From the NCBI GenBank assembly GCA_026396275.1, contig JAPLXC010000002.1, forward strand, positions 74,922-138,921: a DNA stretch of 64,000 nucleotides, written 5' to 3'. A program made the position numbers and the translations under genes. This stretch comes from Candidatus Moraniibacteriota bacterium. GTDB taxonomy: Bacteria; Patescibacteriota; Minisyncoccia; Moranbacterales; JAPLXC01. Shown piece after piece: positions 1 through 64,000 of the stretch (positions are counted from its first letter, which is position 1; every line of letters starts with the position of its first letter). Under the pieces are notes generated by a model. That model was not told where the DNA came from. It ran no database searches and saw only the letters and a program-made list of their open reading frames with translations.

Positions 1-221
1 TCTACATCTTCGTAAATCTCTGATTGGGGATCTTTTAATCTCTGAAGCACCGGCCATTGCAATTGCTCCTCTATTTTTAGTATCTTGTCATAGGCCTTAT
101 TCCAGTCTTCCATGGTAGAAAGAGCTACAATCTGCCGGCTAGAAACAGAGAATCTCACGAGTGTCTTTCGCGGAAGATAAGTTTTTTTAAACATTTCAAG
201 GTGCTCTTCTTCGGAAATCAT
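1..221 (-). CDS. hypothetical protein (partial, runs off the window start). Translation begins MISEEEHLEMFKKTYLPRKTLVRF...
   Basis: Open frame on the minus strand. ATG at 219-221 is preceded by a strong RBS (GAGGAGGTGG, reverse complement of 223-232). This frame is not in the supplied ORF track because it runs off the edge. Confidence 0.35.
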   Translation of the reverse strand, partial: MISEEEHLEMFKKTYLPRKTLVRFSVSSRQIVALSTMEDWNKAYDKILKIEEQLQWPVLQRLKDPQSEIYEDV

Positions 222-349
222 ATTCCCACCTCCTCTGTGCGCAATAATAAGTCAAGTAAGAAAAAAAGCAAGAGTAATTCCTCTAGCTTTTTAAAAGAAG
301 TATGGCTGGCAGGGGGAATTAAATATTACACAATAATTTACATACTCTG

Positions 350-1855
350 TCAAAGCTTATACCTCCTTGCTCCCGCCAGTAACCCAGCTGCCAACCAGAA
401 CAAAATCTGCCCCGGCTGGATATCCCAGAGATAATGATCAAAAAGCATAATTACAATAAAAGCAAGAAACAAGACGCTGGCTGTCTGAGATAGTTCTCCG
501 CATAGCGTTCCACGTGGAACACTCTTGAGATGTCGCATTAATTTCCAAATAAACCATACGAATAAGCTCAGTCCGACTAATCCTAGCTCGTTTAATACTA
601 GCAGGAAAACATTATGCACCGGCTGAAATTGCCAAGTTTGGATGCCAGTGAATTCCGGGAAATTGAGAACGAATTGGCCCATTCCGACTCCCAAGAGAGG
701 ATGAGAAAGAAATGTTTCACGTGAAACATTGAGAAAGAACAATCTTTCCTCCCAGCTCTGGGTGAAGAAGGAGTTGATGTCCAGTTTTAAGATTAGAAAA
801 ACAAGGAAAACAATTGCTAGAAAAATAAACGCTCTTTCAAGCCACTTTCTTGGAATAAGATCGTCTTTTCCCTTATAAATAAGGTAAAAAAGAGCGATAA
901 ATAACCCAAGAATGGCTGACTTCGAGAAGGTTAGAATTAATGCCGCTATTTGGATAATAGTGGCTAAAAATAGTGTCATCCCGAGCTTGTCCGCCAAAGG
1001 CGGACGAGGCGAGAGATCTAACTTGATTTCACTCCGCTCAGAATGACAAATATCAATTTGTTCCACGCGGAACATTTTTCGGTACAAGAGTGTAAGAATT
1101 ATAGAAAAAATTAGGAATCCTCCCAAGATATTGGGATGTGGAAATAATCCATAAGCCCGAATGAATTTCTCCCCCCCCAGAATTATTTTGGCTACTCCTG
1201 GCAAGTACGGTGATATAATGCTTTCTTTAAGCCAAAATAATCCGACGGAGTGTTGAAGAACAAACTGCAAAATGGCCATGATTGACTGAAATAGAGCTAT
1301 AATTACTATTATCTTGAAAAAATTAAGGAGAGAGTTGGAGCTATTTTTGTTATTTATAATTGTTCCATGTGGAACAATTCTTAAGGCAATAAAAAAAAAG
1401 AGGAAATACATTTCTAGTAACTTAAAGGATCGAAATAAGGCAATGGTCTCATTTTGGGACCAAAAGATTGAGGTGAAAGACCAAATTACCAGTGCCAGAG
1501 GGATAAATAGCAATAATTGATTTAAAAATGTTCCACTTGCCCGAAATGTCCCGATATCCTTCGGGGCAGGCGGGCGTGGAACATTTATTTCAAAAGGCGA
1601 CGGGAGAGTGGAGTTTATTGACAATTTGCCATTTTTGTTGTATAATAGCAAAATTCCCCAACTTACCAAAGTAAAGAAAAGAAAAATATCGCTTAAATAA
1701 AGGTAAATTCCGGTATATTCGTTAAATTGGCCGTTAATCGGATAGAAAAGAATCACTTTCCTGACTGAAAGTGTAAGGGTAATTAAGAAACCATAAAAAA
1801 ACCAGATGTCTGGATTAGTCTTGAATTTAATCCAGATGAAGTTCAATAAATTCAT
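350..1855 (-). CDS. polytopic membrane protein, O-antigen ligase (Wzy_C)-like. It carries multiple in-frame palindromic insertions.
   Basis: 501 aa with roughly 10-12 hydrophobic segments in an O-antigen-ligase-like arrangement. Contains five GTTCCACGTGGAAC-type palindromes and one 75-bp TGTCATCC...GAATGACA element, all read through in frame. Confidence 0.45.
   Translation of the reverse strand: MNLLNFIWIKFKTNPDIWFFYGFLITLTLSVRKVILFYPINGQFNEYTGIYLYLSDIFLFFTLVSWGILLLYNKNGKLSINSTLPSPFEINVPRPPAPKDIGTFRASGTFLNQLLLFIPLALVIWSFTSIFWSQNETIALFRSFKLLEMYFLFFFIALRIVPHGTIINNKNSSNSLLNFFKIIVIIALFQSIMAILQFVLQHSVGLFWLKESIISPYLPGVAKIILGGEKFIRAYGLFPHPNILGGFLIFSIILTLLYRKMFRVEQIDICHSERSEIKLDLSPRPPLADKLGMTLFLATIIQIAALILTFSKSAILGLFIALFYLIYKGKDDLIPRKWLERAFIFLAIVFLVFLILKLDINSFFTQSWEERLFFLNVSRETFLSHPLLGVGMGQFVLNFPEFTGIQTWQFQPVHNVFLLVLNELGLVGLSLFVWFIWKLMRHLKSVPRGTLCGELSQTASVLFLAFIVIMLFDHYLWDIQPGQILFWLAAGLLAGARRYKL
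974..1048. mobile_element. MITE-like element (TGTCATYC...GRATGACA family), copy 1, inserted in-frame (75 bp = 25 codons) in the membrane protein gene
   Basis: Terminal inverted repeat tgtcatcc/gaatgaca. Internal hairpin ccgccaaaggcgg. Translated through as ...SERSEIKLDLSPRPPLADKLGMT.... Confidence 0.55.
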
Positions 1856-1979
1856 ATCACCGTTAATTATACTATATACTGGACGATATTGCCTAAAGGT
1901 GTATTATATTAATTAAAAGAAAAAATGTTTGCACGAATGTTTTTGACAGTTATTTAAAAAATAAAAAAGGAGGTGAAAA

Positions 1980-3083
1980 ATGTCATCTATTTTGGCACAA
2001 GCACAACCACTTAAAATTGGCGATATAATCGCCAATTTGCCAATAATCCAGGGTGGGATGGGTGTGGGAATTTCCTTGTCTGGTCTGGCATCGGCAGTTG
2101 CCAGTGAAGGAGGAATTGGCGTTATTGCTACCCCCGCGATCGGAATGAATGAACCTGATTTTTTCAAAAATTTCCTGGAAGCCAATGTCAGGGCGTTAAG
2201 AAAAGAGATTAGAAAAGCCAGAGAATTATCACAAGGAATCCTCGGTGTCAATATCATGGTGGCATTGACTAATTTCGCCGATCTGGTGAGAACCTCCATT
2301 GAGGAGGGTATAGATGTTATCTTTTCCGGAGCCGGGTTGCCGCTAAATCTGCCTGAATTTTTGCAGAACACTGCGAAAACAAAGCTGGTACCGATTGTTT
2401 CCTCTGGTAGGGCAATTGATATTATCATAAGAAGATGGTCAGAAAGATACAAATATCTTCCCGATGCTGTTGTTGTGGAGGGACCGCTGGCAGGAGGACA
2501 TCTCGGTTTCAAAGAACAGATGATTAGCAACTCTGAATATTCATTAGAAAAACTTGTCCCGGAAGTGATTCTGGCGATAAAGCCATATGAAAAAAAATAT
2601 GGCAGGCCTATTCCAGTAATCGCCGCCGGAGGAATCTACACAGGAGAAGATATTTATAGATTTTTCCAGTTGGGAGCTTCGGGTGTGCAGATGGCAACGC
2701 GATTTGTCACTACGCATGAATGTGATGCAAATATCAGGTTTAAAGAGGCGTATATAAATGCCAAGGAAAACGATATAACAATTATCAAAAGCCCCGTAGG
2801 GATGCCAGGAAGAGCAATTAGAAATAAATTTCTTGATGATGTCAGTGCGGGCAAAAAGAAACCTTTCAGATGCTTTTTCCACTGCCTGAAAACATGCGAA
2901 TTAGAAAAAAGTCCCTATTGCATTTCCTATGCTCTAATAAGTGCGAAAAAAGGAAACCTTAACCATGGTTTCGCCTTCTGCGGATCAAATGCATGGAAAG
3001 CGGAAAAAATTATCTCTGTTAAGGAAACATTTGAGACTCTCAAGGAAGAGTATCGAAATGCTTCCAGCGGAGAAGATTTGTAA
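1980..3083 (+). CDS. NAD(P)H-dependent flavin oxidoreductase, nitronate monooxygenase / FabK (enoyl-ACP reductase II) family
   Basis: N-terminal motif IIQGGMGVGIS and the overall TIM-barrel NMO-family pattern. Strong RBS AAGGAGGTG upstream. Confidence 0.65.
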   Translation: MSSILAQAQPLKIGDIIANLPIIQGGMGVGISLSGLASAVASEGGIGVIATPAIGMNEPDFFKNFLEANVRALRKEIRKARELSQGILGVNIMVALTNFADLVRTSIEEGIDVIFSGAGLPLNLPEFLQNTAKTKLVPIVSSGRAIDIIIRRWSERYKYLPDAVVVEGPLAGGHLGFKEQMISNSEYSLEKLVPEVILAIKPYEKKYGRPIPVIAAGGIYTGEDIYRFFQLGASGVQMATRFVTTHECDANIRFKEAYINAKENDITIIKSPVGMPGRAIRNKFLDDVSAGKKKPFRCFFHCLKTCELEKSPYCISYALISAKKGNLNHGFAFCGSNAWKAEKIISVKETFETLKEEYRNASSGEDL

Positions 3084-3092
3084 GTCGCTTGA

Positions 3093-3134
3093 CCGGGGTG
3101 CGCTGTGAGTTCAATAGTGCAACCCGGTTTTTTT
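3093..3134 (+). terminator. Rho-independent terminator after the NMO-family gene
   Basis: Hairpin ccggggtgcgc...gtgcaacccgg followed by TTTTTTT. Confidence 0.6.
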
Positions 3135-3190
3135 ATTGACTAACTTTTTTCGCTTGGTATGATATTATGAATTCAGAGAATAAGTTAAAG

Positions 3191-3263
3191 GGGCCGTTAG
3201 CTCAATTGGTAGAGCGCTTCCATGGCATGGAAGAGGCAACCGGTTCGAACCCGGTACGGTCCA
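3191..3263 (+). tRNA. tRNA-Ala(GGC)
   Basis: Cloverleaf folds by hand. Acceptor gggccgt/acggtcc has the G3:U70 Ala identity pair. Anticodon loop aTGGCat. T-loop ttcgaac. No encoded CCA. Confidence 0.8.
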
Positions 3264-3273
3264 CTCTTAAAAT

Positions 3274-3816
3274 ATGCTTAAAAAAATTTTATTACTTTCC
3301 GGCTGGATGACCGATTTAAAATTATACAGAAAATATGATGATCTTACTATCCAAGTAAGTAAATTAAGCAGCGAATCTGAAAAAATCGATTATATAATTG
3401 GTCTAAGTTTGGGTGCTCTGATAGCCTTGCGTGAATGGAATAAAAGTGGGAAGCTGATTTTGATTAATCCGCCTCTTCCAAAAAGAAATATTTTCGTATG
3501 GCTTGGTAAATGGATTAAATTTATTTTGTCAGAAGGTTTATTTTTAGAGCGCCAGAAGTTTACAAAAAATCCATTCAGGTTTATTACTGAAATTATAAAA
3601 TGTGTAAAACTGCTCTCTGTGGATTTTTCAAAGGTTTTAGATAATATACCAGAAGACAAGTTAGTTGTGATTAAAGGCAAAAATGATAATTATTTCTGTG
3701 ATCAGAAAGCCGTAGAATTTATGCGATCAAAAAATATTACGGTTATTGAAGTTGAAAACGCTGGACACAATTGGTGTGAAGAAATTGAAAAAACTGTAAA
3801 TAAATTAATAAATTAA
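3274..3816 (+). CDS. small alpha/beta-hydrolase-fold serine hydrolase (putative esterase)
   Basis: GxSxG nucleophile motif (GLSLG) and a C-terminal His (NAGHNW). About 180 aa. Confidence 0.45.
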   Translation: MLKKILLLSGWMTDLKLYRKYDDLTIQVSKLSSESEKIDYIIGLSLGALIALREWNKSGKLILINPPLPKRNIFVWLGKWIKFILSEGLFLERQKFTKNPFRFITEIIKCVKLLSVDFSKVLDNIPEDKLVVIKGKNDNYFCDQKAVEFMRSKNITVIEVENAGHNWCEEIEKTVNKLIN

Positions 3817-3823
3817 AACATTA

Positions 3824-3898
3824 GCCCCCATAGTTCAACGGATAGAACAGTCCCGTCCTAAGGGATAAATGCGTGTTCAATTCATGCTGGGGGCACCA
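3824..3898 (+). tRNA. tRNA-Arg(CCT), CCA encoded
   Basis: Acceptor gccccca/tgggggc. Anticodon loop gtCCTaa. T-arm gcgtg-ttcaatt-catgc. 3' end ACCA. Confidence 0.8.
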
Positions 3899-3907
3899 AA
3901 TAATTCT

Positions 3908-5464
3908 GTGATTAAAAAAATTCCAAAAGAAGTAATTGAAGTTTTGCGGAAACTTGAAGCCGCAGATTTTGAGGCCTATATCGTAGGCGGGTGCGTGCGG
4001 GATTTGATCGTGGAAAAGGAACCGAAAGATTGGGATGTAACGACTAATGCGAAACCAGAAGAAATTTTAAAATCATTTCCGGACAGTTTTTATGAAAATG
4101 AATTTGGAACAGTCGGCGTAAAAGTAAAGCCGTTTATTAAGAATGGAAACCCAGATCGCGATCATGATGTTATTGAAGTTACTACATACCGCATTGAATC
4201 AAAATATTCCGACAAGCGCCGGCCGGACAAAATCAGGTTTGCCAAGACGCTAAAGGAAGATTTGAGTCGAAGGGACTTTACGATTAACGCGATAGCGTTA
4301 AAAATAAAAAATCAAAATGCAAAAATCAAAAATACTGATTATGAAATTATCGATCCCTATGACGGGAAGAGTGATTTAAAAAATAGAACAATCCGCACGG
4401 TGGGCGATCCTAATGAGCGGTTTGACGAGGACGCGTTGCGGATGATGCGAGCAGTAAGGTTCCACGCGGAACTGGGCTATAAGATAGAAGAAAAAACCCT
4501 AAAAGCGATCAAGAAAAACGCCAAATATCTCAAACACATTACGCTGGAAAGAATTAAAGACGAACTGGCAAGAATTATTTTGTCTGATAGTCCTGCCCGC
4601 AATGCTGCGCCCGTCAGAAGCGTTGCATCTGCTACAGGCTGGCATAGCGTTGCAGGCGGGCCTGCTGAGGGAATTGACATGCTTCATCAAACAGGATTAT
4701 TAAATTATATTATTCCAGAACTTGAAAAAGGCGTGGGGATAAAACAAAATCGCCATCATATCTATACCATATATAAACACAGTATTTTATCCTTAAAACA
4801 TTGCCCTTCTGCCAAACTTGAAGTGCGATTGGCGGCGCTTCTTCACGATATTTCCAAGCCTCAAACCAAAAGAGGCGAAGGCGAATACGCAACTTTTTAT
4901 AACCATGATCATGTTGGAGCCAAAGTAGCCGAAAAAATTCTTACACGCCTGCGTTTTTCTAATGAAGTTATTCAAAAAGTAAAACTTCTCGTGGATAATC
5001 ACATGTTTTACTATAATCCCGATGAGGTCGGAGTAAGCTCTGTTAGAAAATTAATTCAAAAAGTTGGCTTGGAAAACATGAAAGATCTGATTGATCTTAG
5101 AATTTCCGACAGATTGGGCTCGGGCGTGCCGAAAGCCAAGCCGTATAAGCTTCGCCACTTGGAATATATGATTGAGAAAGTTTCTCAGGACGCCATTTCA
5201 GTGAAAATGTTGAAAATCAACGGCAATGATTTGATGAAAGAATTAAAACTAAAACCCGGACCGAAAATCGGAGCGATTCTTGACGTTTTGCTTTCTGAAG
5301 TGATTGAGGACGCTTCTAAAAATAATCGGGATTATTTGCTGTCCCGTGCCAAAGAGCTGGATAAAAAGGACTTGGAAAAGTTAAGAAACATGGCAAAGGT
5401 TAAGATCGAAGAGAAAAAAGAAGAGGAAGACAAGGAAATAAAAAATAAGTATTGGGTTAAATAG
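3908..5464 (+). CDS. cca: CCA-adding tRNA nucleotidyltransferase (poly(A) polymerase family) with HD domain
   Basis: Nucleotidyltransferase motif YIVGGCVRDLI; RAVRFHAELGY helix; HD motif LLHDISKP. The track ORF starts at 3869 inside tRNA-Arg, so the start is moved to an in-frame GTG at 3908; the start is uncertain. Contains a 69-bp GC-rich in-frame insert at 4593-4661. Confidence 0.8.
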   Translation: MIKKIPKEVIEVLRKLEAADFEAYIVGGCVRDLIVEKEPKDWDVTTNAKPEEILKSFPDSFYENEFGTVGVKVKPFIKNGNPDRDHDVIEVTTYRIESKYSDKRRPDKIRFAKTLKEDLSRRDFTINAIALKIKNQNAKIKNTDYEIIDPYDGKSDLKNRTIRTVGDPNERFDEDALRMMRAVRFHAELGYKIEEKTLKAIKKNAKYLKHITLERIKDELARIILSDSPARNAAPVRSVASATGWHSVAGGPAEGIDMLHQTGLLNYIIPELEKGVGIKQNRHHIYTIYKHSILSLKHCPSAKLEVRLAALLHDISKPQTKRGEGEYATFYNHDHVGAKVAEKILTRLRFSNEVIQKVKLLVDNHMFYYNPDEVGVSSVRKLIQKVGLENMKDLIDLRISDRLGSGVPKAKPYKLRHLEYMIEKVSQDAISVKMLKINGNDLMKELKLKPGPKIGAILDVLLSEVIEDASKNNRDYLLSRAKELDKKDLEKLRNMAKVKIEEKKEEEDKEIKNKYWVK

Positions 5465-5502
5465 TCGTGTAAATCGCAAAATTAAAACCTGTAAATAGTC
5501 GA

Positions 5503-5576
5503 CGGGGCATAGTATACCGGTAGTACGTACGATTCGGGTTCGTAAAGACTGGGTTCGATTCCCAGTGCCCCGACCA
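5503..5576 (+). tRNA. tRNA-Pro(CGG), CCA encoded
   Basis: Acceptor cggggca/tgccccg. Anticodon arm tacga-ttCGGgt-tcgta. T-arm ctggg-ttcgatt-cccag. ACCA at the end. Confidence 0.8.
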
Positions 5577-5625
5577 AATGCTTACAAAACAAATTATCCC
5601 TTTTACTATTTTAAAGTGAAAATTG

Positions 5626-5915
5626 AAATTAAAAATATTAGAGGCAATCCCGCGGATCTCTTGCGGCGGGCAGGATATATTTTTCAGAGCCGTAAAGAGG
5701 ATGAAATGGGCTTCGTCCGTCCATTGTCTTCTTCGGGCTACCCGAGGTTTCATATCTTCACCCGCGTTGTCGGAGGCAATCTGATAATCAATATTCACCT
5801 GGACCAGAAAAAAGAAACCTATGGAGAAGCAAAGCGCCATCACGGAGAATATGAGAGCGCGATTATTAAAGAGGAAGCAGAGCGAATTGCTTCGGTATTA
5901 AGACCGGTAGAATAA
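5626..5915 (+). CDS. hypothetical small protein
   Basis: The track ORF 5565..5915 overlaps tRNA-Pro, so the start was moved to an in-frame GTG at 5626. No family recognised. Confidence 0.3.
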
Positions 5916-5943
5916 AATTAGAATTTAGCGAGCTTTTAAATAA

Positions 5944-7662
5944 ATGATTAAGTTAATAAATTACATTGAGGGACTCTCTTTTTGGAAAGTAGCCGTTATT
6001 CTCGCTACTGTCGGTCTGATACTTTACATTAATACTTTCACCAACCAGCTTTTCTGGGATGATTATGACAGCATTGTCAACAATGCCTATGTCAAAAGCT
6101 GGAATTATCTTCCCAACTACTTTTCAGAAAATCTTACCGCCGGATCGGGAATCCGCGACAATTACTGGCGTCCGCTTCTCCTTTTTTCTTTTTCGCTGGA
6201 TTACAAAATAGGAAAACTTACTCCCCTTTTTTATCATCTTCAGAGTTTATTCTGGCACATTCTCTCCGCTGTTTTGGCGTATTGGCTGATTTTTAAATTG
6301 TTTAAAAACAAACTGGCTTCACTTATCGCCGCGCTGATTTTTTTAGCCCATCCTCTGCAGGCGGAGGCAGTTACTTATGTCGCCGGCCGGGCCGATCCGA
6401 TGCATGCGGCTCTGATGCTGGCGGCATTCTTGTTTTTTTACAAGTATGTTGCCGAAAAAGCAGCTTTCAAGTTTTATTTCTGGTCAATTGTCTTTTTCTC
6501 GGCTGCGCTCCTAACTAAAGAACGGGCAATAGTACTGCCGGCTCTTCTGGTTTTGTATTACGTCACTCTTTATCCTGAACCTCTTCTTCAAAATTGGAAG
6601 AAAAAAATTATCAACATTTTACCCTACACCGGAATTGCCGTCCTCTATCTTATTTTAAGAATGACAGTTTTGCACTTCGCGGATGTTTTTGATCTGGGAC
6701 AGCCCAACAATATCGGAGCGCAGAATTGGTACGAAAAATTTCTGGCTTACTGCCAGGGCATAGCAGTGTATGCCGGACTTCTCTTTTGGCCGGCTAAACT
6801 TTATATGGAAAAATCAATCAGTATTCCGCCATCTTTTTGGAACTCTTACGTGATATCCGGTTTAATTATTGTAATTAGCTCATTGGCGGGAATAGTTTAT
6901 TCTTTCAGAAGGAAAAAAATTTTTGCTTTTGGAATGCTTTGGTTTTGGGTCGCTCTTTCTCCCTCTTTTCACATTTATCCCATTCAGGGGCTTCTTTACG
7001 AACACTGGCTGTATTTTCCCATGATTGGATTACTGGCCGTATTCGTGTTGCCGCTGGCGACAATGATCCGGTATACTGAATTTAATTCCTTTCGGATATT
7101 TCTGGTGGCACTACTTACTGTCGGAATCCTGGCTTTAGGTATTCGAACAATTGTCCGCAACCGCGACTGGAACAATCCGATAAGGTTTTACGAAAAAAAT
7201 GTTTCGCTGGGCGGATTGTCTGCCCGGGTATACACTAACTTAGGCATGGCTTACGATGGCGCGGGAAGGCACGAAGAGGCAATCGGAACTTATCAAAAAG
7301 CCATTGCACTGGACAATCGGCTGTTTCAGCCCTGGTACGACACGGGCAACGCTTATTGGGATATGCAAAAATTGGATGAAGCGCTAGCGGCTTATCAAAA
7401 GTCCGTTGAACTCAATCCTTATTTTTTGCCGGCTTATTATAATTTGGCGGGAATTTATGCCGGCTGTAATGATTTCGACAATGCTGCTGGAGTTTTGCAG
7501 AAGGCACTAGCGGTTGATTCCAATAAATCAAGGACATATTATAATTTAGGAATTGTTTACTATCAAAAAGGAGATAAGACAGAGGCAAAAAAATATTTTA
7601 CTGAGGCCTTACGGCTGGAGCCGAGTAATGTTGATTTATTGAATCTGGTTAATGGCTTATAG
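5944..7662 (+). CDS. membrane glycosyltransferase family 39 (PMT/ArnT-like) N-terminal domain fused to C-terminal TPR repeats
   Basis: About 11 TM segments in the N-terminal 400 aa, then three or four TPR units (AYDGAGRHEEAIGTYQKAIALD...; AYQKSVELNP...; YYNLGIVYYQKGDKTEAKKYFTEALRLEP). Confidence 0.5.
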   Translation: MIKLINYIEGLSFWKVAVILATVGLILYINTFTNQLFWDDYDSIVNNAYVKSWNYLPNYFSENLTAGSGIRDNYWRPLLLFSFSLDYKIGKLTPLFYHLQSLFWHILSAVLAYWLIFKLFKNKLASLIAALIFLAHPLQAEAVTYVAGRADPMHAALMLAAFLFFYKYVAEKAAFKFYFWSIVFFSAALLTKERAIVLPALLVLYYVTLYPEPLLQNWKKKIINILPYTGIAVLYLILRMTVLHFADVFDLGQPNNIGAQNWYEKFLAYCQGIAVYAGLLFWPAKLYMEKSISIPPSFWNSYVISGLIIVISSLAGIVYSFRRKKIFAFGMLWFWVALSPSFHIYPIQGLLYEHWLYFPMIGLLAVFVLPLATMIRYTEFNSFRIFLVALLTVGILALGIRTIVRNRDWNNPIRFYEKNVSLGGLSARVYTNLGMAYDGAGRHEEAIGTYQKAIALDNRLFQPWYDTGNAYWDMQKLDEALAAYQKSVELNPYFLPAYYNLAGIYAGCNDFDNAAGVLQKALAVDSNKSRTYYNLGIVYYQKGDKTEAKKYFTEALRLEPSNVDLLNLVNGL

Positions 7663-7681
7663 GCCGATGTGGTGAAACCCG

Positions 7682-7713
7682 CGCACCAGTCCGCCAGCTG
7701 GCGGACTGGTGCG
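7682..7713 (+). terminator. perfect 14-bp-stem hairpin directly after the TPR gene (terminator-like, no T-run)
   Basis: cgcaccagtccgcc-agct-ggcggactggtgcg. Confidence 0.4.
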
Positions 7714-7748
7714 GAGCAAGTTGGCAGATTTAACCCATTATAGCTGGT

Positions 7749-7831
7749 GGGCGAGTGGTGGAATGGTATACACGTAAGGTTTAGGACCTTATGGGAGTAA
7801 TCCCTTGTGGGTTCAAATCCCACCTCGCCCA
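7749..7831 (+). tRNA. tRNA-Leu(TAG)
   Basis: Acceptor gggcgag/ctcgccc. Anticodon arm taagg-ttTAGga-cctta. Long variable arm tgggagtaatccctt. T-arm gtggg-ttcaaat-cccac. Confidence 0.8.
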
Positions 7832-7994
7832 CAAAATAAAAGACGCATCCCGCCTAGGCGGGACTCCCGCAAGAAATTGAGAGTTCGAATCCCTGCCCGT
7901 TGATTTTTAGCGGGGTCTCCCAAGGCACGAAATAAGCTGGACTAATGCAAAAATTAAGTTATAATAATGAAATCAATATTTAAAAGAAATAAAA

Positions 7995-8387
7995 ATGGCA
8001 AACGATCAGGAAATTTTGGAAAAATATGAAAAAGAAAATCCCTGGGGCATGCTTACCAGCATTGATCTTAAAGAATGCAATCCGGAGATTATTCGCAACG
8101 CCGAAAAAATTAAGGACTTTGTCGCCAAACTCTGTGATTTAATCGGTATGAAACGCTTCGGAGAAATACAAGTGGTTCATTTCGGTGAGAACCAGCGGGT
8201 GGCCGGATTTTCAATGACGCAGCTGATTGAGACATCACTTATTTCCGGTCATTTTGCCAACCAGTCCAACGCGGTGTATCTGGATATTTTCAGCTGCGGG
8301 AAATATCCGCCTTACAAATCAGCGGAGTTTTGCAAGGATTTTTTTCAAGCCAAAAGCGCCAAAGTGACTGTTATTTTTCGCCACTAA
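7995..8387 (+). CDS. speH: S-adenosylmethionine decarboxylase proenzyme, archaeal/Bacillus type
   Basis: Processing-site region FSMTQLIETSLISGHF and YLDIFSCG, which match the SpeH pyruvoyl-enzyme pattern. 130 aa. Confidence 0.7.
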   Translation: MANDQEILEKYEKENPWGMLTSIDLKECNPEIIRNAEKIKDFVAKLCDLIGMKRFGEIQVVHFGENQRVAGFSMTQLIETSLISGHFANQSNAVYLDIFSCGKYPPYKSAEFCKDFFQAKSAKVTVIFRH

Positions 8388-8395
8388 AAACAGCA

Positions 8396-9361
8396 ATGAC
8401 TGTAAAATATATTGCCGTCACAAAAGAAAACAGCGGAGAGCGCCTTGATAAATTCCTAAAGCGGGAATTTTTTTCGTATTCTCGGGGAGAAATTATCAGA
8501 AATATCAGAGCCGGAAATATTCTGGTGAACAGCAAAAAAGTAAAGTCCAGCTATGTTTTGAAAGAAGGAGACATTATTAAATCAAAAATTAAAAATCAAA
8601 AATCAAAATTAATTTCCAATTCAAATATAAAATTCAGCGTTATTTATAAGAATGAAGACATTATTATGATCAATAAGCCAGCAGGGTTGAGTGTCCACCC
8701 CGTAAAATCAAATGAAAATGATACTTTAGCAAACGGATTGCTGGCAAAATTTACAGAAATAAAAAATATCCATGATGACTCTAAAAATGCGCATCTGCGC
8801 CCCGGAATTATTCACCGGCTAGATAAAGACACTTCGGGCGTAATGGTTATTGCGAGAAATATGAAAGCGTATGAAGGGTTAAAGAAAATTTTTAAAGAGC
8901 GTAAAGTCGATAAGAAATATTTAGCAATCGTCCGCGGAATCTTAAAGGATAAAAAAGGAGTTATCAAAAAACCGATTGCTCGAGCAAAAACTTATAGAAA
9001 GCAGGTAATTGCCGGAAGGAAAACTAAAACGAAAATTCGCGAAGCTATAACTGAATACAAAGTACTAAAAGAGTTTGATAATTACTCTTTACTGGAAGTT
9101 ACTCCCAAAACCGGCCGGATGCACCAAATTCGGGTGCATTTGTTTTCCATCGGCCATCCGATTGTGGGAGATAAGTTATATAAATTAAAAAAAGCTAAGC
9201 TTTTCCCGGCAAAGCTTAGCTTTAAAATGACTAGGCAACTGCTTCACGCCCAGCAGCTCATCTTTGACTTGGGCGGAAAAAAATATAAATTCAGCGCCAG
9301 GCCACCGAAGGATTTTGCGGATTTTCTGGGTTTTCTTGACGAAGGGAAAATAAAAAGCTAG
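8396..9361 (+). CDS. rluD: RluA-family 23S rRNA pseudouridine synthase (RluD-like) with N-terminal S4 domain
   Basis: Catalytic motif HRLDKDTSGVMVIA. S4-like N-terminus. The track start at 8330 overlaps speH, so ATG 8396 is preferred. Contains an AT-repeat low-complexity insert (KIKNQKSKLISNSNIK). Confidence 0.75.
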   Translation: MTVKYIAVTKENSGERLDKFLKREFFSYSRGEIIRNIRAGNILVNSKKVKSSYVLKEGDIIKSKIKNQKSKLISNSNIKFSVIYKNEDIIMINKPAGLSVHPVKSNENDTLANGLLAKFTEIKNIHDDSKNAHLRPGIIHRLDKDTSGVMVIARNMKAYEGLKKIFKERKVDKKYLAIVRGILKDKKGVIKKPIARAKTYRKQVIAGRKTKTKIREAITEYKVLKEFDNYSLLEVTPKTGRMHQIRVHLFSIGHPIVGDKLYKLKKAKLFPAKLSFKMTRQLLHAQQLIFDLGGKKYKFSARPPKDFADFLGFLDEGKIKS

Positions 9362-9432
9362 TATGAAAAAACTGGACAAAAAGGCAAAAAACTTTGTTTT
9401 TAATTTAAGTAAAAATTAACTATAATTACCAT

Positions 9433-9876
9433 ATGGATAAGAAAATAATTGAATTTAATCAAGTTTCCCGTCAAAAGAAGATGCCGGTTCTGCGAGCGGG
9501 AGATATTATTAAAGTGCATCGTAAAATAATTGAAGGAGGGAAAGAAAGAGTCCAGGTTTTTGAAGGAATCATTATCTCGGTTAAAGGAAAGCAAAGTTCC
9601 TCGCCAATGATAAGGGTGCGCAAAGTTTCAGAAGGCGTGGGAGTAGAATTGATCATTCCTGTCTATTCTCCGCAAGTCAAAAAAATTGAAGTGGTAAGGC
9701 AAGCAAAAGTGCGAAGGGCAAAATTGTATTATCTGCGGGAGCGGTCAGCCAAGTCGCTCAGAATGAAATACAAGGAATTGTCAGAGTTTGCAAAGGGCGA
9801 GGAAGAAGAGAAGAAACCGGACAATACTGAAAAATCAGAAGCCAAACTTCCTTTAGAGAAGCACAAAGAAAAATAG
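9433..9876 (+). CDS. rplS: 50S ribosomal protein L19
   Basis: L19 signature RAGDIIKVHRKIIEGGKERVQVFEGIIISV... plus a Lys/Glu-rich C-terminal tail. Confidence 0.85.
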   Translation: MDKKIIEFNQVSRQKKMPVLRAGDIIKVHRKIIEGGKERVQVFEGIIISVKGKQSSSPMIRVRKVSEGVGVELIIPVYSPQVKKIEVVRQAKVRRAKLYYLRERSAKSLRMKYKELSEFAKGEEEEKKPDNTEKSEAKLPLEKHKEK

Positions 9877-10034
9877 TTTTTAGCGCCCAAGACGCAAAGC
9901 GGCATATTAACTGTTCACTTTACTAAGATTTGCGGATGTGGTGCCTGCCTGCTTGTCTCGCTAAAGCTATGGAGAAGCGGGCGGTCAGGGAACCCGGTAT
10001 ATTTACCCCGCATCAATTTCTGTGTTCTGAAGAA

Positions 10035-10118
10035 AGGGGACGTGGCGGAATTGGTATACGCGATAGGTTGAGGACCTATGCTCGCAAGAGCGTGAGGGTT
10101 CAAGTCCCTCCGTCCCCA
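10035..10118 (+). tRNA. tRNA-Leu(GAG)
   Basis: Acceptor ggggacg/cgtcccc. Anticodon arm atagg-ttGAGga-cctat. Long variable arm gctcgcaagagcgt. T-arm gaggg-ttcaagt-ccctc. Confidence 0.8.
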
Positions 10119-10282
10119 CACAGGAATTGGTGCGGGGCGCATATGCCCCAGTACTAAGTCCAGGGTGGACTAGTACGGGGTAAACTTGAGGTGCATGTGG
10201 GAGTAATCTCCCTAGAGGTTTTTACCCCGTATTTGGAGCGAAGCGACATAGTTCGGGGCAAATCCTCTCATCCGCACTTGAA

Positions 10283-10470
10283 GGATCCTTAGCTCAGTTG
10301 GTAGAGCGCTTCGCTTATTCACCCCGCACCAAAATTAAGGGCAATTAGCTCAGTTGGCTAGAGCGCTTCGTTTACACCGAAGATGTCGTAGGTTCGAGTC
10401 CTACATTGCCCACTAGAATTTGGTGCGGGGCAAACCGAAGATGTCGTAGGTTCGAGTCCTACAGGATCCA
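10283..10470 (+). pseudogene. interrupted tRNA-like gene 'X' (Val-like body). Its 5' half (10283-10320) and 3' half (10436-10470) have complementary acceptor strands ggatcct/aggatcc and are separated by a 115-nt insert that contains a complete tRNA-Val.
   Basis: 5' half: acceptor, D-arm gctcagttggtagagc, stem cttcg, loop cttattc. 3' half: cgaag, atgtc, T-arm gtagg-ttcgagt-cctac, aggatcc. The insert is bounded by the inverted repeat ccccgcaccaaaatt / aatttggtgcgggg. Confidence 0.55.
10339..10412 (+). tRNA. tRNA-Val(TAC), nested inside the split tRNA-like gene X
   Basis: Acceptor gggcaat/attgccc. Anticodon arm cttcg-ttTACac-cgaag. T-arm gtagg-ttcgagt-cctac. Confidence 0.85.
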
Positions 10471-10493
10471 CTAATAATGTTTTTTAAAATTTT

Positions 10494-10565
10494 GCCAGGC
10501 TAGCTCAGTGGTAGAGCGAAGGACTGAAAATCCTTGCGTCCCCAGTTCGATTCTGGGGCCTGGCA
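10494..10565 (+). tRNA. tRNA-Phe(GAA)
   Basis: Acceptor gccaggc/gcctggc. Anticodon arm aagga-ctGAAaa-tcctt. T-arm cccag-ttcgatt-ctggg. Confidence 0.85.
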
Positions 10566-10736
10566 CAATAGGCAAAATTTAGTATGGGGCAAGCTGAAAA
10601 CTTATGTCGGCAGTTTTTACCCCGTCGAATGATTGGGGCGATCCTGTCCCCAAGCACAACGCCAAGCATTCCACTATAACTAATATGATTAAGGAATGCT
10701 AATTACAGTAATGTTACTACTAAGTATTAGTAGTTA

Positions 10737-10809
10737 GGGTCCGTAGCTCAGCGGTTAGAGCGGCCGGCTCATAACCGGTTGGTCGCAAGTTCGAATCTTG
10801 CCGGACCCA
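10737..10809 (+). tRNA. tRNA-Met(CAT), elongator or tRNA-Ile2 (lysidine) type. Not initiator-like (G1:C72 pair).
   Basis: Acceptor gggtccg/cggaccc. Anticodon arm gccgg-ctCATaa-ccggt. T-arm gcaag-ttcgaat-cttgc. Confidence 0.75.
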
Positions 10810-10855
10810 CATAAAAAATTCAAAATTTAAAAATCAAAATGCAAAACTTAAGAAA

Positions 10856-10926
10856 GCGGAATTAGTATAGTGGTAGTACGCCACCTTGCCAAGGTGATGG
10901 CGCCGGTTCGATTCCGGTATTCCGCT
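10856..10926 (+). tRNA. tRNA-Gly(GCC)
   Basis: Acceptor gcggaat/attccgc. Anticodon loop ttGCCaa. T-arm gccgg-ttcgatt-ccggt. Confidence 0.8.
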
Positions 10927-11022
10927 CAATTTTAGGTTCGCTGCAGCACCGCTGAAGGGTGCTAAGCGCCCGGCATTCTTTAGCAGTACCGGGCGATTCC
11001 GCTCACTCGCTCTAAAAGAAAA

Positions 11023-11053
11023 ATTCCTCAAATGGTGAGGAATTTTTCTTTTT
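11023..11053 (+). terminator. Rho-independent terminator
   Basis: aattcctca-aatgg-tgaggaatt followed by TTTCTTTTT. Confidence 0.65.
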
Positions 11054-11100
11054 GTGTTAAAATGAGTCAAAACGTAACTTAGTGCGGTTAAACCTTTAAT

Positions 11101-11175
11101 TGCGACCGTAGTACAGTGGCAGTATACGACCTTCCCAAGGTTGAGACGTGGGTTCCCTGCCTGCCATTGCTCCAA
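11101..11175 (+). pseudogene. degenerate tRNA-Gly(CCC)-like copy
   Basis: Has a Gly-like D-arm gtacagtggcagtat and anticodon arm cgacc-ttCCCaa-ggttg, but the T-arm (gtgggttccctgcctg) and the acceptor 3' strand are degenerate. It aligns to the 3' half of the neighbouring split Gly gene. Confidence 0.4.
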
Positions 11176-11177
11176 AT

Positions 11178-11425
11178 GCGGATGTAGTATAGTGGTAGTG
11201 CCCCAGTACTAAACTTGCCTTACGACAAATTAATACGGGGCAGGCATAACCTTCCCAAGCCCCGCACTAAATCTGCACCGCACTTTGTGCGAGAATAGTA
11301 TAGTGGCATTACACTTGCTTCCCAAGCAAGAAACGCGGGTTCAATTCCCGTTTCTCGCTCCGTTATTTGTGCAGATTTTAGTGCGGGGCAAGGTTGAAGC
11401 GTGGGTTCGATTCCCATCATCCGCT
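11178..11425 (+). pseudogene. interrupted tRNA-Gly(CCC)-like gene. The 5' part (11178-11259) and 3' part (11389-11425) have complementary acceptor strands gcggatg/catccgc. It hosts a complete tRNA-Gly(CCC) and also carries an extra 45-nt hairpin insert after the D-arm.
   Basis: 5' part: gcggatg-ta-gtatagtggtagtg ... taacc-ttCCCaa-g. 3' part: caaggttg-aagc-gtggg-ttcgatt-cccat-catccgc-t. The insert is bounded by ccccgcactaaatctgcac / gtgcagattttagtgcgggg, with a 4-bp direct repeat caag at both junctions. Confidence 0.55.
11289..11359 (+). tRNA. tRNA-Gly(CCC), nested inside the split Gly(CCC)-like gene
   Basis: Acceptor gcgagaa/ttctcgc. Anticodon arm cttgc-ttCCCaa-gcaag. T-arm gcggg-ttcaatt-cccgt. 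Confidence 0.85.
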
Positions 11426-11531
11426 CAGGCATTTGGCAGGCGGGGATTCTCATATCCCGCTCAAAGATTCTCTGAAAAATTGGCTTATTTCAACCCCGAA
11501 TATTTTCCTAGAATAAGCCAAATTTAGACCA

Positions 11532-11556
11532 AAATCCCTTATTTAAGGGATTTTTT
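11532..11556. terminator. symmetric hairpin with T-runs (bidirectional terminator-like)
   Basis: aaatccctta-ttt-aagggattt, followed by TTTTTT. Confidence 0.55.
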
Positions 11557-11713
11557 GGTTTTCCAAGCTTGACTTTCTGCCTGCAATCTGCTAGCATGGT
11601 AGGTTGGCATAATATGCCTTTTTTGTTTGGGCTATTTGCCAGCCCCCTAAACCACAGAAGGTTCAGGGCAGGGCAGTTTCTGAAAAACGTGCCTTAACAA
11701 TTAATGATAGCTT

Positions 11714-12277
11714 ATGGAACTTATTAGTATAATCGCCACTCTGCCGATTGCTGGCGGGCTGACTTTCGGAACGCCAACCATAGTAGAGGAACCAATCAAT
11801 ACTAATACAAAAATAGAATTTGTGGTTGAGAAAAATATACAACTTAATAACGGTTTTGTTGAAAGCAAAAATAATATTCCATATAACTCCGAGAGCTATA
11901 AACCAGTGAAAGGCGAAGAAGAAATTAAAAGAGAAGAAAAACTTTCCAAGTGGGAAGAAAAGCAAGCTCATCTGAAAAGCAATCTTCCTAAAGAAAAATT
12001 TACTGGAAACTTCTCGGCTTATACTGCCGCCGCTGACGAGTGTGGAAAATCGGACGGGATTACCGCGAGCGGCCTTAAGGTTAAAGGAAAAAGAACCCTT
12101 GCCTGTCCTCCGCAGTATCCTTTCGGAACAAAAGTTAAAATTGAAGGATACGGAACTTATGTCTGCGAAGATCGCGGGGGAGCGATCAAGAGTAACCATT
12201 TTGACATTTATATGGAAACTAAATCTCAAGCTTTCGCTTTTGGAAGAAGGCATCTCGAAGCGGAAGTGGTGGATTAA
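11714..12277 (+). CDS. 3D-domain (MltA/RlpA-like double-psi beta-barrel) cell-wall-binding protein
   Basis: C-terminal region ...GLKVKGKRTLACPPQYPFGTKVKIEGYGTYVCEDRGGAIKSNHFDIYMET..., which is typical of the 3D domain. Confidence 0.5.
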   Translation: MELISIIATLPIAGGLTFGTPTIVEEPINTNTKIEFVVEKNIQLNNGFVESKNNIPYNSESYKPVKGEEEIKREEKLSKWEEKQAHLKSNLPKEKFTGNFSAYTAAADECGKSDGITASGLKVKGKRTLACPPQYPFGTKVKIEGYGTYVCEDRGGAIKSNHFDIYMETKSQAFAFGRRHLEAEVVD

Positions 12278-12287
12278 TCCATCCAAA

Positions 12288-12348
12288 TGTCATTCCGGGC
12301 TTGACCCGGAATCTAGAAAATTGGATTCCCGCCTTCGCGGGAATGACA
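12288..12348. mobile_element. MITE-like element (TGTCATYC...GRATGACA family), copy 2, intergenic
   Basis: tgtcattccgggcttgacccggaatc...cccgccttcgcgggaatgaca. It has the terminal inverted repeat and two internal hairpins. Confidence 0.55.
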
Positions 12349-12437
12349 TACTAACAAGCAAAAACACCCAAGGATTTTCCGAGGGTGTTTTTGTATTACC
12401 TTGTTAATTTTGGCTTGTTGGTATAAATTTGTTATAA

Positions 12438-12508
12438 GGTCCGGTGGCCGAGAAGTTAGGCAGAGGTCTGCAAAACCTCTTACAGCAGTGCAAATCTGCT
12501 CCGGACCT
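12438..12508 (+). tRNA. tRNA-Cys(GCA)
   Basis: Acceptor ggtccgg/ccggacc with U73 discriminator (the Cys identity element). Anticodon arm gaggt-ctGCAaa-acctc. T-arm agcag-tgcaaat-ctgct. Confidence 0.75.
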
Positions 12509-12533
12509 CAAAATTATAGTATGGTTTGTCCAA

Positions 12534-12621
12534 GCCCGGGTGATGGAATCGGCAGACATGAGGGACTTAAAATCCCTTGGATGAATAATCCGTGCGAGTT
12601 CGAGTCTCGCCCCGGGCACCA
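12534..12621 (+). tRNA. tRNA-Leu(TAA), CCA encoded
   Basis: Acceptor gcccggg/cccgggc. Anticodon arm aggga-ctTAAaa-tccct. Long variable arm. T-arm gcgag-ttcgagt-ctcgc. ACCA at the end. Confidence 0.8.
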
Positions 12622-12626
12622 AAATT

Positions 12627-12931
12627 ATGACCAATTATACAATAATCTCGAAATTCAGAAATAAAGAACAGGTAGAATATCTCACTCGAAAATTAAAAGA
12701 AAAAGGTAATACTTGTTATACACTTTTAAAAGAGACATGAAAGGACTAGAGGATTGTGAAAAAGTTATTATGCTTCTTCCGGGCGGAAACTCCGCACATA
12801 TTGAAGCTGGCATTGCTTATGGAATAGGCAAACCGCTTATATTGATAGGCGAACCAGAAAAACCAGATACTTTGTATCTGATATTTAAAGAGAGATATAA
12901 AACGATAGAGAAATTTTTGAAGAGTATTTAA
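12627..12931 (+). pseudogene. nucleoside 2-deoxyribosyltransferase-like (YtoQ-type) gene fragment, split by a frameshift
   Basis: Frame 1 (12627-12740) reads MTNYTIISKFRNKEQVEYLTRKLKEKGNTCYTLLKET* and an overlapping frame (12713..12931) reads ...LLPGGNSAHIEAGIAYGIGKPLILIGEPE.... Both pieces together are shorter than typical family members. Confidence 0.35.
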
Positions 12932-13581
12932 AACAATCTTTCCTGCTTATCTTCTTCTGGCTCTATTTTCATATTTTCAACCGCCGGATTTTCTTCCGGT
13001 TTCTTTGCCATTTCCAGAACTTTAGGAATTTTTTTGAAGTCCTCGATTAACACGCTTCGCATTCCGCCGTTATAGAGCGCAGCGGCGGGGTGGTAGAGGG
13101 CATAAAAGACCCATGTGCCAATCTCAGGGATATTTCTTCGTAGCGCTTTTCCGTGAATCTGGGAAATTTTTTGATTGGGCAAGAATCTTTCCATCGCGTG
13201 TTTTCCTAGAAGCACAATTAATTTCGGATCAATTATTTTAATTTGTTCCACAAGCCACGACCAGCAGGCCTCCACTTCTTCCGGAAGGGGATCGCGGTTT
13301 CCCGGCGGGCGACACTTGATTATATTAGCAATATAAGTATCCTCCCTTTTTATATCTATTGTCTCTAATAGTTCATCCAGAAATTTGCCGGCTGCTCCGA
13401 CAAATGGTCTTCCCAACTCATCTTCCCTTTGTCCTGGTCCTTCACCGATAAACATAATTTCGGCTTCAGCGTTTCCCTCGCCGGGAACAACCACCCGGCA
13501 GGTTTCACGTAAAATACACTGGTTGCATTTCATCATGCGGTCATTGAGTTCGTTTAGTTGTTCTTGTTTCCTTTTTGTCAT
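12928..13581 (-). CDS. udg: uracil-DNA glycosylase, family 4 (UdgA type)
   Basis: Motifs GEGPG(x7)GRPFVGAAG, CRPPGNR and HPAAALY. Conserved N-terminal Cys residues. The annotated start codon lies inside MITE copy 3, so an internal Met (MMKCNQC) may be the true start. Confidence 0.8.
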   Translation of the reverse strand: MTKRKQEQLNELNDRMMKCNQCILRETCRVVVPGEGNAEAEIMFIGEGPGQREDELGRPFVGAAGKFLDELLETIDIKREDTYIANIIKCRPPGNRDPLPEEVEACWSWLVEQIKIIDPKLIVLLGKHAMERFLPNQKISQIHGKALRRNIPEIGTWVFYALYHPAAALYNGGMRSVLIEDFKKIPKVLEMAKKPEENPAVENMKIEPEEDKQERLF

Positions 13582-13633
13582 CCTGAACTTGTTTCAGGAT
13601 CTAATTAGATTCCGGATCAGGTCCGGAATGACA
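13576..13633. mobile_element. MITE-like element (TGTCATYC...GRATGACA family), copy 3, overlapping the UDG start
   Basis: tgtcatcctgaacttgtttcaggatc...ccggatcaggtccggaatgaca. Confidence 0.55.
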
Positions 13634-13635
13634 AT

Positions 13636-14169
13636 CTAATTTAGATCGTGAATGCGAATTAATTCAAATTTATCATTGTCAGTATTCCACACTGCAAACG
13701 TCGGTGGGTATATTTCTCCAGCCACGTTTCCAGGATTGAGCATTTTGCAATTGTTTATAATTTCTTCCCACGGTTTGTGAGTATGTCCGTAAAAAACAAA
13801 ATCATACTTGCCAGTTTGGCAAAGCTCTTTGGCAGTTTCGGTGTAATGAGTAAAAGCAATTTTTCTTGCCCCGTGACCGCCTGGTTTTATGGGGTTATTT
13901 TCAATTTCTATTTCGCCATAATCTTTAAAAATCCAGGTATTTTTATACTTCTTGTCGAAGTCATAATTTTTAAGCTGCCCATCATCCATATTCCCGAAGC
14001 AATAATAAATTTCTCCCGAAAAATTATCATTCAAAAAATCTAGCGTTTCCATTGAAGCCAAATCCCCGCAGCAGATTATTTTTTTAATATTGTTATCCCT
14101 GCAATAATTCAAAACTTTTTCAAGGTTAGTTATGTTGTTGTGAATGTCGGAAATAATGGCAATTTTCAT
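13636..14169 (-). CDS. metallophosphoesterase (YfcE/MJ0936-like calcineurin-fold phosphodiesterase)
   Basis: MKIAIISDIHNN...CCGDL...GHTH metal-binding motifs. 177 aa. Confidence 0.7.
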   Translation of the reverse strand: MKIAIISDIHNNITNLEKVLNYCRDNNIKKIICCGDLASMETLDFLNDNFSGEIYYCFGNMDDGQLKNYDFDKKYKNTWIFKDYGEIEIENNPIKPGGHGARKIAFTHYTETAKELCQTGKYDFVFYGHTHKPWEEIINNCKMLNPGNVAGEIYPPTFAVWNTDNDKFELIRIHDLN

Positions 14170-14213
14170 GAAATTCTCTACTAATTACGAATTTGTACGA
14201 ATATACTAATTTT

Positions 14214-15038
14214 TTATTTATCTCTTAATGTTTTCAAAATCTTTATGTCTTCTTCCACTCCCGGCCATTCGGTTTCACAGAGCATATCCATGCTATTTTT
14301 CTTGGCGAAAGAAACTATATTTTTAAATGCTTCCAAGCCAATTTTGCCTTTTCCAATATGTTCATGACGGTCTTTTTGGGATCCGCAGTCCGATTGGCTA
14401 TCGTTGGCGTGGATTAATTTAATATTTTTCATCCCCAGTTCTTTGTCTATTCTTTTGAGAGTGTTTTCAAAATCAGTCCAATCATATCCTGATGCAAAGG
14501 AGTGTTGAGTATCCAAGCATATACCTGCGATAGTAACACTATTTACGCCCTTAATAATTTCTGCCAGTTCTTGTAAATTATCTCCGATAATTTCTCCTGC
14601 TCCAGCGCTGTTTTCTAAAAGTAATTTTGTATTTCCGTCATAACCTTCCAAAGATTTCTTTAACATCTCAATAGTTTTTTTGATTGCTTCTTTTTGTCCT
14701 AGCTCTTTGGCGGTGCCAATATGAGTCATTACGAATTTAGCGCCCAGCATATTTCCTCTTTCCAATTCGTCGCGAATAGTTTTAACGGAACCATAACGGA
14801 TGCGATTATTGAGTGAAGCTAAGTTAATGTAATAAGGAGTATGTATATAAACTTCCTTAATTTTGAATTTTAATTTTTGAATTTTAAATTGTTCACAAAT
14901 TTCATTTGTGAGTATTGGCGCTTTTCCTCCCTGTGGCGGGCGAGTAAAAATCTGAATAACTTCGCAACCCAAATTATGCCCGTTTTTTGGTGCGTTTTGG
15001 ATTCCTCCTGCTACTGAAACATGAGCGCCAATGTTCAT
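14214..15038 (-). CDS. nfo: endonuclease IV (AP endonuclease family 2)
   Basis: MNIGAHVSVAGGIQNAPKNGHNLGCEVIQIFTRPPQGG... and TIM-barrel Nfo motifs (HxxYLINLAS, HANDS). Has an in-frame AT-repeat insert (QFKIQKLKFKIKE). Confidence 0.8.
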   Translation of the reverse strand: MNIGAHVSVAGGIQNAPKNGHNLGCEVIQIFTRPPQGGKAPILTNEICEQFKIQKLKFKIKEVYIHTPYYINLASLNNRIRYGSVKTIRDELERGNMLGAKFVMTHIGTAKELGQKEAIKKTIEMLKKSLEGYDGNTKLLLENSAGAGEIIGDNLQELAEIIKGVNSVTIAGICLDTQHSFASGYDWTDFENTLKRIDKELGMKNIKLIHANDSQSDCGSQKDRHEHIGKGKIGLEAFKNIVSFAKKNSMDMLCETEWPGVEEDIKILKTLRDK

Positions 15039-15305
15039 AAATATTCCCCCGCGAATCTACAAATTTTGCTACAAATCTACAGATACTATGATTGTATTAT
15101 ACATTATTTCTGATTTATTCGTACGTTCGTACAGTTTAGTAATTCGCAGAGATTACACTATTTCCCATCCGTTTTCCGCCCCAGCACCATTTTTCAATAA
15201 AGTTATTTCTTAATAATAAGTTTATTGGACAAAACGGCTTCGCCTTTGATTTTTCATAATTGATAATCTGTGCTGAAAATGGTGCGGGGTAAATCTCCAC
15301 AATTT

Positions 15306-16265
15306 TTAAATAATTTCCCAGCCCTTGTCGGTTTCTACTATGCGACCCTTCACTTCAAATCCGCTGGCTAAGATATGCCCACCTCCCCCAAAATGCCGGG
15401 CAATAGCAGAAACATCCACTCCTTTATAATCCTCCGAGCGCAAGCTCCCTTTGATTACTCCACTCTCGCGTTCAGAAAGTATAAGAGAGAATTTTGTTCC
15501 AGGCACGGTGTTAAGAATAGACGCTAACTGGGCGATATCATCTGTGGAGGCATTACATCCCTCAATATCTTCTTTGGTAAGAGCGGTAATTATCATCCCG
15601 TTTTTAGGGTTGATTTTAGCTTTTTCAAAAGCCCTCCCCCATAGTTTGAGAGTGGAAATTTTCTTGTTGGCTAGTGCGGCATCAATAATTTTGGATAAAG
15701 AAATTCCCTTTCTCATCAGGGAAGAAGCAATTTCCATCACTCGGGCTGTCGTATTGGAATGCTGGAAGTTTCCCGTGTCGGATAAGATTCCCAGCATTAG
15801 GGAGGCGGCAATGTTTTTGCTTATTTGCTCATTGGTGAATTCAAGATAATCGTAAACTATTTCACATACCGAAGAATAAGAAGAATCAATAATATTAATA
15901 TCTCCTTTGAGAGTAATGTCGGGATGGTGGTCGAGAAGAACTATAACTTGGTTTGGAAGAAGTTGATTTTTGATTTTATCGAACCCTCTTTCCACGCTGT
16001 CTGCAGCGATAACCGTTTCGTAGGATTTAAGATCGAGATGGTCCGGATATTCAAATTGTGAAGGAAAGGCAGATCCCAAAAGAGGAGGAAGCGGGTCAAA
16101 ACAGGCAATGTCAGCCAGCTTCCTTTTGTCTTTTAAATATTCTTTTAACGCCAGGACAGATCCCACTGTGTCTCCATCAGGCCCGGAGTGGGCAACTAAT
16201 AGAATTTTGTTGGATTTTTTAATGACGTAACGCAAGGCATTAAATTCACGGGCGAATTTGTGCAT
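15306..16265 (-). CDS. nrnA: DHH-family phosphoesterase NrnA (bifunctional oligoribonuclease / pAp phosphatase)
   Basis: DHH motif (LLDHHPD), the SGPDGDTVGS metal site, and the GGGH motif of the DHHA1 domain. Confidence 0.7.
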   Translation of the reverse strand: MHKFAREFNALRYVIKKSNKILLVAHSGPDGDTVGSVLALKEYLKDKRKLADIACFDPLPPLLGSAFPSQFEYPDHLDLKSYETVIAADSVERGFDKIKNQLLPNQVIVLLDHHPDITLKGDINIIDSSYSSVCEIVYDYLEFTNEQISKNIAASLMLGILSDTGNFQHSNTTARVMEIASSLMRKGISLSKIIDAALANKKISTLKLWGRAFEKAKINPKNGMIITALTKEDIEGCNASTDDIAQLASILNTVPGTKFSLILSERESGVIKGSLRSEDYKGVDVSAIARHFGGGGHILASGFEVKGRIVETDKGWEII

Positions 16266-16366
16266 AAAATTACAGAATTTGGAATTCAGTATTTAGAATC
16301 AAGAATGGGAATTACGAATTATGAATCAAGAATATTATTTATTCAAAATTCTAAATTAAAAATTCA

Positions 16367-16720
16367 CTATTCTAATTCTATAAGTATTTTTTCCACCTCG
16401 TCGGCTTTTGATTCGGTTTTGTCGAGTTGGAATTCAATCCGTGGAAGCGGTTTTGTGGAAAGCTTTTTATTAAGAACGCCCTGAAGGCGGTACATTTCTT
16501 TTTTAAGCGTTTCCATAACATAATTAGCTTCGCGCTCGGGGAAAATACTCACGAATATCCGAGTATAGCGGAGATCAGGAGTAGTGTCAACTTTAGCCAC
16601 AGTGACAAAGACCCCGGGCTTGAGGTCAAGTTCCCGGGTTATAATTTCAGCCACCTGGCGCTTAATTAGTTTGTTTATTTTTTCAAGGCGATGAGACATA
16701 AAATTAAATCCAAATTTCAA
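16367..16720 (-). CDS. rbfA: ribosome-binding factor A
   Basis: RbfA KH-like signature ...RQVAEIITRELDLKPGVFVTVAKVDTTPDLRYTRIFVS.... Sits downstream of infB, which is the conserved operon context. Confidence 0.8.
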   Translation of the reverse strand: MKFGFNFMSHRLEKINKLIKRQVAEIITRELDLKPGVFVTVAKVDTTPDLRYTRIFVSIFPEREANYVMETLKKEMYRLQGVLNKKLSTKPLPRIEFQLDKTESKADEVEKILIELE

Positions 16721-16816
16721 AATCCAAATTTCAAATGAATTTAAAAATCCAAATTTTTAAAATTTTTTCATTTGAGTTTGATTTGAAATTTAAACTTTGG
16801 ATTTTGATTTTTTCGG

Positions 16817-18592
16817 TTAAAGCGTTCTTCTCTTCTCCTCTTCCTTATACACAATCAAAGCATCTCCCTCTTTAATCTTCACGTCTCCTTCAAAAGTGAT
16901 TCCGCATTCATTGCCCTGACTGACTTCATCAGTGTTCGCTTTATTTTGCTGAAGATTAGCTAATTTTCCTCTTCCAATTATTTCGCCGTCTCTTTTTACT
17001 TCAATCAGGGAGCCCTTTATTAATTTCCCTTCAGTTACTCTTCCTCCCACGATCATGTCGCGCTTGCCGGTTTTAAAAATTGCTAAAACATTTAACCTTC
17101 CTAAGTCCTCCCGGATAACTTCCGGCGGAAGCATATCAGCCATTTTGTTTTTTACGTCCTGAACAAGCTCATAAATAATTTTGAAGGACTTAATCTCCGT
17201 GCCGCTGGTTTCGGCCAGGCGCTTTGCCACTGGAGTGGCTTCTACGTTAAAACCATAAATTATAGCACTGGCGCTTTCAGCTAATTTTACGTCCGATTCA
17301 GTAATATTTCCCACGCCAGTACCAATATATTCAATTGACAGTTCTTCTGATTTAATTGCTTTCAAAATTTGTTCAACGGCTTCAAGCGACCCTTGGACAT
17401 CGGCCTTAATAACCAGGTTGAGTTTTTTTATTCCGGCTTCTTCCCTTTCTTGTTTTAATTTGGCTTTATCGCTTATCAATTTTCCGGCCAATTCCTTTGA
17501 TTTAAGCCGCGCTGCTGATTTCCCGCTCATTACCTGAAGAATATCGTTGGTCTGGGGCGTGGAATTTAGCCCCATGATCATAACTGGAGTTGACGGTCCG
17601 GCGCTCATAATGTTTCTTCCGATATAGTCCTCCATTTTTCTTATTCGTCCAAAACTTCCTCCAGCCACAACGTCCTGACCGATTTTAAGCGTTCCTGTTT
17701 TAATCAGGACTATTGCAACGGGACCCTTTTGTGGGTCAAGATGAGCTTCAAGGACAACAGCTAGGCCATCACGCTTTGAATCAGCTTTAAAATCCTCAAC
17801 TTCAGCCAGGAGAATAATTTTTTCCAGAAGTTCGTCAATGCCAATATTTTTCTTGGCGCTGATTTCAGCACTCATAATCTCCCCGCTCCACTCTTCAAGA
17901 AGAATTCCATTGTCAGCCAATTCCTGCTTCACTTTCGCAATATTAGCTCCTGGTTTATCAATTTTGTTAACAGCGACAATTGTTGGAATCTTTTTTTCTT
18001 TCAGGTATTCAATGACTTCTTTGGTTTGAGGGCGGACTCCGTCGTCAGCGGCCACCACCAGGACGGCGATATCCGCGATGCTAACGCCGCGCTCCCGCAT
18101 GGCAGAGAATGCTTCATGCCCGGGAGTATCAACAAAAGTGATGGTAATCCCCTTTTTCTTTACTTGGTAAGCGCTGATATGCTGGGTAATTCCTCCGGCT
18201 TCACCGGCCACCACGTTAGTTTTTCGGATTGTATCAAGCAGAGTCGTTTTTCCGTGATCCACATGTCCTAATATGGTAACCACCGGCGGGCGCGGCTGGA
18301 GATTTTTTCCCGATTCTTTTTCTTTGCGACAGATTTCAACCAGTTTTTCAAGAGTGATTACATCGGCGGCGGAGGACTCCAGGTCTTCTTCGGTTTTAAA
18401 CCCCAGATCCTGGGCAATAATACTGGCTGTTTCAAAGTCAATTTCCTCATTGATGGTCGCCAGTATTTTGTTTTTCAAAAGTTCCATAATAATCCGGGAA
18501 ACAGGGAATCCCAGCAACTCGCTAAAGCGCTTGACTGTAACCGATGACGGAATTCTTACCGTCTTTTCAGTTGTTGATTTTTGAATTTCCAT
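16817..18592 (-). CDS. infB: translation initiation factor IF-2
   Basis: GTPase G1 motif VTILGHVDHGKTTLLD, DTPGH, NKID. Domains II and C-terminal beta-barrels. 591 aa. Confidence 0.9.
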   Translation of the reverse strand: MEIQKSTTEKTVRIPSSVTVKRFSELLGFPVSRIIMELLKNKILATINEEIDFETASIIAQDLGFKTEEDLESSAADVITLEKLVEICRKEKESGKNLQPRPPVVTILGHVDHGKTTLLDTIRKTNVVAGEAGGITQHISAYQVKKKGITITFVDTPGHEAFSAMRERGVSIADIAVLVVAADDGVRPQTKEVIEYLKEKKIPTIVAVNKIDKPGANIAKVKQELADNGILLEEWSGEIMSAEISAKKNIGIDELLEKIILLAEVEDFKADSKRDGLAVVLEAHLDPQKGPVAIVLIKTGTLKIGQDVVAGGSFGRIRKMEDYIGRNIMSAGPSTPVMIMGLNSTPQTNDILQVMSGKSAARLKSKELAGKLISDKAKLKQEREEAGIKKLNLVIKADVQGSLEAVEQILKAIKSEELSIEYIGTGVGNITESDVKLAESASAIIYGFNVEATPVAKRLAETSGTEIKSFKIIYELVQDVKNKMADMLPPEVIREDLGRLNVLAIFKTGKRDMIVGGRVTEGKLIKGSLIEVKRDGEIIGRGKLANLQQNKANTDEVSQGNECGITFEGDVKIKEGDALIVYKEEEKRRTL

Positions 18593-18596
18593 AATT

Positions 18597-19103
18597 CTAA
18601 ACTTTTTCTTCTTTAATCGGGCTGGCGATTTTTATCGCTTGTTTTTCTTCTTCCGTCAGCGGATATTTTTTGGACTCTCCCCTGATAACGGGCTTAGCGT
18701 ATACCCGAGTTCCTTCCCGGGTATGAAGAGAAGAAATTACAATGCCGGAATTTTTTCCATCAAGAAGCGCAATAGCAAAACTCTGATCTCCGCCTATATC
18801 TTTGAAAGGATTAAAACGAATCACTCCTATTTTATGCAGTCCCCGAAATGAAAGCGCGTTGATTTTATTTGATATTTCGAAAAGTTCCTGAATTTCTTTG
18901 TCCAGTTCTTTAAGGGATTTTGAGTGACTGGCGATAAGCGCTTCCAGGTTTTGACCGTCTTTTCCGGCGAAAAATAATTCACTTCTTTTGTTTATTGATC
19001 TTATTTGTAATAGGTTAAAAATGCCAAAGACAATGGCAAGAATTCCCAAAGACAGGGTGCTTATTATCAGTATTGTTATATTGGATTGGACCCAGTCATT
19101 CAT
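18597..19103 (-). CDS. small membrane-anchored protein (DUF4446-like) upstream of infB
   Basis: N-terminal TM followed by a conserved ...IGVIRFNPFKDIGGDQSFAIALLD...LHTREGTRVYAKPV... region. Part of the nusA-infB operon neighbourhood. Confidence 0.4.
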   Translation of the reverse strand: MNDWVQSNITILIISTLSLGILAIVFGIFNLLQIRSINKRSELFFAGKDGQNLEALIASHSKSLKELDKEIQELFEISNKINALSFRGLHKIGVIRFNPFKDIGGDQSFAIALLDGKNSGIVISSLHTREGTRVYAKPVIRGESKKYPLTEEEKQAIKIASPIKEEKV

Positions 19104-19346
19104 AACGTTTTTGATAACTAGAGCTTATTTCACGTTAGCATTTATTTCCCCTTGTGTAAAGAAAAAAAGGCAAATGGCGGTTTTTCTAGAACCCGTAAGA
19201 AAGCGGAGGGTACAGGAGTTGAACCCGTAATCCGCTAGGCGGGAAACCGCATTTTCCGCCAAAGGTGGACCAGCCGTTGGCTGGCGAGTTATATAAGCGA
19301 AAGAGGTGAGATTTTCACCCCGCACCTATAAAAATTTTATAAATTT

Positions 19347-19580
19347 GCGGCGGGAGAGGGATTCGAACCCCCGGTACCCTTTCGGATACACCTGATTTCG
19401 AGTTCCCGCACAAAGCGGAAGGAGTGAGATTCGAACTCACGGTCCCGTTTCCGAGACACCGCATTTCGAGTGCGGCCCATTCAACCACTCTGGCATCCTT
19501 CCACTATATGCGGGACGCAGCAGGCCTACGTGTCCCGCACCAATTTTTGGTGCGGGATTCAACCACTCTGGCATCCCGCC
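19347..19580 (-). pseudogene. interrupted tRNA-Ser(CGA)-like outer gene. The 5' piece (19557-19580; acceptor ggcggga plus D-arm) and the 3' piece (19347-19413; anticodon loop, variable arm, T-arm, acceptor tcccgcc) flank the intact tRNA-Ser(CGA).
   Basis: Acceptor strands ggcggga/tcccgcc are complementary. The D-arm is identical to that of the inner Ser gene. The CCCGCACC/GGTGCGGG inverted repeat flanks the insert. Confidence 0.5.
19416..19502 (-). tRNA. tRNA-Ser(CGA)
   Basis: The reverse complement folds as: acceptor ggaagga/tccttcc, D-arm ccagagtggttgaatgg, anticodon arm ccgca-ctCGAaa-tgcgg, long variable arm gtctcggaaacgggacc, T-arm gtgag-ttcgaat-ctcac. Confidence 0.8.
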
Positions 19581-19599
19581 AAAATTTTGGTGCGGGGCG

Positions 19600-19800
19600 G
19601 GCTCACAAAGGGATTGCTCCCTTACGGCTTTTTCTCGACCCCGTAAGAAAGCGAAGGGTATAAGAGTTGAACCTGTGAGGGGATTGCTCCCCAACCGCAT
19701 TTCGAGTGCGGCGCATTAGACCACTCTGCCAACCCCCCGCTTCTCTACGGGGCGAGGCCGCTTCCTTTATTGAATCTCGGCCACTCTTCCAATTATATAA
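19600..19800 (-). repeat. array of further degenerate tRNA-Ser-like fragments (minus strand)
   Basis: A second ccgca-ctCGAaa-tgcgg anticodon arm at 19698-19715; duplicated variable-arm hairpins ggggagcaatcccc / gggagcaatccc; an unusual T-loop ttcaact; and a class-II-like 5' fragment ggaagag-tg-gccgagattc. Confidence 0.4.
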
Positions 19801-19918
19801 TAGCAGATTCAGGATGATCCCGCCTAGTGGGATCATTTTGCCATTTTTGTTTTTTGTTGTAAAATTGATAATATCTGGGAAATAATGATTACCTCTATTT
19901 TTTAAGTGGTGCTAATTT

Positions 19919-20473
19919 ATGCAAACCGGATCTTCCGCAATTGAGAGATTTATTAACCCCCTGTCTATTATCAGACAACTGGATGTCGTTCCGGGAAATG
20001 TGGTGGCTGACTTTGGTTGCGGAGCCGGATATTTTTCAATACCTTTCGCTCAAAAAATAGGAAAAGAAGGGAAGGTGTACTGTCTAGATGTATTGCCGCA
20101 GGCGCTGGAGGCGGTGGAAAGCCGGGCCAAGATAATGGGAATCACCAATATTATTACCCGACGGGTGAATCTGGAAAACAAGCAGGGATCGAAACTCGAT
20201 AAAGAAAGCGTTGACTGGGTAGTGCTGAAAGATATTCTTTTTCAAAACCAGCAAAAAGAAGCTATTATTGAAGAGGTACATCGGGTGCTAAAACCCCAGG
20301 GAAAAACACTGATAGTGGAATGGAATGATAAAGATTTTTCAATCGGGCCGGATAAAAAATTGAGAGTGTCACTGAAGACATTGTCGAAGACGGTAGGAAA
20401 GCATAAATTTTCCATTGAGAAAGTGCTGGAAGCCGGCAATTTTCATTACGCGATGGTTTTAGCAAAGCACTAA
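19919..20473 (+). CDS. class I SAM-dependent methyltransferase
   Basis: Motif I VADFGCGAGYFSIPFA and post-I acidic residue (CLDVLP). 184 aa. Confidence 0.65.
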   Translation: MQTGSSAIERFINPLSIIRQLDVVPGNVVADFGCGAGYFSIPFAQKIGKEGKVYCLDVLPQALEAVESRAKIMGITNIITRRVNLENKQGSKLDKESVDWVVLKDILFQNQQKEAIIEEVHRVLKPQGKTLIVEWNDKDFSIGPDKKLRVSLKTLSKTVGKHKFSIEKVLEAGNFHYAMVLAKH

Positions 20474-20538
20474 AGCATCTAATCCAAAAAATTAGCAAAT
20501 GCGGATAGTAACTCTTTAACATTTTCGTTCTAAAAACG

Positions 20539-21954
20539 ATGCAATCAAAAATAAAAATACTGGTAGCTTTCATAGTCCTTACTTCTTTGTTTTTTTTCTC
20601 GGGTTGCTTGAAGAAAAAGGAAACCGTTTATAAAGTTAATCTGGAAATCTGGGGCGTTTTTGACAACTCCGATGCCTATGGAAAAATTGCCCAAGCATAC
20701 CGGGAAATAAATCCTTTTGTCGGTGAAATAAAATACCGCAAGTTCGAGGCGGATAATTACAAGAGAGATCTTCTTGACGCTCTGGCTTCCGGACAGGGGC
20801 CGGACATTTTTTTCTTCCACAATACTTGGCTTCCTTCTTTTGCTGATAAAGTCGAGCCGGCTCCCGATTGGCTTCTGGGAGAGCAGGAATTTCGTCAAAA
20901 TTTTGTGGATGTAGCCGCTAATGATTTTTTGGACAAAAGCAAAGTATACGCCGTGCCGCTAAGCGTTGATTCACTGGCACTTTACTATAATAAAGATTTA
21001 TTCAATGCGGAAGGAATTACCTCCCCTCCTGCCACCTGGAAAGAGTTAGTAGAAGATGTTAAACGGCTTACCAAAATCGATCAGTTTGGAAACATCGTCC
21101 AGCAGGGAGCGGCTCTGGGAACAGCTTACAATATCAATCGGTCCACCGATGTTCTGGGTTTGATAATGATGCAAAAAGGTGCCCAAATGATCAATGAAGA
21201 CAGAACTCAAGCTGCCTTTGGCTATCCTGTTACCGTTGGCGAAAAATCCATTCAAGCGGGAGAAGAAGCATTTGATTTTTACACGCAGTTTGCCCGCTCC
21301 AGCTCGCCCCAATACGGCTGGAATTCGCGGATGCATTATTCCATTGATTCTTTTTTTGAAGGAACAGCCGCGATGATGATCAACTATTCTTGGCACTATC
21401 CGACCATCAAAAGCAAAAATTCAAAGCTGAATTTTGCTGTTGCTCCCGTTCCTCAATTCCAGGGAACCCCTCCGGTCAATTACGCTAATTACTGGGGGCT
21501 GGCGGTGGCTAAAAATAAAATAATTTCTTCTCCTTCTAATCCGCAATTGACAGGAAGTGAAGAAGTGGTGCCGGACAACAAAGTGCGTATTCATGAGGCC
21601 TGGCAATTTTTGAAATTTTTGGCGATAAGAAACAACGGAAAAATTACTCTGGTAAACGGCATCACCGGAAACAGCAAGGAATTCCCCGTCAGCATTGATC
21701 CGGTGGTTGAATACCTGAAAGAAACCGGAAATCCGGCGGCGCGAAGGGACATTATTGAAAAACAAAAAAGCGACCCAATTCTCGGCTCCTTTGTTTATGG
21801 CAATTTAATCGCCAAAAACTGGTATCAAACCGAACCGGAAGCCATTGAAACAATACTGGCCGAAGCCATTGATTCGGTTAACCGGGGAAAGATGACTGTC
21901 CGCGACGCGCTGGAGCTGGCCGAAACGCGAGTGAGCCAGCTAATGAGAAAGTAA
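20539..21954 (+). CDS. lipoprotein, extracellular solute-binding protein (ABC-transporter SBP family 1-like)
   Basis: Signal peptide with lipobox (FFFSGC) and SBP-like size and composition (471 aa). No adjacent permease genes are in the window. Confidence 0.45.
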   Translation: MQSKIKILVAFIVLTSLFFFSGCLKKKETVYKVNLEIWGVFDNSDAYGKIAQAYREINPFVGEIKYRKFEADNYKRDLLDALASGQGPDIFFFHNTWLPSFADKVEPAPDWLLGEQEFRQNFVDVAANDFLDKSKVYAVPLSVDSLALYYNKDLFNAEGITSPPATWKELVEDVKRLTKIDQFGNIVQQGAALGTAYNINRSTDVLGLIMMQKGAQMINEDRTQAAFGYPVTVGEKSIQAGEEAFDFYTQFARSSSPQYGWNSRMHYSIDSFFEGTAAMMINYSWHYPTIKSKNSKLNFAVAPVPQFQGTPPVNYANYWGLAVAKNKIISSPSNPQLTGSEEVVPDNKVRIHEAWQFLKFLAIRNNGKITLVNGITGNSKEFPVSIDPVVEYLKETGNPAARRDIIEKQKSDPILGSFVYGNLIAKNWYQTEPEAIETILAEAIDSVNRGKMTVRDALELAETRVSQLMRK

Positions 21955-21997
21955 TTTTTCTTTATTGCTAATAATTATTAATATCAACTAATTCCCT

Positions 21998-22609
21998 ATG
22001 AATTTTAAAAAATATTATTTAATAGCGACTGCCAGTGTTATTCTCGCCTTAATTTTTCCTTTTGTTTCTTTAGCCCAATGCAAGGCGGAAGGAAATGTAA
22101 TAGAGTTTTGCAATCCTCTCCGGTTCAACACGGTGCAGGAAGTTTTAGCGAGCTTAATGGCTTCCCTTCAAGGAGTAATTGTAGTCATCTCTATTATTTT
22201 CATAATTATCGGGGCGGTGTTTTACATTACTTCGGGCGGGAGCGAAGATCGGATAAAAACCGCCAAGAAAGCCATTCTTGCCTCAATGATCGGACTAGCT
22301 ATTGGAATTGCGGCACCGACATTCCTAAAGGAAATATCAAGCATCTTAGGATGGACAAATCAGCCACCGGAGTTACAACAGGCGAAAAGCATTGCCGAAA
22401 TAGCTCTTAGTGTCCTGAATTTTCTTCTGGGAATTGTCGGGGCTCTGGCGCTCATTATGATGATAATTGGGGGAATTATGTATCTCACCGCAGCGGGAAA
22501 CGAGGACCGAATTGATGCAGGCAAAAAGATTTTCAAGTTTTCCCTAATTGGAATTGCCGTGGCGCTGGCATCGCTGGTTATTATCAGACAAATTGCCTTG
22601 TTTTTTTAA
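21998..22609 (+). CDS. T4SS-type pilin (TrbC/VirB2-like) with two tandem pilin domains
   Basis: Signal peptide, then two copies of the hydrophobic-YxTxGG(S/N)EDRI(x)AKK-hydrophobic module (FYITSGGSEDRIKTAKKAILASMIGLAIGI and MYLTAAGNEDRIDAGKKIFKFSLIGIAVAL). Confidence 0.6.
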   Translation: MNFKKYYLIATASVILALIFPFVSLAQCKAEGNVIEFCNPLRFNTVQEVLASLMASLQGVIVVISIIFIIIGAVFYITSGGSEDRIKTAKKAILASMIGLAIGIAAPTFLKEISSILGWTNQPPELQQAKSIAEIALSVLNFLLGIVGALALIMMIIGGIMYLTAAGNEDRIDAGKKIFKFSLIGIAVALASLVIIRQIALFF

Positions 22610-22641
22610 TCAATATTTTTTAACGCAAAGAATTTAGACCA

Positions 22642-23097
22642 ATGCTATTCAATGTTCCCCAATTTATTGATGTGGAAGACAAAGTGGCCGGTCCCTTCAC
22701 GGCCAAGCAGCTTCTTTGGATGTTTGGAATGGGCGCGGTACTGCTAGTGCTCTGGAACATACTTGAAAAACCGGCTTTTTTTGTTTCCGCTGTTCCGATA
22801 GTTGCTCTTTTTATGGCTTTGGCTTTTTATCGCCCCTATAACCAGCCACTAATAAGATTTATTCTTTTTTCTTTACTGTTCCTTTTCCGCCCCAAGGTGT
22901 ATGTGTGGAAAAGAATTCCTCATAAAATAGCATCTCAGGCAGGAAAGAAAAAAACGCCTGCTACGATGGAAAAAGAAAAAAAGAAAATGCTCAATCCGGA
23001 AAATATAGAAGCGTTAGCGCGAGTGCTGGACAGCGAGGGCAGGGAACGGAATGAAAAAATTATGGAGATAATAAAGAGAAATCAAAAATCAAAATGA
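22642..23097 (+). CDS. VirB3/PrgI-like small membrane protein of the T4SS-like system
   Basis: 151 aa with two adjacent TM helices after an N-terminal ...FIDVEDKVAGPFTAKQLLWM... segment. Sits immediately upstream of the VirB4 ORFs. Confidence 0.4.
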   Translation: MLFNVPQFIDVEDKVAGPFTAKQLLWMFGMGAVLLVLWNILEKPAFFVSAVPIVALFMALAFYRPYNQPLIRFILFSLLFLFRPKVYVWKRIPHKIASQAGKKKTPATMEKEKKKMLNPENIEALARVLDSEGRERNEKIMEIIKRNQKSK

Positions 23098-23185
23098 AAA
23101 AATCAAGATTCTAAATCAAAATTAAAAAATTTTTAAGTTCTAAGGTCTCTTAATTTCAATTTTTTATCTTTTTGCATTTTGATAT

Positions 23186-23890
23186 TTGATTTTTAATATT
23201 GCTATGGAGTTACTACATTCGAAAAAATTAACCGCCGGGAGTGGAGCCAGCACGCAAAAGTACGTGGACGTTGAAGAGATTAAAAACGGAGTTATCGTTC
23301 TTAAAAACGGGTCTTTGAGGGCCATTCTTTTGGTCTCTTCCATAAATTTCGAGCTTAAGTCCACGGAAGAGCAGGACGCAATCGTCGGCCAATATCAAAA
23401 CTTCCTTAATTCTCTGGATTTCCCTGTTCAGATTATTGTCAGTTCCCGACGGCTCAATATTGGTCCCTATCTGGATTTTTTAGGGGATAAAGAAAGTCAG
23501 CAGACGAATGAATTATTGCGGCTCCAGATTTCCGAATACATAAACTTCATTAAAAATCTCACCGAGGTCTCCAATATAATGTCCAAGTTTTTCTATATCG
23601 TGATCCCCTTTTCTCCAGTGGAAACAAAAGAAGGAGGGCCTTTCCGGAAACTCACTTCAATGTTCAACCCTCGACAGTCAATACTGCGCAAGCGAGAACT
23701 TTTTGAGACATACGAAAACCAGCTGTGGCAAAGAGTGGATCACGTGGTTGCCGGGCTGAGCGGAACAGGAGTAAAAGTTACTCCTCTGGGTACTGAAGAG
23801 GTAATTGAGCTGCTGTATAATTCCTATAATCCAACAATCTATACCAACTCAATCGTCCGGGAGATTGAAAATATTGAACTAGGAAAATAA
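23186..23890 (+). CDS. VirB4/TrbE-like N-terminal domain, encoded as a separate ORF
   Basis: 234 aa ending 4 nt before the ATPase ORF. Together the two ORFs reach the normal VirB4 length (~840 aa). Own RBS (AGGAAA) precedes the downstream ATG. Confidence 0.5.
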   Translation: MIFNIAMELLHSKKLTAGSGASTQKYVDVEEIKNGVIVLKNGSLRAILLVSSINFELKSTEEQDAIVGQYQNFLNSLDFPVQIIVSSRRLNIGPYLDFLGDKESQQTNELLRLQISEYINFIKNLTEVSNIMSKFFYIVIPFSPVETKEGGPFRKLTSMFNPRQSILRKRELFETYENQLWQRVDHVVAGLSGTGVKVTPLGTEEVIELLYNSYNPTIYTNSIVREIENIELGK

Positions 23891-23894
23891 AATT

Positions 23895-25706
23895 ATGTTT
23901 GATCTGGGAAAAAATAAAAAAGAAAAAGACACACTGCTGGAAAGCGAAGAACTTTATCAAGCAGGAGAGGCAACTATTAAGGACTTGATTGCTCCGGCGG
24001 CGGTGAAGATTAATGCCAACTATATCCAAATTGGCGAGACCTACACCCGAACACTTTTTGTCATTACCTACCCCCGTTATCTTCACACTAGCTGGTTTTC
24101 GCCGATTATCAACATTGATTTTCCGCTGGACATCGCCATGTTTATTCATCCGGTTGATACCAACGAAATCCTGAAAACTTTGCGCAAATCCACCACCCGG
24201 GTGCAGTCAGAAATTCACTTGGAGGAAGAAGCCGGAAAAATTCGCGACCCGATTTTGGAAACCGCCCTTCGGGATATTGAGGACTTGCGCGACAAGCTTC
24301 AGCAAGGGACTGAAAAATTCTTTCGATTCGGTCTTTACATGACCGTTTACGGGAAGAGTTATGATGAAGTAAGCAAGATCTGCCAGCAAATTGAGGCCAT
24401 TTTAGAAGCGCAACTGGTTTACGTGAAGCCGGCGGTACTTAAAACCGAACAGGCCTTTTCTTCCACGCTGCCGCTGGCTAACGACGAGCTGGATGTCGGG
24501 AATAATCTCAATACCTCCCCTCTTTCCACCACTTTTCCTTTCGTTTCTTCCGACCTTTCCTCCAATGAAGGAATTCTTTACGGCATCAACCGGCACAACA
24601 ATAGTTTAATTCTTTTTGACCGGTTCAATATGGAGAATGCTAATATGGTGATTTTCGCCAAATCCGGAGCCGGGAAAAGTTATTCCGTGAAACTGGAGGT
24701 GCTGCGCTCGATGATGCTGGGGACAAACGTGATGATTATTGACCCGGAAAACGAATATAAATATCTGTGCGAAACGGTCGGCGGAACCTTTGTTAAAATT
24801 TCTTTGGACTCCCATTTTCACCTCAATCCCTTTGATCTTCCTAAAATCAAAGAAGACGAAGATCCGGAAGGAGTTATCCGCAATACCATCGCTAATATTA
24901 TCGGTCTTCTTCATCTCATGCTCGGATCAGTCACGCCGGAAGAGGATTCAATTTTGGATCGAGCCATTCGAGAGACCTACGCGGTGCGCGACATTACTCC
25001 CCAGAGCAACTTCCAGTCGTTTACTTCCAATTCTTTCCCGACGATGTCCGATCTTTATGAAGTGCTGCGCAATATGGAGGGAGCGGAATCGCTGGCGATG
25101 CGTCTTGAAAAATACACCGAAGGAATTTTTTCCGGCTTTCTCAATAATCCCACCAACGTGAATATTGACAACCAGCTGGTAGTGTTCAACATTCGCGATT
25201 TGGAAGAGGAACTTCGCCCAGTGGCGATGTACGTTGTTTTACAATTCATCTGGAATGAGATGCGTTCGGAGCTAAAGAAGCGTTTAGTAGTAGTGGATGA
25301 GGCCTGGGTAATGATGCAAAATGAAGACGCCGCTTCTTTTATGTTTGGCATTGCCAAAAGGTGCCGCAAGTACTACACGGGACTTACCACTATTACTCAA
25401 GACATTACTGACTTTTTGGCTTCCCGCTACGGAAAGCCGATTGTCACCAACTCCTCGATTCAGTTGCTTCTCCGCCAGTCGCCAGCGGCCATTGAAACAG
25501 TAGTGGAGACGTTTTACCTTACCGATCAGGAGAAATTTCTGCTTTTGGAAAGCAACGTCGGGGAAGGAATATTTTTTGCCGGCACCAAGCATGTGGCGAT
25601 TAAAATCATCGCTTCCTATAGTGAGGATCAGATTATTACTTCCGATCCACGCCAGCTGCTGGAAATAGAGCAAGCCAAAAAAGAATTTGGCGAGGAAAAA
25701 ATGTAG
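23895..25706 (+). CDS. virB4: VirB4/TrbE/CagE-family T4SS ATPase (C-terminal ATPase portion)
   Basis: Walker A IFAKSGAGKSYSVK, Walker B LVVVDEAWVMMQNEDAA, and the TTITQDITDF motif. Confidence 0.85.
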   Translation: MFDLGKNKKEKDTLLESEELYQAGEATIKDLIAPAAVKINANYIQIGETYTRTLFVITYPRYLHTSWFSPIINIDFPLDIAMFIHPVDTNEILKTLRKSTTRVQSEIHLEEEAGKIRDPILETALRDIEDLRDKLQQGTEKFFRFGLYMTVYGKSYDEVSKICQQIEAILEAQLVYVKPAVLKTEQAFSSTLPLANDELDVGNNLNTSPLSTTFPFVSSDLSSNEGILYGINRHNNSLILFDRFNMENANMVIFAKSGAGKSYSVKLEVLRSMMLGTNVMIIDPENEYKYLCETVGGTFVKISLDSHFHLNPFDLPKIKEDEDPEGVIRNTIANIIGLLHLMLGSVTPEEDSILDRAIRETYAVRDITPQSNFQSFTSNSFPTMSDLYEVLRNMEGAESLAMRLEKYTEGIFSGFLNNPTNVNIDNQLVVFNIRDLEEELRPVAMYVVLQFIWNEMRSELKKRLVVVDEAWVMMQNEDAASFMFGIAKRCRKYYTGLTTITQDITDFLASRYGKPIVTNSSIQLLLRQSPAAIETVVETFYLTDQEKFLLLESNVGEGIFFAGTKHVAIKIIASYSEDQIITSDPRQLLEIEQAKKEFGEEKM

Positions 25707-25722
25707 ATATTGAATTATCTTT

Positions 25723-26253
25723 ATGTCCGAGCATGATCACAGGAGACGTTTGGCAGAAGCCAGAAAAAAATATCAGGATACGAAAAAAATTGCGGCTGAA
25801 GCCAAGACCTTGGTAAAATCCGCCACTCCCTGGGGAGTGTTTTCTTTACTTTCCCAATTTAATTTATTTGCTGACTGGGTCTACGCAGCAGCGCTCGCAG
25901 CAGCTATTTTTAAAGATTTTTTTTTAGACCTTATATTTGGTTTTATTCCTGCTGTTGGAGCAGTAATAACTTGGCTCGTTTCAATTTTTATTTTTTTCAT
26001 GATGATTCTTTCCAATACGCTAGAAAAAGACCGCACTGTCTTTCAGCGAACACTTATAAGATACATAACTCGTTTTCTAATCCTGATCCTAGTTACAATT
26101 TGTGAGTCTATCCCAGCGATAGAAGTATTACCACTGGAGACAATTGGAGTCATTGCAATTTATTTGTTTACTTTAGCAGCTAGGAAAAATGCAGAAGAAG
26201 TTAAAAAGAAAGCAAGGACCGCTCAGGCGTCAATGGAGGAAGAATATGTATAA
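25723..26253 (+). CDS. small integral membrane protein, T4SS-associated by position
   Basis: 176 aa with about 4 TM segments. Translationally coupled to virB4. Confidence 0.3.
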   Translation: MSEHDHRRRLAEARKKYQDTKKIAAEAKTLVKSATPWGVFSLLSQFNLFADWVYAAALAAAIFKDFFLDLIFGFIPAVGAVITWLVSIFIFFMMILSNTLEKDRTVFQRTLIRYITRFLILILVTICESIPAIEVLPLETIGVIAIYLFTLAARKNAEEVKKKARTAQASMEEEYV

Positions 26254-26336
26254 TAAATCAAAAATCAAATATCAAAATGCAAAATTTTATCCTTTTTAAA
26301 TTTTGATTTTTACATTTTGATTTTAGCGCAGCGCTT

Positions 26337-27863
26337 ATGCCTTCTAAAATACTTTCCGCTGCTACTATTGGCCTTGATAGTGAAATTGTAGAAGTGGAAG
26401 TGGATGTTCTGGGCCAGGGACTCCATAATTTTACCATCGTTGGTCTCCCCGACACGGCTATCAAAGAATCACGCGACCGGGTTAGTTCGGCCCTCAAGAA
26501 CAGCGGCTTCAAGCCGGCTCATCGCTGCGGCCGGATTACCGTGAATCTGGCTCCGGCTGATCTTCCCAAGCTAAGTCCGATTTATGATCTTCCCATTGCC
26601 CTTGGACTCATTTTAGCTACCAATCAGGTCCATTTTGACTTCAAAGGAAAAATGTTTGTGGGAGAGCTGGCTCTAGACGGAACAGTGCGCCCGATTCACG
26701 GAACTCTTCCCATCGCGCTTCTTGCCAAAGAAAAAGGAATAAAAGAACTTTATGTTCCACGAGAAAACGCGCCTGAAGCCAGCGTGGTCAGGGAAGTCAG
26801 AATTATTCCGGCGGATAATTTTTATTCTCTGGTCAGTCATCTTATCGGAGAGCAAATTATTGATTTTTTTCCGGAAGTGAATTTTGAGGAATTATTTCAA
26901 AAAGAAGAATATCCGCTGGATATGTCCCACATCCACGGTCAGGAACATGCTAAACGAGCTCTTGAGATTGCCGCCGCCGGCGCCCACAACGTGATTCTCA
27001 ACGGTCCTCCCGGATCAGGAAAAACGCTCCTGGCCAGGACAATGCCTTCCATTCTTCCCCGCCTCAATTTTTCCGAATCGCTGGAAATCACCAAAATATT
27101 TTCCGTGGCGGGGAAGTTGTCCAAGAACAGTGGTTTGATTACCGAGCGCCCTTACCGCTCTCCTCATCACAGCGCGAGTGCTGTGTCATTGGTGGGCGGA
27201 GGAACTTATCCCAAGCCCGGTGAAATAAGCTTAGCCCACCGGGGAGTGTTATTTTTGGACGAATTCGCCGAGTTCCCCCGAAACGTGATGGAGAATCTCC
27301 GCCAGCCGCTGGAAGACGGAGTGATATCAGTATCTCGCGCCAAGGGATCGCTTGAATTTCCGGCTCGCTTCACTTTGATCGCGGCCATGAACCCCTGCCC
27401 GTGCGGCAACGCGACTGATCCAGAGCGCCTCTGCTCCTGCAGCCCGGCGCAGATCATCAAGTACCAGCGAAAAATTTCCGGTCCGATCTTAGACCGTATT
27501 GACCTTCATGTAGAAGTACCGCGGCTCAAGTTTGAAAAATTGCGTGAGGATGGCCGCGGAGAAACCAGTGTTCAAATCAGGGAACGGGTAGAAAAAGCCA
27601 GAGAAGTTCAAAAAAAGCGTTTTAAAAATCTGGATATTATTACTAATAGCGAAATGAGTTCCAATCAGATAAAAAACTTCTGTCTTCTGGACAATCAGTG
27701 TATTGAACTCCTTCGCAGTGCTGTCACCACGCTGCACTTGAGCGCCCGGGCATATCATCGTATTATTAAGATCGCTAGAACCATCGCGGATCTCGCCGGA
27801 GTGGAAAAAATCCAGCCGGCCTACATTGCCGAAGCGGTACAGTATCGGTTTAAGACGGAGTAA
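26337..27863 (+). CDS. comM: YifB/ComM-family Mg-chelatase-like AAA+ ATPase (competence protein ComM)
   Basis: Lon-like N-domain, Walker A ILNGPPGSGKTLLAR, LFLDEFAEF, the C4 zinc motif CPCGN...CSC, and a C-terminal Mg-chelatase domain. Confidence 0.85.
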   Translation: MPSKILSAATIGLDSEIVEVEVDVLGQGLHNFTIVGLPDTAIKESRDRVSSALKNSGFKPAHRCGRITVNLAPADLPKLSPIYDLPIALGLILATNQVHFDFKGKMFVGELALDGTVRPIHGTLPIALLAKEKGIKELYVPRENAPEASVVREVRIIPADNFYSLVSHLIGEQIIDFFPEVNFEELFQKEEYPLDMSHIHGQEHAKRALEIAAAGAHNVILNGPPGSGKTLLARTMPSILPRLNFSESLEITKIFSVAGKLSKNSGLITERPYRSPHHSASAVSLVGGGTYPKPGEISLAHRGVLFLDEFAEFPRNVMENLRQPLEDGVISVSRAKGSLEFPARFTLIAAMNPCPCGNATDPERLCSCSPAQIIKYQRKISGPILDRIDLHVEVPRLKFEKLREDGRGETSVQIRERVEKAREVQKKRFKNLDIITNSEMSSNQIKNFCLLDNQCIELLRSAVTTLHLSARAYHRIIKIARTIADLAGVEKIQPAYIAEAVQYRFKTE

Positions 27864-27889
27864 AACTATTAATTTTTAATAAAACAAAA

Positions 27890-28402
27890 ATGAAAAGCAT
27901 AATCCCACAGGAAGTCATTGAAAATAAAATACTTCTCATAAGAGGTAAGAAAGTTATTCTGGACAAGGATTTAGCCGCTTTTTATCAGGTTGAAACTAAA
28001 GTTCTTAACCGGGCTGTTAAAAGAAATATTGACCGTTTCCCGGAAGATTTTATGTTCCGCTTAAATAAAAACGAGTTTGACAATTTGAGGTTCCATTTTG
28101 GCACCTCAAGTTACGGAGGAAGGCGCTATATTCCTTTTGTCTTTACCGAACAAGGCGTGGCTATGCTTTCCAGCGTTTTAAAAAGCAAAAGGGCTATACA
28201 GGCCAACATACAAATTATCCGGACTTTTACCCGGCTCAGGGAAATAATAATCAGTAACCGCGAACTTCGTATTAAAATTGAAGAAATGGAAAGAAAAAAT
28301 GAAAGCAAATTCAAGGTTATTTTTGATATTATTAAAAAACTTATAGCCACCCGGGAAAAAGAGATAAATCCAAATAAACGGATCGGCTTTAAAGCTAAAT
28401 AA
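27890..28402 (+). CDS. ORF6N-domain protein (KilA-N/anti-repressor-like DNA-binding)
   Basis: LIRGKKVILDKDLAAFYQVETKVLNRAVKRNIDRFPEDFMFRL, followed by a coiled-coil C-terminal domain. Confidence 0.7.
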   Translation: MKSIIPQEVIENKILLIRGKKVILDKDLAAFYQVETKVLNRAVKRNIDRFPEDFMFRLNKNEFDNLRFHFGTSSYGGRRYIPFVFTEQGVAMLSSVLKSKRAIQANIQIIRTFTRLREIIISNRELRIKIEEMERKNESKFKVIFDIIKKLIATREKEINPNKRIGFKAK

Positions 28403-28770
28403 TCCTGGGTGGTTTTAGAATATTTAGAAGGTATCCTAGGCGCGTTTCAGCAAAATAAAAGAGGCAGAACGCGGTTGCGAACTGCCTCAAACCTTATTAT
28501 TACTTTCCTAACAAATTGTTAAGAAAGTTGACTATTATCCCTTTCCACCTCTTATTATACCACGGTAGGTTTTTGGAAGTGTTATACGGGATTTTCCTGG
28601 TTTTCAACTGTGGCATTTTTATTCCTCCTTTATTTCATATGCCATTCCTGCGAAAGCAGAAATCCAGTAAACAAATTTTATCTTATTTCTCTTTTTCAAA
28701 ACCACTTTTCACAAAATGATTTTAAAAAGAGAGGCAAGAGAATCAGATTCAATCCTCTTGCCTCAAATTA

Positions 28771-29139
28771 TCATAATTTCACCCCTTTCAATATTTTGGA
28801 ACAATGCTTATCACAATCCTCTTTTTGATATAAGTTAAGTCCGTGCTTGCAGATAATACAAATGCCAAACTTTTTCTTTAGAAAAATAATTATCTCCCTC
28901 GCTTCTTCTTCCTCTTTCCATTCCTTGCCTTTTTTATCTAGCGTCTTTATTAAATTGGGAACATCTCCTTCGTAACATCCTATTCCATCATCAACAAATG
29001 TGACTCTGCAATCGCCTTTTTTCTCGTCGTAAATACCTTCCCGATTCCATTTAATATCCAAGACATCATTTAAATCCCAAAGATCAATACAATTATCATT
29101 TCTGATTTCTTTCACTATTTCTTCCAAATTCTTCTTCAT
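28771..29139 (-). CDS. hypothetical Cys-containing small protein
   Basis: 122-aa ORF with clean boundaries. No family recognised. Confidence 0.3.
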   Translation of the reverse strand: MKKNLEEIVKEIRNDNCIDLWDLNDVLDIKWNREGIYDEKKGDCRVTFVDDGIGCYEGDVPNLIKTLDKKGKEWKEEEEAREIIIFLKKKFGICIICKHGLNLYQKEDCDKHCSKILKGVKL

Positions 29140-29408
29140 TTTAATCCCCTTATCCCTGCCTTTCTTATATTTCCATCAAAGATGGATTATACAAGTTAAG
29201 GACTTATAGGTATATTTTTCTGAGGTGATTTATCAAAGAACTGCGTTAAGATTTTTGTATTCGTATGTGCCCATTCGTAGTGGGCTATTCGGATACCTCA
29301 TCTTAACAGCCCATTATACTCCTAAATTATGGAAATGTCAATATTAAGCGTCAAGCAAATCAGAATAATTACTAATCTTAAATAAATAATCCTTTAGTAA
29401 AGCCATTA

Positions 29409-29436
29409 TTGACAAATTATGCCAGTTTGATATAAT
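29409..29436 (+). promoter_or_regulatory. sigma70-like promoter for the TrmB-family gene
   Basis: TTGACA, 16-nt spacer, TATAAT. A second TTGACG box lies 30 nt downstream. Confidence 0.5.
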
Positions 29437-29498
29437 ATAAATGTTGACGGATAATGCCGACATAATTAAGTAGAAAGTTTATAAAGTATGTAAAGGAA

Positions 29499-30308
29499 AT
29501 GGAGATAAAAAGTGTTTTAAAACAATTCGGGCTGGAAGGTAAAAAGGCGGATGTATATTTGGCGGCTTTGGAGTTGGGAAGCGCGACGGTAATTGAAATT
29601 GCTAAAAAGGCAGAAATTAAAAGAACGACAGGATATGATATTTTGCTGGATCTGGAAAAGCTGGGCTTGATTTCGGAAACTATGAAAGGCAGAAGAAGAT
29701 TTTTTATCGGCGAAGACCCGGAAAATATCCAGAAAAAGTTAAAGGAAAAAGAAAGCTTGTTTTCTGAAATACTCCCCCAGTTAAAGTCGGTATATAATAT
29801 TAAAGGCGTAAAGCCAAAAATAAGATTTTACGAAGGAAAAGAGGGATTAAGAGAAGTTTATGCTGATACTCTAAAATATTCCGGTGAAATGCTGGCTTTC
29901 GCCTCGGAAGACGTAGCAAAGGTTTTAGGAACGGACTGGGTGAATAATTATCTCAAAACTCGAACAAAAAAAGGGATTCGTGTTAGGGCAATTATGCCGG
30001 GCACCGAATTTCTGACCAAGGAAATAATTTCCCGTGACCGGGAACAGCTTCGGACGACAAAAACAATTAATCCTAAAAAATATCCGTTTTCCATTGAAAT
30101 AAATATATATGGCTATCAAAAAGTGGCTTTAATGTCTTCAAAGGAAGAAACCGGCTTGATTATTGAAGGCGCGGAGATTTATAATACTATGAAGCTTATT
30201 TTTGAACTTTTGTGGGATAATTTGCCGGAAATAAAGTTGAAGCCGAAAGAGGAACTTGATAAAAAGACCAACATAGCTGAAGATGATGAAGATGACTTGG
30301 ATTATTGA
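29499..30308 (+). CDS. TrmB-family transcriptional regulator
   Basis: N-terminal winged HTH (ADVYLAALELGSATVIEIAKKAEIKRTTGYDILLDLEKLGLI) plus a TrmB C-terminal sensing domain. Confidence 0.6.
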   Translation: MEIKSVLKQFGLEGKKADVYLAALELGSATVIEIAKKAEIKRTTGYDILLDLEKLGLISETMKGRRRFFIGEDPENIQKKLKEKESLFSEILPQLKSVYNIKGVKPKIRFYEGKEGLREVYADTLKYSGEMLAFASEDVAKVLGTDWVNNYLKTRTKKGIRVRAIMPGTEFLTKEIISRDREQLRTTKTINPKKYPFSIEINIYGYQKVALMSSKEETGLIIEGAEIYNTMKLIFELLWDNLPEIKLKPKEELDKKTNIAEDDEDDLDY

Positions 30309-30362
30309 ATGAAGCGCTGAAAAATCGCGGATTAAAAAGATTAAAGAACTGCTTAAAATCTA

Positions 30363-31328
30363 ATGTTAAATATTGAAAACAGAAAATTAGCACGGCAAAT
30401 TGAAGCCGCATTTTTGGCGGTTTCATTGTCTTGGATTATCGCTAGTTGCACCTTTGCCAAAGGAAAAAATCCGGATTTTTCAGATGTTGATAAAAAGATA
30501 GTGTTTAATGACGACGGATTGGTTTTTGAAAATATTTCTTCCCAAGCCGGCACGGTCGGTGAATTTTTAGAGGAACAAAAAATAAGCATCAAGGAAGGGG
30601 ATAATATCATTCCTTCTCTGGACAATAAAATATTTTCCGGACTGAAAATAATTATTCAGCGGGGAAAAGAAGTTGTAATAAGCGTGGATAAAAAGAAAAT
30701 AGAAAGTCATACCTTACTGGCAAATGTTGAAGGAGTGCTTTGGGAAAATGGAGTAAGTATAAGCGAAGATGATGTTACTTCTCCGACTAGATTATCGCCA
30801 ATTTCTGACGGGAGCGAAATAAAAATTACCCGGGTTGTTATTAAAGAAGAAGTTAAAAAGGAGAACATTAACTTTAAAACAATAACACAGGAAGATGAAA
30901 AACTTAGCTGGCGGACCAGAAAAGTGACCCAAAAAGGGGAGAAAGGAATAAAAGAACTGCGCTACCGAGTTGTGTTTCATAATGGGCAGGAAATTTCCCG
31001 GAAACTTTTGGAAACACAAATCACAAAAGAGCCAGTTTCGGAAATGGTGGTGCAAGGAACATACGTGAAGGTGGGCAAATCCCATACTGGCACAGCCACC
31101 TGGTATTCTTTTCGCGGCGGGCTTTTCGCCGCCAGCCCCTGGCTGCCGATAGGAAGTTATGCCCGGGTGACTAACAAAGAAAATGGGAAACAAATAATTG
31201 TAAAAATCAACGACCGCGGTCCGTTTGGAGATGGGCGCATTATTGATCTGGACAAAGTAGCATTTGCCAAAATCGCGCCGCTGGGACAGGGCGTAATTTC
31301 CGTAAAAGTGGAAGAGATCATAAATTAA
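30363..31328 (+). CDS. G5 domain plus RlpA-like double-psi beta-barrel (septal-ring lytic-transglycosylase-like) protein
   Basis: G5 region (...KENINFKTITQEDEKLSWRTRKVTQKGEKGIKELRYRVVFHNGQEISRKLLE...) and C-terminal DPBB (GTATWYSFRGGLFAASPWLPIGSYARVTNKENGKQIIVKINDRGP). Confidence 0.6.
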   Translation: MLNIENRKLARQIEAAFLAVSLSWIIASCTFAKGKNPDFSDVDKKIVFNDDGLVFENISSQAGTVGEFLEEQKISIKEGDNIIPSLDNKIFSGLKIIIQRGKEVVISVDKKKIESHTLLANVEGVLWENGVSISEDDVTSPTRLSPISDGSEIKITRVVIKEEVKKENINFKTITQEDEKLSWRTRKVTQKGEKGIKELRYRVVFHNGQEISRKLLETQITKEPVSEMVVQGTYVKVGKSHTGTATWYSFRGGLFAASPWLPIGSYARVTNKENGKQIIVKINDRGPFGDGRIIDLDKVAFAKIAPLGQGVISVKVEEIIN

Positions 31329-31361
31329 TTTTGAGAAATAAAAAGGCGCGTGGAGATTGCA

Positions 31362-31393
31362 TTACACAATACTGCGGCCGCAGTATTGTGTAA
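31362..31393. promoter_or_regulatory. 32-bp perfect palindrome (NotI GCGGCCGC core) between the RlpA-like gene and ksgA
   Basis: ttacacaatactgc-ggccgc-agtattgtgtaa. Candidate operator or terminator. No T-run follows. Confidence 0.45.
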
Positions 31394-31415
31394 CACGAAC
31401 TTCATTTGTTATTAT

Positions 31416-32198
31416 ATGCCCACCAAGTTAGGTCAAAATTTTCTGGTTAATAAAGATGTCGTTAAAAAGATTATTAAAACGGCAGGTCTAACGCCTGATG
31501 ATTTTGTTCTGGAAATCGGGCCGGGGAAAGGGATATTGACAGAAGAATTGGCAAAACACGAGGGAAAAGTTATCGCTGTTGAAATTGATAAAAAACTGGT
31601 GAATTTGTTACGTAACAAATTACATAACTGCAAAAATGTTGAAATTGTGAAAGGAGATATTTTAAAGATTAATTTAACTAAACAACTTACAACTAACTAC
31701 TTACAACGTATAAATTACAAAGTAATTGCGAATTTACCTTATTATATTACGTCGCCGATCATTAGGCTTTTTCTGGAAGCTGATAATCCACCGAGCGAAA
31801 TGATATTGATGGTTCAAAAAGAAGTAGCCGAGCGGATTGTCGCCCAGCCGGGCAAGATGAGCATTCTATCAGTGGCGGTTCAATATTACGCAAAGCCGGA
31901 ATTATTATTCACAGTCGGGAGGGAAAATTTTGATCCGGTGCCGGAGGTGGATAGCGCAGTAATAAAAATATCAAATATCAAAAATCAAATATCAAAATTA
32001 GAGAGTAAAGAATTTTTTAGAATAGTGCGGGCGGGATTTTGCGCCAAGAGGAAAACGCTTGCCAATAATTTGACCAACAGTTTTCATCTGGGGAAATATG
32101 AAGTGGAAGAAAAAATAAAAAAAACCGGATTTTTGCCAAATGTCCGAGCACAGGAGCTTTCAGTTGAAAATTGGAAGAAATTGGCGGGATTGTTCTAA
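31416..32198 (+). CDS. ksgA: 16S rRNA (adenine1518/1519-N6)-dimethyltransferase
   Basis: LGQNFLVNKDVVKKII and SAM motif LEIGPGKGILTEEL. The start was moved from the track's 31350 to ATG 31416 to exclude the palindrome. Contains an AT-repeat insert (ISNIKNQISKLESK). Confidence 0.8.
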   Translation: MPTKLGQNFLVNKDVVKKIIKTAGLTPDDFVLEIGPGKGILTEELAKHEGKVIAVEIDKKLVNLLRNKLHNCKNVEIVKGDILKINLTKQLTTNYLQRINYKVIANLPYYITSPIIRLFLEADNPPSEMILMVQKEVAERIVAQPGKMSILSVAVQYYAKPELLFTVGRENFDPVPEVDSAVIKISNIKNQISKLESKEFFRIVRAGFCAKRKTLANNLTNSFHLGKYEVEEKIKKTGFLPNVRAQELSVENWKKLAGLF

Positions 32199-32205
32199 GG
32201 AAGCT

Positions 32206-33861
32206 CTACAGGAAAACTACTTTCATCATTATCATTCCGTACAAAACCACTACTCCCAAAATCCACCACGGCAGGCGCCGCGGATTTATACTTTTATTAA
32301 TAATTATCCAGAAGGCGAGACCGCCGAAAAACAGCGCCCACCAGAACAGCCGCGGTTCGTTAAATAATATCACACTCAAAACGAACGAAAGAAAAATTCC
32401 CGCGCCCACGATAATTTTTCCCCACTGTTCGCCAAAAAGGACGGGAACGGTGTACACCCCGTTTTTTTTATCTCCTTCAACGTCCTTGAAATCCTTGATG
32501 GGAAGCGCCAAAGTATAACCAATTACTAGAAGCGCCACAATGGAAAAGGGAAGGCCTTTTATATTCTGCTCAGGCGAAACCAGTATAAAACCGGAAAACA
32601 AAATCAGAAGTGATGCAATGGCGCTCACAAAGGTCGAAACAAAGGCAAATCGTTTGAGCCGCAGGGGCCAGCAAGAGTACAACCAGGCGATGGCTTGATA
32701 AACCAGAAGTAGCAAGGCGATTTTAAAATTAACAATGGCGGAAAACAAAATTGAAACCAAAAACAAAATCCAGCCGATGGTCTTGTATTCTTCCAGCGTA
32801 AATGTTCCTGTGGCCAGCGGTCTCGTCTGGTTGGTTATTTTATCAATATCTTTATCCTGAATGTCATTGATCACCACTGATGCTAGCCAGGCGCAGAAAA
32901 TGGATGACAAAAGAACCAAAAAACTGGAAACATTAAAAAAATTAAATGTGATCCAGCTATCAGTAAAAATAACTGCCAGTCCCATTCCCACCATAAGCAA
33001 GCCGCCGTGATAGATGAGCTGAGGGAATCTGGCATTTTTCAAAAAAGCTAAAAATCTGTTTTTCCAGTCAAAGAACACCCCCAGCAAGACAATTCCAATT
33101 AAAACCAAGGAATAAACCAAGCTCATCTTTATATTAAGGGTACTGACAATATCAGGGATTTCCCGCGAAAAAATTCTTGCCGGCGTCAAAAACATCTGGG
33201 CGACGTCTACATCCGTAACCGCTAAAAATCCTTTGGAAAAGCCCTTGACAGCAATAGTTATCCAGGAAGGAAAAGTCCCTAAAACAAAAAAGACAAGATA
33301 GGAAAGAAGGAAAAGGAACAAGGATTTTAGAATATTTTTTGATTTCAGAAAACTGTATAAGCCGATAAAGAGTATGGCAATAGCTACTTCTATTCTCACT
33401 CCGTAAGTCACTCCGATTTCCGGCGTGCTGCCGAAAAATGTAAAGAATCTAGTTATCAGTCCTTTGAGCCCGTCGAATTCATAAAAACTCCAGAATCCTT
33501 TTCCGTGGGAAATAATATAGTCCGCGATGGGAGGAGTAAGAATAATTAAATATCCCCAAAGGAGGACATTGGAAATTTTTCGAAAATCAGCGGATAAAAT
33601 TCTTTTTAAAATCCACAAGAAAAGCAGATAGGCGATCAGGAAGAAGAGGAAGGTGTGAGTGAACTCGTAAAAAATAAAAAGTCCGGATCGGGAGCGAAAA
33701 CCTTCCAGCCAGTTTTCAATGAGAATTCGAATTATTATAATGGCTGAAAAAGAAGCCAGCCAGAACCAGAAAGTAACGGGGCTGTTTTCAATCCGGTCAA
33801 TAATTTTAGGCAAGAACTTAGCCATAATTTTAAATCTGGCATTAAAAGTATTCTGTATCAA
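32206..33861 (-). CDS. polytopic membrane protein with a C-terminal UbiA-family prenyltransferase domain
   Basis: UbiA Asp-rich motifs NDIQDKDIDKI and KDFKDVEGDKK in the C-terminal ~280 aa. The N-terminal ~270 aa is an extra multi-TM domain. Confidence 0.5.
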   Translation of the reverse strand: MIQNTFNARFKIMAKFLPKIIDRIENSPVTFWFWLASFSAIIIIRILIENWLEGFRSRSGLFIFYEFTHTFLFFLIAYLLFLWILKRILSADFRKISNVLLWGYLIILTPPIADYIISHGKGFWSFYEFDGLKGLITRFFTFFGSTPEIGVTYGVRIEVAIAILFIGLYSFLKSKNILKSLFLFLLSYLVFFVLGTFPSWITIAVKGFSKGFLAVTDVDVAQMFLTPARIFSREIPDIVSTLNIKMSLVYSLVLIGIVLLGVFFDWKNRFLAFLKNARFPQLIYHGGLLMVGMGLAVIFTDSWITFNFFNVSSFLVLLSSIFCAWLASVVINDIQDKDIDKITNQTRPLATGTFTLEEYKTIGWILFLVSILFSAIVNFKIALLLLVYQAIAWLYSCWPLRLKRFAFVSTFVSAIASLLILFSGFILVSPEQNIKGLPFSIVALLVIGYTLALPIKDFKDVEGDKKNGVYTVPVLFGEQWGKIIVGAGIFLSFVLSVILFNEPRLFWWALFFGGLAFWIIINKSINPRRLPWWILGVVVLYGMIMMKVVFL

Positions 33862-33929
33862 GTATAATGTATTATGTATAATGAATAAAGAGTGATGAAT
33901 TTAAAAAATTGTGTTAATGTAACATAGTT

Positions 33930-36164
33930 ATGAAGGGTATTTTGGCTAATCTCAACCCCCAGCAGAAAGAGGCAGTCGCGACAACCGACGGACCGATTTT
34001 GATTATCGCCGGAGCGGGATCGGGGAAAACCAGGACTCTCACCCATCGGGTGGCATATTTGATAAGAGAAAAAAAGATCAATCCCCAAAACATTTTGGCG
34101 GTAACTTTTACCAACAAGGCGGCCGATGAGATGAGGGGAAGAATCATTAAATTACTAAAAACTGACAACCAACCTGCCTCGCCGGCAAGCGGGCAACTAA
34201 CAACTGCTTTGCCCCACGTCGGAACCTTCCACGCCATTTGCGCTAAGATTTTACGCCGGGAAATTGGAAAACTTGGCTACAAGAGTTCTTTTAATATCAT
34301 TGACGATCAGGATCAACTGGCTCTGGCGAAAAAAATTTGCAAAACACTGGAAGTTAATACTGATCAGTTTAATCCTCTTACTTTACTGGATGCAATCAGC
34401 CGCGCGAAAAATGAACTGGTTGATGTTGACCGGTACGAAGAAAATATTGGCGGATACTACGAAGAAATAGTAGTGAAAGTTTACAAAGAATATCAGAAAA
34501 CGCTTTTGGAAAACAATTCAGTTGATTTTGATGACCTTATTGCACTTACCGTGAAAATTTTTCAAAAGTTCCTCGATGTTTTGAGGAAATATCAAAAACT
34601 TTTTCGCTATGTTCTGGTAGACGAATATCAAGACACTAACCATGCTCAATACGTTCTGGTGAATATGCTCGCGAAAGAGCACCGCAATCTTTGCGTCGTG
34701 GGGGACGACTGGCAGTCAATTTATGGCTGGCGCCAGGCGGATATCAGAAATATCTTGAGTTTTGAAAAGGACTACCCGGAAGCCAAAGTGATTGCTCTGG
34801 AGCAGAACTACCGGTCCACTCAAGTGATCCTTGACGCCGCTTATGGGGTAATCTCAAAAAATATAAATCGCACTGACAAAAAACTCTGGACTGAAAAATC
34901 CGGCGGGCATTTAATTTCGGTGTATGAAGCGGAAGACGAAAAGGAGGAGGCGGAGTTTGTGACAGAGGAAATAATTAGATTAGTCGGAGAAAAAAGTTCG
35001 GGATCCTTCGACAGGGCTCGGGACGACAAAAATGGAAAATTTTCATTTTCCAATTTTGCCGTATTTTACCGAACTCACGCCCAATCCCGGATGCTAGAAG
35101 AGATGTTTTTGCGCCAATCCATTCCCTACCGGATCGTCGGCGGAATTAAATTCTATCAGCGCAAAGAAGTGAAAGACATTATTGCTTATCTGCGGCTCAT
35201 TCAAAATCCCAACGACTATATTTCGCTAGAGCGGATTATTGATGAACCAAAAAGGGGCATTGGAGAAAAGACACTGGAGTACTGGTCAGCGATTGCTAAA
35301 AAAAATCGTCTAGATTTAATTATAATGGGTCTCCAAATTTCTAATTCCAAATTTCTAATTTCTAATCAAATCCCAAATTCCAAATCCCAAATTAATTCCA
35401 AAATGGATGCAGTAGTTAAGTTCTGTGATTTTATCAAGCGAATGAGGAAATTAAGCAGAAAAGTAAAACTGACTGACCTGATAGAGAAAGTTATCAAGGA
35501 AAGCGGTTATGAAAAAATGCTTTTGGATGGAACAATGGAGGGAGAAACACGCTGGGAAAATATTCAGGAACTTTTGTCGGTGGCTAAAAAATATGACGAT
35601 CTTAAAGGAGAAGCGGCGCTGGAGGGGTTTCTTGAGGAAGTGGCGCTGGTGACCAGCACTGAAGATATTGATCAAAGCAAAAACGCGGTGCATCTGATGA
35701 CGCTTCACAGCGCCAAAGGACTGGAATTCCCTTTTGTTTTTATCGTCGGGCTGGAAGAGGGATTGTTGCCGCATTCACGAAGCACTTTATCAGCAGAGGA
35801 GATGGAAGAAGAAAGGCGGCTGATGTACGTGGGAATCACCCGCGCAAAAGTTAAGGTTTATCTTCTTTTCGCCAGAGAACGAACAATTTTTGGCTCCACT
35901 CAAGCTAATTTTCCCTCACGGTTTTTGGACGACATACCGCCGCATCTTATTGAAGATGCGGAAATAAAAAATTATTTTTCTAGCGGAACTAATGAAGCTA
36001 ATAAACTAAAAGCTAAATTTAAAGATGGTGACCGGGTAAAACATGATGAATTTGGCGAAGGGATTGTGATTTCTGTTCAAGATGATATCGCCACGGTAGC
36101 TTTCAGAAAAGCCGGAGTTAAAAATATTTCTTTAGAGTTTTCAGGACTTAGGAAATCAAAATAA
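33930..36164 (+). CDS. pcrA: UvrD/PcrA-family ATP-dependent DNA helicase
   Basis: Motif I AGAGSGKTRTLTHR, Ia VTFTNKAADEM, II VLVDEYQDTN, and VI VGITRAK. Contains a low-complexity AT-repeat insert (QISNSKFLISNQIPNSKSQINSK). Confidence 0.85.
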   Translation: MKGILANLNPQQKEAVATTDGPILIIAGAGSGKTRTLTHRVAYLIREKKINPQNILAVTFTNKAADEMRGRIIKLLKTDNQPASPASGQLTTALPHVGTFHAICAKILRREIGKLGYKSSFNIIDDQDQLALAKKICKTLEVNTDQFNPLTLLDAISRAKNELVDVDRYEENIGGYYEEIVVKVYKEYQKTLLENNSVDFDDLIALTVKIFQKFLDVLRKYQKLFRYVLVDEYQDTNHAQYVLVNMLAKEHRNLCVVGDDWQSIYGWRQADIRNILSFEKDYPEAKVIALEQNYRSTQVILDAAYGVISKNINRTDKKLWTEKSGGHLISVYEAEDEKEEAEFVTEEIIRLVGEKSSGSFDRARDDKNGKFSFSNFAVFYRTHAQSRMLEEMFLRQSIPYRIVGGIKFYQRKEVKDIIAYLRLIQNPNDYISLERIIDEPKRGIGEKTLEYWSAIAKKNRLDLIIMGLQISNSKFLISNQIPNSKSQINSKMDAVVKFCDFIKRMRKLSRKVKLTDLIEKVIKESGYEKMLLDGTMEGETRWENIQELLSVAKKYDDLKGEAALEGFLEEVALVTSTEDIDQSKNAVHLMTLHSAKGLEFPFVFIVGLEEGLLPHSRSTLSAEEMEEERRLMYVGITRAKVKVYLLFARERTIFGSTQANFPSRFLDDIPPHLIEDAEIKNYFSSGTNEANKLKAKFKDGDRVKHDEFGEGIVISVQDDIATVAFRKAGVKNISLEFSGLRKSK

Positions 36165-36328
36165 AACAACTCTCTCGTTTTTGGCTCATTTCTAAAATAA
36201 AGGCGCGAAGACATTGTTGTAGAAAAAGGTCAAATTTATTATAATAAAAACGTAAGTATAAATTCTCAAGTTTGCTTGATATTTAAAAAATGAGAGCTAT
36301 TTAGCTAGGAATACTTAGGATCAAATAC

Positions 36329-36357
36329 TGGACAAGACAAAAAAAGTATGATATACT
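36329..36357 (+). promoter_or_regulatory. strong sigma70-like promoter (extended -10)
   Basis: TGGACA, 17-nt spacer, TGaTATACT. Confidence 0.5.
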
Positions 36358-36384
36358 ATAAATAACTGAAAGGGGGCGCGAAAG

Positions 36385-36424
36385 CGGCTTTTCAGGAAAA
36401 AAACGGGTGAAAGCCGTTTTTTTT
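36385..36424 (+). terminator. intrinsic terminator / leader hairpin about 30 nt downstream of the promoter (candidate attenuator or small RNA)
   Basis: cggcttt-(18-nt loop)-aaagccg followed by TTTTTTTT. Confidence 0.45.
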
Positions 36425-36487
36425 ATTTGTTTTTTCTTGAATATATTCAGTCTATTCAGATAGCTATTAAATTGAAACCAAATTTTT

Positions 36488-36694
36488 ATGGGTTATGTAA
36501 GAGTAAAAGATATTGAGAAAATAATAGATCGCGACCGCAACACTATTCTACGCTGGGAGCGGGAAGGAAAAATTCCGCCGCCTCAAAAAGACAGCCGGGG
36601 CTGGCGTTTTTACACGGAAACGGATATTGAAACTATCCGCCGCTATGTTGCCAAATCCAATCCTTATTATGGAAATTTCAACCAAAACTGTTAA
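36488..36694 (+). CDS. small MerR/excisionase-type HTH DNA-binding protein directly upstream of the giant gene
   Basis: 68 aa: VRVKDIEKIIDRDRNTILRWEREGKIPPPQKDSRGWRFYTETDIETIRRY, an HTH_17-like pattern. Confidence 0.5.
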   Translation: MGYVRVKDIEKIIDRDRNTILRWEREGKIPPPQKDSRGWRFYTETDIETIRRYVAKSNPYYGNFNQNC

Positions 36695-36741
36695 AGCCAG
36701 CTAATTTTTTGCCGTGTTTGGAGAAATAAAAATGAAAATCA

Positions 36742-39700
36742 ATGCTCAAGGAAAAATGCGAAAAAATTTACGGTAAAATAAAAAATTGGGCGATCATTGT
36801 CCGCGATTCTAGCCGGCGCCACTTCCCGCTGGTTTTGGCGATTATTTTTTTGACTCCGGCTTTTATTCTACTTTTTCTTTTTGTTAATTCGCAACTACAT
36901 AAGCAGTCTTCTTACGCGGCCACTTTTACTGGAAAAGTCAAAGTTTCCAAGCAGACAACGACTTTGTCAACCAGCGGGGACTGGTATACTTCCATGGCTC
37001 ATTCCGGCGACGGAGTCAACGGTGACGCGGAATCGGGCACTTTCAATCCAATTCATCCGGGCCAGGGAGCGGGAACCGAGCCGGGAGCTGGCGGAATCGC
37101 TATGGGCCATGTGGCCATGGGAGCAACAACCACTTACGCGGCCGCCCAGTTCATCGGTTTTAAACCAAGCGCCACAGGAAACTTGGACGGGGTCCAGCTG
37201 GTTTTTGAAAATTTGACTTCAACCAATCTTTCCAATGTGGACTTGGTGGTTGAATTTGTTCGTTTTCCCTCAGCGACGTATAGCGGGGGTTGGACCAATT
37301 ATGTGACCGGCACCCAAGGCGCTTATACATATCCTTCCGACACGCAAGTTTTGCGCCGGACGGTCTGGCAGTTCAATCAGGAGCTTTCCGGGGAAAACGC
37401 GGCGCCGGGTCAGTTCGGGCGGGCAACTTTTGACTTTCGCTTTGATCCACCGGTAGCAGTAACAACCGGCGGAGGGGCCGGCGATCATTACGGCATCCGG
37501 ATTATCAACATGGGCGCCAGCACTCCGGTTTTTGGCACTTGGGCGCAAGCGCCTCAGTCCAACGGCTTCCCTTCAATCAACGGCACGATCCGGACAATCG
37601 GCTTCAATGATCTTGATACAACTAACGCCCCAACCGTTACTATGCCAGTGGTTTTGGGAGGAAATACGGTTTTGACAACCGGCGCGATGGTGGCGGCTAA
37701 TTCGGTTCCGGGAATCGGATTGCCGACAGTGCGCAGAACGGAAAACGAACACTGGACAGCCACTTATTCTTCAGCCAATGGAAATTGGACAGTTGCTGGA
37801 TCGGTTTCCGGAACACAAACCAATAAATTAACTACATCCACTAATGGCGGAACCGGCGCCAGCTGGCTCAATGACAGCGCTGTCTATACCACTCTGACCT
37901 CGGACATTACCGGCACAACCAACAAACTTTGCGTGGATTCAATCACCGGTTTTGCGGCCAACCAATATATTGATGTTTGGGACAGCGATACGGCTTCGGC
38001 TCAATTTACTATTCTTTCAGTAAATTCTTCAGACGGCAGTTGTCCGTTAAGCGGACCGTCCATTACTACAACCGCCAACCTGACTAACACCAATAACTAC
38101 ACCCAATCCAAAAACGCCACCGTAGCCAGAACCACCTGGAAGCAAAGAATTATTCAGGGAGCAATCCAGGTCTTTACCCAGGATATGCCCTCAACCACTA
38201 AAATCTGCGTGGCCGATTCAAGCAGATTCAGCGCGCCGACAGCCGGAACAGCCAATAACATCGTGGTTTGGGACAATAACACAACAACAATCAACACCAA
38301 CCGCGTCGTATCCACTTCGCAGGCGGATGGAAGCTGTACCAGCAATAACAGCATTACAATATCAACAGCGATTACTGCCGGAACTTATACTACCGCTCAA
38401 AGCGCTTATGTGGCGGAATATTCGGCTCATCTTTCCAATTCGGCCGCACCGTCCAATGGAGCGGTTTTACGCTGGACGACTTTTAATCATCCGCAAAATC
38501 CAACCAATTCAACTTTGCTGGCGCGGACTACTTCAGTTAATTTGGCTTACGCTAAATCACAGTCGCCGGCCACTTCCAGCACCAACTATCCTTATCTATC
38601 CAACCGCCATATTTTCTTTGTGGCTTATGGCGACGCGGACACGACCGCGCCGGCTGACGGTGATATTGTTATCGTCGGCAACGGCAAATCCGATCCTGAT
38701 TCCGGCGATTCATCCAATTTGACCAGCGACATCAACTGGGCGACCAAGGAATCGCATGTGGTGACGATTGACCGCAGTTGGGACGCGCCGATGGCATATA
38801 GCGGAACCAACGCAGCGGCGGTGGGCGACGGCGCCGGTTCTCGTGCCAACTTTGCCGCCTGGAGCCAGAACGGCGGCTGGGTATCAGCGCTGGTTACTCC
38901 CAGTTCGCAATTGGGGATAGACAACAGCACCAACAAGCATTACCGGATTACCATTCCCGGAAAAATTGTGGTTGACTCGGACGCATCGGTGGCGCTTGGG
39001 AAATCCGGAGCAGCCATTCCGGAAAGTTCTGGCCACGACATATATTTTGACACGGTGAGTCCCGCGGCTTCAACGCTTTTGACTGTTGACTCGGCGGCTA
39101 CTACGACTTTGACCGTAGCTTCCACCACTAATTTTATGCCCGGAGACACGATTGTCTTGGACGATAACAATTCCGTTCCGATAACGAGAATTATCGCGGC
39201 GGTTGAAAATTCTACCACCATAACTTTAACCGCGGCGGCGGTAACCGGCTATACCGTGGCACAGAGCGCATTTATCGCCAAAGGTCCGACCACTGAACTG
39301 CCAACTGGTTCTGATAGAAGAGCCGGGATTTATACAATGACCGGCCTTAACGGAGCATCCACGCCGGCGCAAAGCAATACCCGTACCGGAAGAGTGGCGC
39401 TTTATGCCGACGGTTCGGAAGATTTCAGAACTTCCAAAAGTGATTTGGCAGTGGATGTTGACGGCAATATTGACACTGGATATTTAGGAAATAATTCAAC
39501 TGATGCCGGCAATACCTGGGTGGATGTGGAAGATGATGTAGTTGGCAACTGGCAGCCGCTGGATCAGGTGGCTGTTGCCGGAGGGACCAATCAGCTGGCG
39601 GACAATAATTATTCCTCAACTGAGTTGGGCGGGACGGATGACGCCAACCAGATGCCGGTTTGGACAGGAGCCACAACCAAGGTTGACGCCGGAGCCGGGG

Positions 39701-42700
39701 GCCGAAACGCTCTGCCGACGCCCAATATGGAAGTGGCCGAGATCGGCACGATTCCGATGACCAATATTTATAACAGCGATTATAACGGCGGATCGCCTTT
39801 GTATTCTTCCAATTACAACAATTCGTCCAGTTTGACGATTTTTAATGACGGCGCCAACACGGAAGTGAACGACGCGGTTTATTTTGGTGATCAGGGAAGT
39901 AATATGCCTTATGCTTTGGAATTCAATATTGGAACGGCCATGGTAGCCAGCGCCGATTATGTCTGGGAATACTATAAGTCCGGAGTCGGCTGGACGGAAT
40001 TTACTCCCCGGGACGCATATCTTTATCAAACCAGGACCGGAGTGACGCTTCCTTTGTCAGTGGATACGGTTAATAATTCTCTTGCGATTACTCTGGCAGA
40101 AGGCGGAACAGTTTTTGGGCTGGATCAAATTGTGATGATTGACGACAACGATTCCGATCCGATTTACCGCCGATTGGGAACTTCCGCTCCGACAGCGACC
40201 ACTTTAACTTTTTCTGAACCGGTTCCTTCCGGATATACAGTAGCGCAGGGAGCGACAGTTACGCGTTTGAACGGCGGCCAATGGCAGTCAATGGACCCGA
40301 CTGGAATTTTTACCAGTGGCACCGGCAGAAGGATTATTTCCTGGACACCTACGAACCTAAATGGTACTCCCGCCAAGACAACGGTAAACGGTGTTAGCGC
40401 CTATTGGGTGCGAGCTAGAATTTCCTCTTTTACTTCCTGGACCACTTCGCCAACCAATCAGACAACTCCGGTGGGAATGGGAGGAATAGAAAGAATGTCT
40501 TCAGGCGTGTTTAATGTTTCTTCAGGCGTTCAAGAAGCCAAAGTTTCCGAAGTGACGGCCGGGAGCAGTTTTGATCCCAATGAAACTTATATTTTAGAAT
40601 ACGGCAATTCTCCCAGCTGGACGCAAGTTCTGCCGATTGTGCCTTCGGCGCCGTATACCTGGCATATAAACAGTACCGGCATGTTAAGCCAAAATACGGC
40701 GACGGCTGATTTTCATACGGCTAACGGCGATTTGTCTTGGGGGAATTATACGGTGACAGCCAAAGTGCAGATGAGGACGGCCAATGACGCGACTTCCAGA
40801 AAAATCGGAGTGGTTTTGAGAAATTCGCTGGACGGCAATGGCTATGGAGCTTTAATTGAAAAAACCAGCTCCCAGCAAAGAGTCGGTCTTTATCCGATGG
40901 CTCTGGGCGCGGAAGGTACGGTTTTTGCCAACACTACCAAAGCCTTTTCGGAAAACAGCTGGTATTGGATCAAGGCTAATGTTACCGGCACTGGCGCTTC
41001 CACAGTCTTGAGCGCCAAGTTCTGGGCTGACGGATCAGGTGAACCGGGTAGCTGGGATGTGACTTACACGACCACGGCCGGACAAGGACTTTGGAATACC
41101 GGTAAAATTGGTCTTTTTGCCGACGCGATGATTGCCGATTTTGACGATGTTTCGGTGGACAACGGGTCGGTAGTTTTTTCTGATTCATTTACCAGCACCG
41201 GCACCTGGAAACTTAAAGGTTCTATTAATGGCGATTTGGGAACAATTACTCCCGGAACACCTTTTACCAGCAACTATATTAATTTCACTTTGAAGCATAA
41301 AGGCGGCTGGAATGGAACAATTAATCCGGAAATCGGAGATAAAATTTATATCAGTCCCACTTCAACCAGAAGCTACAAAGGTTTATCCGGAACAGGATCT
41401 TCGGCCATAACTACCAGCGACACGAACACGGTCTATGAAAATGTTGATTTTGAATGGAATCCGGGGAGTAGCAATTACACTGTGACTGGAAGTGCTACCG
41501 GCGCGATGGGAACGGCCACGCCCGGAAGCGCTTACACGGCCACTGGCGGAAAAATCGGTCTGACCATTCCCTCCGGATCTCCGACCGCCACTAAATTCGG
41601 AAACAGAATGCTTTTGCTTCAAGATAATCTGCGCAGAAACACCGGTTCGTGGGTTGGCAACAATGGTTTGGGAAGCGCGGCTTTGGTCTGGCCGTCTTAT
41701 ACCTTAACTTCCAGCGCCATCACGCCCCGCTACAATATTGAAGGTGTTAGCGGAACGGCCACGGCCCGGCAAAACGGCACGATTGATTTTTGGTTCAAGG
41801 CCAATTATTCCGGTTCGCCTTCTTCTGCCACTCATCCCAAGGGAATGTATCTGGTGGATTATGCCAACCAAGGAAATTCGGAACGTCTTTTTATTCGGCA
41901 TACAAACGATGGCTATCTGGAAGCGGCGGTATTTGGAGGAGCGACTCAAAACACATTGCTTCGGAAAAGTTTTTCCGCCACTGCCGGACAGTGGTATCAT
42001 TTCCGTTTGGCCTGGGATGAAACTTTAAATACCAAAAGAGCCTGGCTAGATGAAACAGCTTTCACCTCCGGCGAAGGGCAAGCTTCAACGGTGGGAACCA
42101 GAGGCGCTAATGCCGGAATTATAAGAATTGGAAATACTTGGACTTATGACGCGCCCTTTGATGGATCAATTGACGAGTTTGCTATTTTTGACGATGCGAT
42201 TGACACTTCCGACGCTTGCGATTGGGGAGTATCTGTGGGAATTCCAATTCCCAGCGCGGCCTGGACCAATGGCCAGACAGCCGGATGCGACGACGCGGAC
42301 AGCAACATCGGAACTAATATTTTCCGAGCCAGTTTTGATCAAACTATGAATCCGCAGGAAGGGTCAATTATGGCGGATTACGCTTTTGGCAATCCGGCCA
42401 TGATTTTCACCAACGGAGCTGATACCGGCAATGAAAGAATCAGAATAGTCACCTATCCGCAAAGAACGCGTGTTTGGGTGGACAATACCGGAGAAAAATA
42501 TACGCCTTCAGCCAGAATCAAATTCGGTTCCGGTTATGAAGAAAACGCGACTCTGGCCACGCTGGCCGGCTGGAGCCATAATTACACTTATCATCACAAG
42601 GCGGTCCGACAATCTTCTTCCAGCCCGACTTATTCGCCGGTTCTTAATCTTAAGCGCAATACTCACATCTGGTCGGTGGAACCAATAACGCAAAACGGGG

Positions 42701-45700
42701 CGACGATGGGCGCGCCGATCAATGCCGGTATGGGATATGGAATGGGAACAATCGGACTTTCAGGGTTGGGAACCATCAATTTTTCCGATGTTTCCATGGA
42801 AAACCAATATACCAATTTTGCGATTGTTACCAATCCCTTTACTTTTTTGGCGGCCAAGCCCGCACAAACGATTTCCAATTCAGTTTTCTATAATTTCTAC
42901 GACCGCGCCTACACCATTGCCAGTAAAACGCAGGGAACCAATTATGTGGGCGCTTATTTCGTCACCACTCATTTTGCCGCCGCCAACATCGGCAGTGGCT
43001 ATAACGCCAGTCTTTCCCAGAATGTCGGAATTGACGGCAGTATTTTTATGGGCAACCGTAACGCTTACGTGACTGTGCCGCCGGTGGCGGCTAACGGCGC
43101 GGCGTCTTTTTTCTCCGGCCGGCTGTATACGGTTCAAAACAGCGAATTTTATAACAACGGTGTCACCGGCGCCGGAACATCGGGCGCTTTGAACTTTTCT
43201 TCTGGCGTGGCGAAAGTGACGATTGCCGATAATATTTTTTCCATCAACACCAATGGCATCCGGCTTTACGGAAACTCGTTTTTTACCATGAATGACAATA
43301 TTTTTGAAGGCCATGTAGCGGATGATGTGACGACATTAGGCGCCAATTATGGCGCCGGCATCAGGGTAGCGCAAACCTCATCGTCAGTGGCGATCGTGGA
43401 TACGGACAGTATTTTCGGCCGGGGGCTTTGGAATGAGGCGGATGTCGGCTTGCCGCCCAACACCGGAACTTTTGAAGCTGAATCGCTCATCCAGTTTACC
43501 GGCGAGGGCAGCCAGTTGAGAAGTCCCATTTTGTTTGGAACGGCTGATTACGATAATATGCCGAGAGTCGCCGATCACTATCTGGGATCCACTATTCCGG
43601 GTACGGATATACGAGGAACCCATTCTACCAATGAAAAGAATATTATCAATGCCACCACTTTTGGCTATATGCGCACCACCGGAGCGGGCTTGCCGGATAC
43701 GCTTTTGCGCACCAGCGGGGGCTATGGCTGGCGGTTGGAACCGATCAATGCCGACATCGGATTGGACTATACAGCTAAGCTTGTAGGCGTGGCCGATAAG
43801 CCACTGGCGGCGACCGGCTATTTGAGAATCAATTCCAATTACGGCACGACTAATTTGCCGACTGTTACACTTTCCGGACTGGGAATGACTGGAGCCAATT
43901 TGACTTGGACAGCGGAGCCGACAGCGGACGAATGGCAGCAATTCGTGGTTTCCGGCACGCCGACAGAGTCAGCTTTAGCGGAACTCAAAATTTCCACCAA
44001 GCTGGATTATGTGGTATCCGATTCCGGCACGAGCGAAATTGTTTCCAATGCCACCGGGAATTATCTTCCGGCCTTGGTTGAAGATGTGGATAAATCCTGG
44101 ACGCCCAATCAATGGGTGGGATATAAATTCAAAGACGCCAACGGAAAAGTTTTTGATATCGTGAAAAATACCAGTCAGATTCTCTATCTCAAAGGCACGG
44201 TAGTTCCGCATCTATTAAGCACTACTTTCGCGGCCTTAACTCCGGGCGATTATGTCATTTATAACGAGCCGTATGTTTATCTGGATGATGTTTCGGTTTT
44301 GTCTGGAACAGTGGATACGGGAACTCTTGATTTTCATTCCAGTGGACAGCCGGTTTCTCCTTGGCTGGCGACCGGTCTTACGGCCGAAGGAGTTTGGAAC
44401 GCGCAGTTCAGCACTTTTTCCGACAGCGCCGGTTCTTTTGGTCAGCTTTTGGGTGACGCATTAGTAGCTCAGTACGCGGATGTTTCTGATCTTTCACCTA
44501 CAACAACCGAGTTCGATACCAGCTTAAGTTCTACGACCGATGATTTTTATCTAAACGGCGCGATTATTTTTACCGAAGGGCAAAATAAGGGAGCGGTCCG
44601 AAGAATTTCCGATTATACTGGTGCTTCAAAAACAATAACTGTTGACCCAGCCCTGTCTTTTGCTCCGGCTGATGAGGATCGATTTGCCATTTTGGCGGCG
44701 ACCGCTTCCAGCGGTGGAAGTGGAGGAGGAGCTACGGCGGCTGAAATTTGGAGCTATGCGATAAGAAGGCTTACCGACAGCACTTTGTCAGGCGGAGGAA
44801 CATTGGCAACACAGTCATATCTGGATACGATGAAGGCGGACATCATCGCTGAAATTGATGAAAATGAAGCTTTGATTAGCGGCCTTAACGACATATCGGC
44901 TGCCGATGTCTGGAGTTATGCTAATCGTTCCATCACCGATCCAGACGCGATTTGGGAATACGCTCTCACTTCCATCGGAGAAACCGGATCGGTTGGAAAA
45001 TTAATCAAGGACAATCTTGATGCCACTATCTCCAGCCGGGGAACCAGCGACTTGACGGCGGCCGATGTTTGGACGAACGCCACTCGAACTCTGACTGATT
45101 ATTCAACTGACGCTATTTCTCTGGCAGTTTGGCAAAATGCCACCAGAACATTAACTGCTTATGGAAACGATATAACCGCGGCGGATGTATGGAATGTTTT
45201 AAGTTCATCGCTTACCACAGTTGGAAGTATTGGCAAACAACTGGCGGAAAATGTGGATGTGGCAGTCTCTTCTCGAGCCTCCCAAGCTTCGCTGGACGCC
45301 TTAAATGATATTTCTGCTGCTGATGTCTGGAGCTATTCCAACCGAACGATTACTGATCCGGATAACATTTGGGAATACGCCCTCACTTCCATCGGAGAAA
45401 CCGGATCGGTTGGAAAATTAATCAAGGACAATCTTGATGCCACTATCTCCAGCCGGGGAACCAGCGACTTGACGGCGGCCGATGTTTGGCTGGCAACGGA
45501 AAGAACCTTAACTTCCAACGCTAATTTCAACGATCCGACCACAGCGCAAATTGCCACAGCCGTTTGGGGGGAAGCCAATAGAACTCTTACTAGTTACGGC
45601 AATGACATTACCGCTGCCGACGTTTGGAGCATATTAAGCTCATCACTAACTACAGTCGGTTCGATTGGCAAGCAGCTGGCGGAGAATGTAGATGTGGCGA

Positions 45701-48700
45701 CCTCCACGCGGGCTTCCCAATCTTCAGTAGATGCCCTAAATGATATTTCCGCGTCTGATGTATGGACTTACGCTACTAGAACTTTGACTGGTGAAGTGGC
45801 GCTTACTTCCGATTCCAGAAAAGCGATCTGGGACACGGCCTGTTCTATCCTCAATACTTCCGGTAGCGTGGGAAAACTGGTTTGCGACAATTTAGACGCA
45901 GCCGTTTCTTCCCGTTCGACGCTTACGGCCGCTGATGTCTGGAGCAGCGCTACTCGAACAATTACCAATTTGGAAAATCCGGCCCTTTCGGCGATTGCCA
46001 ACAGCGTTTGGAGCAATGCCACTCGCGAACTGACTGCCTATGGCAACGACATCACGGCGCAGGATGTTTGGGATGTTTTAACTTCCAGTATGACTACTAT
46101 TGATTCTATCGGAGAGCTCCTAATAACCAATGTGGATGAGGAAATTTCCTCCCGGTCATCCCAAAGCAGTCTGGATGATGTTTCAACCAATGTCAGTGAT
46201 ATTGAATCCAATGTGGATGTGCCGGTTTCAACCCGTTCTTCGCAGGCCAGTCTTGACACCCATGAATCGTCCGAATCAACTTTTAGAACCAATACAACCA
46301 ATACCCTATCCGACATTTCCAGCGATGTTGGCGATATTTACATTAATGTAGTGGCTATTCAGAGCGATCTCTCTTCCATTGATACGAAAATTGATACTCT
46401 AACAACCACTCTCAACTCCGTTGACGCGAAAATTGACACTCTTGACACTAATATTGACAGTATAAAAACAACCGTGGAAGACACCAATATTAAAGTCAGC
46501 GCCATCCAAACGGTGACTAACAGTATTCTTAATAAGTGGGGCAGTTATTCTGCCGCGGATATCATCGGCTATGTTGACGCGCTGGAAGATTATGTGGGAA
46601 CGCCGGATGACGAAGCCAGCGCAGAAACTCTTTTTGGAAGGATAAAGGAAGTAAAGGAAGCGACGGGAAGCGGCGGGACGATTGATTTAATTTACGCCCA
46701 AGTCCAGGCCACGCATAACAAGCTTCTGGACGTTGAGTTGGAATTGGGATATAACGGAAAAACCACCAGCGCCTATGACGATATCACGGCTGTTAAAAAT
46801 TATGTGGACACGGTGGAGAACAGTCTGGCGACTTTGGATTCAAGAACTTCCGATATTTCTTCTTCAGTGAGTGATATTTCATCCGATCTCAAAGACGTGA
46901 CTGACAAGATTGGAAAAGTCAGTTCAGATTCCTTTTCCCAGCATTTCGAGATCAAGAAAACAGATATTGATTATCTCAAAAATAAAGTGATTGAGCTTAA
47001 AGCTATCGCTGAAATAGACCGCCAGCTGATCGAAAGAACGATCAGCGAGCCGATAGTCAAAGTGATTATGGAATGGGGGTCGGTAGTGATTAAATTTATT
47101 ATTGTCAATCCTTCTGATTCAACTGATCAGAAAATTCCTTTCAAGGCCTATCTTCCCAAAGAAGTGCGTCAGGAATATATAATAGATCTGAGCGGGCTTT
47201 CCTTAAATTACGACGCGACTACAGAGCAATACTATGTTACCGCGGACATCGCACTTAAAGCTGGCGAGTCGGTAACGCGCGCGGTGGAAATAAAAGACAT
47301 CTGGATAATTAGCTATGACGAAATTGATTCCCTAAGAAAGCAAGCCGAAGAAATGGCAGTGGGATTGACCGATACTTTCTACAACGCGCAAGCCATAACC
47401 TTAAAGACTGATATTAATACCCGGCTGGATAAGGTTGCAAGAAAGCAAAAAGATAATAATGCCACTCCGCAAGACCATATCCTGGCTTATCGGGAAAATC
47501 AGGAGGAATTGAAAGCAATTAATGAAAATTTAAAAGGAATGAAGGATTTAGTTTTGAATTCCGGCACCGGGAAAAACTTCCTAGCCTCTATCGGGGGCAT
47601 TCAGACCTTTGCCACCTGGGGAATAGTCCTAATTTTAATTTTTGGCATGGGAGCTCTCGGGTTTTTCTACTACGCTCTCTGGAGGAAAAAAATCGTGTCC
47701 GATGGAAAGTCGGAAACCGGCGGGCTGCCAGCCGGCCAGAAAACGGATGATATGAATCCTGTCCAACCAGTAGTCACTCCTGGCGCTCCGAATCAAAATA
47801 TCGAGTTGCCGACACCTTCGCCGCTCGCTCTTCCGGGATTCAATTTTTCCTGGGCCAAAAAGATTGTTTTGGGGTTAGTTATCCTGTCCAAGGATATCTC
47901 GAGCCTTATATATAGCTTGTTCAAAAAAGTTGCGGCCAAGGTGGCTTCTCTTCCCAAGAAGGTCTTATTAGTCATAGGCATATTAGTCATCGTCACGGCT
48001 GGCACCCTGGCTTTCGTAAAATACCATGATTACCAGAAAGAAAAATCAGAAAAAGAAAAAGAGATTGTTTTAAGCGTTTCTCAAAGCCAGGTTCCGGATG
48101 AAGCGGATGAAAAGAAGAAAAAAGTCCTGGAATTAGTCGCTGAAATCGATAAAAAAGCCGGAGAAAAAGCGGAGATGAACAAAAAAATAGATGAGATAAT
48201 GAAAAAAGATGAGAATCCAGAGGATGCTTCGCAGGAGGAAAAAATAGAAAACAAATCCGAAGCTTCCAAATCCAGCCGGCTGACCGTAAAAGACACGCCT
48301 ACCGGCTGGCTGAATGTTCGTGAGAGCGCTTCAACCGGCGGGAATGTTATTGGCAAGGTTTATCCGAAAGAAAGTTATAATTATATCGAAAATCAAGATA
48401 ACTGGTATAGGATAGTTCTAAAAGATAAAAAAGAAGGCTGGGTTAACGGTGAATATGTTCAATTGGAAGAAACGGTTGGCGGCGCAACTACGGAAAATAA
48501 TTCAGGGGAGACTCCATCTGTCAAGGCAAAAGAAAATGAACTAACTATCAAAGATACGCCCACGGGCTGGCTGAATGTTAGAGAACAGCCCTCTGCTAGC
48601 GGCGCACTGGTAGCTAAAATTTATCCGGGAGAAAAGTATATTTATTTGGAATCCGAAAACGGCTGGTACAAAATAATTCTCAAAGATAAAAAAGAAGGCT

Positions 48701-49200
48701 GGGTTATCGGAGAGTATGTGAAAACAAATAGTCCGGCTTTGTTAGGCAGCAATGACAATCAGGAAAAAGTCGAGGGAGCGAGCATCGGCGATACCGGAGA
48801 GGCGGCAATCAGACAGACAAATATGGAGTTTTACGGTGTTTACGAAAATCCGTCTTATACGGAAAAAATAATCGCTCGGGCTTATCCGGGAGAAATCTAT
48901 TCTTTTTCAGAAATTCTGGGCGGCTGGTACAAAATAATCCTCAAAGATAAAAAAGAAGGCTGGATCCTGGGCGAGTATATTGAGCCGGCCGGCAATTTGG
49001 AAAACCGGGAATTCGTGAAAATTATTCCCAATGACAGCTCTTATGTTAATATCAGGGAGATTCCCTCTCAATCAGGGAAAGTTGTCAAGAAAATTTATGT
49101 TAGCAACCAGTTTGAAAAACTTGAAGAAAAAGATGGTTGGGTTAAAATAGAACTTTTGGACGGAAGTTTTGGGTGGGTATCAAACCAATTCGCTAAATAA
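36742..49200 (+). CDS. giant (4152-aa) membrane-anchored surface protein. Order: N-terminal TM; Thr/Ser/Gly/Asn-rich beta regions; two LamG/ConA-like lectin domains; PbH1 parallel beta-helix repeats; three ~140-aa DVW-motif super-repeats; a coiled-coil; two TM helices; four C-terminal SH3b domains.
   Basis: A continuous 12.46-kb ORF. TM at aa 27-49. LamG-like regions ...WYWIKANVTG...IADFDDVSV and ...DGSIDEFAIFD. Beta-helix NSEFYNNGVTGAG...ADNIFSINTNGIRLYGNSFFTMNDNIFEGH. Tandem repeats AADVW..R.LT. TM helices at about aa 3614 and 3745. SH3b copies TGWLNVRE...WY(R/K)I(V/I)LKDKKEGWV. Confidence 0.8.
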   Translation: MLKEKCEKIYGKIKNWAIIVRDSSRRHFPLVLAIIFLTPAFILLFLFVNSQLHKQSSYAATFTGKVKVSKQTTTLSTSGDWYTSMAHSGDGVNGDAESGTFNPIHPGQGAGTEPGAGGIAMGHVAMGATTTYAAAQFIGFKPSATGNLDGVQLVFENLTSTNLSNVDLVVEFVRFPSATYSGGWTNYVTGTQGAYTYPSDTQVLRRTVWQFNQELSGENAAPGQFGRATFDFRFDPPVAVTTGGGAGDHYGIRIINMGASTPVFGTWAQAPQSNGFPSINGTIRTIGFNDLDTTNAPTVTMPVVLGGNTVLTTGAMVAANSVPGIGLPTVRRTENEHWTATYSSANGNWTVAGSVSGTQTNKLTTSTNGGTGASWLNDSAVYTTLTSDITGTTNKLCVDSITGFAANQYIDVWDSDTASAQFTILSVNSSDGSCPLSGPSITTTANLTNTNNYTQSKNATVARTTWKQRIIQGAIQVFTQDMPSTTKICVADSSRFSAPTAGTANNIVVWDNNTTTINTNRVVSTSQADGSCTSNNSITISTAITAGTYTTAQSAYVAEYSAHLSNSAAPSNGAVLRWTTFNHPQNPTNSTLLARTTSVNLAYAKSQSPATSSTNYPYLSNRHIFFVAYGDADTTAPADGDIVIVGNGKSDPDSGDSSNLTSDINWATKESHVVTIDRSWDAPMAYSGTNAAAVGDGAGSRANFAAWSQNGGWVSALVTPSSQLGIDNSTNKHYRITIPGKIVVDSDASVALGKSGAAIPESSGHDIYFDTVSPAASTLLTVDSAATTTLTVASTTNFMPGDTIVLDDNNSVPITRIIAAVENSTTITLTAAAVTGYTVAQSAFIAKGPTTELPTGSDRRAGIYTMTGLNGASTPAQSNTRTGRVALYADGSEDFRTSKSDLAVDVDGNIDTGYLGNNSTDAGNTWVDVEDDVVGNWQPLDQVAVAGGTNQLADNNYSSTELGGTDDANQMPVWTGATTKVDAGAGGRNALPTPNMEVAEIGTIPMTNIYNSDYNGGSPLYSSNYNNSSSLTIFNDGANTEVNDAVYFGDQGSNMPYALEFNIGTAMVASADYVWEYYKSGVGWTEFTPRDAYLYQTRTGVTLPLSVDTVNNSLAITLAEGGTVFGLDQIVMIDDNDSDPIYRRLGTSAPTATTLTFSEPVPSGYTVAQGATVTRLNGGQWQSMDPTGIFTSGTGRRIISWTPTNLNGTPAKTTVNGVSAYWVRARISSFTSWTTSPTNQTTPVGMGGIERMSSGVFNVSSGVQEAKVSEVTAGSSFDPNETYILEYGNSPSWTQVLPIVPSAPYTWHINSTGMLSQNTATADFHTANGDLSWGNYTVTAKVQMRTANDATSRKIGVVLRNSLDGNGYGALIEKTSSQQRVGLYPMALGAEGTVFANTTKAFSENSWYWIKANVTGTGASTVLSAKFWADGSGEPGSWDVTYTTTAGQGLWNTGKIGLFADAMIADFDDVSVDNGSVVFSDSFTSTGTWKLKGSINGDLGTITPGTPFTSNYINFTLKHKGGWNGTINPEIGDKIYISPTSTRSYKGLSGTGSSAITTSDTNTVYENVDFEWNPGSSNYTVTGSATGAMGTATPGSAYTATGGKIGLTIPSGSPTATKFGNRMLLLQDNLRRNTGSWVGNNGLGSAALVWPSYTLTSSAITPRYNIEGVSGTATARQNGTIDFWFKANYSGSPSSATHPKGMYLVDYANQGNSERLFIRHTNDGYLEAAVFGGATQNTLLRKSFSATAGQWYHFRLAWDETLNTKRAWLDETAFTSGEGQASTVGTRGANAGIIRIGNTWTYDAPFDGSIDEFAIFDDAIDTSDACDWGVSVGIPIPSAAWTNGQTAGCDDADSNIGTNIFRASFDQTMNPQEGSIMADYAFGNPAMIFTNGADTGNERIRIVTYPQRTRVWVDNTGEKYTPSARIKFGSGYEENATLATLAGWSHNYTYHHKAVRQSSSSPTYSPVLNLKRNTHIWSVEPITQNGATMGAPINAGMGYGMGTIGLSGLGTINFSDVSMENQYTNFAIVTNPFTFLAAKPAQTISNSVFYNFYDRAYTIASKTQGTNYVGAYFVTTHFAAANIGSGYNASLSQNVGIDGSIFMGNRNAYVTVPPVAANGAASFFSGRLYTVQNSEFYNNGVTGAGTSGALNFSSGVAKVTIADNIFSINTNGIRLYGNSFFTMNDNIFEGHVADDVTTLGANYGAGIRVAQTSSSVAIVDTDSIFGRGLWNEADVGLPPNTGTFEAESLIQFTGEGSQLRSPILFGTADYDNMPRVADHYLGSTIPGTDIRGTHSTNEKNIINATTFGYMRTTGAGLPDTLLRTSGGYGWRLEPINADIGLDYTAKLVGVADKPLAATGYLRINSNYGTTNLPTVTLSGLGMTGANLTWTAEPTADEWQQFVVSGTPTESALAELKISTKLDYVVSDSGTSEIVSNATGNYLPALVEDVDKSWTPNQWVGYKFKDANGKVFDIVKNTSQILYLKGTVVPHLLSTTFAALTPGDYVIYNEPYVYLDDVSVLSGTVDTGTLDFHSSGQPVSPWLATGLTAEGVWNAQFSTFSDSAGSFGQLLGDALVAQYADVSDLSPTTTEFDTSLSSTTDDFYLNGAIIFTEGQNKGAVRRISDYTGASKTITVDPALSFAPADEDRFAILAATASSGGSGGGATAAEIWSYAIRRLTDSTLSGGGTLATQSYLDTMKADIIAEIDENEALISGLNDISAADVWSYANRSITDPDAIWEYALTSIGETGSVGKLIKDNLDATISSRGTSDLTAADVWTNATRTLTDYSTDAISLAVWQNATRTLTAYGNDITAADVWNVLSSSLTTVGSIGKQLAENVDVAVSSRASQASLDALNDISAADVWSYSNRTITDPDNIWEYALTSIGETGSVGKLIKDNLDATISSRGTSDLTAADVWLATERTLTSNANFNDPTTAQIATAVWGEANRTLTSYGNDITAADVWSILSSSLTTVGSIGKQLAENVDVATSTRASQSSVDALNDISASDVWTYATRTLTGEVALTSDSRKAIWDTACSILNTSGSVGKLVCDNLDAAVSSRSTLTAADVWSSATRTITNLENPALSAIANSVWSNATRELTAYGNDITAQDVWDVLTSSMTTIDSIGELLITNVDEEISSRSSQSSLDDVSTNVSDIESNVDVPVSTRSSQASLDTHESSESTFRTNTTNTLSDISSDVGDIYINVVAIQSDLSSIDTKIDTLTTTLNSVDAKIDTLDTNIDSIKTTVEDTNIKVSAIQTVTNSILNKWGSYSAADIIGYVDALEDYVGTPDDEASAETLFGRIKEVKEATGSGGTIDLIYAQVQATHNKLLDVELELGYNGKTTSAYDDITAVKNYVDTVENSLATLDSRTSDISSSVSDISSDLKDVTDKIGKVSSDSFSQHFEIKKTDIDYLKNKVIELKAIAEIDRQLIERTISEPIVKVIMEWGSVVIKFIIVNPSDSTDQKIPFKAYLPKEVRQEYIIDLSGLSLNYDATTEQYYVTADIALKAGESVTRAVEIKDIWIISYDEIDSLRKQAEEMAVGLTDTFYNAQAITLKTDINTRLDKVARKQKDNNATPQDHILAYRENQEELKAINENLKGMKDLVLNSGTGKNFLASIGGIQTFATWGIVLILIFGMGALGFFYYALWRKKIVSDGKSETGGLPAGQKTDDMNPVQPVVTPGAPNQNIELPTPSPLALPGFNFSWAKKIVLGLVILSKDISSLIYSLFKKVAAKVASLPKKVLLVIGILVIVTAGTLAFVKYHDYQKEKSEKEKEIVLSVSQSQVPDEADEKKKKVLELVAEIDKKAGEKAEMNKKIDEIMKKDENPEDASQEEKIENKSEASKSSRLTVKDTPTGWLNVRESASTGGNVIGKVYPKESYNYIENQDNWYRIVLKDKKEGWVNGEYVQLEETVGGATTENNSGETPSVKAKENELTIKDTPTGWLNVREQPSASGALVAKIYPGEKYIYLESENGWYKIILKDKKEGWVIGEYVKTNSPALLGSNDNQEKVEGASIGDTGEAAIRQTNMEFYGVYENPSYTEKIIARAYPGEIYSFSEILGGWYKIILKDKKEGWILGEYIEPAGNLENREFVKIIPNDSSYVNIREIPSQSGKVVKKIYVSNQFEKLEEKDGWVKIELLDGSFGWVSNQFAK
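44870..46130 (+). repeat. three tandem near-identical repeats of about 420 bp inside the giant gene. Some stretches over 100 bp are 100% identical between copies.
   Basis: For example 44958-45070 and 45378-45490 are identical (cctcacttccatcggagaaaccggatcggttggaaaattaatcaaggacaatcttgatgccactatctccagccggggaaccagcgacttgacggcggccgatgtttgg). Confidence 0.85.
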
Positions 49201-49216
49201 TTATAAATATAAATTT

Positions 49217-50188
49217 ATGAAAAAGTTTTTTATTTTGCATCGGAAGCTTTGTTTCATTGTATTTTTTTTGATTATTTTTATGCCGGCTTCGGGTGTGGCT
49301 TTTCTGAATTCCTTAAAAATTTACAGTATGGAGAAAATTAATATTCAAGAACAGTCTATGTTTTTAGCAAAATTAACAGCAGTTCTTCAGGAACAAACTA
49401 TCAACGAAACTCGGGAATTTCTTTCCTTTTTGTCCAAGCTTCCGCAGTTGCAAGATTCTGAGTCTTCTAAATGCGATGAAATTTTGGCTAAGCTTTTAAA
49501 GCAGTATAAAGAATATACGAATATCACTTTGCTCGGGGCAGACGGAAATCTCATTTGCAGCGGACTTGAAAACGACCAATCAATCAATGTCGCTTATCAG
49601 CCCTATTTCCAGAGAATGCTCGAAGAACGGGATTTTATAACGGGGAAATATGTGGCTGGAACAATAAGTAATAAACCAATCATTCCTTTTATCCAGCCAA
49701 TTTTTAATTCTCAAGGTGAAATTAAAAGTGCTGTCGTGGCTTTTCGAGATTTATCGTGGCTTTATGATCTCAACAGCAAAATTTCTTTGCCTTACGGAAC
49801 ATCACTTTTGATTTTTGACGAAAACGGAGTAGTTTTAGATTGCTTTTCCGAAGAAAAAGATTGCGTTGGGAAAAATCTTAAAGGTAAATCTTTAGTGCGA
49901 AAGGCTATAGAAAATGGAAATGAAGGCGCGGTGTACGCCGAAGGATTAGATGAAAATGAAAAAATTTACCTGTTTATTTCTACTTCTCCCGACTCTTCTC
50001 AAGATAAAATTTATATAGCAGTGGGGAGAGAGGATGTATTGCCTTTTTCAGTTCTTTTTTCCAATCTTTTATTAAACTTTATTTTGCTTTTAGCCGTAGC
50101 CATTTTAGCCTGGTTGGTGGCTAAAAAAGAGTGTTCTTCCTGCAGTTATTATAATCCCCCAAGGGATGAAAAAGATTTGCATAGCTGA
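49217..50188 (+). CDS. Cache-like extracellular sensor domain protein with a C-terminal TM and no output domain
   Basis: Signal/TM, then a double-Cache-like fold (...AYQPYFQRMLEERDFITGKYVAGTISNKPIIPFIQPIF...), then TM LLLNFILLLAVAILAWLVA and an 18-aa tail. The start was moved from the track's 49169 to ATG 49217 to avoid overlap with the giant gene. Confidence 0.45.
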   Translation: MKKFFILHRKLCFIVFFLIIFMPASGVAFLNSLKIYSMEKINIQEQSMFLAKLTAVLQEQTINETREFLSFLSKLPQLQDSESSKCDEILAKLLKQYKEYTNITLLGADGNLICSGLENDQSINVAYQPYFQRMLEERDFITGKYVAGTISNKPIIPFIQPIFNSQGEIKSAVVAFRDLSWLYDLNSKISLPYGTSLLIFDENGVVLDCFSEEKDCVGKNLKGKSLVRKAIENGNEGAVYAEGLDENEKIYLFISTSPDSSQDKIYIAVGREDVLPFSVLFSNLLLNFILLLAVAILAWLVAKKECSSCSYYNPPRDEKDLHS

Positions 50189-50219
50189 TTTGTTTGCCTC
50201 GGTCAATTAGGAACTCATA

Positions 50220-50675
50220 TTATTTGAGTAAAAACATAACGGATTGATTATAGAAATAATGGATGAGCATCGCCAGAAGTGCGGCTGGAAAAATAAGGCG
50301 GCGGTTTTTTTGAGCAGAAAGCAGAATAATCAGAATAGTGAATATATGCAAGATTGAAGCCAAGAAAAATCTTTCAATAAAGATAGCGGGCGATCCATAA
50401 AGGATTGAATTGGAAAGGTAAAAAAAATTTTCTGAAAGAGCAAAGAAAAATCCCAGAAAAATAGTCAGCTTTATTTGAAATGATTTCCCGGGAATTGTTA
50501 GGATTAAAAAAACCATAGTGGCCTTAAACATTTCTTCTAGAATGTAAGGATAAGGAATAATTTTTTCAATAGGCAATAAAATAACTGGCGCGATTAAAGC
50601 TAAAATCGGCAACAGAAAAAAAAGATAAGAGACATCAGTTTTATTTTGATTATTATTTTTGAGAAATGGATTCAT
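50220..50675 (-). CDS. hypothetical integral membrane protein
   Basis: 151 aa with about 4 TM segments. Confidence 0.3.
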   Translation of the reverse strand: MNPFLKNNNQNKTDVSYLFFLLPILALIAPVILLPIEKIIPYPYILEEMFKATMVFLILTIPGKSFQIKLTIFLGFFFALSENFFYLSNSILYGSPAIFIERFFLASILHIFTILIILLSAQKNRRLIFPAALLAMLIHYFYNQSVMFLLK

Positions 50676-51588
50676 AAATAATTTTGGATAAGTTCGCTAT
50701 AAGCTCTTTAGCTTTGGGCACTTCCATGTCACGGGTCATTATGCAAATAAAATAAGTACTTTTGGGATGATAGACTATTCCACAATCAGAAAGTCCATCT
50801 GGTCTCTCGCCGTACTTATGCGCTATCTGAACTTCATAAGGAATGCCGGCAGAAAGCAGGTTTTCCATTTTTGTGTCAGTGGTAATTTCAAGCGCTTTAT
50901 CGGATAATTCCGGAGAAAGATAGGTCGAAAAATAGAGACTCTTGAAAAACCGCGTGTAACCGCGCGGTGTTACCAGTGAATCATTGGTTTGGGCGTAGGG
51001 ATTAGGGATACCGACATGAGCGAAAACCGAGTTTAACTCTGCGTCAGTCAGTTGTCTTTTTAAAACTTCCTTAGCTGTATTATCTGATGCAAGAATCATT
51101 TCTTCAATAAAATCCCAGACCGACATTTTATATCCGGTGCCTTTTTTGTATAATTCGCCGGAATTTTTATCCAAATCGTCCGGAGTAATTTCTAAAATAG
51201 TATTAAGAGATAATTCATTAAGATCAATTTGTCTTAAGACAGCTAGCATAATAGGAATTTTTAAAAGACTGGCCGGATTAAATCCTTCCCTTTCATTTAT
51301 TCCCAGCCAAGCGCCTGTTCGGCTGTCTTGCAAAAAAATCCCAATGTTTTTTTGAGCATCAAAATTGTTAATTTCTTGCTCAAGTTGGGGTTTTAAGCCA
51401 TTAAAATGCAAAATCGCATTTCCTTCTTGAATATTGGAATCTATAAACTGTTTTTGGTTATCACTTATCATTTTAAACAGTTTGGTTGTGTTTTTCGCGG
51501 GTTCTTCTTTGAAAGATAGCTTGAAAACAAAAAAGACATTAATTAGCAATGAAACGGTCAAAAAAATATAGATGATTTTTTTACGCAT
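50653..51588 (-). CDS. class A beta-lactamase-like / PBP-like serine hydrolase (secreted)
   Basis: N-terminal TM/signal. SxxK (ASLLK), SDN and an H-KYG (KTG-like) motif in the expected order. Confidence 0.55.
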   Translation of the reverse strand: MRKKIIYIFLTVSLLINVFFVFKLSFKEEPAKNTTKLFKMISDNQKQFIDSNIQEGNAILHFNGLKPQLEQEINNFDAQKNIGIFLQDSRTGAWLGINEREGFNPASLLKIPIMLAVLRQIDLNELSLNTILEITPDDLDKNSGELYKKGTGYKMSVWDFIEEMILASDNTAKEVLKRQLTDAELNSVFAHVGIPNPYAQTNDSLVTPRGYTRFFKSLYFSTYLSPELSDKALEITTDTKMENLLSAGIPYEVQIAHKYGERPDGLSDCGIVYHPKSTYFICIMTRDMEVPKAKELIANLSKIIYESISQK

Positions 51589-51978
51589 TTTTTTGGATAA
51601 TTAACATTAGTGACAGTATAGCATTTTTTTAAAATGCACTCTACAAAAAGCTGGGCATGTATCCCATCCTAAAAATCCGTGGTTTTGATTGCCAAACAAC
51701 TAAAAGGTATTTATATTTGTCTAAGTGTGGACGCACGGGTGGGATATTGGGGCAAACACGCTTTCCTTTTTATATAAAGTCGTAGCATTGCTTCCGCCGT
51801 TCCGATTTCTTAGAACGCAAATTTCTTCAAAATTCGCGGGCGGAAGCTAAGCTAAATTTTGGAAAAAAGTTCAAGCGCAGCACTTCCTATTTCAACCGCC
51901 TGGCGCTTTTCACAAAAAGCCAAACGCTAGAAGCTTTTCTGTCAAAGCTTAGCTTCGACAGAACTTTCCTTCCTGAGG

Positions 51979-52977
51979 TCAAGCCCTGAGAAGTTTTGTT
52001 CTTCTTCTCCTCGCATGAAACGCCTGATGCACTTCTTTGAGCTGTTGATTGGTTACATGGGTGTAAATTTGCGTTGTCGTAATAGAAGAATGCCCCAGCA
52101 TCGCCTGGACGCTTCTGATATCGGCACCGCTGGCCAGAAGATCAGTCGCAAAACTGTGGCGCAAAGTGTGGGGATGAACGTCTTTAACAAGACCGGCTTT
52201 GGCAGCGTAAAACTTCACAATTCTTTGGACGGAGCGGGGAGTAATTCTTAGAGAAGAGTCGCTTTTTTTATTGTCATTCCGGACTTGATCCGGAATCTCT
52301 TTAGATCCTGAATCAAGTTCAGGATGACATTTGCGATGGATTTTTTTGGCGATTCGCACGAATAGCGCCGGATCAATATCCATTCTTTTATTTAAATATT
52401 TTTCCAATGCCTTTTTAGCAGTGTCGGAGACAAAAACAATCCGGATTTTTCCTCCTTTACCCCGAACGCTGAATTCCTGTTTGGCCAAATTTATCTGGTC
52501 GCGATTGATGTTCACCAGTTCCGAAACGCGAAGTCCGGCTGAAAAAAGAAGTTCCAAAATCGCCCGGTCGCGCAGCGTTTTCAAATCATCTCCGGAAGCA
52601 CTTTCCAGGAGGCGGTCCAGTTCATCGGCTTCCAGAAACTCAACGGCCTGAACCGGATTTTTTCCCACTTCTATTTTTTCCGGCTGAAGCGCCTCAATGT
52701 CGCGTTTGGCCAGATATTTCAAAAAGTTGCGAAGAGCAATGACATGGTAATTCTGGGTGATTTTTTTAAGTTCTTTACCCTTCTTGTCTTGGTAGCGGTT
52801 AAGACGCAAACGGTATTTTCTCACCAGATCATCCGTGATTTCCCCGGGGCTGGTAACTCCGGCCCAATTCAAAAACCGCTCGAGATAATGCCGGTAGTTT
52901 TCAATCGTTTTAGGGGACCGGCCGCGCTCAATTTCGAGATATTCCAGGAAATCTTTGAGAAGACCGTTTAAATCCAT
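51979..52977 (-). CDS. xerC: tyrosine site-specific recombinase, XerC/XerD-like, carrying an in-frame MITE insertion
   Basis: Core-binding N-domain; catalytic R...HPHTLRHSFAT...LGHSSITTTQIYTHV (Tyr). An extra segment ...CHPELDSGSKEIPDQVRNDNKKSDS... corresponds to MITE copy 4. Confidence 0.8.
   Translation of the reverse strand: MDLNGLLKDFLEYLEIERGRSPKTIENYRHYLERFLNWAGVTSPGEITDDLVRKYRLRLNRYQDKKGKELKKITQNYHVIALRNFLKYLAKRDIEALQPEKIEVGKNPVQAVEFLEADELDRLLESASGDDLKTLRDRAILELLFSAGLRVSELVNINRDQINLAKQEFSVRGKGGKIRIVFVSDTAKKALEKYLNKRMDIDPALFVRIAKKIHRKCHPELDSGSKEIPDQVRNDNKKSDSSLRITPRSVQRIVKFYAAKAGLVKDVHPHTLRHSFATDLLASGADIRSVQAMLGHSSITTTQIYTHVTNQQLKEVHQAFHARRRRTKLLRA
52272..52329. mobile_element. MITE-like element (TGTCATYC...GRATGACA family), copy 4, in-frame inside xerC/D
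   Basis: tgtcattccggacttgatccggaatc...cctgaatcaagttcaggatgaca. Confidence 0.55.
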
Positions 52978-53283
52978 TTTGCCTTAAATCAAAAATCAAA
53001 TATCAAAAATCAAAATTAAGGTATCGCTTTGCGATAGATATTTATTATGGAAAAGTCGTGAGCGTAGCGCCTGCCTGTCGGCAGACAGGAACACCAAAAT
53101 TTTGAATTTTACACTTTGATTTTTAATTTTTTACGTCGTACAACCCAATTGTCACTTTCTAGTGCATTCTATCACAGTCCTGTTCTTAGAGAAAGAGAGA
53201 AAAAAGTCCCGCGCGGGCACTGTATCACCTTTTGCCCTACCTAAGCCGCCAAACAAAAGAAGAAAAACTTGTAAATTTCTCGG

Positions 53284-53312
53284 TTGACAAACCCGAGAGT
53301 ATTTCCTATACT
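53284..53312 (+). promoter_or_regulatory. sigma70-like promoter for the LysM-CHAP gene
   Basis: TTGACA, 17-nt spacer, TATACT. Flanked by AGCGTTAG / CTAACGCT repeats. Confidence 0.5.
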
Positions 53313-53395
53313 AGATAGCGTTAAAAATTAGAGCGTTAGCCGATGAGCCGAGTACCGGCAATTTTGGTTGATGTTGCTTCGGAAGCTAACGCTAA

Positions 53396-54601
53396 TTGGA
53401 AGGATCAAATTCTATTAGTAAACAATTGTTGGTATCACGCTTTCCGTTTCTGGGACGCTTGCGGCTGAAAAATATCCACACAAAAGTTTACAAATATCAG
53501 CGGGATCTGGCCGACTTTATCAAAAAACGCAGGACCGTCAAATTGCTTCATCTGCTCCGCAATTATTCGGCGCTGGTGGTAGTAATTTCCAGCGCCATAC
53601 TTGTCGCGGCGACCAATGTGGCAGCTAGCAAAGGTTCAGGCGGTTTTTTGTTTGGCTCCGGGAGCGGAGACGAAGAGCAACTTATAGCTGTCAGCAAAAA
53701 AATTGACGCCCAGTCAAGCCGCAAGAGTAATCTGGCCCTTGTCCCCTTGGCTAAATCCGGCATAGCGGTTGATCCGGATGCGAAAGACGATTTTGAATCC
53801 GAGGCCATTAATCCCATCCAGGGCCAGGTAATGATGGTTAGCGTCAATACCTCACTTAGAGATCCCGAGGAAGAGGGGGGAGTGGAAATTTACACAGTGC
53901 GCACGGGAGACACGGTGAGCGCCATCGCGGCCCGCAACAGCATTACTGTCAACACGATTCTTTGGGCCAATGATATTGATAACGTTGACTCCATTATGCC
54001 GGGAGATAAAATTTTCATTCTTCCGGTCGCCGGCGTCGGTCATACCGTGAAAAGTGGAGACACTCTGGATTCTATTGCGAAGAAATATAAAGCGGATAAA
54101 GAAAAGATTATTACTTTCAACGGCCTTCCGGCCGATGGAACAATCCGGGAAGGCGACGAGATTATTATTCCTGGCGGGCAAAAGGAAGTTCCCCAAAGTC
54201 CTGGAACAGCCAGTGGCCTTCTTCGGCAGTACGCCACTCCTTTGGGCGGCACTCCGCTTATTTCCGGCTGGAGAAAGCTGGATGGAAGAGCGGGAGCGGG
54301 GCACAGATTTCCTTATGGATATTGTACCTGGTATGTTTCCCAGCGGCGCTTTATTCCCTGGGGCGGAAATGCCGGGGCTTGGCTTTATAACGCCAAAGCC
54401 GGCGGTTATCAAACCAGCAAGGCCCCCCGAGTGGGAGCAATTATCGTCACTGCCGAATCCTGGTGGGGACATGTCGGGATAGTGGAAAAAGTAAGCGGCG
54501 GATCAGTCACTATTTCGGAGATGAATTACAATCGATGGGGAAAAGTGAACAAACGGACACTGGCGACTTCCAGTCGAGTGATAAAAGGATATATTTATTA
54601 A
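53396..54601 (+). CDS. secreted peptidoglycan hydrolase: two LysM domains plus a C-terminal CHAP amidase/peptidase
   Basis: LysM motifs (YTVRTGDTVSAIAARNSITVNTILWAN; HTVKSGDTLDSIAKKY). CHAP catalytic Cys (GYCTWYV) and His (WGHVGIV). Confidence 0.75.
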   Translation: MEGSNSISKQLLVSRFPFLGRLRLKNIHTKVYKYQRDLADFIKKRRTVKLLHLLRNYSALVVVISSAILVAATNVAASKGSGGFLFGSGSGDEEQLIAVSKKIDAQSSRKSNLALVPLAKSGIAVDPDAKDDFESEAINPIQGQVMMVSVNTSLRDPEEEGGVEIYTVRTGDTVSAIAARNSITVNTILWANDIDNVDSIMPGDKIFILPVAGVGHTVKSGDTLDSIAKKYKADKEKIITFNGLPADGTIREGDEIIIPGGQKEVPQSPGTASGLLRQYATPLGGTPLISGWRKLDGRAGAGHRFPYGYCTWYVSQRRFIPWGGNAGAWLYNAKAGGYQTSKAPRVGAIIVTAESWWGHVGIVEKVSGGSVTISEMNYNRWGKVNKRTLATSSRVIKGYIY

Positions 54602-54878
54602 CTGACAACTTTACAACTGACAACTGATAACTGATGACGAAAAACTAGCAACAAGACGGCTCGCTGAAAATCGGGCTGTTTTTATTGCATTTTTTATTCT
54701 TTCTGTTATATTAAGGGCAGAAAATTGTAGTACCTTTTAGAGCGTTAGGATTGACAAAACAAGAAATTTGAACTTTAATAGAGCATCAAGATCTTTAACA
54801 ATCTATAAGTTAGCTATTTTCGAAAGAGAAACACTTAAAAAAACAGCCAATATTTTGGCGGAAAACAAGGAGGGAAAG

Positions 54879-55322
54879 ATGAGAAAAATAGTAGGAATAT
54901 TTATCGCTATTATGCTGTTACTAACAGCAAACTGTTTACAGGCAGGATCAGGAGATAATCTGGAGAAAAAAATCGAAAGAAAAATTATAAAGCAGATAAT
55001 TTCATTTGTGGACGAAAGACCCATTGAAATTGTATGGGCAGACAAACTTAAAATCATAAGAAAAGAATCGCAACCTTACTGGACTGGCAGAATAATTCAT
55101 TTCCGTGCTGGCTACCTTCCTGCGGAGATAAAGTTAAAAAAAGGAAAGAAAATCAGAAAAGCTGATATTATGTTTATGGCTGGATACGGGGAAGAGGATG
55201 GGAAAATAGTTTCAGAAGCGTGTGAGATTTTAAACATCGCTTATCAAGACAGTCCAAATTACGAGTCAGAAAAGAAAAAATTCATGGGACTGGTAAAAGC
55301 TACCAAGCCATTCGAACGCTAA
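54879..55322 (+). CDS. hypothetical secreted protein
   Basis: Signal peptide MRKIVGIFIAIMLLLTANCLQA. RBS AAGGAGGG. The start was moved from the track's 54768 to ATG 54879. Confidence 0.35.
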   Translation: MRKIVGIFIAIMLLLTANCLQAGSGDNLEKKIERKIIKQIISFVDERPIEIVWADKLKIIRKESQPYWTGRIIHFRAGYLPAEIKLKKGKKIRKADIMFMAGYGEEDGKIVSEACEILNIAYQDSPNYESEKKKFMGLVKATKPFER

Positions 55323-55332
55323 TATCTTTTTG

Positions 55333-55380
55333 CCCGCGGATTTGATAGATAAAAACAGTCCGCGGGTTTCTTATTTTTTA
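55333..55380 (+). terminator. Rho-independent terminator
   Basis: cccgcgga-(18 nt)-tccgcggg followed by TTTCTTATTTTTT. Confidence 0.6.
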
Positions 55381-55490
55381 ATTAGTTTTGCATTTAGTAA
55401 GTTATTGCTTACTTAATTATCCACAGCTTCCCCTTTTTTGTTTTTCTGGTATAATTAAAGGCAAAAGGAATCACTCTTTTTGCTTTTATT

Positions 55491-57476
55491 GTGCAGAAGA
55501 AAATAAAAAATAAAAGTGGTATTTTTTACAAAAGGCAACTTTTTAAAATGTTAGCTTTTTTGGCGTTTGCCTTTTTTTTGCTAAATCTTCGTCTTAGTTT
55601 AGAAATGGATTTTTCCGGCAAAAACGAGGGATACTTATATACAGTATCTTTTACAAAAACTTTAGGCCAGGGACTTTCTGGTCCCCTTGTAGTAGATCCA
55701 AATTCTGAACTATGGAAAGGCGATAACTGGAAAAAGTGGGAAAATGTTAACAAGGATCTACAGAAGAAATTAAAATCATACGAAGCACCCTGTGGACCTA
55801 CCGACATCGGCTGTTGGTTTAAACAGTTGCTTTACTCGGTATTTCGCGTTGTAGCTTTGTTTTTGGGAATTGCTGGTGTCTTGTTTGGTTGGGTAATAAA
55901 GCCGGATAACGTTTATCTTGTTCTTAGAGATAATGAAGCGATTTATGCTGGCTGGAAAGCAGTTCGTGACTTTTTAAATTTAACTTTCATTTTAGTTTTG
56001 CTTTTCAGTGCTTTTTGTACCATATTTCAAGTTGAAAAATATAATCTCAAAAAAATACTTCTCACTCTAGTAATAATGGCACTACTGGTTAATTTTAGTT
56101 TTCCTATCGCTCGCTTTATCATTGATGTTTCTAATGTCACTTTTTACTTTATCATTAACAATGCATTCAGTGGTGGCAACGGTGAAGGAATTTTCACTTC
56201 TTTTGCTAATTACTCCGAGCTTGTTGGCATTCTTACAGCTAAACAGGCAGGGCAAGCCGACTTTTGGTATCTCATTATGATAATTATCTTTACCTTTATT
56301 TTAATGATCACACTTTTTGTTATTGCTATTCTTTTTATAATTCGATTAGCAGTTCTCGCCATCCTCATTATTCTTTCTCCCGTTGGCTTTGTAGCTGCGA
56401 TCTTCCCCTCAACCAAACACTATGCTGATGAATGGTGGGAATCACTTTTTAAATACTCTTTTTTCGCCCCTATAATGGGCTTTGCAATGTATCTTTCCCT
56501 GAGAGTTTTAGAGGCAATGAAACAAAAAGGTATAGATATTAGTTTTCTTAAAGAGGCACAAAAAAATGTTAGTGGAGATATTGATCCCAATATGTTTGGC
56601 AAAATGGCATTCTTTGCTATCCCCGTTATAATGCTCTGGGTAGGCATAATTGCCTCTACAAAATTGGCCGGCGGAGCTGGAAACTGGGTGGCTGGGCAAG
56701 CTAAAAAATTCGCCGGGTGGGCGAGAAGACAACCCTGGCGAGGAACAAAGGCGCTGGTAGGTGCAACAGGAATTCCGGGAGGGGCCAAACAAGCATGGAG
56801 TCAATTCAGGAGAACGGGAAAATTATTTGGCAAACAAACGCCTATATACCGCGGTTCTGAAAGCAGAGCCGAGTCGGAAGCCAAATGGGCGACCCGTTTT
56901 GGTGTTAGGGGGGCGAGGGAACAAGATATTAAAAGAAGAGCGGAGGAAATGAAAAAGAATAATGTAAGTGTTACGGAGCGAAAAGATTTGGCGGCAAGGG
57001 GAAATGCAGCAGCTGTTTATAGCTTGGCTGATGATAAATTGATAGATCAAGAAACTTACGATAAGTTTTTGGCAGCGAATAAGGATAAAGATATTCATGA
57101 AACCCTTGACTTTAAGTTGAAGCAAACTAGGACAGACCTTATTGCAATTAGAAAATCTGGGGACCAAGAGGAGATACAGAAAGTTCAGAATGCCAATCCA
57201 AACTGGAATATCAATCAGGTTATGGATCACATTGTCCGCCAGGAGATGGGCAAAATGAACGCTGAAAAATGGTCCGATCAAGATTGGGATAAAATACTTG
57301 CTCCTCCTCCCCAAGGTGCTACTCCTACACAGGTTCAGGACTGGCAAAGAAAAATTGCGGCAACCCAATGGACATTTTCTCCTCAAAATATGACTGCATC
57401 AGCACAAAGCGAAATTAGAAAACGGATAAATCCAAATAAAAAAGCCGCGCTTAATGCGCAAAACATACCAGTCTAA
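55491..57476 (+). CDS. VirB6/TrbL-like polytopic membrane protein with a long soluble C-terminal extension (T4SS-like system)
   Basis: 661 aa, about 8 TM helices in the first 400 aa, then a hydrophilic C-terminal domain. Sits in the same locus as the four pilin paralogs. Confidence 0.4.
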   Translation: MQKKIKNKSGIFYKRQLFKMLAFLAFAFFLLNLRLSLEMDFSGKNEGYLYTVSFTKTLGQGLSGPLVVDPNSELWKGDNWKKWENVNKDLQKKLKSYEAPCGPTDIGCWFKQLLYSVFRVVALFLGIAGVLFGWVIKPDNVYLVLRDNEAIYAGWKAVRDFLNLTFILVLLFSAFCTIFQVEKYNLKKILLTLVIMALLVNFSFPIARFIIDVSNVTFYFIINNAFSGGNGEGIFTSFANYSELVGILTAKQAGQADFWYLIMIIIFTFILMITLFVIAILFIIRLAVLAILIILSPVGFVAAIFPSTKHYADEWWESLFKYSFFAPIMGFAMYLSLRVLEAMKQKGIDISFLKEAQKNVSGDIDPNMFGKMAFFAIPVIMLWVGIIASTKLAGGAGNWVAGQAKKFAGWARRQPWRGTKALVGATGIPGGAKQAWSQFRRTGKLFGKQTPIYRGSESRAESEAKWATRFGVRGAREQDIKRRAEEMKKNNVSVTERKDLAARGNAAAVYSLADDKLIDQETYDKFLAANKDKDIHETLDFKLKQTRTDLIAIRKSGDQEEIQKVQNANPNWNINQVMDHIVRQEMGKMNAEKWSDQDWDKILAPPPQGATPTQVQDWQRKIAATQWTFSPQNMTASAQSEIRKRINPNKKAALNAQNIPV

Positions 57477-57487
57477 ATTCAAATTAC

Positions 57488-58513
57488 ATGAAGATACCTT
57501 TTATTAAACTTAATAGGGAAATACAAATGGAGTTTTGTACAATTCCAAGTGTTGTTTCTTCAACAAAAAATCCTGACGATGAGACAAGAGAAAATATAAT
57601 AAAGAGACATGAGAAATTTCTAAAACTACCTGAAGAAATAAAAGACAAACTTGTTTTCCAAGAAACCGGTAAAAGAATTCAAGAAATTGGACAAGCATCT
57701 AGTTTGCAATTGTTGCAACTGGCTGACATCGCCCGGGCGGTGAGGAATTATTATTTCGGTGAGCTGAAACTGGAAGACATGCCGGCGGTTTTAGCGAGGG
57801 AAATTGGGATTGATTTAAATAAAGCTCGGGAAATTGCCAATCAAGTTGTTCAGAAAATAATCAGGGATAAGTCATATATTAAAACCGCTGAGACGATTTC
57901 TCTTCCTCTCTCCCAAGCGCTCCAGAAATATCCCGCCTTGGGTGAGCAGTTGATTACGGTAAATCCCATTCGGCTCAAAATCCTTCCCACTCCCGTCCGC
58001 CCTTCGGCAAAAAACTGGATTACCGATTACCACGAAAAACTGGGCGTAGGAAAGCACGAGGTAATGGAGCGGGGAAATTATCTTTACCATAGCGAAAACA
58101 CCAAGCGCCTGACGCCGGGAGAAAGGCAGAAACTGGCAGTGATCTTGAAGTCGCTGGATGAAAATGAGCCGATTGCGGTGGACGCGGAGAAGCAGGAAAT
58201 TGTGTTCCCTCACCCCGAGACCCTCTCCCAAAGGGAGAGGGGGCAAGTTAACAAAGCTAATTCAGCTAATAAAGTTGGCTATCGTTTCTCCTCGCCCCAG
58301 AGGTTCGCGGTTGAGAAACAAGAACCAGCGCCGCCTCCCCAACGGCCTACGTCTCCTCCTGCGCCGCCAGAGGTACCACCAGCTTTTCACAAGCCGCCGC
58401 GGCATGAGCACCAGCCTTATCATATTTATCCTTTGGGATATCCAGAACCGCCCAGACCGCCCGAGAAGACAGAGCCGAAAATTGATGGAAACACAGTAGA
58501 TCTAAGAAATTAA
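57488..58513 (+). CDS. hypothetical protein with a Pro-rich C-terminus (T4SS-associated by position)
   Basis: 341 aa. C-terminal PAPPPQRPTSPPAPPEVPPAFHKPP.... Contains the GC-rich hairpin ccctctccc-aaa-gggagaggg in frame. Confidence 0.3.
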   Translation: MKIPFIKLNREIQMEFCTIPSVVSSTKNPDDETRENIIKRHEKFLKLPEEIKDKLVFQETGKRIQEIGQASSLQLLQLADIARAVRNYYFGELKLEDMPAVLAREIGIDLNKAREIANQVVQKIIRDKSYIKTAETISLPLSQALQKYPALGEQLITVNPIRLKILPTPVRPSAKNWITDYHEKLGVGKHEVMERGNYLYHSENTKRLTPGERQKLAVILKSLDENEPIAVDAEKQEIVFPHPETLSQRERGQVNKANSANKVGYRFSSPQRFAVEKQEPAPPPQRPTSPPAPPEVPPAFHKPPRHEHQPYHIYPLGYPEPPRPPEKTEPKIDGNTVDLRN

Positions 58514-58566
58514 CCTAATTTCTAGTTTTTAATTTTAAAAATCCAAATTGTTTCAAAATCCAAATT

Positions 58567-58950
58567 ATGCCAAATCAAATCCAAAACCCAAAGGCAAAAA
58601 AGAGTTATGACTTGGAAGAGAGAACGGCAAAATTTGGAGAAAACGTGATTGGATTTGTCCGCACCCTGCCAAAAGATCCGGTAAATGTTCCCTTGATAAA
58701 CCAGGCAGTTAGATCAGCTACAAGCATTGGAGCTAATTATATGGAAGCAGATGGCGCGGAATCAGGGAAAGATTTTAGACATAAAATCGCGATTTGTAAG
58801 AAAGAAGCCAAAGAATCAATGCACTGGCTAAGAATGATTGCCAAAGCCAATGCCGGAAAAAAAGACGAGTGCAGAAAACTTTGGAAGGAAGCTCATGAAT
58901 TAGCCCTCATCTTTTCAGCTATTTTACGGACAGCTGGTAAGAAAAAGTGA
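58567..58950 (+). CDS. four-helix-bundle protein (23S rRNA IVS-encoded protein family)
   Basis: SIGANYMEADGAESGKDFRHKIAICKKEAKESMHWLRMIA, the signature of the TIGR02436-like family. Confidence 0.65.
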   Translation: MPNQIQNPKAKKSYDLEERTAKFGENVIGFVRTLPKDPVNVPLINQAVRSATSIGANYMEADGAESGKDFRHKIAICKKEAKESMHWLRMIAKANAGKKDECRKLWKEAHELALIFSAILRTAGKKK

Positions 58951-59015
58951 TTTTAATATTTGAGCATTTGAAATTGATTTGGAACAATTTGAACTTTGGT
59001 ATTTGGATTTACAAG

Positions 59016-59342
59016 ATGCTTAATAATCTAGTTAAAATTAGTGTTTGGAAACGTGATTTCTGCTTCATAATTCCATTTGTAGCTGTTGCTAATGCTGGTG
59101 TAATCACCGACGCTCCCACGGTGGCGGAAGTCCTTTACAAAGCCCTCCAGTTTCTTTTGTCGGTTTTCGGATTTCTTGCTATAATAGGACTGGTAATTTC
59201 CGGAGTTCTTTACCTTACCGCGGCGGGCGATCAAAGAAGAATTGAAAAAGCTAAGAAAGCGTTTTATTATTCAATTGTAGGAATTGTAATAGCGCTGGGA
59301 GGATGGGTAACTATTAAAACGGTTATTTCATTAACGGGTTAA
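59016..59342 (+). CDS. T4SS-type pilin (TrbC/VirB2-like) paralog 1
   Basis: Hydrophobic LYLTAAGDQRRIEKAKKAFYYSIVGIVIAL core. The start is uncertain (track start 58947). Confidence 0.55.
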   Translation: MLNNLVKISVWKRDFCFIIPFVAVANAGVITDAPTVAEVLYKALQFLLSVFGFLAIIGLVISGVLYLTAAGDQRRIEKAKKAFYYSIVGIVIALGGWVTIKTVISLTG

Positions 59343-59422
59343 TGAGTTAAGTTTTTTCAGCCCGTTGGCTCGTGAACTCGTTAACTGAAAAATAAATAAT
59401 AAAGATAGAAAGGCGGTGAGTT

Positions 59423-59782
59423 ATGAAAACAAAAATCAAAAGAATCGGCTATAGCATAGCGTCGGCTGCGGTTTTAGCGGCTCCGCTGGTGGTGCTGGCT
59501 CAATTTGACCGTCCAGGCGGAACCAACCTTCCCGAGGGAAGAATGTTTGATATTGTCACCAACGCGATGATGTGGCTCTTAGCAATCGTCGGAATCATCG
59601 GCGTTATCGGTTTTGCCATTGCTGGAATTTTGTACCTCACGGCGGCGGGGGACGAGACCCGAATTGAAAAAGCCAAGTCGGCAATGCTGATGTCAATCAT
59701 TGGAGTAGTAGTAGCGCTGGTAGGACTGGTGATTATGCGGGCGGTACAGACCTGGCTGGGAGGAAGCGCGAGCCGGTTTTAA
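59423..59782 (+). CDS. T4SS-type pilin (TrbC/VirB2-like) paralog 2
   Basis: Signal peptide ...VVLAQFD. Core ILYLTAAGDETRIEKAKSAMLMSIIGVVVAL. Confidence 0.6.
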   Translation: MKTKIKRIGYSIASAAVLAAPLVVLAQFDRPGGTNLPEGRMFDIVTNAMMWLLAIVGIIGVIGFAIAGILYLTAAGDETRIEKAKSAMLMSIIGVVVALVGLVIMRAVQTWLGGSASRF

Positions 59783-59960
59783 GCTGCTGCGCAAGAAGCA
59801 AGTGCCAATTTACGAATATTTTTTAAATTTTGGAAATTAACGGATTAAAGGATTAACGAATTATCTCAATTCGTTAATTCGTTGACTTGTTAATAAATAA
59901 TAAAGTTTCAACCTCTTTCAATTCCGCTTCGGCGGGGAAGAGGCCAAATCTTTTGGAAAT

Positions 59961-60320
59961 ATGAGAAAAATAAAAAAACAAATCTTAATTTCCTTTTCAG
60001 CCCTGCTGTCTCTTGCTCCTCTGGCAGCTATCGCCCAGTGGGATCCAGCCAATTACAGCACTACCAATCTCCCGGCCGGAAGGGTCTATGATATTATCTT
60101 CAATATCCTGTTTTGGCTCTTGGCGATTTTTGGAGCCGTCGGCATTATCGGTTTTGTGATTTCCGGAATACTTTATTTAACAGCTGCGGGAAATGAAGAG
60201 CAGATCACTAAAGCCAAGTCGGCAATGAAATGGTCGCTGGTGGGAGTGGTAGTGGGGCTGGCGGGATTGGTTATTCTTCGGGCGGCAACTACCGCTCTTG
60301 GAGGATTTTTCTATTTTTAG
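59961..60320 (+). CDS. T4SS-type pilin (TrbC/VirB2-like) paralog 3
   Basis: Signal peptide ...LAAIAQWD. Core ILYLTAAGNEEQITKAKSAMKWSLVGVVVGL. Confidence 0.6.
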   Translation: MRKIKKQILISFSALLSLAPLAAIAQWDPANYSTTNLPAGRVYDIIFNILFWLLAIFGAVGIIGFVISGILYLTAAGNEEQITKAKSAMKWSLVGVVVGLAGLVILRAATTALGGFFYF

Positions 60321-60335
60321 AATTATTTTGAAGAA

Positions 60336-60818
60336 ATGAAAAAAACCAAAATACTTATTTTACTAGCTTTAGGAGTTATTCTGCTTTTAAGTGCGAGTGT
60401 TTCTAACGGTCAACAGTGTCCTGAGGGCTACACGTGGGACCCGGAAGGGCAGCAGTGTATACTGACTGGTAGCCCCGGACCAGGTCCAGGACCTTCGCCA
60501 ACTGGAACTTGTCCTAATGGTTTTGAAAAAAAAGCGGGCGTGTGTTTCCCAACCAACACCGGGCTTTCCGATACACCGGTAGCAGATATTATCGAGAATT
60601 TCCTGATGTGGCTCTTGGGAATCTTTGGATTTATCGCCATCATTGCTTTCATAATTTCCGGTATCCAATATCTTACTTCAGCTGGTGAAGAGAAAGCGAT
60701 TGAAACCGCCAAGCGCAATATGAAATGGTCAATCGTCGGAGTGATTATAGCGCTGGCGGGATTTGTTATTATTTTGGCAGTTGATGCGGCCTTAAAAGCA
60801 TCATCGACATATTTTTAG
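60336..60818 (+). CDS. T4SS-type pilin paralog 4 with an extra Cys-rich N-terminal module
   Basis: Signal peptide; CPEGYTWDPEGQQC...GPGPGP...CPNGFEKKAGVC; then core IQYLTSAGEEKAIETAKRNMKWSIVGVIIAL. Confidence 0.6.
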   Translation: MKKTKILILLALGVILLLSASVSNGQQCPEGYTWDPEGQQCILTGSPGPGPGPSPTGTCPNGFEKKAGVCFPTNTGLSDTPVADIIENFLMWLLGIFGFIAIIAFIISGIQYLTSAGEEKAIETAKRNMKWSIVGVIIALAGFVIILAVDAALKASSTYF

Positions 60819-60842
60819 TTACTTTTAATAAACAAAAACAAA

Positions 60843-60881
60843 GAGAGGCACAGTTTGTTAGCTGTGCCTCTTGATTTTTTA
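60843..60881. terminator. bidirectional Rho-independent terminator between the pilin operon and the convergent minus-strand genes
   Basis: agaggcacag-tttgttag-ctgtgcctct followed by TTGATTTTTT. Confidence 0.6.
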
Positions 60882-61538
60882 AGCGATTTTTTTGATTTTC
60901 ACGAAAAATCCTCCCCGGTTTTTCGTGAAATTGTCCGGATTGTCTTGAGTATTGTTGATACTTAAGTACAAATCCGTTTTTTCCGTTATGGTAATTGACT
61001 CCCTCCAGCCGATGGGAATTATTTTGCCATTAACTTTGGCAATTAGATATCCCACCAGCTTGTCAGTAGCAGGAAAAGTATACTGGAGCGGAGAGATCCA
61101 GGGATTTCCCATGGCGTCTCTTGCACCATGGGGCTTAATTTTCCAAGGGTAAGTTCTACCACCATTGGAAAATATTTGCTCATATTCCCCGCTGGCATCC
61201 AGTTCATATTGTCCTACTTCCAGCTCCAGTTTTTTCTGCCACCCTTTGTCTGTGTGGCTCCACTGGCTCGGAGAAAAAATTATTGTTTTTTCCCAAGTTC
61301 TTATAACTGGCGGAGGCGGAGTGACGGGAGCAGGAGCAAAAGCCGGAGCAGAAGCAACTGGTGCTGGAGTTTGTAAATTTGTTTGTTTCACTTCGGCGGG
61401 CGGCTTTGGCCATGACCACAAGGTTCTTATACCTGGAGAGAAGTGGAAATAGAAAGCGAGAAATATTGTGATTAAACTGACTAGTAGAATAACCACAGCT
61501 TTAACATTTCCACTATTGCCGTTTAAGATTCTGTTCAT
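60879..61538 (-). CDS. hypothetical membrane-anchored secreted protein with a Pro/Ala-rich linker
   Basis: N-terminal TM. PAPVASAPAFAPAPVTPPPPV linker. C-terminal beta-rich domain. Confidence 0.3.
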   Translation of the reverse strand: MNRILNGNSGNVKAVVILLVSLITIFLAFYFHFSPGIRTLWSWPKPPAEVKQTNLQTPAPVASAPAFAPAPVTPPPPVIRTWEKTIIFSPSQWSHTDKGWQKKLELEVGQYELDASGEYEQIFSNGGRTYPWKIKPHGARDAMGNPWISPLQYTFPATDKLVGYLIAKVNGKIIPIGWRESITITEKTDLYLSINNTQDNPDNFTKNRGGFFVKIKKIA

Positions 61539-61544
61539 TTTCTA

Positions 61545-63074
61545 TCACCTCCTGCTCCGAGATCTGGCTCTAGGCTTGGCTTTAGGCTTAAAGAGCTTTT
61601 CAAGAGCAGAGGACAGCACTTCATTCAAGCCGGGAATGTTGTATATTTTTTCCTCTTTGCTGGGGGTCATTTTTCCCCTCGTTGCCAGTATGTAATCAGC
61701 AAATTCTTTGTCGGCAAGATACGGCAGTTGTTCTTTTAAGAGTTGGAGGACTTTCTTGGTTGTCGCGTATTCGGTTACAATTGCTTCCTGTTTATATTTC
61801 ATGGTAACCTTCGCATCGCGAGCTACTTTCGCCTTTTCGTCAAGCGTCGGGTTATACAGCCGGGACCCGATGATATTTATGTGGAAATCTTTTTCCAGCC
61901 CAGTTCTTTCTCTTCCGGTTTCTTTTTTGTCTCCAACTTCAACCGGCACCTTTTTAACTTCAGAACAAGCTTTCTCTAGGTTATTAAGGTTGCCTTTTAT
62001 CACTTCAATCCATTCCTTACTTTTGGAACTTTTTTCCAGCGGAAGGTCAGCAAATGAAAGCCTTAATTCATTGATATCTTTTGAAATTTGTTTTGCAGTG
62101 GCGGTGCCCGGAGAGCTTAATATTTCCTGCGACCTGATAATCAACTCTTGAATGAGTTCTGCTGCCAAATTCAACCGCCTATTCTGGGATTCAACCAACT
62201 TGTCCCTTTCTTTTTCGGAATCAATCTTTGTGCGCTTGATTAATTCTTTCTCACTCTTTTCCTTGTTCTCAGTGGCTGTTTCAAGACGCTTGATCAATTC
62301 CTCAAGTATTTGTTTTTTCCCCTCGAGGTCGGCGATTTTGCGGCGGTTTATTCCAAGTCTCCCGAGGAGTATTTCGGTGCGTGAACCCGTAAGTTCCGTC
62401 CGCAGTTGCTCGCTCAAAGATCTTTGCTCGGTGATTACTTCGTCAGTAGTTCTGTCTCCAGTTTCGGACTGGAATAACTCCTGAACCCCGGATGCTAAAG
62501 CATTTTTTAATTCCACTTCCACTATGAGGAAGTCTTTCAATTCAGGCGGGTATATTGTGTAGAAAACGGTGTTCGTGAGCGTAATGCTTCCATCCATAGT
62601 CAGATAATCCTCTGTAACATCAAAACGCTTGACTTCTATAGATTTGGTGCTTATCTTGTCCGTGGGAAGGGTGATAATTATTCCTTCCGTTCCAACCTCA
62701 TCCGTCCTCCCGGTAAATTTGTCAATCAGCAGGCTGACCTCAAGAGGATTAACCCAGCGGATAATTCTTTTCCCCAAAAGTTCATAGAGAGCGTAAATCA
62801 GTCCGCAAAAAGCGATGAAAAGAAAAATTTTACCCCACCAGCCTAATACCAACATTCCCATAGTGAACACGGCTGCTAAAAATATGAATAAGGCTGTCAC
62901 TGTCCAGCGGAAAATTTTCCACTCGAGCTTTCTAATTCCCCTTACATCCTCTTTTGCCCTTAAGTTTAGGATTTTTTGGAATATGTTATCCCCTTTTTCT
63001 TTTTTTGAAACCCTGACCAATAAAATCTTTTTAAGAAAAGTACCGAATTTAGTAAAGTGCCTTAAAATGTTCAT
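61545..63074 (-). CDS. SPFH (band-7/flotillin-like) domain membrane protein with a long coiled-coil tail
   Basis: N-terminal TM, SPFH-like core (...KRFDVTEDYLTMDGSITLTNTVFYTIY...), and about 250 aa of coiled-coil. Confidence 0.45.
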   Translation of the reverse strand: MNILRHFTKFGTFLKKILLVRVSKKEKGDNIFQKILNLRAKEDVRGIRKLEWKIFRWTVTALFIFLAAVFTMGMLVLGWWGKIFLFIAFCGLIYALYELLGKRIIRWVNPLEVSLLIDKFTGRTDEVGTEGIIITLPTDKISTKSIEVKRFDVTEDYLTMDGSITLTNTVFYTIYPPELKDFLIVEVELKNALASGVQELFQSETGDRTTDEVITEQRSLSEQLRTELTGSRTEILLGRLGINRRKIADLEGKKQILEELIKRLETATENKEKSEKELIKRTKIDSEKERDKLVESQNRRLNLAAELIQELIIRSQEILSSPGTATAKQISKDINELRLSFADLPLEKSSKSKEWIEVIKGNLNNLEKACSEVKKVPVEVGDKKETGRERTGLEKDFHINIIGSRLYNPTLDEKAKVARDAKVTMKYKQEAIVTEYATTKKVLQLLKEQLPYLADKEFADYILATRGKMTPSKEEKIYNIPGLNEVLSSALEKLFKPKAKPRARSRSRR

Positions 63075-63313
63075 TTCTCCTTCTCCTTTCTTTCCTATCT
63101 TTTCTAAATTTTTATTTAATTTTTAAGGACCAAGAGCCCTTGTTTTTTACTTCAGACCCATTATCTGGTGTCCGAATGGCCTTTTAGTAGAGGCCGAATC
63201 GTTATCCACGATAACGCCTTATCCTAGTATAAAAGCAAAGAAAAGTCAAATGTTAAATTGTTAGGCGGCTATGCCATTAAATTGTTACATTGTCACATCA
63301 TTAAACTGTGAAG

Positions 63314-63342
63314 TTGACAAGTATGAATAGTGTTGCTAATAT
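63314..63342 (+). promoter_or_regulatory. sigma70-like promoter upstream of nusA
   Basis: TTGACA, 17-nt spacer, TAATAT. Confidence 0.45.
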
Positions 63343-63492
63343 GGCATTGTAATGATGTATTACGGAAGGTTCGCGGAAAGCGAATCTTCTTTGTTAAAAA
63401 GCTACTAATTACGAATTATGTACTAATATACTAATAACTAATTGATAATTCGTGTATTTGTACGTGATTAGTATTTAGTAGACAAAATAATT

Positions 63493-64000
63493 ATGGCAAG
63501 ATCAAAAAAGCTTAGTGATACACAAAGCCCAAGTGGGAAACTTGGCGAATTTGGCAGTGCAATTTTGCAGATTGCCGAAGAAAAAGGAATCTCCAAGGAC
63601 AAAGTAATTGAGACAATTGAAGCAGCCCTGTCCGCTGCCTATAAAAAGGACTACGGAAAAAGGGGCCAGCACATCCGGGCGGAATTCAACGAGGTTAGTG
63701 GCGAGGCAAAATTTTATTTAATCAAAGAAGTGGTGGATGAAACAACGCGCGAATTCCCCTCTCCTGAGGCAGCAGAAGAAAAAACAGAATCGGCCGCAGT
63801 CACTAAAAAAGCGGAAACGGAAAAGAAAACTGGAAAAAAGAAGGTGAGAAAAAAGAAAAGGCAGGTAAGAAAAAAACTGTTTCCACTGAAACTACTGCCG
63901 AAGAATCTGCCTCACCGGCCGGCGAGGAAAAAATCCCCCGTTATAATCCGGAAAGAGACATCCTTCTTGAAGAAGCGAAAAAACTAAACAAAAAAGCTAA
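63493..64000 (+). CDS. nusA: transcription termination/antitermination factor NusA (5' part; runs off the window, probably in a different frame after ~63835)
   Basis: NusA N-domain IAEEKGISKDKVIETIEAALSAAYKK...IRAEFNEVSGEAKFYL. After a Lys/Glu-rich insert, the NusA-like continuation (IPRYNPERDILLEEAKKLNKKA...) is in frame 3, so the track's stop at 63987 is probably an artefact of a frameshift in an A-run. Confidence 0.6.

Follow-up and report, generated by a model that had tools for sequence, protein, structure and literature searches.

Inverted repeats at tRNA genes of a Moranbacterial genome as the probable ends of small elements that replace tRNA genes of the same anticodon

What is the role of a GC-rich inverted repeat that brackets tRNA genes in a Candidatus Moraniibacteriota genome? 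The window analysed here, a 64,000-nucleotide stretch of contig JAPLXC010000002.1, contains several pairs of this motif, which the initial annotation had read as either a processing stem extending the acceptor helix or the terminal repeat of a mobile tRNA cassette. The motif itself is real: all quoted copies were verified with their positions, and CCCCGCAY occurs nine times in the window versus 3.02 ± 1.78 expected from 100 dinucleotide-preserving shuffles, none of which had nine matches. All nine lie at three spots. The repeat brackets tRNA-Leu(GAG) (10036–10119, plus strand; CCCCGCATC at 10006–10014 pairs with GGTGCGGGG at 10129–10137), tRNA-Val(TAC) (CCCCGCACCAAAATT, 10322–10336, with AATTTGGTGCGGGG, 10417–10430), and tRNA-Gly(CCC) (CCCCGCACTAAATCTGCAC, 11260–11278, with GTGCAGATTTTAGTGCGGGG, 11369–11388). 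At 19318–19326, CCCCGCACC pairs with GGTGCGGGG at 19589–19597 around a minus-strand nest of tRNA-Ser(CGA) genes, within which the hairpin TCCCGCACCAATTTTTGGTGCGGGA occurs at 19533–19557. The proposed association with tRNA ends holds for these 4 of the 14 intact tRNA genes in the window, with decayed versions at two more (Leu-TAG and Phe), but not for all of them. The pair placed at 15180 and 15282 and described as lacking a tRNA was confirmed as such: CCCCAGCACC at 15179 pairs with GGTGCGGGG at 15281–15289, and this element (15179–15293, plus strand, with tail TAAA) lies in the spacer between a DHH and an AP-endonuclease gene.

Each of the four bracketed tRNA genes is nested in another tRNA gene of identical anticodon that is itself interrupted, and the termini of the inserts are those of the repeat. 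When the segment from repeat to repeat was removed in silico together with a 4-nt tail, with boundaries picked to fit, ARAGORN recognized the outer genes as tRNA-Gly(CCC), tRNA-Leu(GAG), and tRNA-Ser(CGA); all three rebuild perfectly, one of them only after four excisions. Inserts located in tRNAs have the 4-nt tail in place of a target duplication, and their boundaries are not uniform (0+4, 4+0, 5+0, or 2-nt overlaps). Short hairpins with cassette-like termini occupy loops of the broken outer tRNAs. Nesting reaches up to three copies for Gly-CCC and is three deep for Ser-CGA, a locus of four copies and one further fragment. This arrangement had gone unnoticed in the initial annotation.

On the plus strand, the outer tRNA-Leu(GAG) (9932–10276) is divided into five pieces (9932–9943, 9990–10001, 10138–10145, 10185–10220, and 10259–10276) by four inserts, without which it is an 87-nt tRNA-Leu(GAG). 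These inserts are a second-family hairpin (CCTGCC...GGTCAGG, 9944–9989) in the D loop; Cassette E1 (10002–10137), in which TTTA is followed by arms at 10006–10024 and 10119–10137 around the intact tRNA; a hairpin CCCCAGTAC...GTACGGGG with tail TAAA (10146–10184) in the anticodon loop; and TTTA with a hairpin CCCCG...CGGGG (10221–10258) in the T loop between T55 and C56. The arms of Cassette E1 are 19–20 nt long, and both of their mismatches are T opposite G. Cassette E2 (10322–10430, plus strand), whose arms enclose the intact tRNA-Val(TAC) (10339–10413), is flanked by the junction 4-mers TTCA (10318–10321) and CAAA (10431–10434) and splits the anticodon loop of an outer Val-like tRNA (10283–10470, plus strand); excision yields a cloverleaf, in which no choice of boundaries restores the Val anticodon. 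Downstream of the intact Phe gene, an outer tRNA-Phe 3′ remnant (10576–10656, plus strand) comprises a decayed arm AATTTAGTATGGGG and anticodon-side and T-arm pieces, with a hairpin TTTACCCCG...TGGGG (10616–10638) in its T loop. Upstream of the intact Leu(TAG), an outer tRNA-Leu 5′ remnant (7663–7736, plus strand) consists, in order, of GCCGATGTGGTGAAAC, a hairpin CCGCGCACC...GGTGCGGAG with CAAG (7679–7720), TTGGCAGA, TTTA, and a decayed repeat arm.

The Gly locus, also on the plus strand, is built similarly. Cassette E3 (11260–11392), with tail CAAG after its right arm, holds the intact tRNA-Gly(CCC) (11289–11361) and sits in the anticodon loop of a second-generation outer tRNA-Gly(CCC) (11178–11427), whose D arm contains a hairpin (11201–11244, CCCC...GGGG followed by CAGG); without both inserts, a 72-nt tRNA-Gly(CCC) results. 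This gene lies within the remains of a third-generation copy (11102–11463), the 5′ part (11102–11155) and 3′ part (11446–11463) of which are parted by the repeat CCTGCCTGCCA (11156–11166) and TGGCAGGCGGGG (11434–11445).

The Ser locus lies on the minus strand. Its putatively ancestral tRNA-Ser(CGA), 'Ser-0' (19297–19790), is found in three pieces (19753–19790, 19602–19633, and 19297–19317), interrupted in the anticodon loop by Cassette C1 (19639–19752; arms CCCCGTAGAGAAGCG and CGCTTTCTTACGGGG) and in the T arm by Cassette A (19318–19597; arms 19581–19597 and 19318–19334). Cassette C1 surrounds tRNA-Ser(CGA) 'C1' (19651–19738), which scores 41.7 bits and has a T stem broken by a mismatch. Cassette A surrounds tRNA-Ser(CGA) 'A' (19348–19580), itself in three pieces (19558–19580, 19521–19528, and 19348–19403), with a cargo-less hairpin TCCCGCACC...GGTGCGGGA and tail CACG in its D loop (19529–19557); two excisions turn it into an 88-nt tRNA-Ser(CGA) according to ARAGORN. 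The second of its inserts, Cassette B (19404–19520; arms TCCCGCA and TGCGGGA), holds the innermost and top-scoring copy, the intact tRNA-Ser(CGA) 'B' (19415–19502; 56.5 bits). A further tRNA-Ser 3′ half is located at 19203–19260, and its acceptor 3′ strand ACCCTCCGC is identical in the relative L127.

Four related Moranbacteria have a single plain tRNA-Ser(CGA) and no repeats at the orthologous site, where the gene order methyltransferase, tRNA-Ser, DUF4446, IF-2 is conserved. The three outermost Ser pieces of the window align to these plain genes over their full length, 'Ser-0' being orthologous to that of L122. The cassette alleles, in turn, agree with resident alleles of related lineages: 'A' is similar to that of L125 and 'C1' to that of L127, and the inner Val shares its acceptor stem with the plain resident Val in L017 and L105. 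The outer Val is similar to the resident Val of L009, and the acceptor stems of inner and outer alleles differ by paired changes. The uninterrupted orthologous site, together with the recurrence of the repeat around differing cargo across many Patescibacteria genomes, supports the idea of a terminal repeat of a mobile tRNA cassette and extends it, the termini being the ends of segments inserted into older tRNA genes.

At least 120 loci carry the repeat pair, practically all of them in Patescibacteria MAGs, and every named one belongs to Patescibacteria; among 2.9 million viral contigs scanned, a single match turned up, and it looked like chance. The consensus at both element ends is CCCCGCAC(Y)AA...TT(R)GTGCGGGG, with 9–11 nt near-invariant across distant classes of the Patescibacteria, or candidate phyla radiation (CPR). 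The elements measure 25 to about 290 nt, form hairpins, and have no genes of their own; a tRNA is present in 39 of 124, with 20 different anticodons. The flanks match the inner tRNA in sense orientation in 27 of these 39 and in antisense orientation in none, versus a match rate of 16% to other tRNA types. Inner and outer anticodons are always identical, inner and outer genes always share their orientation, and the position of the insert is constant per tRNA type across distant classes. Two Doudnabacteria show reciprocal nesting: one genome has allele X within Y, the other has Y within X. In some nests the inner tRNA has no surrounding repeat, so that the repeat either is not strictly required for nesting or was lost afterwards. 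Chimeric joining at repeated tRNA sequence during assembly or binning is a vanishingly improbable source of this architecture: nothing specific speaks for it beyond the capacity of repeated tRNA genes to confuse assemblers, and more than 120 independent assemblies, produced by different groups with different assemblers, show the same arrangement and perfectly paired repeats at its flanks, as do 64 JGI metagenome contigs. The repeats are probably the ends of small, gene-free DNA elements that are widespread in CPR, the tRNA-bearing cassettes among them inserting into and replacing resident tRNA genes of the same anticodon.

Could the repeat instead be an RNA processing signal only, such as an RNase III stem freeing the tRNA from a long transcript, the nested fragments having arisen by local duplication and decay instead of the insertion of foreign DNA? 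About half of the cassettes have their stem directly against the 5′ end of the tRNA, and the predicted folds, a long terminal stem plus a cloverleaf, are strong (z-scores −5.6 to −8.1). In several apparently young nests, moreover, the inner and outer copies are almost identical internally, their differences lying mostly in the acceptor stem, for which gene conversion must be assumed additionally if the cassettes moved. However, the plain Ser site in four relatives, the match of inner alleles to residents of other lineages, and the paired acceptor-stem changes do not fit duplication in place, and the near-invariance of 9–11 nt across CPR classes suggests protein recognition, or spread, over a mere helix. 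We consider this explanation unlikely. The processing stem that had been proposed stands as a predicted fold but not as a general feature of pre-tRNAs, because most tRNAs in the window lack the repeat and many tRNA-less elements are bounded by it. The long stem may aid release of the inner pre-tRNA from the outer transcript.

The perfect rebuilding of three outer tRNAs in the window would also be expected if the inserts were true tRNA introns, some of them containing a tRNA, with a hypothetical CPR endonuclease and ligase acting at the base of the CCCC/GGGG helix and one transcript giving both tRNAs. Once the hairpin and 4 nt are removed, outer Gly, outer Leu with its four inserts, and Ser 'A' form perfect cloverleaves that have the correct anticodon, and the same holds in L022, L038, and L016. 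The shared orientation, stems that stay paired through changes on both sides, and G-T mismatches (12 fit sense RNA versus 5 that fit antisense RNA) agree with such introns too. Against this, splicing would bring no gain where inner and outer anticodons are identical, the boundaries vary, and several outer genes cannot be rebuilt: the anticodon is not recoverable in outer Val, Pro, and Asp genes, outer Met genes have no T arm, and some others lack the entire anticodon arm. The junctions show no bulge-helix-bulge, and elements of this kind are also present at non-tRNA sites, flanked by direct repeats. Not one of 64 metagenome loci that contain a T-loop hairpin proved to be a tRNA broken by the hairpin alone; at 41 of them, an intact tRNA of the same orientation lies immediately upstream. 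A search of 1.03 Mb containing 163 intact tRNAs, which recovered four of five built controls, gave at most one doubtful case. We regard the intron reading as quite improbable; judging by their sequences, and by the broken T stem of 'C1', the outer copies look dead rather than spliced and are presumably not expressed as tRNAs. Group I introns of bacterial tRNAs also sit in the anticodon loop, but the present elements are far too small, have neither a conserved ribozyme core nor an Rfam intron match, and often leave an outer tRNA that cannot be restored.

Archaeal tRNA introns occur at non-canonical positions and have been transposed between tRNAs in Thermoproteales, and GC-rich complementary leaders join the parts of split and tri-split tRNAs (Fujishima et al. 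2009, 2010, via PMC10714607). The cassettes resemble these systems in having short inserts in the D, anticodon, and T loops, several per tRNA, a helix formed by GC-rich complementary flanks, and related inserts in different tRNAs. Unlike the archaeal systems, they have a bacterial host and no bulge-helix-bulge, many hold an entire tRNA of matching anticodon inside an outer gene that looks dead, and members of the family occur outside tRNAs.

Identical 4-nt flanks (direct repeats TTGA, TCAA, TTCA, or CAAG) were seen in 23 of 124 elements versus 0.5 expected; some tRNA-less elements have them at non-tRNA sites, and genuine direct repeats are seen in both orientations among the ACT-type copies. 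These repeats, the terminal inverted repeats, the small size, and the several copies per genome would suit classical MITEs mobilized by a DDE transposase encoded elsewhere, inserting at random into tRNA loops, with selection keeping matching cargo; the accumulation of hairpins in dead tRNAs points to a strong preference for certain targets. This possibility, to which we give a minor but appreciable chance, overlaps with the explanation we favor and differs solely in how the element moves. MITEs, REP/REPIN, Correia, and Rickettsia palindromic elements are small, non-coding, and multicopy, with terminal inverted repeats or a hairpin and in some cases short flanking direct repeats, all of which the cassette family shares. 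Yet its cargo is a putatively functional tRNA gene nested in a tRNA gene of the same anticodon, the 4-nt tail replaces the target duplication in tRNA-located copies, and the insert position is fixed per tRNA type. Copies are alike only over about 11–20 nt per end (two in one genome have identical 17-nt arms), with unrelated interiors unlike the recent burst of a typical MITE, and no autonomous partner with the same ends and a transposase is known or was seen. Neither the elements themselves, nor the sequence between motif pairs, nor 20 scanned window ORFs (of about 88 of at least 100 aa) yielded a gene for a transposase, integrase, or other enzyme.

Two other mobile systems invite comparison. 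Elements of the IS200/IS605 type and their small derivatives move as single-stranded hairpins and insert beside a specific tetranucleotide without duplication; the cassettes likewise depend on a hairpin, have a conserved 4-nt tail at its foot, and lack target duplications in tRNAs, but their single long terminal stem contrasts with the two different subterminal hairpins of those elements, the ACT-type copies have direct repeats, and no Y1 transposase was seen. Tyrosine-integrase elements insert into tRNA genes at the anticodon loop, T loop, or 3′ end and restore the displaced 3′ part. The cassettes also target anticodon and T loops, apparently keep tRNA function, and leave a fragment of the old tRNA, but at about 110–135 nt they have no integrase gene and bring a whole tRNA, and both old halves flank the new gene. 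Classical integrase-type tRNA footprints were also observed in L009 and L098. We found no published description of nested same-anticodon tRNA cassettes in the literature.

For the insertion and replacement that we favor, we prefer a scenario in which recombination at the conserved tRNA halves carries entire nests, cassette and outer halves together, from one related genome to another. Such transfer would account for why the tRNA types match, why the insert position is constant for a given type, why the junction 4-mers are not target duplications, and why no enzyme gene was found. True transposition by a trans-acting enzyme is possible, and transposition in trans is likely for the tRNA-less copies with 4-nt direct repeats. 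One subfamily would carry a complete tRNA gene and enter the D, anticodon, or T loop of a resident tRNA gene with the same anticodon and orientation; the resident gene would be disrupted, and the cassette tRNA, presumably driven by the resident promoter, would assume its role. The broken outer copy would then decay and gain more hairpins of the same kind, tolerated only because that gene is already dead, and repeated rounds of insertion would give rise to the Russian-doll loci of the window.

The GC-rich motifs quoted in the initial annotation are all present in the window sequence. CCCCGCAY occurs nine times there against 3.0 expected, a count reached in none of 100 shuffles, and all nine matches belong to inverted pairs with arms of 12–20 nt. 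These pairs bracket tRNA-Leu(GAG), tRNA-Val(TAC) and tRNA-Gly(CCC) and, on the minus strand, a nest of tRNA-Ser(CGA); a further pair at 15179–15289 bounds a 110-nt stretch without a tRNA, and the hairpin at 19533–19557 has no cargo. The outermost 7 nt of the arms (CCCCGCA) are set by the search pattern; beyond them, two-sided changes keep the arms complementary, as in the terminal inverted repeats of miniature inverted-repeat transposable elements (MITEs). The predicted RNA fold of the cassettes, as we call repeat-bounded inserts carrying a whole tRNA, is a long terminal stem around the cloverleaf, with z-scores of −5.6 to −8.1. That such a stem serves pre-tRNA processing, one of two readings proposed initially, is not supported as a general account, since the repeat also bounds elements without a tRNA, such as that at 15179–15289. 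A second hairpin family, with ends CCTGCC.../...GGCAGG (or CCCGCC/GGCGGG), occurs in the same kinds of sites within broken tRNAs, at 9944–9989, at 11156–11166 / 11434–11445 and at about 7893–7914, and also in L017, L048 and L115 (L-numbers denote loci or contigs from other genomes compared with the window).

Every bracketed tRNA in the window lies inside another tRNA gene of identical anticodon, a nesting that the initial annotation had overlooked. Upstream of the Val cassette, GGATCCTTAGCTCAGTTGGTAGAGCGCTTCG... is the 5′ half of a Val-like tRNA, and ...CCGAAGATGTCGTAGGTTCGAGTCCTACAGGATCCA downstream is the 3′ half of this outer gene, the older, interrupted copy around the cassette's own, inner tRNA. 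Removal of 11201–11244 and 11260–11392 from 11178–11427 leaves a 72-nt tRNA-Gly(CCC) recognized by ARAGORN; 9932–10276 without four inserts gives an 87-nt tRNA-Leu(GAG), and 19348–19580 (minus strand) without two inserts an 88-nt tRNA-Ser(CGA). The excision boundaries were picked to fit, and the rebuilt tRNAs thus demonstrate the presence of the pieces, not their joining in the cell. A third, more decayed Gly(CCC) layer encloses the second via the separate repeat CCTGCC.../...GGCAGG. The inserts follow a junction rule: each comprises the CCCC-to-GGGG hairpin and, on one flank, a tetranucleotide, which is CAAG, CAGG, TAAA or CACG, or else TTTA (the reverse complement) if placed on the opposite flank. 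At tRNA cassettes the left tetranucleotide is often TTCA or TTTA and the right one CAAG, CAGG or CAAA, and at least eight short hairpins with CCCC/GGGG ends occupy loops of outer genes in the window. ARAGORN did not detect the outer genes when introns of 0–400 nt were allowed.

The window is bacterial DNA. Its genes include one for an IF-2 of bacterial type, which contains an IF2_N domain, and others for a CCA-adding enzyme, an RluD-like pseudouridine synthase, ribosomal protein L19 and a 3D-domain protein. The closest relatives of its IF-2 share 83% identity, and those that are named belong to Candidatus Moranbacteria (Patescibacteria, or candidate phyla radiation, CPR); exact-protein lookup for the window proteins returned one 959-nt contig as its sole match. 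ARAGORN and Rfam agree on 14 tRNAs, and no other RNA family was found in the window by Rfam at gathering score or by ARAGORN. A perfect 17-bp hairpin lies 3′ of tRNA-Gly(GCC) at 11014–11052 and a terminator-like hairpin 3′ of the Gly(CCC) nest at 11531–11554, and on account of these the tRNA array may be transcribed as two units. The GC content ranges from 0.35 to 0.51; its highest part (0.49–0.51) contains a single ORF of 4152 aa (36742–49200, plus strand), and its minimum (0.35, at 28000–30000) adjoins a gene for an ORF6N-domain protein (27890–28402), a stretch that may be foreign DNA. On the plus strand at 20539–25706, a solute-binding protein gene is followed by T4SS-type pilin, PrgI-like, TraC-like and VirB4-like (DUF87) genes, assigned by synteny with L122, L124 and L127, and then by a ComM-like Mg-chelatase gene at 26337–27863. 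These genes could form a DNA-transfer or uptake apparatus relevant to the travel of tRNA alleles.

Comparison with relatives indicates the direction of change. The gene order methyltransferase, tRNA-Ser, DUF4446, IF-2, RbfA, DHH is conserved in L122, L124, L125 and L127, in which IF-2 is 71–78% identical to that of the window. At the orthologous Ser site, a lone, plain tRNA-Ser(CGA) free of repeats and fragments is present in each of L122, L125 and L127. L124 likewise has one intact tRNA-Ser there, with a duplicated promoter and 5′ fragment in front of it; the promoter region and the first 18 nt of tRNA-Ser(CGA) are repeated ~110 nt upstream of the intact gene (L124 9100–9336), a rearrangement of a different kind at the same locus. 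The spacer of L124 is too diverged to serve as an empty site for the intergenic element at 15179–15293. The window pieces 19753–19790, 19602–19633 and 19297–19317 together align with the full-length tRNA-Ser of L122, and this old, L122-like gene carries cassette C1 in its anticodon loop and cassette A in its T arm; the tRNA-Ser of A is split in turn by a hairpin and the innermost cassette, B. Ser A is similar to the allele resident in L125, and C1 to the one resident in L127. B, at 56.5 bits, is the sole fully sound gene of the locus; C1 has a mismatch in its T stem and scores 41.7 bits. For the tRNA array at 9.9–11.5 kb, which has no synteny in L127, L009, L017, L105 and L043 were compared instead. 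The acceptor stem of the inner Val (GGGCAAT/ATTGCCC) is that of the plain resident Val in the syntenic relatives L017 and L105, and the outer Val resembles the plain Val of L009. The plain sites in relatives and these allele matches argue that the nests are derived states produced by insertion and that the inserted tRNAs are alleles living as ordinary genes in related lineages. The inserted DNA ends where the repeat ends. The other initial reading, a mobile tRNA cassette, is supported and much extended by the plain orthologous sites and the coincidence of insert and repeat ends.

Several lines of evidence suggest that the outer genes are not alive. Their anticodon is always that of the inner gene, which makes them redundant. 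In silico, precise removal restores a tRNA from the outer Gly, Leu and Ser A genes and from L016, L022 and L038; it fails for the outer Val, L043, L063 and L081, in which no choice of boundary restores the anticodon, for the Met outer genes, which have no T arm, and for the nests from which the whole anticodon arm is absent. A minority reading takes the inserts as introns spliced from the outer genes. Earlier hairpin scans were dominated by chance long-range repeats and chimeras of inner and outer genes; a filtered scan, which recovered 4/5 built controls, gave one doubtful case of a hairpin as the sole interruption of a tRNA in 1.03 Mb with 163 intact tRNAs. As an independent test, capable of failing, metagenomes were scanned for the T-loop hairpin GTTTTTACCCCG...GGGGCRAWYC. 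None of the 64 loci found is a tRNA broken by the hairpin alone; at 41 of them an intact tRNA of the same orientation begins 79–235 nt upstream, and in the inspected cases the hairpin is located in the remnant of a replaced copy. Hairpin insertion is therefore tolerated only in the presence of a replacement tRNA. This pattern is the one predicted for gene-destroying DNA insertions, not for spliced introns.

The junctions bear on the same question. A bulge-helix-bulge motif is a 4-bp helix with a 3-nt bulge at either end, located at the exon–intron junctions; whereas tRNA introns of the archaeal type have this motif, the junction helices of the cassettes are continuous, and the Leu(GAG) cassette at 10002–10137 has a symmetric 3 × 3 internal loop with no staggered bulges. 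No splicing endonuclease or ligase was seen among the ORFs scanned in the 64-kb window. Group I introns in tRNAs have a conserved ribozyme core and typically exceed 200 nt; Rfam gave tRNA matches only, whether for the window (gathering score) or for eight loci (E ≤ 0.01).

The elements are widespread. With the pattern CCCCGCAYYAA, 85–115 nt, TTRRTGCGGGG and one genome per species, at least 120 loci match, compared with ~17 expected by chance in a rough estimate by hand, and 2.9 million viral contigs contain a single match to the same pattern, chance-like and within a coding region. Among the matches listed, the named sources are all Patescibacteria, of many classes, apart from a few records labelled Bdellovibrionales or Gammaproteobacteria. 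L017, L105 and further MAGs of the CAY/CAZ series carry elements under the labels 'uncultured Bdellovibrionales' or 'Gammaproteobacteria'; these labels appear to be wrong at least for L017 and L105, since both are syntenic with this Moranbacteria-like window. Still among the matches listed, 39/124 elements carry a tRNA, with 20 different anticodons, and by eye nearly all 39 sit between tRNA halves of the same type. In alignments, 27/39 of these listed elements have flanks matching their own inner tRNA in sense and 0/39 in antisense, the rate for other tRNA types being 16%. Single excision of the repeat-bounded element rebuilds a tRNA in only 13/124 of the matches listed; most outer genes are either decayed or interrupted by several inserts. 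The insertion point of Leu cassettes in Doudna-, Moran- and Parcubacteria is the D-arm site GGTAKA|CRC, and the cassettes seen for Val, Glu, Gly and Met lie in the anticodon loop. In two Doudnabacteria, L004 and L047, nesting is reciprocal: the Leu(CAG) that is inner in L004 equals the outer copy of L047 at 61/64 and 16/16 positions, and the one that is inner in L047 matches the outer copy of L004 at 53/64 and 14/15. The phenomenon is a CPR-wide way of tRNA gene replacement and apparently undescribed; our literature collection, which is incomplete, yielded no description of nested or interrupted tRNA genes in CPR.

No tRNA is present in the other 85/124 elements among the matches listed, and the tRNA-less elements matched no Rfam family. 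About 30 of those listed (~110 nt; alignment A1, a subset of L002–L120) are alike in having an invariant core (CGCCT...CGGCT), a second hairpin that varies and a covarying terminal stem, in which pairing is kept through two-sided changes. In L018, L019 and L040 such elements lie inside broken tRNAs in sense orientation. The group may represent an undescribed structured RNA or protein-binding module. A different set, with ends CCCCGCACTAAC (ACT-type), has true 4-nt direct repeats (TTGA, TCAA or TTCA), in either orientation, and one genome has two copies with identical 17-nt arms. Some ACT-type copies (L009 1300–1460; L024, L026, L033, L041) abut TTGAC(A), which resembles a promoter −35 box, and in L009 the putative L19 promoter is immediately preceded by two copies in tandem.

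Among known systems, archaeal multi-intron and split tRNAs, MITE- or REP-like hairpins, and integrase-borne islands that restore the tRNA end come closest, and each class fails in at least one defining feature tested. Those found in the literature are archaeal tRNA introns and split tRNAs and CPR rRNA introns (PMC10714607). MITEs have a target-site duplication of fixed length; here, identical 4-nt flanks were found in 23/124 of the elements listed (0.5 expected), and the tRNA-located copies have a 4-nt tail and no duplication. The autonomous, transposase-encoding partner of a MITE, with matching ends, was not seen in the loci examined, and the interiors of the copies are unrelated. REP/REPIN hairpins and those derived from IS200/IS605 have an adjacent conserved tetranucleotide and no duplication; here, CAAG, CAGG, TAAA or CACG is found on one side of the tRNA-located hairpins, and the ACT-type copies carry direct repeats. 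No Y1 (HUH) transposase or RAYT was seen among the 20 window ORFs scanned. Tyrosine-integrase elements contain the integrase gene and carry only the 3′ part of the tRNA, as a direct repeat. The cassettes, in contrast, contain a whole tRNA flanked by both halves of the old gene, and no integrase gene is present in the inserts (25–290 nt). At L009 480–704 and L098 1548–1671 a plain tRNA is followed ~50–125 nt on by a copy of its own last 17–18 nt, which would be the footprint expected of a classical integrase-type insertion since almost wholly deleted. Three further ideas were rejected: a DNA-uptake signal because ~9 copies in 64 kb are too few, a dif/Xer site because only six bases are common, and an attL/attR footprint because the acceptor strands of remnant and intact gene differ.

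Inner and outer genes have a common orientation and anticodon, and the inserts are located in loops. No credible ORF occurs inside the elements; no transposase or integrase was seen among the window ORFs scanned or in the loci between motif pairs, and the loci examined contain no large or transposase-size ORF between distant pairs. We favor a reading in which the whole nest would spread by recombination via the conserved tRNA halves. Such spread would fit the match to the same tRNA, the constant position of the inserts, the non-duplicated junction tetranucleotides and the pattern of young nests, in which inner and outer genes are near-identical inside and their acceptor stems differ by paired changes, as expected if gene conversion of the interior cannot reach the ends. 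In some nests the inner tRNA is not bracketed by the repeat, so the repeat is either lost with age or not essential for nesting. The copies with direct repeats likely moved by transposition in trans. A more tentative and rather doubtful possibility is a new class of selfish element, in which a hairpin-wrapped tRNA gene homes into, kills and replaces the resident gene for the same tRNA. Targeting would then operate via homology with the tRNA itself and not via an element-encoded enzyme, and the drive could be biased repair or selection by agents attacking particular tRNA alleles; the reciprocal nesting in the two Doudnabacteria, X in Y and Y in X, fits this picture.

For annotation, the nests mean that tRNA finders report the innermost gene only, missing the fossil layers, and may miscall decayed copies such as Ser C1. 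Should the minority intron reading be true, protein-dependent tRNA splicing would have its first bacterial example. To our knowledge, CPR are not culturable and direct evidence of horizontal exchange among them is scarce; the layers are a record of past tRNA alleles and of gene flow between CPR lineages. If the selfish-element picture is true, tRNA alleles circulate horizontally across CPR, displacing one another repeatedly. The cassette would be a mobile unit that lacks genes of its own and persists by putting its own copy in place of an essential gene. Its mode of movement could point to a new recombination route, or to a host enzyme recognizing the conserved CCCCGCAC end.

Follow-up and report, generated by a model that had tools for sequence, protein, structure and literature searches.

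Nested tRNA genes in a Candidatus Moranbacteria bacterium: a probable palindrome-bounded tRNA cassette in the anticodon loop of tRNA-Val(TAC)

A short palindrome-bounded cassette carrying a tRNA gene appears to have hit the resident tRNA-Val(TAC) gene of a Candidatus Moranbacteria (CPR) bacterium and to have supplied the replacement for it, leaving the outer halves as a split pseudogene; a probability of about 0.75 was assigned to this interpretation. The locus (positions 10283-10470) lies in a 64,000-nt stretch of chromosomal DNA, referred to here as the window, which also contains the housekeeping genes rplS, infB, rbfA, ksgA, and a uvrD-like gene. A phage origin was rejected in view of these genes and because the phage collection showed generic tRNA similarity only. 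An assembly artefact was rejected as well, since shared repeats are at most 40 nt long and assemblies produced independently in many studies show this architecture too.

The initial annotation had described an intact tRNA-Val(TAC) between two halves of a second Val-like tRNA that are separated by 115 nt, and this layout was borne out (Table 1). It had also proposed a 15-bp inverted repeat around the inner gene. The repeat does flank the inner gene, and its perfect stretch is 12 bp (10322-10333 with 10419-10430), reaching 14-15 bp with a one-base bulge. When the inner tRNA was masked, ARAGORN in intron mode called a tRNA at 10283-10471 with a 115-nt intron, whereas the unmasked sequence gave the inner Val gene alone. 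After removal of 115 nt, the outer sequence formed a full cloverleaf that scored 113-121 at any choice of junction, which is the range of real tRNAs. The whole 188-nt stretch folded into two nested cloverleaves and the repeat helix (-73.1 kcal/mol, z = -5.0), with an energy that none of 200 shuffles equalled. All four helices of the outer copy are still perfect, which suggests that the insertion was recent or that the helices are being maintained.

Table 1. Positions of the nested tRNA genes, inserted cassettes, and repeats in the window.
Feature	Position	Strand	Description
Outer tRNA-Val, 5' half	10283..10317	+	Acceptor strand GGATCCT, D-arm, anticodon stem CTTCG (10309-10313), loop bases CTTA
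Inserted cassette	10318..10434	+	TTCA, left repeat, tRNA-Val(TAC), right repeat, CAAA
Cassette left end TTCA	10318-10321	+	
Left inverted repeat CCCCGCACCAAAATT	10322-10336	+	
Inner tRNA-Val(TAC), acceptor GGGCAAT	10339..10412	+	ARAGORN call; Rfam RF00005, 72.1 bits
Right inverted repeat AATTTGGTGCGGGG	10417-10430	+	
Cassette right end CAAA	10431-10434	+	
Outer tRNA-Val, 3' half	10435..10470	+	C, CGAAG, variable loop, T-arm, AGGATCC, discriminator A
Decayed outer tRNA-Leu(GAG), GCGGATG...CATCCGC-A	9932..10276	+	Encloses intact Leu(GAG) at 10036-10119
Repeats of the Leu(GAG) nest	10006-10025 and 10118-10137	+	
Empty hairpins in outer Leu(GAG)	10146-10180; 10221-10258	+	The latter splits the T-loop
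Outer tRNA-Phe(GAA) remnant	10571..10656	+	Right repeat GGCAAAATTTAGTATGGGG + CAAG, loop CTGAAAA, acceptor CCCAAGC-A
Three-level tRNA-Gly(CCC) nest	11102..11478	+	Outermost copy from 11102, T-loop interrupted; middle copy 11178-11426
Interior of the Gly(CCC) nest	11205-11247; 11260-11392; 11289-11361	+	Hairpin of the middle copy; cassette; intact Gly
tRNA-Ser(CGA) nest, three to four levels	19205..19790	-	Intact Ser 19415-19502 in cassette 19404-19520
Outer Ser copy S2	about 19350-19583	-	Encloses the cassette; 30 nt removed at 19527-19556 include a palindrome of the D-loop
Repeat-family copy outside any tRNA	15180..15289	-	CCCCAGCACCATTTTC ... GAAAATGGTGCGGGG then TAAA; intergenic

The anticodon loop of the outer gene had been read as CTTATTC, entirely of tRNA origin. 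This reading was abandoned, as the inserted element usually carries TTCA as an extension of its left end. The junction of TTCA with CCCC also occurs in Leu D-arms and in other Val loops, and the end motifs TTCA and CAA[AG] are common to other cassettes. The UAU anticodon suggested for the outer Val is unsupported for the same reason. UAU (Ile) and CAA or UAA (Leu) anticodons were all rejected for the outer copy, because the ARAGORN assignment simply follows an arbitrary junction and TTCA and CAA[AG] are the ends of the element.

The inner and outer Val genes share an identical run of 30 nt in the 3' half and agree at 24 of 25 positions in the 5' half, whereas six of the seven acceptor pairs differ, in agreement with the earlier description of like bodies and unlike acceptor stems. 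Under the cassette interpretation, this combination has to be explained separately, by assuming that the nested copies underwent gene conversion or that they have a recombinant origin. The order rplS-Leu(GAG)-Val(TAC)-Phe-Met-Gly is conserved across 30+ relatives, in each of which one Val(TAC) is called at this position. The closest relatives share only about 65% identity in RluD, so that these comparisons are not within a species, and exact-protein matching of the L19 and RluD of the window retrieved no contig. In two relatives (L032 and L034), the GGATCCT Val allele is uninterrupted at the same rplS-Leu-Val-Phe position, and the outer 5' half in the window has the acceptor stem and D-loop of these intact genes. 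The GGGCAAT allele is uninterrupted in another relative (L002), and in L021 it is a disrupted outer copy with a GCACGCT allele inside. Judged by their sequence, the outer halves represent the Val allele that formerly occupied the locus. The initial proposal of an inverted-repeat-bounded tRNA cassette in a resident anticodon loop was thus supported by the uninterrupted outer allele of relatives, by a cassette family that recurs in many metagenomes and at numerous tRNA genes, and by a polymorphism between two contigs.

The initial annotation had also considered an intron-like or split-tRNA arrangement, in which the outer halves would be expressed and then joined, or re-associated through the 14-bp repeat helix, to form a second tRNA after RNase P/Z had freed the inner one, in the manner of archaeal split or multi-intron tRNAs. 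The repeat would indeed hold the halves together, the outer Val, Gly, and Ser copies keep perfect cloverleaf helices, and junctions in Gly, Ser, Phe (L007), and Ile (L136) excise to the exact canonical loop. However, no cut at or near the foot of the Val helix leads to the native 7-nt loop YTTACAC; the leftover loop is either CTTATTCA plus C (9 nt) or CTTA plus C (5 nt). No bulge-helix-bulge can be formed from the 8 nt (5') and 5 nt (3') that separate the anticodon stem from the repeat helix. In the first orientation, the 4-nt stretches of the central helix do not pair, and in the other, the 5 nt cannot hold the 3-nt bulge and 4-nt helix strand, for which 7 nt are needed. No Rfam group I intron or ribozyme was found at the locus, and a search with RF00028 was negative both for the whole window (gathering threshold) and for 9900-11500 (E<=1), although group I introns were detected, as a positive control, in tRNA-Phe at the same cluster of five relatives (L005, L010, L021, L032, and L035; 75-86 bits). 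No splicing endonuclease (EndA) or RNA ligase was matched by Pfam among the 46 ORFs of the window. Moreover, the outer product would only repeat the anticodon already given by the inner gene, every nest examined encloses an intact cognate tRNA, the ends of the cassette are reversed in polarity in seven cases, and other outer copies are clearly dead or decaying. A functional interrupted gene is very unlikely on this evidence.

Outer copies often cannot regain a 7-nt anticodon loop; they also collect hairpins and lose halves. The outer Leu(GAG) contains three inserts, and removal of TTTACCCCG..TTCGGGG restores AGAGG-TTCAAAT-CCTCT, as read from the sequence; equivalent Leu nests occur in four relatives (L002, L019, L026, and L029). 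The outer Phe(GAA) remnant has lost its whole 5' half, and its T-loop is split by a hairpin at 10616-10638. More complete homologous Phe nests were found in L002, L003, L004, L007, and L029, and in L004 the acceptor strands of the outer copy no longer pair. When the hairpin and the cassette were removed, the middle Gly(CCC) copy and the outer Ser were called by ARAGORN as Gly(CCC) (score 120.2) and Ser(CGA) (score 119.6), both being full cloverleaves with the same anticodon as the inner gene. The outermost Gly copy gave a sub-threshold Rfam tRNA match (11102-11171, 27.3 bits). Copy S2 of the Ser nest is itself bounded by repeats (19318-19328 and 19587-19597), and the nest includes a second Ser(CGA) at 19651-19738, plus older fragments. 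The intergenic repeat copy encloses about 75 nt of AT-rich sequence. Within the window, the end motifs of the element were about six-fold denser at <=300 nt from tRNAs than elsewhere, and long CCCC..GGGG hairpins were almost confined to tRNA clusters; the motifs were counted because a permissive search for hairpins (8-bp stems with wobble pairs) produced too much noise. Taken by their sequence, the outer copies look like relics, and not like split or intron-containing genes.

A metagenome scan with the left repeat, together with the relatives, yielded 39 distinct cassettes of 14 amino-acid types, including Ala, Arg, Asn, Asp, Gly, Ile, Leu, Lys, Phe, Pro, Ser, and Val. The cassettes are about 105-137 nt long (median about 111 nt; 109 nt for the core of the Val cassette, 10322-10430, measured foot to foot) and have the ends CCCCGCAC..GTGCGGGG. 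Their arms, CCCCGCAC[CT]AAA.. / ..TTT[AG]GTGCGGGG, form terminal inverted repeats in the 39 cassettes and are also found in solo palindromes. The basic unit is a palindrome of 25-26 nt, CCCCGCACCAAAATTTTGGTGCGGGG, with a complete tRNA gene at its centre in cassettes that carry cargo. Most cassettes lie within loops of disrupted tRNAs of the cognate type. They are inserted in the D-loop or D-arm, at positions 31/32 to 37/38, or at 55/56 in the T-loop. The flanks resembled the cargo of the same cassette above the 99th percentile of shuffles in 27 of 39 cases, and in 24 of the 39 the cognate type was the best flank match among all types. Judged from the TTCA/TTTA end and the CAAG end, 25 cassettes have forward and 7 have reverse polarity, with another 6 unclear. 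Empty hairpins likewise occur in both orientations, which fits a DNA element rather than an RNA intron. The junctions are not uniform, with some excising cleanly and others losing 2-4 target bases, and no target-site duplication of fixed length, that is, no regular direct repeat, was found at the cassette junctions. HUH-type elements also lack duplications, and the missing duplication therefore does not exclude mobility of the cassettes. None of the cassettes encodes an enzyme of its own.

Direct comparison of two contigs suggests that the cassette moves as DNA, because they differ by exactly one copy: the aligned flanks of L108 and L092 are near-identical, and an additional cassette (about 110 nt) in L092 interrupts the anticodon loop of a Pro(TGG) gene that is intact in L108. 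Similarly, an Ala(CGC) allele that is intact in L166 is interrupted and replaced in L083. As an alternative, only the short palindrome might be mobile, or it might be a repair scar, with each nest made in place as a local repair product. The palindrome would break at its centre, and the gap would be filled with a copy of an intact homologous allele of the tRNA, templated by a sister chromosome or by DNA that the cell had acquired from a relative, with the AT-rich palindrome centre priming by microhomology. Such repair would make the cargo always cognate without extra assumptions, and it agrees with the existence of solo 25-26-nt palindromes, with the exact placement of the cargo tRNA at the palindrome centre, with the identical bodies of the two Val copies in the window, and with local palindromisation scars in outer copies of L028 and L003. 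The small GIY-YIG genes present at several such tRNA loci in relatives could supply the breaks. In most nests, however, the inner and outer alleles differ strongly (in acceptor stems, and in T-stems in L021), and the innermost Pro of L092 is an allele distinct from both copies that enclose it. Furthermore, the arms CCCCGCAC[CT]AAAATTT and a leader of 16-17 nt are nearly alike around many tRNA types in unrelated contigs, which is better explained by spread of the whole unit. Local repair is therefore regarded as an unlikely origin of the nests.

Among the 46 ORFs of the window, the search for a candidate mover gave neither a transposase nor an HUH or GIY-YIG nuclease; of other mobilising enzymes, a single candidate came up, a Xer-like tyrosine recombinase (51979-52977). 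No real long autonomous version of the element, with repeat arms 0.6-9 kb apart, was detected. One match of this kind, in L148, was discarded as fortuitous; the genome is high in GC, and the match contains no tRNA. In the viral sequences of IMG/VR, the repeat had 24 lone matches but not one paired cassette, which again speaks against a phage origin. The GIY-YIG genes of the relatives allow another origin to be considered, in which a free-standing nuclease gene and a cleavage-resistant tRNA allele invaded the resident tRNA gene through double-strand-break repair, after which loss of the nuclease gene left the tRNA alone. In L003 and L028, GIY-YIG ORFs (Pfam E = 2e-18 to 3e-11) separate a disrupted Val copy from the intact one, and in L002 the outer Phe has one inside it; four more are located immediately upstream of tRNA genes, and phage T4 SegB, a GIY-YIG homing enzyme in a tRNA cluster, provides a precedent (PMC2330249). 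Against a homing relic, the window has no GIY-YIG ORF, and the 115-nt insert is too small for a remnant of one. The GIY-YIG loci themselves lack CCCCGCAC repeats and show partial tandem duplications instead of clean nests, and only 1 of the 120 metagenome loci retrieved with the repeat had a GIY-YIG ORF. Homing is accordingly a highly improbable source of the cassettes.

In the mechanism proposed for the cassette, a unit with a GGGCAAT tRNA-Val(TAC) would have entered the anticodon loop of the resident GGATCCT tRNA-Val(TAC) and destroyed this gene, and the cell would have survived because the cassette supplied the same tRNA. The outer Val halves would then be the fossil of the displaced allele. 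The inner Val would be the functional gene, presumably co-transcribed with the tRNA cluster next to rplS and then freed by RNase P and the ordinary enzymes of 3'-end maturation. The target may be the single-stranded D, anticodon, and T loops that are exposed when the DNA of a tRNA gene is unpaired. A viability filter probably acts afterwards: the cell would not survive a cassette in some other essential tRNA gene, nor an empty palindrome in a live one, so that only cognate insertions would persist. Such a filter would explain why cargo and target are of the same type and why the intact inner genes are free of hairpins, and also why empty hairpins and further rounds of nesting are found in dead outer copies. 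There is a slightly better than even chance that the cassettes constitute an unrecognised class of selfish element, which uses the loops of its own cognate tRNA as its site and delivers a replacement tRNA. In that case, mobility would need either an enzyme acting on hairpin loops or host recombination and repair, neither of which has been described in this role.

Several known systems share some of these properties. MITEs, REPINs (REP doublets moved by RAYT), and Rickettsia palindromic elements are short (about 25-140 nt) inverted-repeat hairpins that have many copies and no mobility genes of their own, sometimes lie inside genes, and vary in presence among relatives. The cassettes resemble MITEs and REPINs in their repeats, in coding for no mobility function, and in their presence/absence polymorphism, and about 110 nt is the size of a REPIN. 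In contrast to these elements, the interior of the cassette is a complete and apparently functional tRNA gene, the loops of cognate tRNAs are hit, nests are three to four levels deep, and regular duplication of the target is absent. Neither a DDE transposase nor a RAYT or IS200-type gene occurs among the 46 ORFs of the window. Integrative elements (phages, ICEs, and pNOB8-type plasmids) also target the anticodon or T stem-loop, spare the host by supplying the displaced tRNA sequence, and leave a fragment behind, and an archaeal tRNA gene disrupted by an integrative element has been described (PMC3293823). However, these elements are kilobases long, encode an integrase, and bring in no more than the 3' portion of the tRNA, so that one hybrid gene is rebuilt, whereas the cassette is about 110 nt long, has no integrase (the 115-nt insert holds only the tRNA), carries the whole tRNA, and is flanked by both old halves. 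GIY-YIG homing of the T4 SegB type (PMC2330249) is comparable as a selfish replacement of an allele in a tRNA region, and GIY-YIG genes are present at the loci of relatives, but the cassette contains no nuclease gene and the outcome is a nest rather than gene conversion.

The split, permuted, and multi-intron tRNAs of archaea (Nanoarchaeum, Thermoproteales, and Caldiarchaeum) have helix-forming inserts at the D, anticodon, and T regions, and these inserts, like the cassettes, appear to move between tRNA genes. On the other hand, EndA cuts archaeal bulge-helix-bulge introns out of the RNA, ligation joins the exons, and it is the interrupted gene that functions. The cassettes occur in a bacterial host, form no bulge-helix-bulge, and enclose an intact copy, while the interrupted copies decay. 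Group I introns of Patescibacteria tRNAs share the phylum and the anticodon-loop site with the Val insert, but they are self-splicing ribozymes of 200-300 nt that match RF00028, whereas the insert is 115 nt long, has no such match, and contains a tRNA. Both these introns and the disrupted tRNAs of archaea have been reported in the literature. No description of nested bacterial tRNA genes was found in the literature searched, which left most subscription journals outside its coverage.

If the cassette interpretation is correct, a mobile element would have a new way of residing in an essential gene, namely to bring a whole spare copy, as opposed to splicing (introns and inteins) or partial rebuilding (integrases), and this strategy would be possible because tRNA genes are tiny. 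The nests also bear on annotation, since they give spurious calls of intron-containing, pseudo-, or duplicated tRNAs and can hide or mislabel tRNA genes of CPR bacteria, which is relevant to claims that CPR genomes lack certain tRNAs. The conserved 26-nt palindrome and the defined target class, tRNA loops, offer a starting point for finding the activity that moves the cassettes. tRNA alleles would be replaced rapidly and recurrently in bacteria with some of the smallest known genomes, with the nested relics keeping the order of events. Successive invasions would stack old alleles one around another, and from each nest the turnover of tRNA alleles in CPR bacteria could be read like a fossil record.

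The nested arrangement of tRNA genes at 10283-10470 of the window was confirmed. The initial annotation had described Val-like halves split around an insert, and these were present in the sequence; the intact tRNA-Val(TAC) within the insert was called by both ARAGORN and Rfam (72.1 bits), and its flanking inverted repeat comprised 12 perfect base pairs, or 14-15 bp if one bulge is allowed. Masking the inner gene led ARAGORN in intron mode to report a tRNA at 10283-10471 with a 115-nt intron, and deletion of these 115 nt gave an outer gene with a score of 113-121, on par with real tRNAs. The 188-nt region folds into two nested cloverleaves linked via the repeat helix (-73.1 kcal/mol; z = -5.0), an energy equaled by none of 200 shuffles. 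The inner and outer genes have identical bodies and differ in six of the seven acceptor pairs, for which gene conversion between the nested copies would be the simplest account.

Table. Coordinates of tRNA nests, group I introns, and small GIY-YIG ORFs (window positions, except for L numbers, which denote contigs of relatives or metagenomes)
Feature	Position	Details
Outer Val, 5' half	starts 10283	GGATCCT acceptor strand, D-arm, anticodon stem CTTCG, then CTTA + TTCA (sequence reading)
Left repeat	10322-10336	CCCCGCACCAAAATT
Inner complete tRNA-Val(TAC)	10339-10412	ARAGORN and Rfam
Right repeat	10417-10430	AATTTGGTGCGGGG, then CAAA and C
Outer Val, 3' half	discriminator A at 10470	CGAAG, variable loop, T-arm, AGGATCC
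Gly(CCC) nest	11178-11426	Gly(CCC) cloverleaf (score 120.2) after removal of 43-nt hairpin (11205-11247) and 133-nt cassette (11260-11392)
Gly(CCC), third, outermost copy	begins 11102	
Ser(CGA) nest		Minus strand; Ser(CGA) (score 119.6) after removal of 30 nt with palindromic hairpin and 117-nt cassette
Decayed outer Leu(GAG)	9932-10276	Surrounds intact Leu(GAG)
Outer Phe, 3' remnant	10571-10656	5' half gone
Group I introns	L005 2276-2530; L010 6805-7010; L021 2261-2507; L032 6804-7102; L035 6949-7189	Rfam RF00028
Small GIY-YIG ORFs	L003 6564-6854; L028 6678-6944; L002 3562-3756 and 746-1024; L027 7318-7605; L012 8758-9258; L008 3076-3414	58-90 aa

Two explanations had been proposed: a repeat-bounded tRNA cassette inserted in a resident tRNA gene, and an intron-like or split tRNA. 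The first was supported by an alignment of Val genes taken from the orthologous position in relatives and by the presence or absence of a cassette between contigs L108 and L092. The uninterrupted Val gene of L032 and L034 has the outer acceptor (GGATCCT/AGGATCC) and outer D-loop, and that of L002 has the inner acceptor (GGGCAAT/ATTGCCC). The GGGCAAT allele is disrupted in L021, where the split falls at this same loop position with an identical junction (TTATTCA/CCCCG ... CGGGG/CAAGC) and the broken allele surrounds a third one, GCACGCT. The normal gene in some genomes is therefore the broken shell in others. Val alleles supplant each other serially.

The second explanation was not supported, as no native loop is restored, bulge-helix-bulge geometry and a group I intron are absent, and the element occurs in both polarities. 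Intact Val alleles have the loop YTTACAC, and no cut near the helix of the outer gene (CTTA + TTCA ... CAAA + C) can yield a native Val loop. Since TTCA and CAA[AG] recur at junctions in further tRNA types and positions, they are part of the element, and two Val loop bases were therefore lost; such a two-base loss at insertion is directly visible in the L108/L092 pair. In the clean-excision cases (Gly and Ser), the outer product would merely repeat the inner gene's anticodon. The cassettes are not introns or split genes of the archaeal type (for archaeal disrupted tRNA genes, see for example PMC3293823), and the outer Val junctions lack bulge-helix-bulge geometry. Group I introns, which are known in Patescibacteria tRNAs (PMC13011429), were likewise rejected, as neither these nor small ribozymes had an Rfam match at the Val locus; Rfam does find group I introns in tRNA-Phe of relatives. 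These introns (75-86 bits) occupy the anticodon loop of tRNA-Phe(GAA) in the same cluster of several relatives, the L010 host being the tRNA after Phe, probably Met, and ARAGORN indicated similar inserts of 240-255 nt in L008, L017, L023, and L026. Their presence fits the recent Patescibacteria report.

Once the ordinary tRNAs had been masked, a second ARAGORN run in intron mode revealed further nests. The restored outer Ser(CGA) copy is bounded by the same repeat family and set among older Ser fragments. One hairpin splits the T-loop of the outer Leu(GAG) exactly, and its deletion gives AGAGG-TTCAAAT-CCTCT. More complete versions of the Phe nest were found in L002, L003, L004, L007, and L029. 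L029 also contains a three-level Leu(GAG) nest (6485-6900), the middle copy of which (GCAGGCG...CGCCTGC-A-CCA) encodes its own CCA end, and another cassette at the same locus (4839-4962) with Leu(TAG) as cargo. A second tRNA-Ser(CGA) in the window (19651-19738, minus strand; Rfam just 41.7 bits) may be chimeric or a copy in decay; its acceptor 5' strand, GCGGGGG, forms two G-U wobbles with the called 3' strand and only one with a downstream Ser 3' fragment (~19205-19260). Downstream of Gly(GCC), an apparent 3' remnant of an older Gly(GCC) (10927-10996; GGTTCG ... CGATTCCGCTCA) is interrupted by two hairpins.

The cassettes form a family. In metagenomes, a scan with CCCCGCACYAAAATTT yielded 120 stretches; a partner arm lay within 600 nt in at least 24 of them, and nearly all of those with paired arms contain a tRNA between the arms. 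All sources pooled, 39 distinct cassettes of 105-137 nt (median, 111.5 nt) carry 14 amino-acid types, including Ala, Arg, Asn, Asp, Gly, Ile, Leu, Lys, Phe, Pro, Ser, and Val. In 27 of the 39, similarity between the flanks and the cargo that they enclose exceeded the 99th percentile for shuffled flanks, and the cognate tRNA type was the best flank match in 24, both being underestimates because extra hairpins displace outer fragments past the 48-60 nt scored. A 25-26-nt perfect palindrome, CCCCGCACCAAAATTTTGGTGCGGGG, appears to be the basic unit; solo copies are present in several contigs and also in the window's outer Ser, within its D-loop. Cargo cassettes look like this palindrome with a tRNA at its center. 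Within 300 nt of the window's tRNA genes, the density of end motifs is about six times that in the rest of the window, and one copy without a tRNA is intergenic (15180-15289). Insertion junctions are clean or have lost 2-4 nt, the base 5' of the insertion is A in nearly all cases, and no regular target duplication was found at the cassette junctions examined. The middle Gly copy is bounded by palindromes of a second family (CCCTGCCTGCC... / ...GGCAGGCGGGG; 11156-11170 and 11434-11446), which also occurs in the D-region of the outer Leu (9943-9990) and, in L092 (~2360-2380), takes the place of a hairpin present at that site in L108. In L003, L004, and L029, outer Phe copies have a third type (TCCCGCC..GGCGGGA) in the D-loop, with stem changes that preserve pairing. 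A 16-bp hairpin directly after tRNA-Leu(TAG) (7865-7915; TCCCGCAAGAAATTGA / TTGATTTTTAGCGGGG) may be a terminator or a further member of these families.

The cassettes move at the DNA level. The aligned flanks of L108 and L092 are nearly identical. Pro(TGG) in L108 is intact (loop TTTGGGA) and itself nested within an older Pro; in L092, the same gene has an extra ~110-nt cassette in that loop, carrying a different Pro(TGG) allele, which is the one that ARAGORN now calls. For Ala(CGC), the same relation holds between L166 and L083. The element ends differ slightly, with TTCA or TTTA outside one foot and CAAG outside the opposite foot, and relative to the cargo 25 cassettes have forward and 7 have reverse polarity, with 6 unclear. 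Empty hairpins, too, are found in either orientation. The orientation of an intron removed from RNA would be fixed. An element in a tRNA loop would be tolerated only if the same tRNA is supplied or the target gene is already dead. Such a viability filter, itself inferred, predicts the observed pattern, namely intact inner genes free of hairpins and outer copies with one to three, at every stage of decay. A serious rival is local repair, in which an intact allele would be copied into a broken palindrome, thus creating the nest. The reading of a cassette within a relic is well supported, the outer Val gene being best read as the relic, and the mechanism of cassette movement is one that we infer.

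Among the 46 window ORFs, no transposase, HUH nuclease, or GIY-YIG protein was found, the sole recombination enzyme being a Xer-like tyrosine recombinase (51979-52977, minus strand). A search for a long autonomous version of the element found none, including in viral contigs. In relatives, GIY-YIG nuclease genes are located at these tRNA loci, between broken and intact Val (L003 and L028) or inside the outer Phe (L002), without palindrome arms, and look like the product of a process related to, but separate from, the cassettes (for T4 SegB, see PMC2330249). Pfam PF01541 was confirmed in three of the small GIY-YIG ORFs, which lie directly upstream of tRNA genes, several between broken and intact copies of one tRNA. 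The L003 insertion is flanked by a ~35-nt duplication of the broken gene, and the stop codon of the L028 ORF falls within the tRNA.

The Val locus lies in a tRNA cluster on the chromosome of a CPR bacterium and is not phage DNA. Its neighbors encode a CCA-adding enzyme, RluD-type pseudouridine synthase, ribosomal protein L19 (56-70% identity to L19 of Candidatus Moranbacteria and other Patescibacteria genomes), IF-2, RbfA, KsgA, and a UvrD-like helicase. At NCBI, the RluD of the window is recorded as a protein from a Moranbacteria MAG. The nearest other RluD is just 65% identical; thus, there is no close relative for comparison. More than 30 relatives keep the gene order rplS-Leu(GAG)-Val(TAC)-Phe(GAA)-Met-Gly(GCC), and in every one of them a single Val(TAC) is called at that site. 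The window also contains two type IV secretion-like gene groups (21998-25706 and 58947-60818; several T4SS pilin-domain ORFs, a PrgI-like protein, and a TraG/VirB4-like ATPase) that could be relevant to inter-strain DNA exchange, a 4152-aa ORF (36742-49200, plus strand) in which Pfam matched only C-terminal bacterial SH3 domains and which probably encodes a giant surface protein of a kind common in CPR genomes, and an ORF of the 23S rRNA intervening-sequence protein family (58567-58950, plus strand; PF05635).

In size, hairpin form, and copy number, the cassettes are similar to MITEs, REPINs, and Rickettsia palindromic elements, and in their choice of tRNA stem-loops and compensation of damage, to tRNA-targeting integrative elements. 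None of these families as defined includes them: they lack an integrase and target duplication, and their interior is a whole tRNA gene that targets its cognate gene. No report of nested bacterial tRNA genes was found in the searchable literature, the coverage of which is incomplete, so that an earlier description is possible. The Val locus is one case of a tRNA-replacement cassette that is widespread in CPR bacteria and apparently undescribed.

Follow-up and report, generated by a model that had tools for sequence, protein, structure and literature searches.

Nested tRNA genes within palindromic cassettes of Moranbacteria: candidate REP/REPIN-like elements that replace the tRNA genes they enter

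Background

REP sequences are palindromes with a conserved tetranucleotide 5' of the foot, and inverted doublets of them (REPINs) form a hairpin (PMC3333891, PMC3337134). They are extragenic by definition, the REP-RAYT and IS200 systems have a cognate Y1 gene, and IS200/IS605 elements insert 3' of one fixed tetra- or pentanucleotide. The elements described here resemble REP/REPIN-RAYT and IS200/IS605 systems in their short imperfect palindromes, in a 4-nt motif at the hairpin foot, in their occurrence in both orientations, in insertion without target duplication and in being non-autonomous; with REP/REPIN they also share longer forms in which two inverted arms around a spacer make one long hairpin. 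They differ in that the tail is a degenerate YYYR rather than GTAG, the arms are plain complementary sequences rather than two individually palindromic REPs, the spacer is a complete tRNA gene, the element flanks are variable, the copies lie inside tRNA genes (6/7 of those in the window, by which we mean the whole 64-kb stretch of DNA analyzed) and no cognate Y1 gene was found in that window.

Several other systems interrupt or enter genes in comparable ways. Islands and prophages that use tRNA genes as integration sites span kilobases and code for an integrase; they rebuild just the 3' part of the gene and leave direct repeats. They too bring along a replacement tRNA sequence when entering an essential tRNA gene, but the cassette here is ~110-150 bp, its inverted repeats enclose an entire gene, and both halves of the old gene stay in place. 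Rickettsia palindromic elements (RPE) are likewise short palindromes and enter functional genes, those for RNAs among them, but differ in carrying no cargo. Thermoproteales have tRNA introns at non-canonical positions (literature cited in PMC10714607), and split tRNAs occur in Nanoarchaeum and Caldivirga. These archaeal genes resemble the present ones in having several insertions per gene (D arm, anticodon arm and T loop), related inserts in different tRNAs and GC-rich complementary sequences beside tRNA halves; here, by contrast, the host is bacterial, inserts occur in both orientations, the interrupted genes are often degenerate and a whole tRNA of the same identity lies inside. The eukaryotic Dada transposons insert specifically into tRNA and snRNA genes (PMC8869645). 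Unlike the present elements, they need a multi-copy target, encode a transposase and make target-site duplications. Group I-interrupted tRNA genes of the same phylum involve the same kind of host gene and are similarly missed by standard tools; the inserts there are ribozymes, whereas those here are palindromes of 31-130 nt. The paper on these interrupted genes leaves hairpin inserts and nesting unmentioned. Nested palindromic tRNA cassettes appear to be undescribed, as a literature search gave no prior description.

Results and discussion

Anatomy of the Gly(CCC) nest

The original prediction placed an intact tRNA-Gly(CCC) inside a split tRNA-Gly(CCC), and all of the sequence features that it listed are present at the coordinates given. 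The locus has three levels, each interrupted gene being called a shell; the gene that had been taken as the outer one is the middle shell. Shell coordinates were obtained by manual parsing and exact-substring mapping. All features lie on the + strand:

11102-11154, +: 5' part of the outermost (third) shell, a degenerate tRNA-Gly(CCC), from the acceptor 5' strand to the T-stem 5' strand plus TT
11155-11179, +: left arm, CCCTGCCTGCCA…CCAAATGC, of the palindrome carrying the middle shell, complementary to 11429-11445
11178-11200, +: middle shell nt 1-24 (acceptor 5' strand, D stem, D loop), assigned by ARAGORN after in-silico insert removal
11201-11244, +: cargo-less palindromic element, CCCCAGTAC…TACGGGG (11201-11240) plus 4-nt tail CAGG (11241-11244), assigned by DNA fold and the tail rule
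11245-11259, +: middle shell nt 25-39 (C25, A26, anticodon stem 5' strand TAACC, loop TTCCCAA, G39)
11260-11392, +: tRNA cassette, comprising left arm 11260-11278, spacer, inner tRNA, spacer, right arm 11369-11388 and tail CAAG 11389-11392
11289-11359, +: inner intact tRNA-Gly(CCC), RF00005 67.8 bits (ARAGORN 11289-11361)
11393-11425, +: middle shell nt 40-73 (GTTG, variable loop, T arm, acceptor 3' strand CATCCGC, discriminator T)
11429-11445, +: right arm, GCATTTGGCAGGCGGGG, of the palindrome carrying the middle shell, pairing with 11155-11179
11446-11463, +: 3' remainder of the outermost shell, ATT-CTCAT-ATCCCGC-TCA, from manual parsing

The inner gene is the only intact Gly(CCC) gene within the 64-kb window and is presumed to be functional. 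Around it the predicted 19-bp inverted repeat is present, with arms of 19 and 20 nt and one bulged base (CCCCGCACTAAATCTGCAC, 11260-11278, with GTGCAGATTTTAGTGCGGGG, 11369-11388), and the segment 11256-11392 folded as DNA gives z = -8.3. In the middle shell the cassette separates nt 39 from nt 40; because a native CAAG lies there, the insertion point is ambiguous by up to 4 nt. Joining 11178-11200, 11245-11259 and 11393-11425, which removes two inserts, yields a 72-nt tRNA-Gly(CCC) that ARAGORN recognizes. This shell was assessed only in that way, its interruption precluding an Infernal score.

The second insert had been read as a 45-nt hairpin between the D-arm and the anticodon arm. It is indeed a hairpin (z = -2.4 folded as DNA), but it measures 44 nt and lies within the D-stem 3' strand, at nt 24 | 25, and its first 12 nt recur in the element at 10146-10184 of the neighboring Leu nest. 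The upstream sequence that had been taken for a separate, degenerate Gly(CCC) copy is degenerate and tRNA-like, but it forms the 5' part of the third shell, the rest of which is at 11446-11463. The T loop of this outermost shell is broken by the left arm at 11155-11179, whose last 2 nt are also the first two of the middle gene. The foot of this arm is of the CCTGCC type also seen at 9944-9989 in the outer Leu gene, and together with 11429-11445 the arm encloses the whole middle gene. The outermost anticodon arm reads CGACC-TTCCCAA-GGTTG, and pairing between the acceptor strand of 11446-11463 and 11102-11108 has been lost; the 3' end of that remainder is similar to the intact Gly(CCC) of L011 (loci of other genomes are given here by L numbers).

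The presence of three Gly(CCC)-like copies in 360 nt could suggest tandem tRNA-Gly duplication followed by deletion or slippage at hairpins, with no mobile element involved, and a partial tRNA duplication of another kind is known in L029. We consider this very improbable, since the three shells are different alleles whose acceptor, anticodon and T stems all differ, the arms are conserved across tRNA types and genomes, and the outer alleles equal intact genes of other species.

Sister nests in the window

That the architecture recurs with other tRNA types was borne out: nests or their relics were found for Leu, Val, Phe and Ser as well as Gly. These and one related copy are:

9932-10277, +: outer tRNA-Leu(GAG) with four elements inside (palindrome 9944-9989, cassette 10002-10137, hairpins 10146-10184 and 10221-10258)
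10283-10470, +: outer tRNA-Val, its anticodon loop broken by cassette 10318-10434 with an intact Val(TAC) at 10339-10412 inside
10571-10656, +: Phe relic, in which an orphan right arm with its CAAG tail precedes the 3' remains of an outer tRNA-Phe; these include a T-loop hairpin (10616-10638), and the 5' half is lost
15179-15293, -: palindrome-family copy outside any tRNA gene, with a TTTA tail and ~75-nt AT-rich non-tRNA cargo
19203-19790, -: multi-level Ser(CGA) nest, the outermost Ser holding the Ser1 cassette 19639-19752 and a T-loop cassette 19314-19601

An intact Leu(GAG) (10036-10118) is housed in the Leu cassette, and excising all four elements in silico seamlessly restores an 87-nt tRNA-Leu(GAG) called by ARAGORN. 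The Phe relic lies downstream of an intact Phe (10494-10566), and complete versions of this nest are present in L030, L008 and L004. In the Ser nest the T-loop cassette carries a second Ser shell, which itself holds a hairpin and the Ser2 cassette, and a further Ser 3' relic occupies 19203-19228 (- strand). The element at 15179-15293 is the only palindrome-family copy of the window that is not within a tRNA gene; its cargo core AAGGCGAAGCCG is shared with L004:4424-4531. No internal promoters were predicted on the + strand inside the nests.

The palindromic element and its insertion

The unit common to these loci is a CCCC(G/A)…(C/T)GGGG palindrome, one foot of which bears a single 4-nt tail; the consensus arm is CCCCGCACYAAAWTT. 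The tail is YYYR if on the left and YRRR if on the right, and the element is found in either orientation. Each arm is a plain sequence of 12-20 nt that is not itself palindromic, and the arms around a tRNA spacer form one long hairpin. Cassettes are ~110-150 bp, the inserts are palindromes of 31-130 nt and the short imperfect palindromes measure 30-45 nt. The window holds 8 copies of CCCCGCAC against 1.1 expected, and six of its seven long CCCC…GGGG palindromes are in tRNA nests (genes or relics), which is more than chance would give. The claim of a mechanism is supported, in the form of a recurrent, tRNA-carrying and gene-replacing cassette.

The elements insert seamlessly, without target duplication, in both orientations. 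The uninterrupted Phe gene of L031 is the same as the outer one of L030, in which a cassette has entered at 31|32 and a hairpin at 39|40 with no duplication, and comparison of the Val genes of L016 and L013 with that of the window likewise gives insertion without target duplication. These cases and the four seamless Leu excisions overturn the proposal that the CAAG present at both junctions of the Gly cassette is a target-site duplication. It is not one because the second CAAG is the element's own YRRR tail abutting the native CAAG; a CAAG or CAGG tail also ends the Phe cassettes, where there is no repeat. A DDE-type MITE was rejected as a candidate for the same element, as inverted repeats are present but no duplication appears in any comparison with an uninterrupted relative. 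The flank opposite the tail is variable, with only a bias of its first base toward pyrimidine, and thus contains no fixed tetra- or pentanucleotide. Two kinds of junction depart from the single-tail seamless model, namely the T-loop junctions (CCYG|…|TGAAAWT) and Val junctions with 6 extra nt.

The exact removal of two (Gly) and four (Leu) inserts to give perfect outer cloverleaves raises the alternative that the outer genes are functional, their RNA being freed of hairpins and tRNA cassette by a putative bacterial endonuclease-ligase pair or, in a variant, the halves being held together by the 19-bp helix as in a split tRNA. RNase P and RNase Z would release the inner tRNA. In the fold of the transcript 11178-11425 (z = -6.8), both the acceptor and the anticodon stem of the outer gene are closed, with the arms stacked on them, and inserts at several tRNA positions are also described for the bulge-helix-bulge (BHB) introns of archaeal Thermoproteales (literature cited in PMC10714607). 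The tails, however, are distributed as expected of double-stranded DNA rather than of an RNA recognition site: hairpin-only elements have 44 left-only, 44 right-only and 11 two-sided tails, with ~11 expected per side, and the commonest left and right tails are reverse complements (TTTA/TAAA, CCTG/CAGG, CTTG/CAAG). A large number of the shells are evidently damaged, every nest has within it an intact gene for the same anticodon, palindromes of this family are also present outside tRNA genes, and the host is bacterial. A BHB intron (3-4-3) was also rejected on structural grounds, since the junctions consist of a hairpin foot with a 4-nt tail on either side and the T-loop and anticodon-stem junctions have no 4-bp helix between intron start and exon 2. 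We therefore regard RNA-level removal as improbable, and marginally more so the proposal that the shells are alive, whether because the palindromes, tRNA-bearing or empty, are cut out of their RNA or because the halves make a helix-tethered split tRNA. No splicing endonuclease (EndA) or ligase was found among the ORFs scanned in 64 kb. A search with the group I covariance model found nothing in 9800-12800, down to hits as weak as E <= 10; tRNA-Phe genes with group I-like interruptions were seen in L027 and L022.

Recurrence, alleles and decay in other genomes

The search for cassettes of inverted repeats around a tRNA in other genomes, which had been suggested as a check, was positive in other Moranbacteria MAGs (loci L003, L004, L008, L020, L022, L027 and L030) and in at least 120 metagenomic contigs, against ~3 expected by our own estimate. 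Among the metagenome matches listed, 118 of 120 carry a tRNA, with 16 amino-acid types represented; flanking tRNA pieces are co-oriented, with 111 hits on the plus strand and 1 on the minus strand, and left flanks have the same amino acid as the cargo in 47 and a different one in 8. A scan of viral contigs returned a single match and no sign of phage carriage. In L029 the 5' part of Gly(CCC) is duplicated around an ORF, a partial tRNA duplication of another kind.

The window comes from a metagenome-type genome, and chimeric read joining at repeated tRNA sequence could be imagined as the origin of the nests; no identical second assembly was found with the queries used (the neighboring 3D-domain protein led to a 959-nt contig, and L19 to none). 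The same architecture and exact junction rules in many independent assemblies from different projects make an assembly artefact exceedingly improbable.

Shell and cargo differ in allele, and both alleles are known in intact form from elsewhere. The outer Leu allele of the window matches the intact Leu of L035 and L005, the 5' 35 nt of the outer Val agree at every position with the only Val(TAC) of L016, an intact gene, and the alleles seen in outer shells correspond to genes that relatives have as their one intact copy. The tRNA origin of the outer halves had been open to refutation by covariance-model scoring. By ARAGORN and by sequence comparison they are real tRNA genes, orthologous to intact genes of relatives, with the exception in scoring that the outermost 5' Gly copy (11102-11171) reaches 27.3 bits against RF00005 in Infernal, below the 29-bit threshold. 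Shells are seen in every stage of decay, the series being L016, L094 and the Phe relic of the window, and many are broken by missing halves, unpaired acceptor strands, wrong-length anticodon loops or non-canonical T loops. Nests are gained or lost between relatives, as L030 and L031 differ in this way at ~86% nucleotide identity, and chimeric alleles were found in the inner Val of the window and the Val of L033. No convincing case was found of a tRNA broken only by a cargo-less palindrome with no intact copy nearby, in a test that is noisy and of low sensitivity.

Homologous recombination offers a competing account of this distribution, in which the interrupted allele spreads between genomes by homing with the tRNA halves as homology arms; the driver may be a nuclease that cuts uninterrupted tRNA genes, such as a small GIY-YIG of tRNA clusters, together with natural transformation. 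The insertion position for each tRNA family recurs across divergent genomes and outer alleles, the Phe cassette and hairpin are inherited together at a distance of 8 nt, the chimeric alleles resemble conversion tracts, and a match of cargo and target identity is near universal among the metagenome matches listed. About a dozen loci have GIY-YIG ORFs (PF01541) within or next to their tRNA clusters, and one such ORF lies in the L004 Val nest. The window, on the other hand, has no GIY-YIG gene, one tRNA type can have several independent positions (at least four for Pro; 39|40 in the window and the D loop in L194 for Gly(CCC)), cargo-less copies occur at many sites in both orientations, the copy at 15179-15293 is outside any tRNA, and the homology arms would be merely ~25-40 nt. 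We consider homing unlikely on balance, and slightly less so, if still doubtful, a self-complementing homing element whose cassette locates its cognate tRNA gene via homology with its own cargo. Homing overlaps with the explanation favored below, from which it differs in what moves the cassette and in the cause of the cargo-target match, which would be homology and not selection.

Search for an enzyme

Pfam and tblastn searches of the 64-kb window revealed no transposase or nuclease, and the cassettes contain neither. An autonomous copy with a transposase between matching arms was sought and rejected, as the only long pairs are two separate CCCCGTTAGAGAG hairpins around a CYTH/P-loop ORF. A single IS200-like gene was present in ~1.25 Mb of related contigs, the Y1 transposase at L094:1735-2166 (PF01797, 4.4e-26), 700 nt from a Pro nest. 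No RAYT match was obtained by tblastn, a weak negative with an approximate query sequence. The only integrase-like gene in the window (51979-52977, XerC/D-like) is 40 kb from the nest; with repeats that are inverted and not direct, a tyrosine-integrase island was rejected.

A model of successive cassette invasion

We assign a probability of roughly 0.6 to the reading that REP/REPIN-like mobile palindromic DNA cassettes bring a replacement tRNA into the cognate tRNA gene and that repeated invasions produce 'Russian dolls'. The Gly locus would then be a three-shell doll built by successive DNA-level insertions, each cassette carrying a complete tRNA-Gly(CCC) into a resident tRNA-Gly(CCC). Each insertion would destroy the resident gene while the cargo gene takes over its function, leaving only the innermost gene (11289-11359) functional and the shells as relics. 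The shells may subsequently pick up further cargo-less palindrome copies and then decay or be deleted, and recombination between shell and cargo could generate the chimeric alleles. The match of cargo and target would arise where tRNA genes are single-copy and only complementing insertions survive; the element may thus either actively target tRNA or simply be kept where its cargo makes good the damage. The shared orientation of cargo and shell may reflect dependence of the cargo on read-through transcription. Movement in trans by a single-strand HUH (RAYT/IS200-like) transposase is a possible but tentative step, suggested because the elements have REP/REPIN architecture.

Some observations run counter to this model. 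Four separate insertions have left the cloverleaf of the outer Leu perfect, and the outer Phe genes of L030 and L008 are intact apart from their inserts; both are cleaner than dead genes would be expected to be. Two insertion positions are also shared by three different outer Phe alleles, so that either strong site specificity or transfer by homologous recombination is needed.

Conclusions

If the cassette model is right, a mobile element is widespread in these ultra-small bacteria that destroys an essential gene and supplies, as its cargo, a functional copy of that gene; it needs no splicing and leaves its target unrestored. If the cassette is a self-complementing homing element, this would represent a third route into essential genes, besides splicing and target restoration. 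If instead the shells are alive, CPR bacteria would have protein-dependent, multi-position tRNA splicing analogous to that of archaea, with 'a tRNA inside a tRNA intron'. Under the cassette model, this process would account for rapid horizontal turnover of tRNA alleles (the acceptor stems of close relatives are completely different) and would explain why CPR tRNA loci are full of fragments that annotation tools ignore or miscall. Tallies of tRNA genes and calls of 'missing tRNA' in Patescibacteria would be affected. With shells representing older alleles, the nests would preserve the order in which invasions followed one another, and they could be used to test whether palindromic REP-like elements truly move, and by which enzyme.

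Nested tRNA genes in the window

The window is a bacterial chromosome segment whose gene content includes L19, an RluD-like pseudouridine synthase, the CCA-adding enzyme, IF-2, RbfA and UvrD, and the nearest relatives of its L19 (56-70% identity) are all from Candidatus Moranbacteria / Patescibacteria MAGs. Thirty-five Moranbacteria/Patescibacteria loci share the gene order rplS, Leu(GAG), Val(TAC), Phe, (Met), Gly(GCC) … Cys, Leu(TAA), and ARAGORN and Rfam each identify 14 intact tRNAs in the window. The segment also holds a single ORF of 4152 aa (36742-49200) and a type IV secretion-like set (T4SS pilin, PrgI and a VirB4/TraG-like ATPase; 21998-25706) that might bear on how this lineage exchanges DNA.

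The sequence features originally listed for the Gly(CCC) locus, an intact gene between inverted repeats within a split gene of the same type, are all present, and the architecture recurs with other tRNA types, in Leu, Val, Phe relic and Ser(CGA) nests. We use cassette for the palindrome arms, their tRNA cargo and a 4-nt tail, and shell for the older, interrupted tRNA gene around it.

Features of the tRNA nests in the window
11260-11278: left arm of the inner Gly cassette, CCCCGCACTAAATCTGCAC
11369-11388: right arm, GTGCAGATTTTAGTGCGGGG; the two arms bracket the inner tRNA-Gly(CCC)
11446-11463: 3' remainder of the third Gly shell
9932-10277: outer Leu with four inserts, one a cassette with an intact Leu(GAG)
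10283-10470: outer Val, containing a Val(TAC) cassette
3' of Phe: orphan right arm; 3' relic of a Phe gene
19203-19790, minus strand: multi-level Ser(CGA) nest

The inner tRNA-Gly(CCC) (11289-11359) scores 67.8 bits with Rfam, and the 137-nt stretch comprising it and its arms has a DNA fold z of -8.3. Joining 11178-11200, 11245-11259 and 11393-11425 restores a 72-nt tRNA-Gly(CCC) recognized by ARAGORN, with the cassette inserted between nt 39 and 40 (+/- 4 nt); the segment removed at 11201-11244 is a 44-nt cargo-less member of the family with a CAGG tail and has the same first 12 nt as the element at 10146-10184. The degenerate copy noted upstream scores 27.3 bits and forms the 5' portion of a third shell, whose T loop is split by the palindrome CCCTGCCTGCCA…CCAAATGC, complementary to GCATTTGGCAGGCGGGG, that carries the whole middle gene. 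The locus is Gly inside Gly inside Gly, with stems that differ from shell to shell. Removal of the four inserts from outer Leu, exact to the nucleotide, likewise yields an 87-nt tRNA-Leu(GAG).

Within the window, CCCCGCAC occurs 8 times against 1.1 expected, and of its seven long CCCC…GGGG palindromes (family A) all but one lie inside the nests, which occupy ~3% of the sequence. The seventh (15179-15293, minus strand) is intergenic and has an AT-rich, non-tRNA cargo, whose core AAGGCGAAGCCG recurs in a related contig (L004:4424-4531), also in a family-A palindrome. At 10928-11010, past the intact Gly(GCC) on its 3' side, the 3' end GATTCCGCTCA occurs a second time, preceded by GCGCCCGG…CCGGGCG; this resembles the remnant of a 3' half whose T arm has expanded.

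Definition of the element

Boundaries were set from unambiguous junctions in T loops and anticodon stems and from comparisons with insert-free relatives. T-loop junctions follow the pattern GG-TT|TTTA-CCCC…GGGG|CRANT-CC, and the element is a palindrome with a CCCC/GGGG foot and a single 4-nt tail; target duplication is absent from both the unambiguous junctions and the comparisons. In contig L031, ~86% identical to L030, the Leu, Val and Phe genes are compact and uninterrupted. L030 carries this same Phe allele as its outer gene, with two inserts: the cassette CCCC…GGGG-CAAG lies at 31|32 and the hairpin TTTA-CCCC…GGGG at 39|40. Among hairpin-only candidates in ~1.25 Mb of related contigs, YYYR tails were found on the left only in 44, YRRR tails on the right only in 44 and both in 11, against a chance expectation of ~11 per side. 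Reverse-complementing the most frequent left tails (TTTA, CCTG, CTTG, TTCA, CCCG) gives the most frequent right tails (TAAA, CAGG, CAAG, TGAA, CGGG).

The CAAG repeat originally read as a target-site duplication does not survive this definition, as the second CAAG at the Gly junction is the element's own tail. Because Phe cassettes have the same CAAG or CAGG end with no repeat on the opposite side, the CAAG/CAAG pair is coincidence or micro-homology. The wider interpretation, a cassette and gene replacement, stands once this duplication is removed. In L194:1692-1765 (minus strand), a Gly(CCC) cassette with CCCCGCACC arms sits in the D loop of an outer Gly gene; insertion position is therefore not fixed per tRNA type.

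Occurrence in metagenomes

A metagenome scan with the pattern CCCCGCAC-N55-85-GTTCRANTCC-N15-45-GTGCGGGG returned at least 120 matches, against ~3 by chance by our own calculation. ARAGORN placed a tRNA between the arms in 118 of the 120 matches listed, representing 16 amino-acid types. Among these listed matches, flank hits to the tRNA database were on the cargo strand in 111 of 112, and the left flank was of the cargo's amino-acid type in 47 and of a different type in 8, the exceptions being mostly neighbouring genes or generic arms. Apparent cargo/target mismatches (Thr in 'Ala' or 'Arg', for example) turned out to be degenerate Thr shells. Of the first 78 loci, 25 yielded an ARAGORN tRNA spanning the junction once the element and one tail were removed, and in 13 of these the anticodon was that of the cargo; the remaining loci were broken or required more excisions. 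Viral contigs gave one match.

Resident alleles and decay of shells

The outer Val of the window (acceptor GGATCCT) is the allele found as the sole, intact Val(TAC) in contigs L013 and L016, with an identical 5' 35 nt and the uninterrupted version CTTCG-CTTACAT-CGAAG there. Similarly, L035 and L005 have an intact gene of the outer Leu allele (GCGGATG), L008 has an outer Phe of the L021 type, and inner alleles also occur as sole copies in other loci. The inner Val of the window combines a GGGCAAT acceptor with an outer-type core and L033 has a Val with the two parts exchanged, so there is recombination between shell and cargo. Relics are seen at all stages of decay: L016 has lost the 5' half and left arm, the middle shell of L094 its 3' half and the window Phe relic its 5' half, and C-to-T changes erode arms.

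Homology-based homing of the cassette into its cognate tRNA gene is a serious rival, or complement, to transposition, and would account for the recurrence of the same positions across different outer alleles. Its driver might be the small GIY-YIG proteins (~80 aa) that recur inside or directly beside these tRNA clusters and may act on tRNA genes as free-standing homing endonucleases; in L004, directly repeated copies of the Val(TAC) 5' half lie on both sides of the ORF.

Other inserts and palindromes in related contigs
GIY-YIG ORFs: L004:6615-6857; L029:6690-6926; L013:8911-9132; L003:794-1021 and 3583-3720; L028:7351-7575; L009:3181-3408; L087 (three copies)
CCCGCCTCGACTCGCG…CGCGAGGCGGG palindromes, 41-45 nt: L003:82-123, 430-470 and 3965-4005; L013:1937-1981; L020:4807-4847; L035:3698-3738; L006:1951-1995; L015:4618-4662
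CCCCGTTAGAAG…CTTCTAACGGGG palindromes: L003:2279-2354; L004:8945-9021; L013:5826-5919; L017:4479-4581

The CCCGCCTCGACTCGCG…CGCGAGGCGGG palindromes form a second family, which lies in D loops of tRNA relics and also in non-tRNA DNA, including an apparent coding region in L013, a copy that recalls the Rickettsia palindromic elements. The CCCCGTTAGAAG…CTTCTAACGGGG palindromes occupy similar intergenic positions 5' of rplS-region genes, are followed by TTGAC (L003, L004, L013) or CTTGCC (L017), and may be another palindrome family or a regulatory hairpin. At L029:7290-8160, copies of the 5' two-thirds of tRNA-Gly(CCC), the upstream one with its anticodon mutated to CTC, flank a ~215-aa ORF, so that insertion at a tRNA T loop also occurs in another mode, with direct repeats.

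Mechanism

Literature searches returned no description of nested, disrupted or inverted-repeat-flanked tRNA genes in CPR, and a 2026 survey of Patescibacteria tRNA introns reports group I introns only, with no mention of hairpins or nesting. Long inserts starting TTTTCGGTCCATT… that split the tRNA-Phe anticodon loop in L027 (from ~1915 on) and L022 (from ~2240 on) are probably group I introns of this kind; Rfam detected none in the tRNA cluster at 9800-12800. Excision of the inserts at the RNA level retains some weight, mainly because certain shells are so clean. The evidence points to DNA-level mobility rather than RNA splicing: both orientations are used symmetrically, insertion is seamless, elements occur outside tRNA genes, the cargo is always intact and the shells are often broken.

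REP sequences are palindromes with a tetranucleotide beside the foot, REPINs are two inverted arms around a spacer that form an ssDNA hairpin, and the enzymes that move both are Y1 HUH transposases. These are relatives of IS200/IS605 TnpA and cause no duplication on insertion (PMC3333891, PMC3337134). The tRNA elements share the palindrome with its foot-adjacent 4-nt tail; their inverted arms, here around a tRNA spacer, resemble those of REPINs, except that each arm is a plain sequence and not itself a palindrome. From this architecture we propose that the element would be a REP-like palindrome with a tRNA gene in its loop. GCGAAGC-type mini-hairpins in element loops are modestly enriched (10 versus 1.9 expected), which fits a single-stranded-DNA intermediate. 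No Y1 gene was found in the 64-kb window, and the only IS200-like gene found near nests is in L094. A three-level Pro(CGG) nest is found 700 nt away from this Y1 transposase (L094:1735-2166; PF01797, 4.4e-26), which has a CCCCGCC…GGCGGGG left-end hairpin and interrupts a NUDIX-like gene.

Cargo-target match and co-orientation are most simply explained by selection: where tRNA genes are single-copy, an insertion would survive only if its cargo complemented the loss and could be transcribed by read-through. No internal promoter was predicted on the plus strand inside the nests. We regard the element as a new and widespread form of palindromic mobile DNA that carries a self-complementing tRNA cargo.
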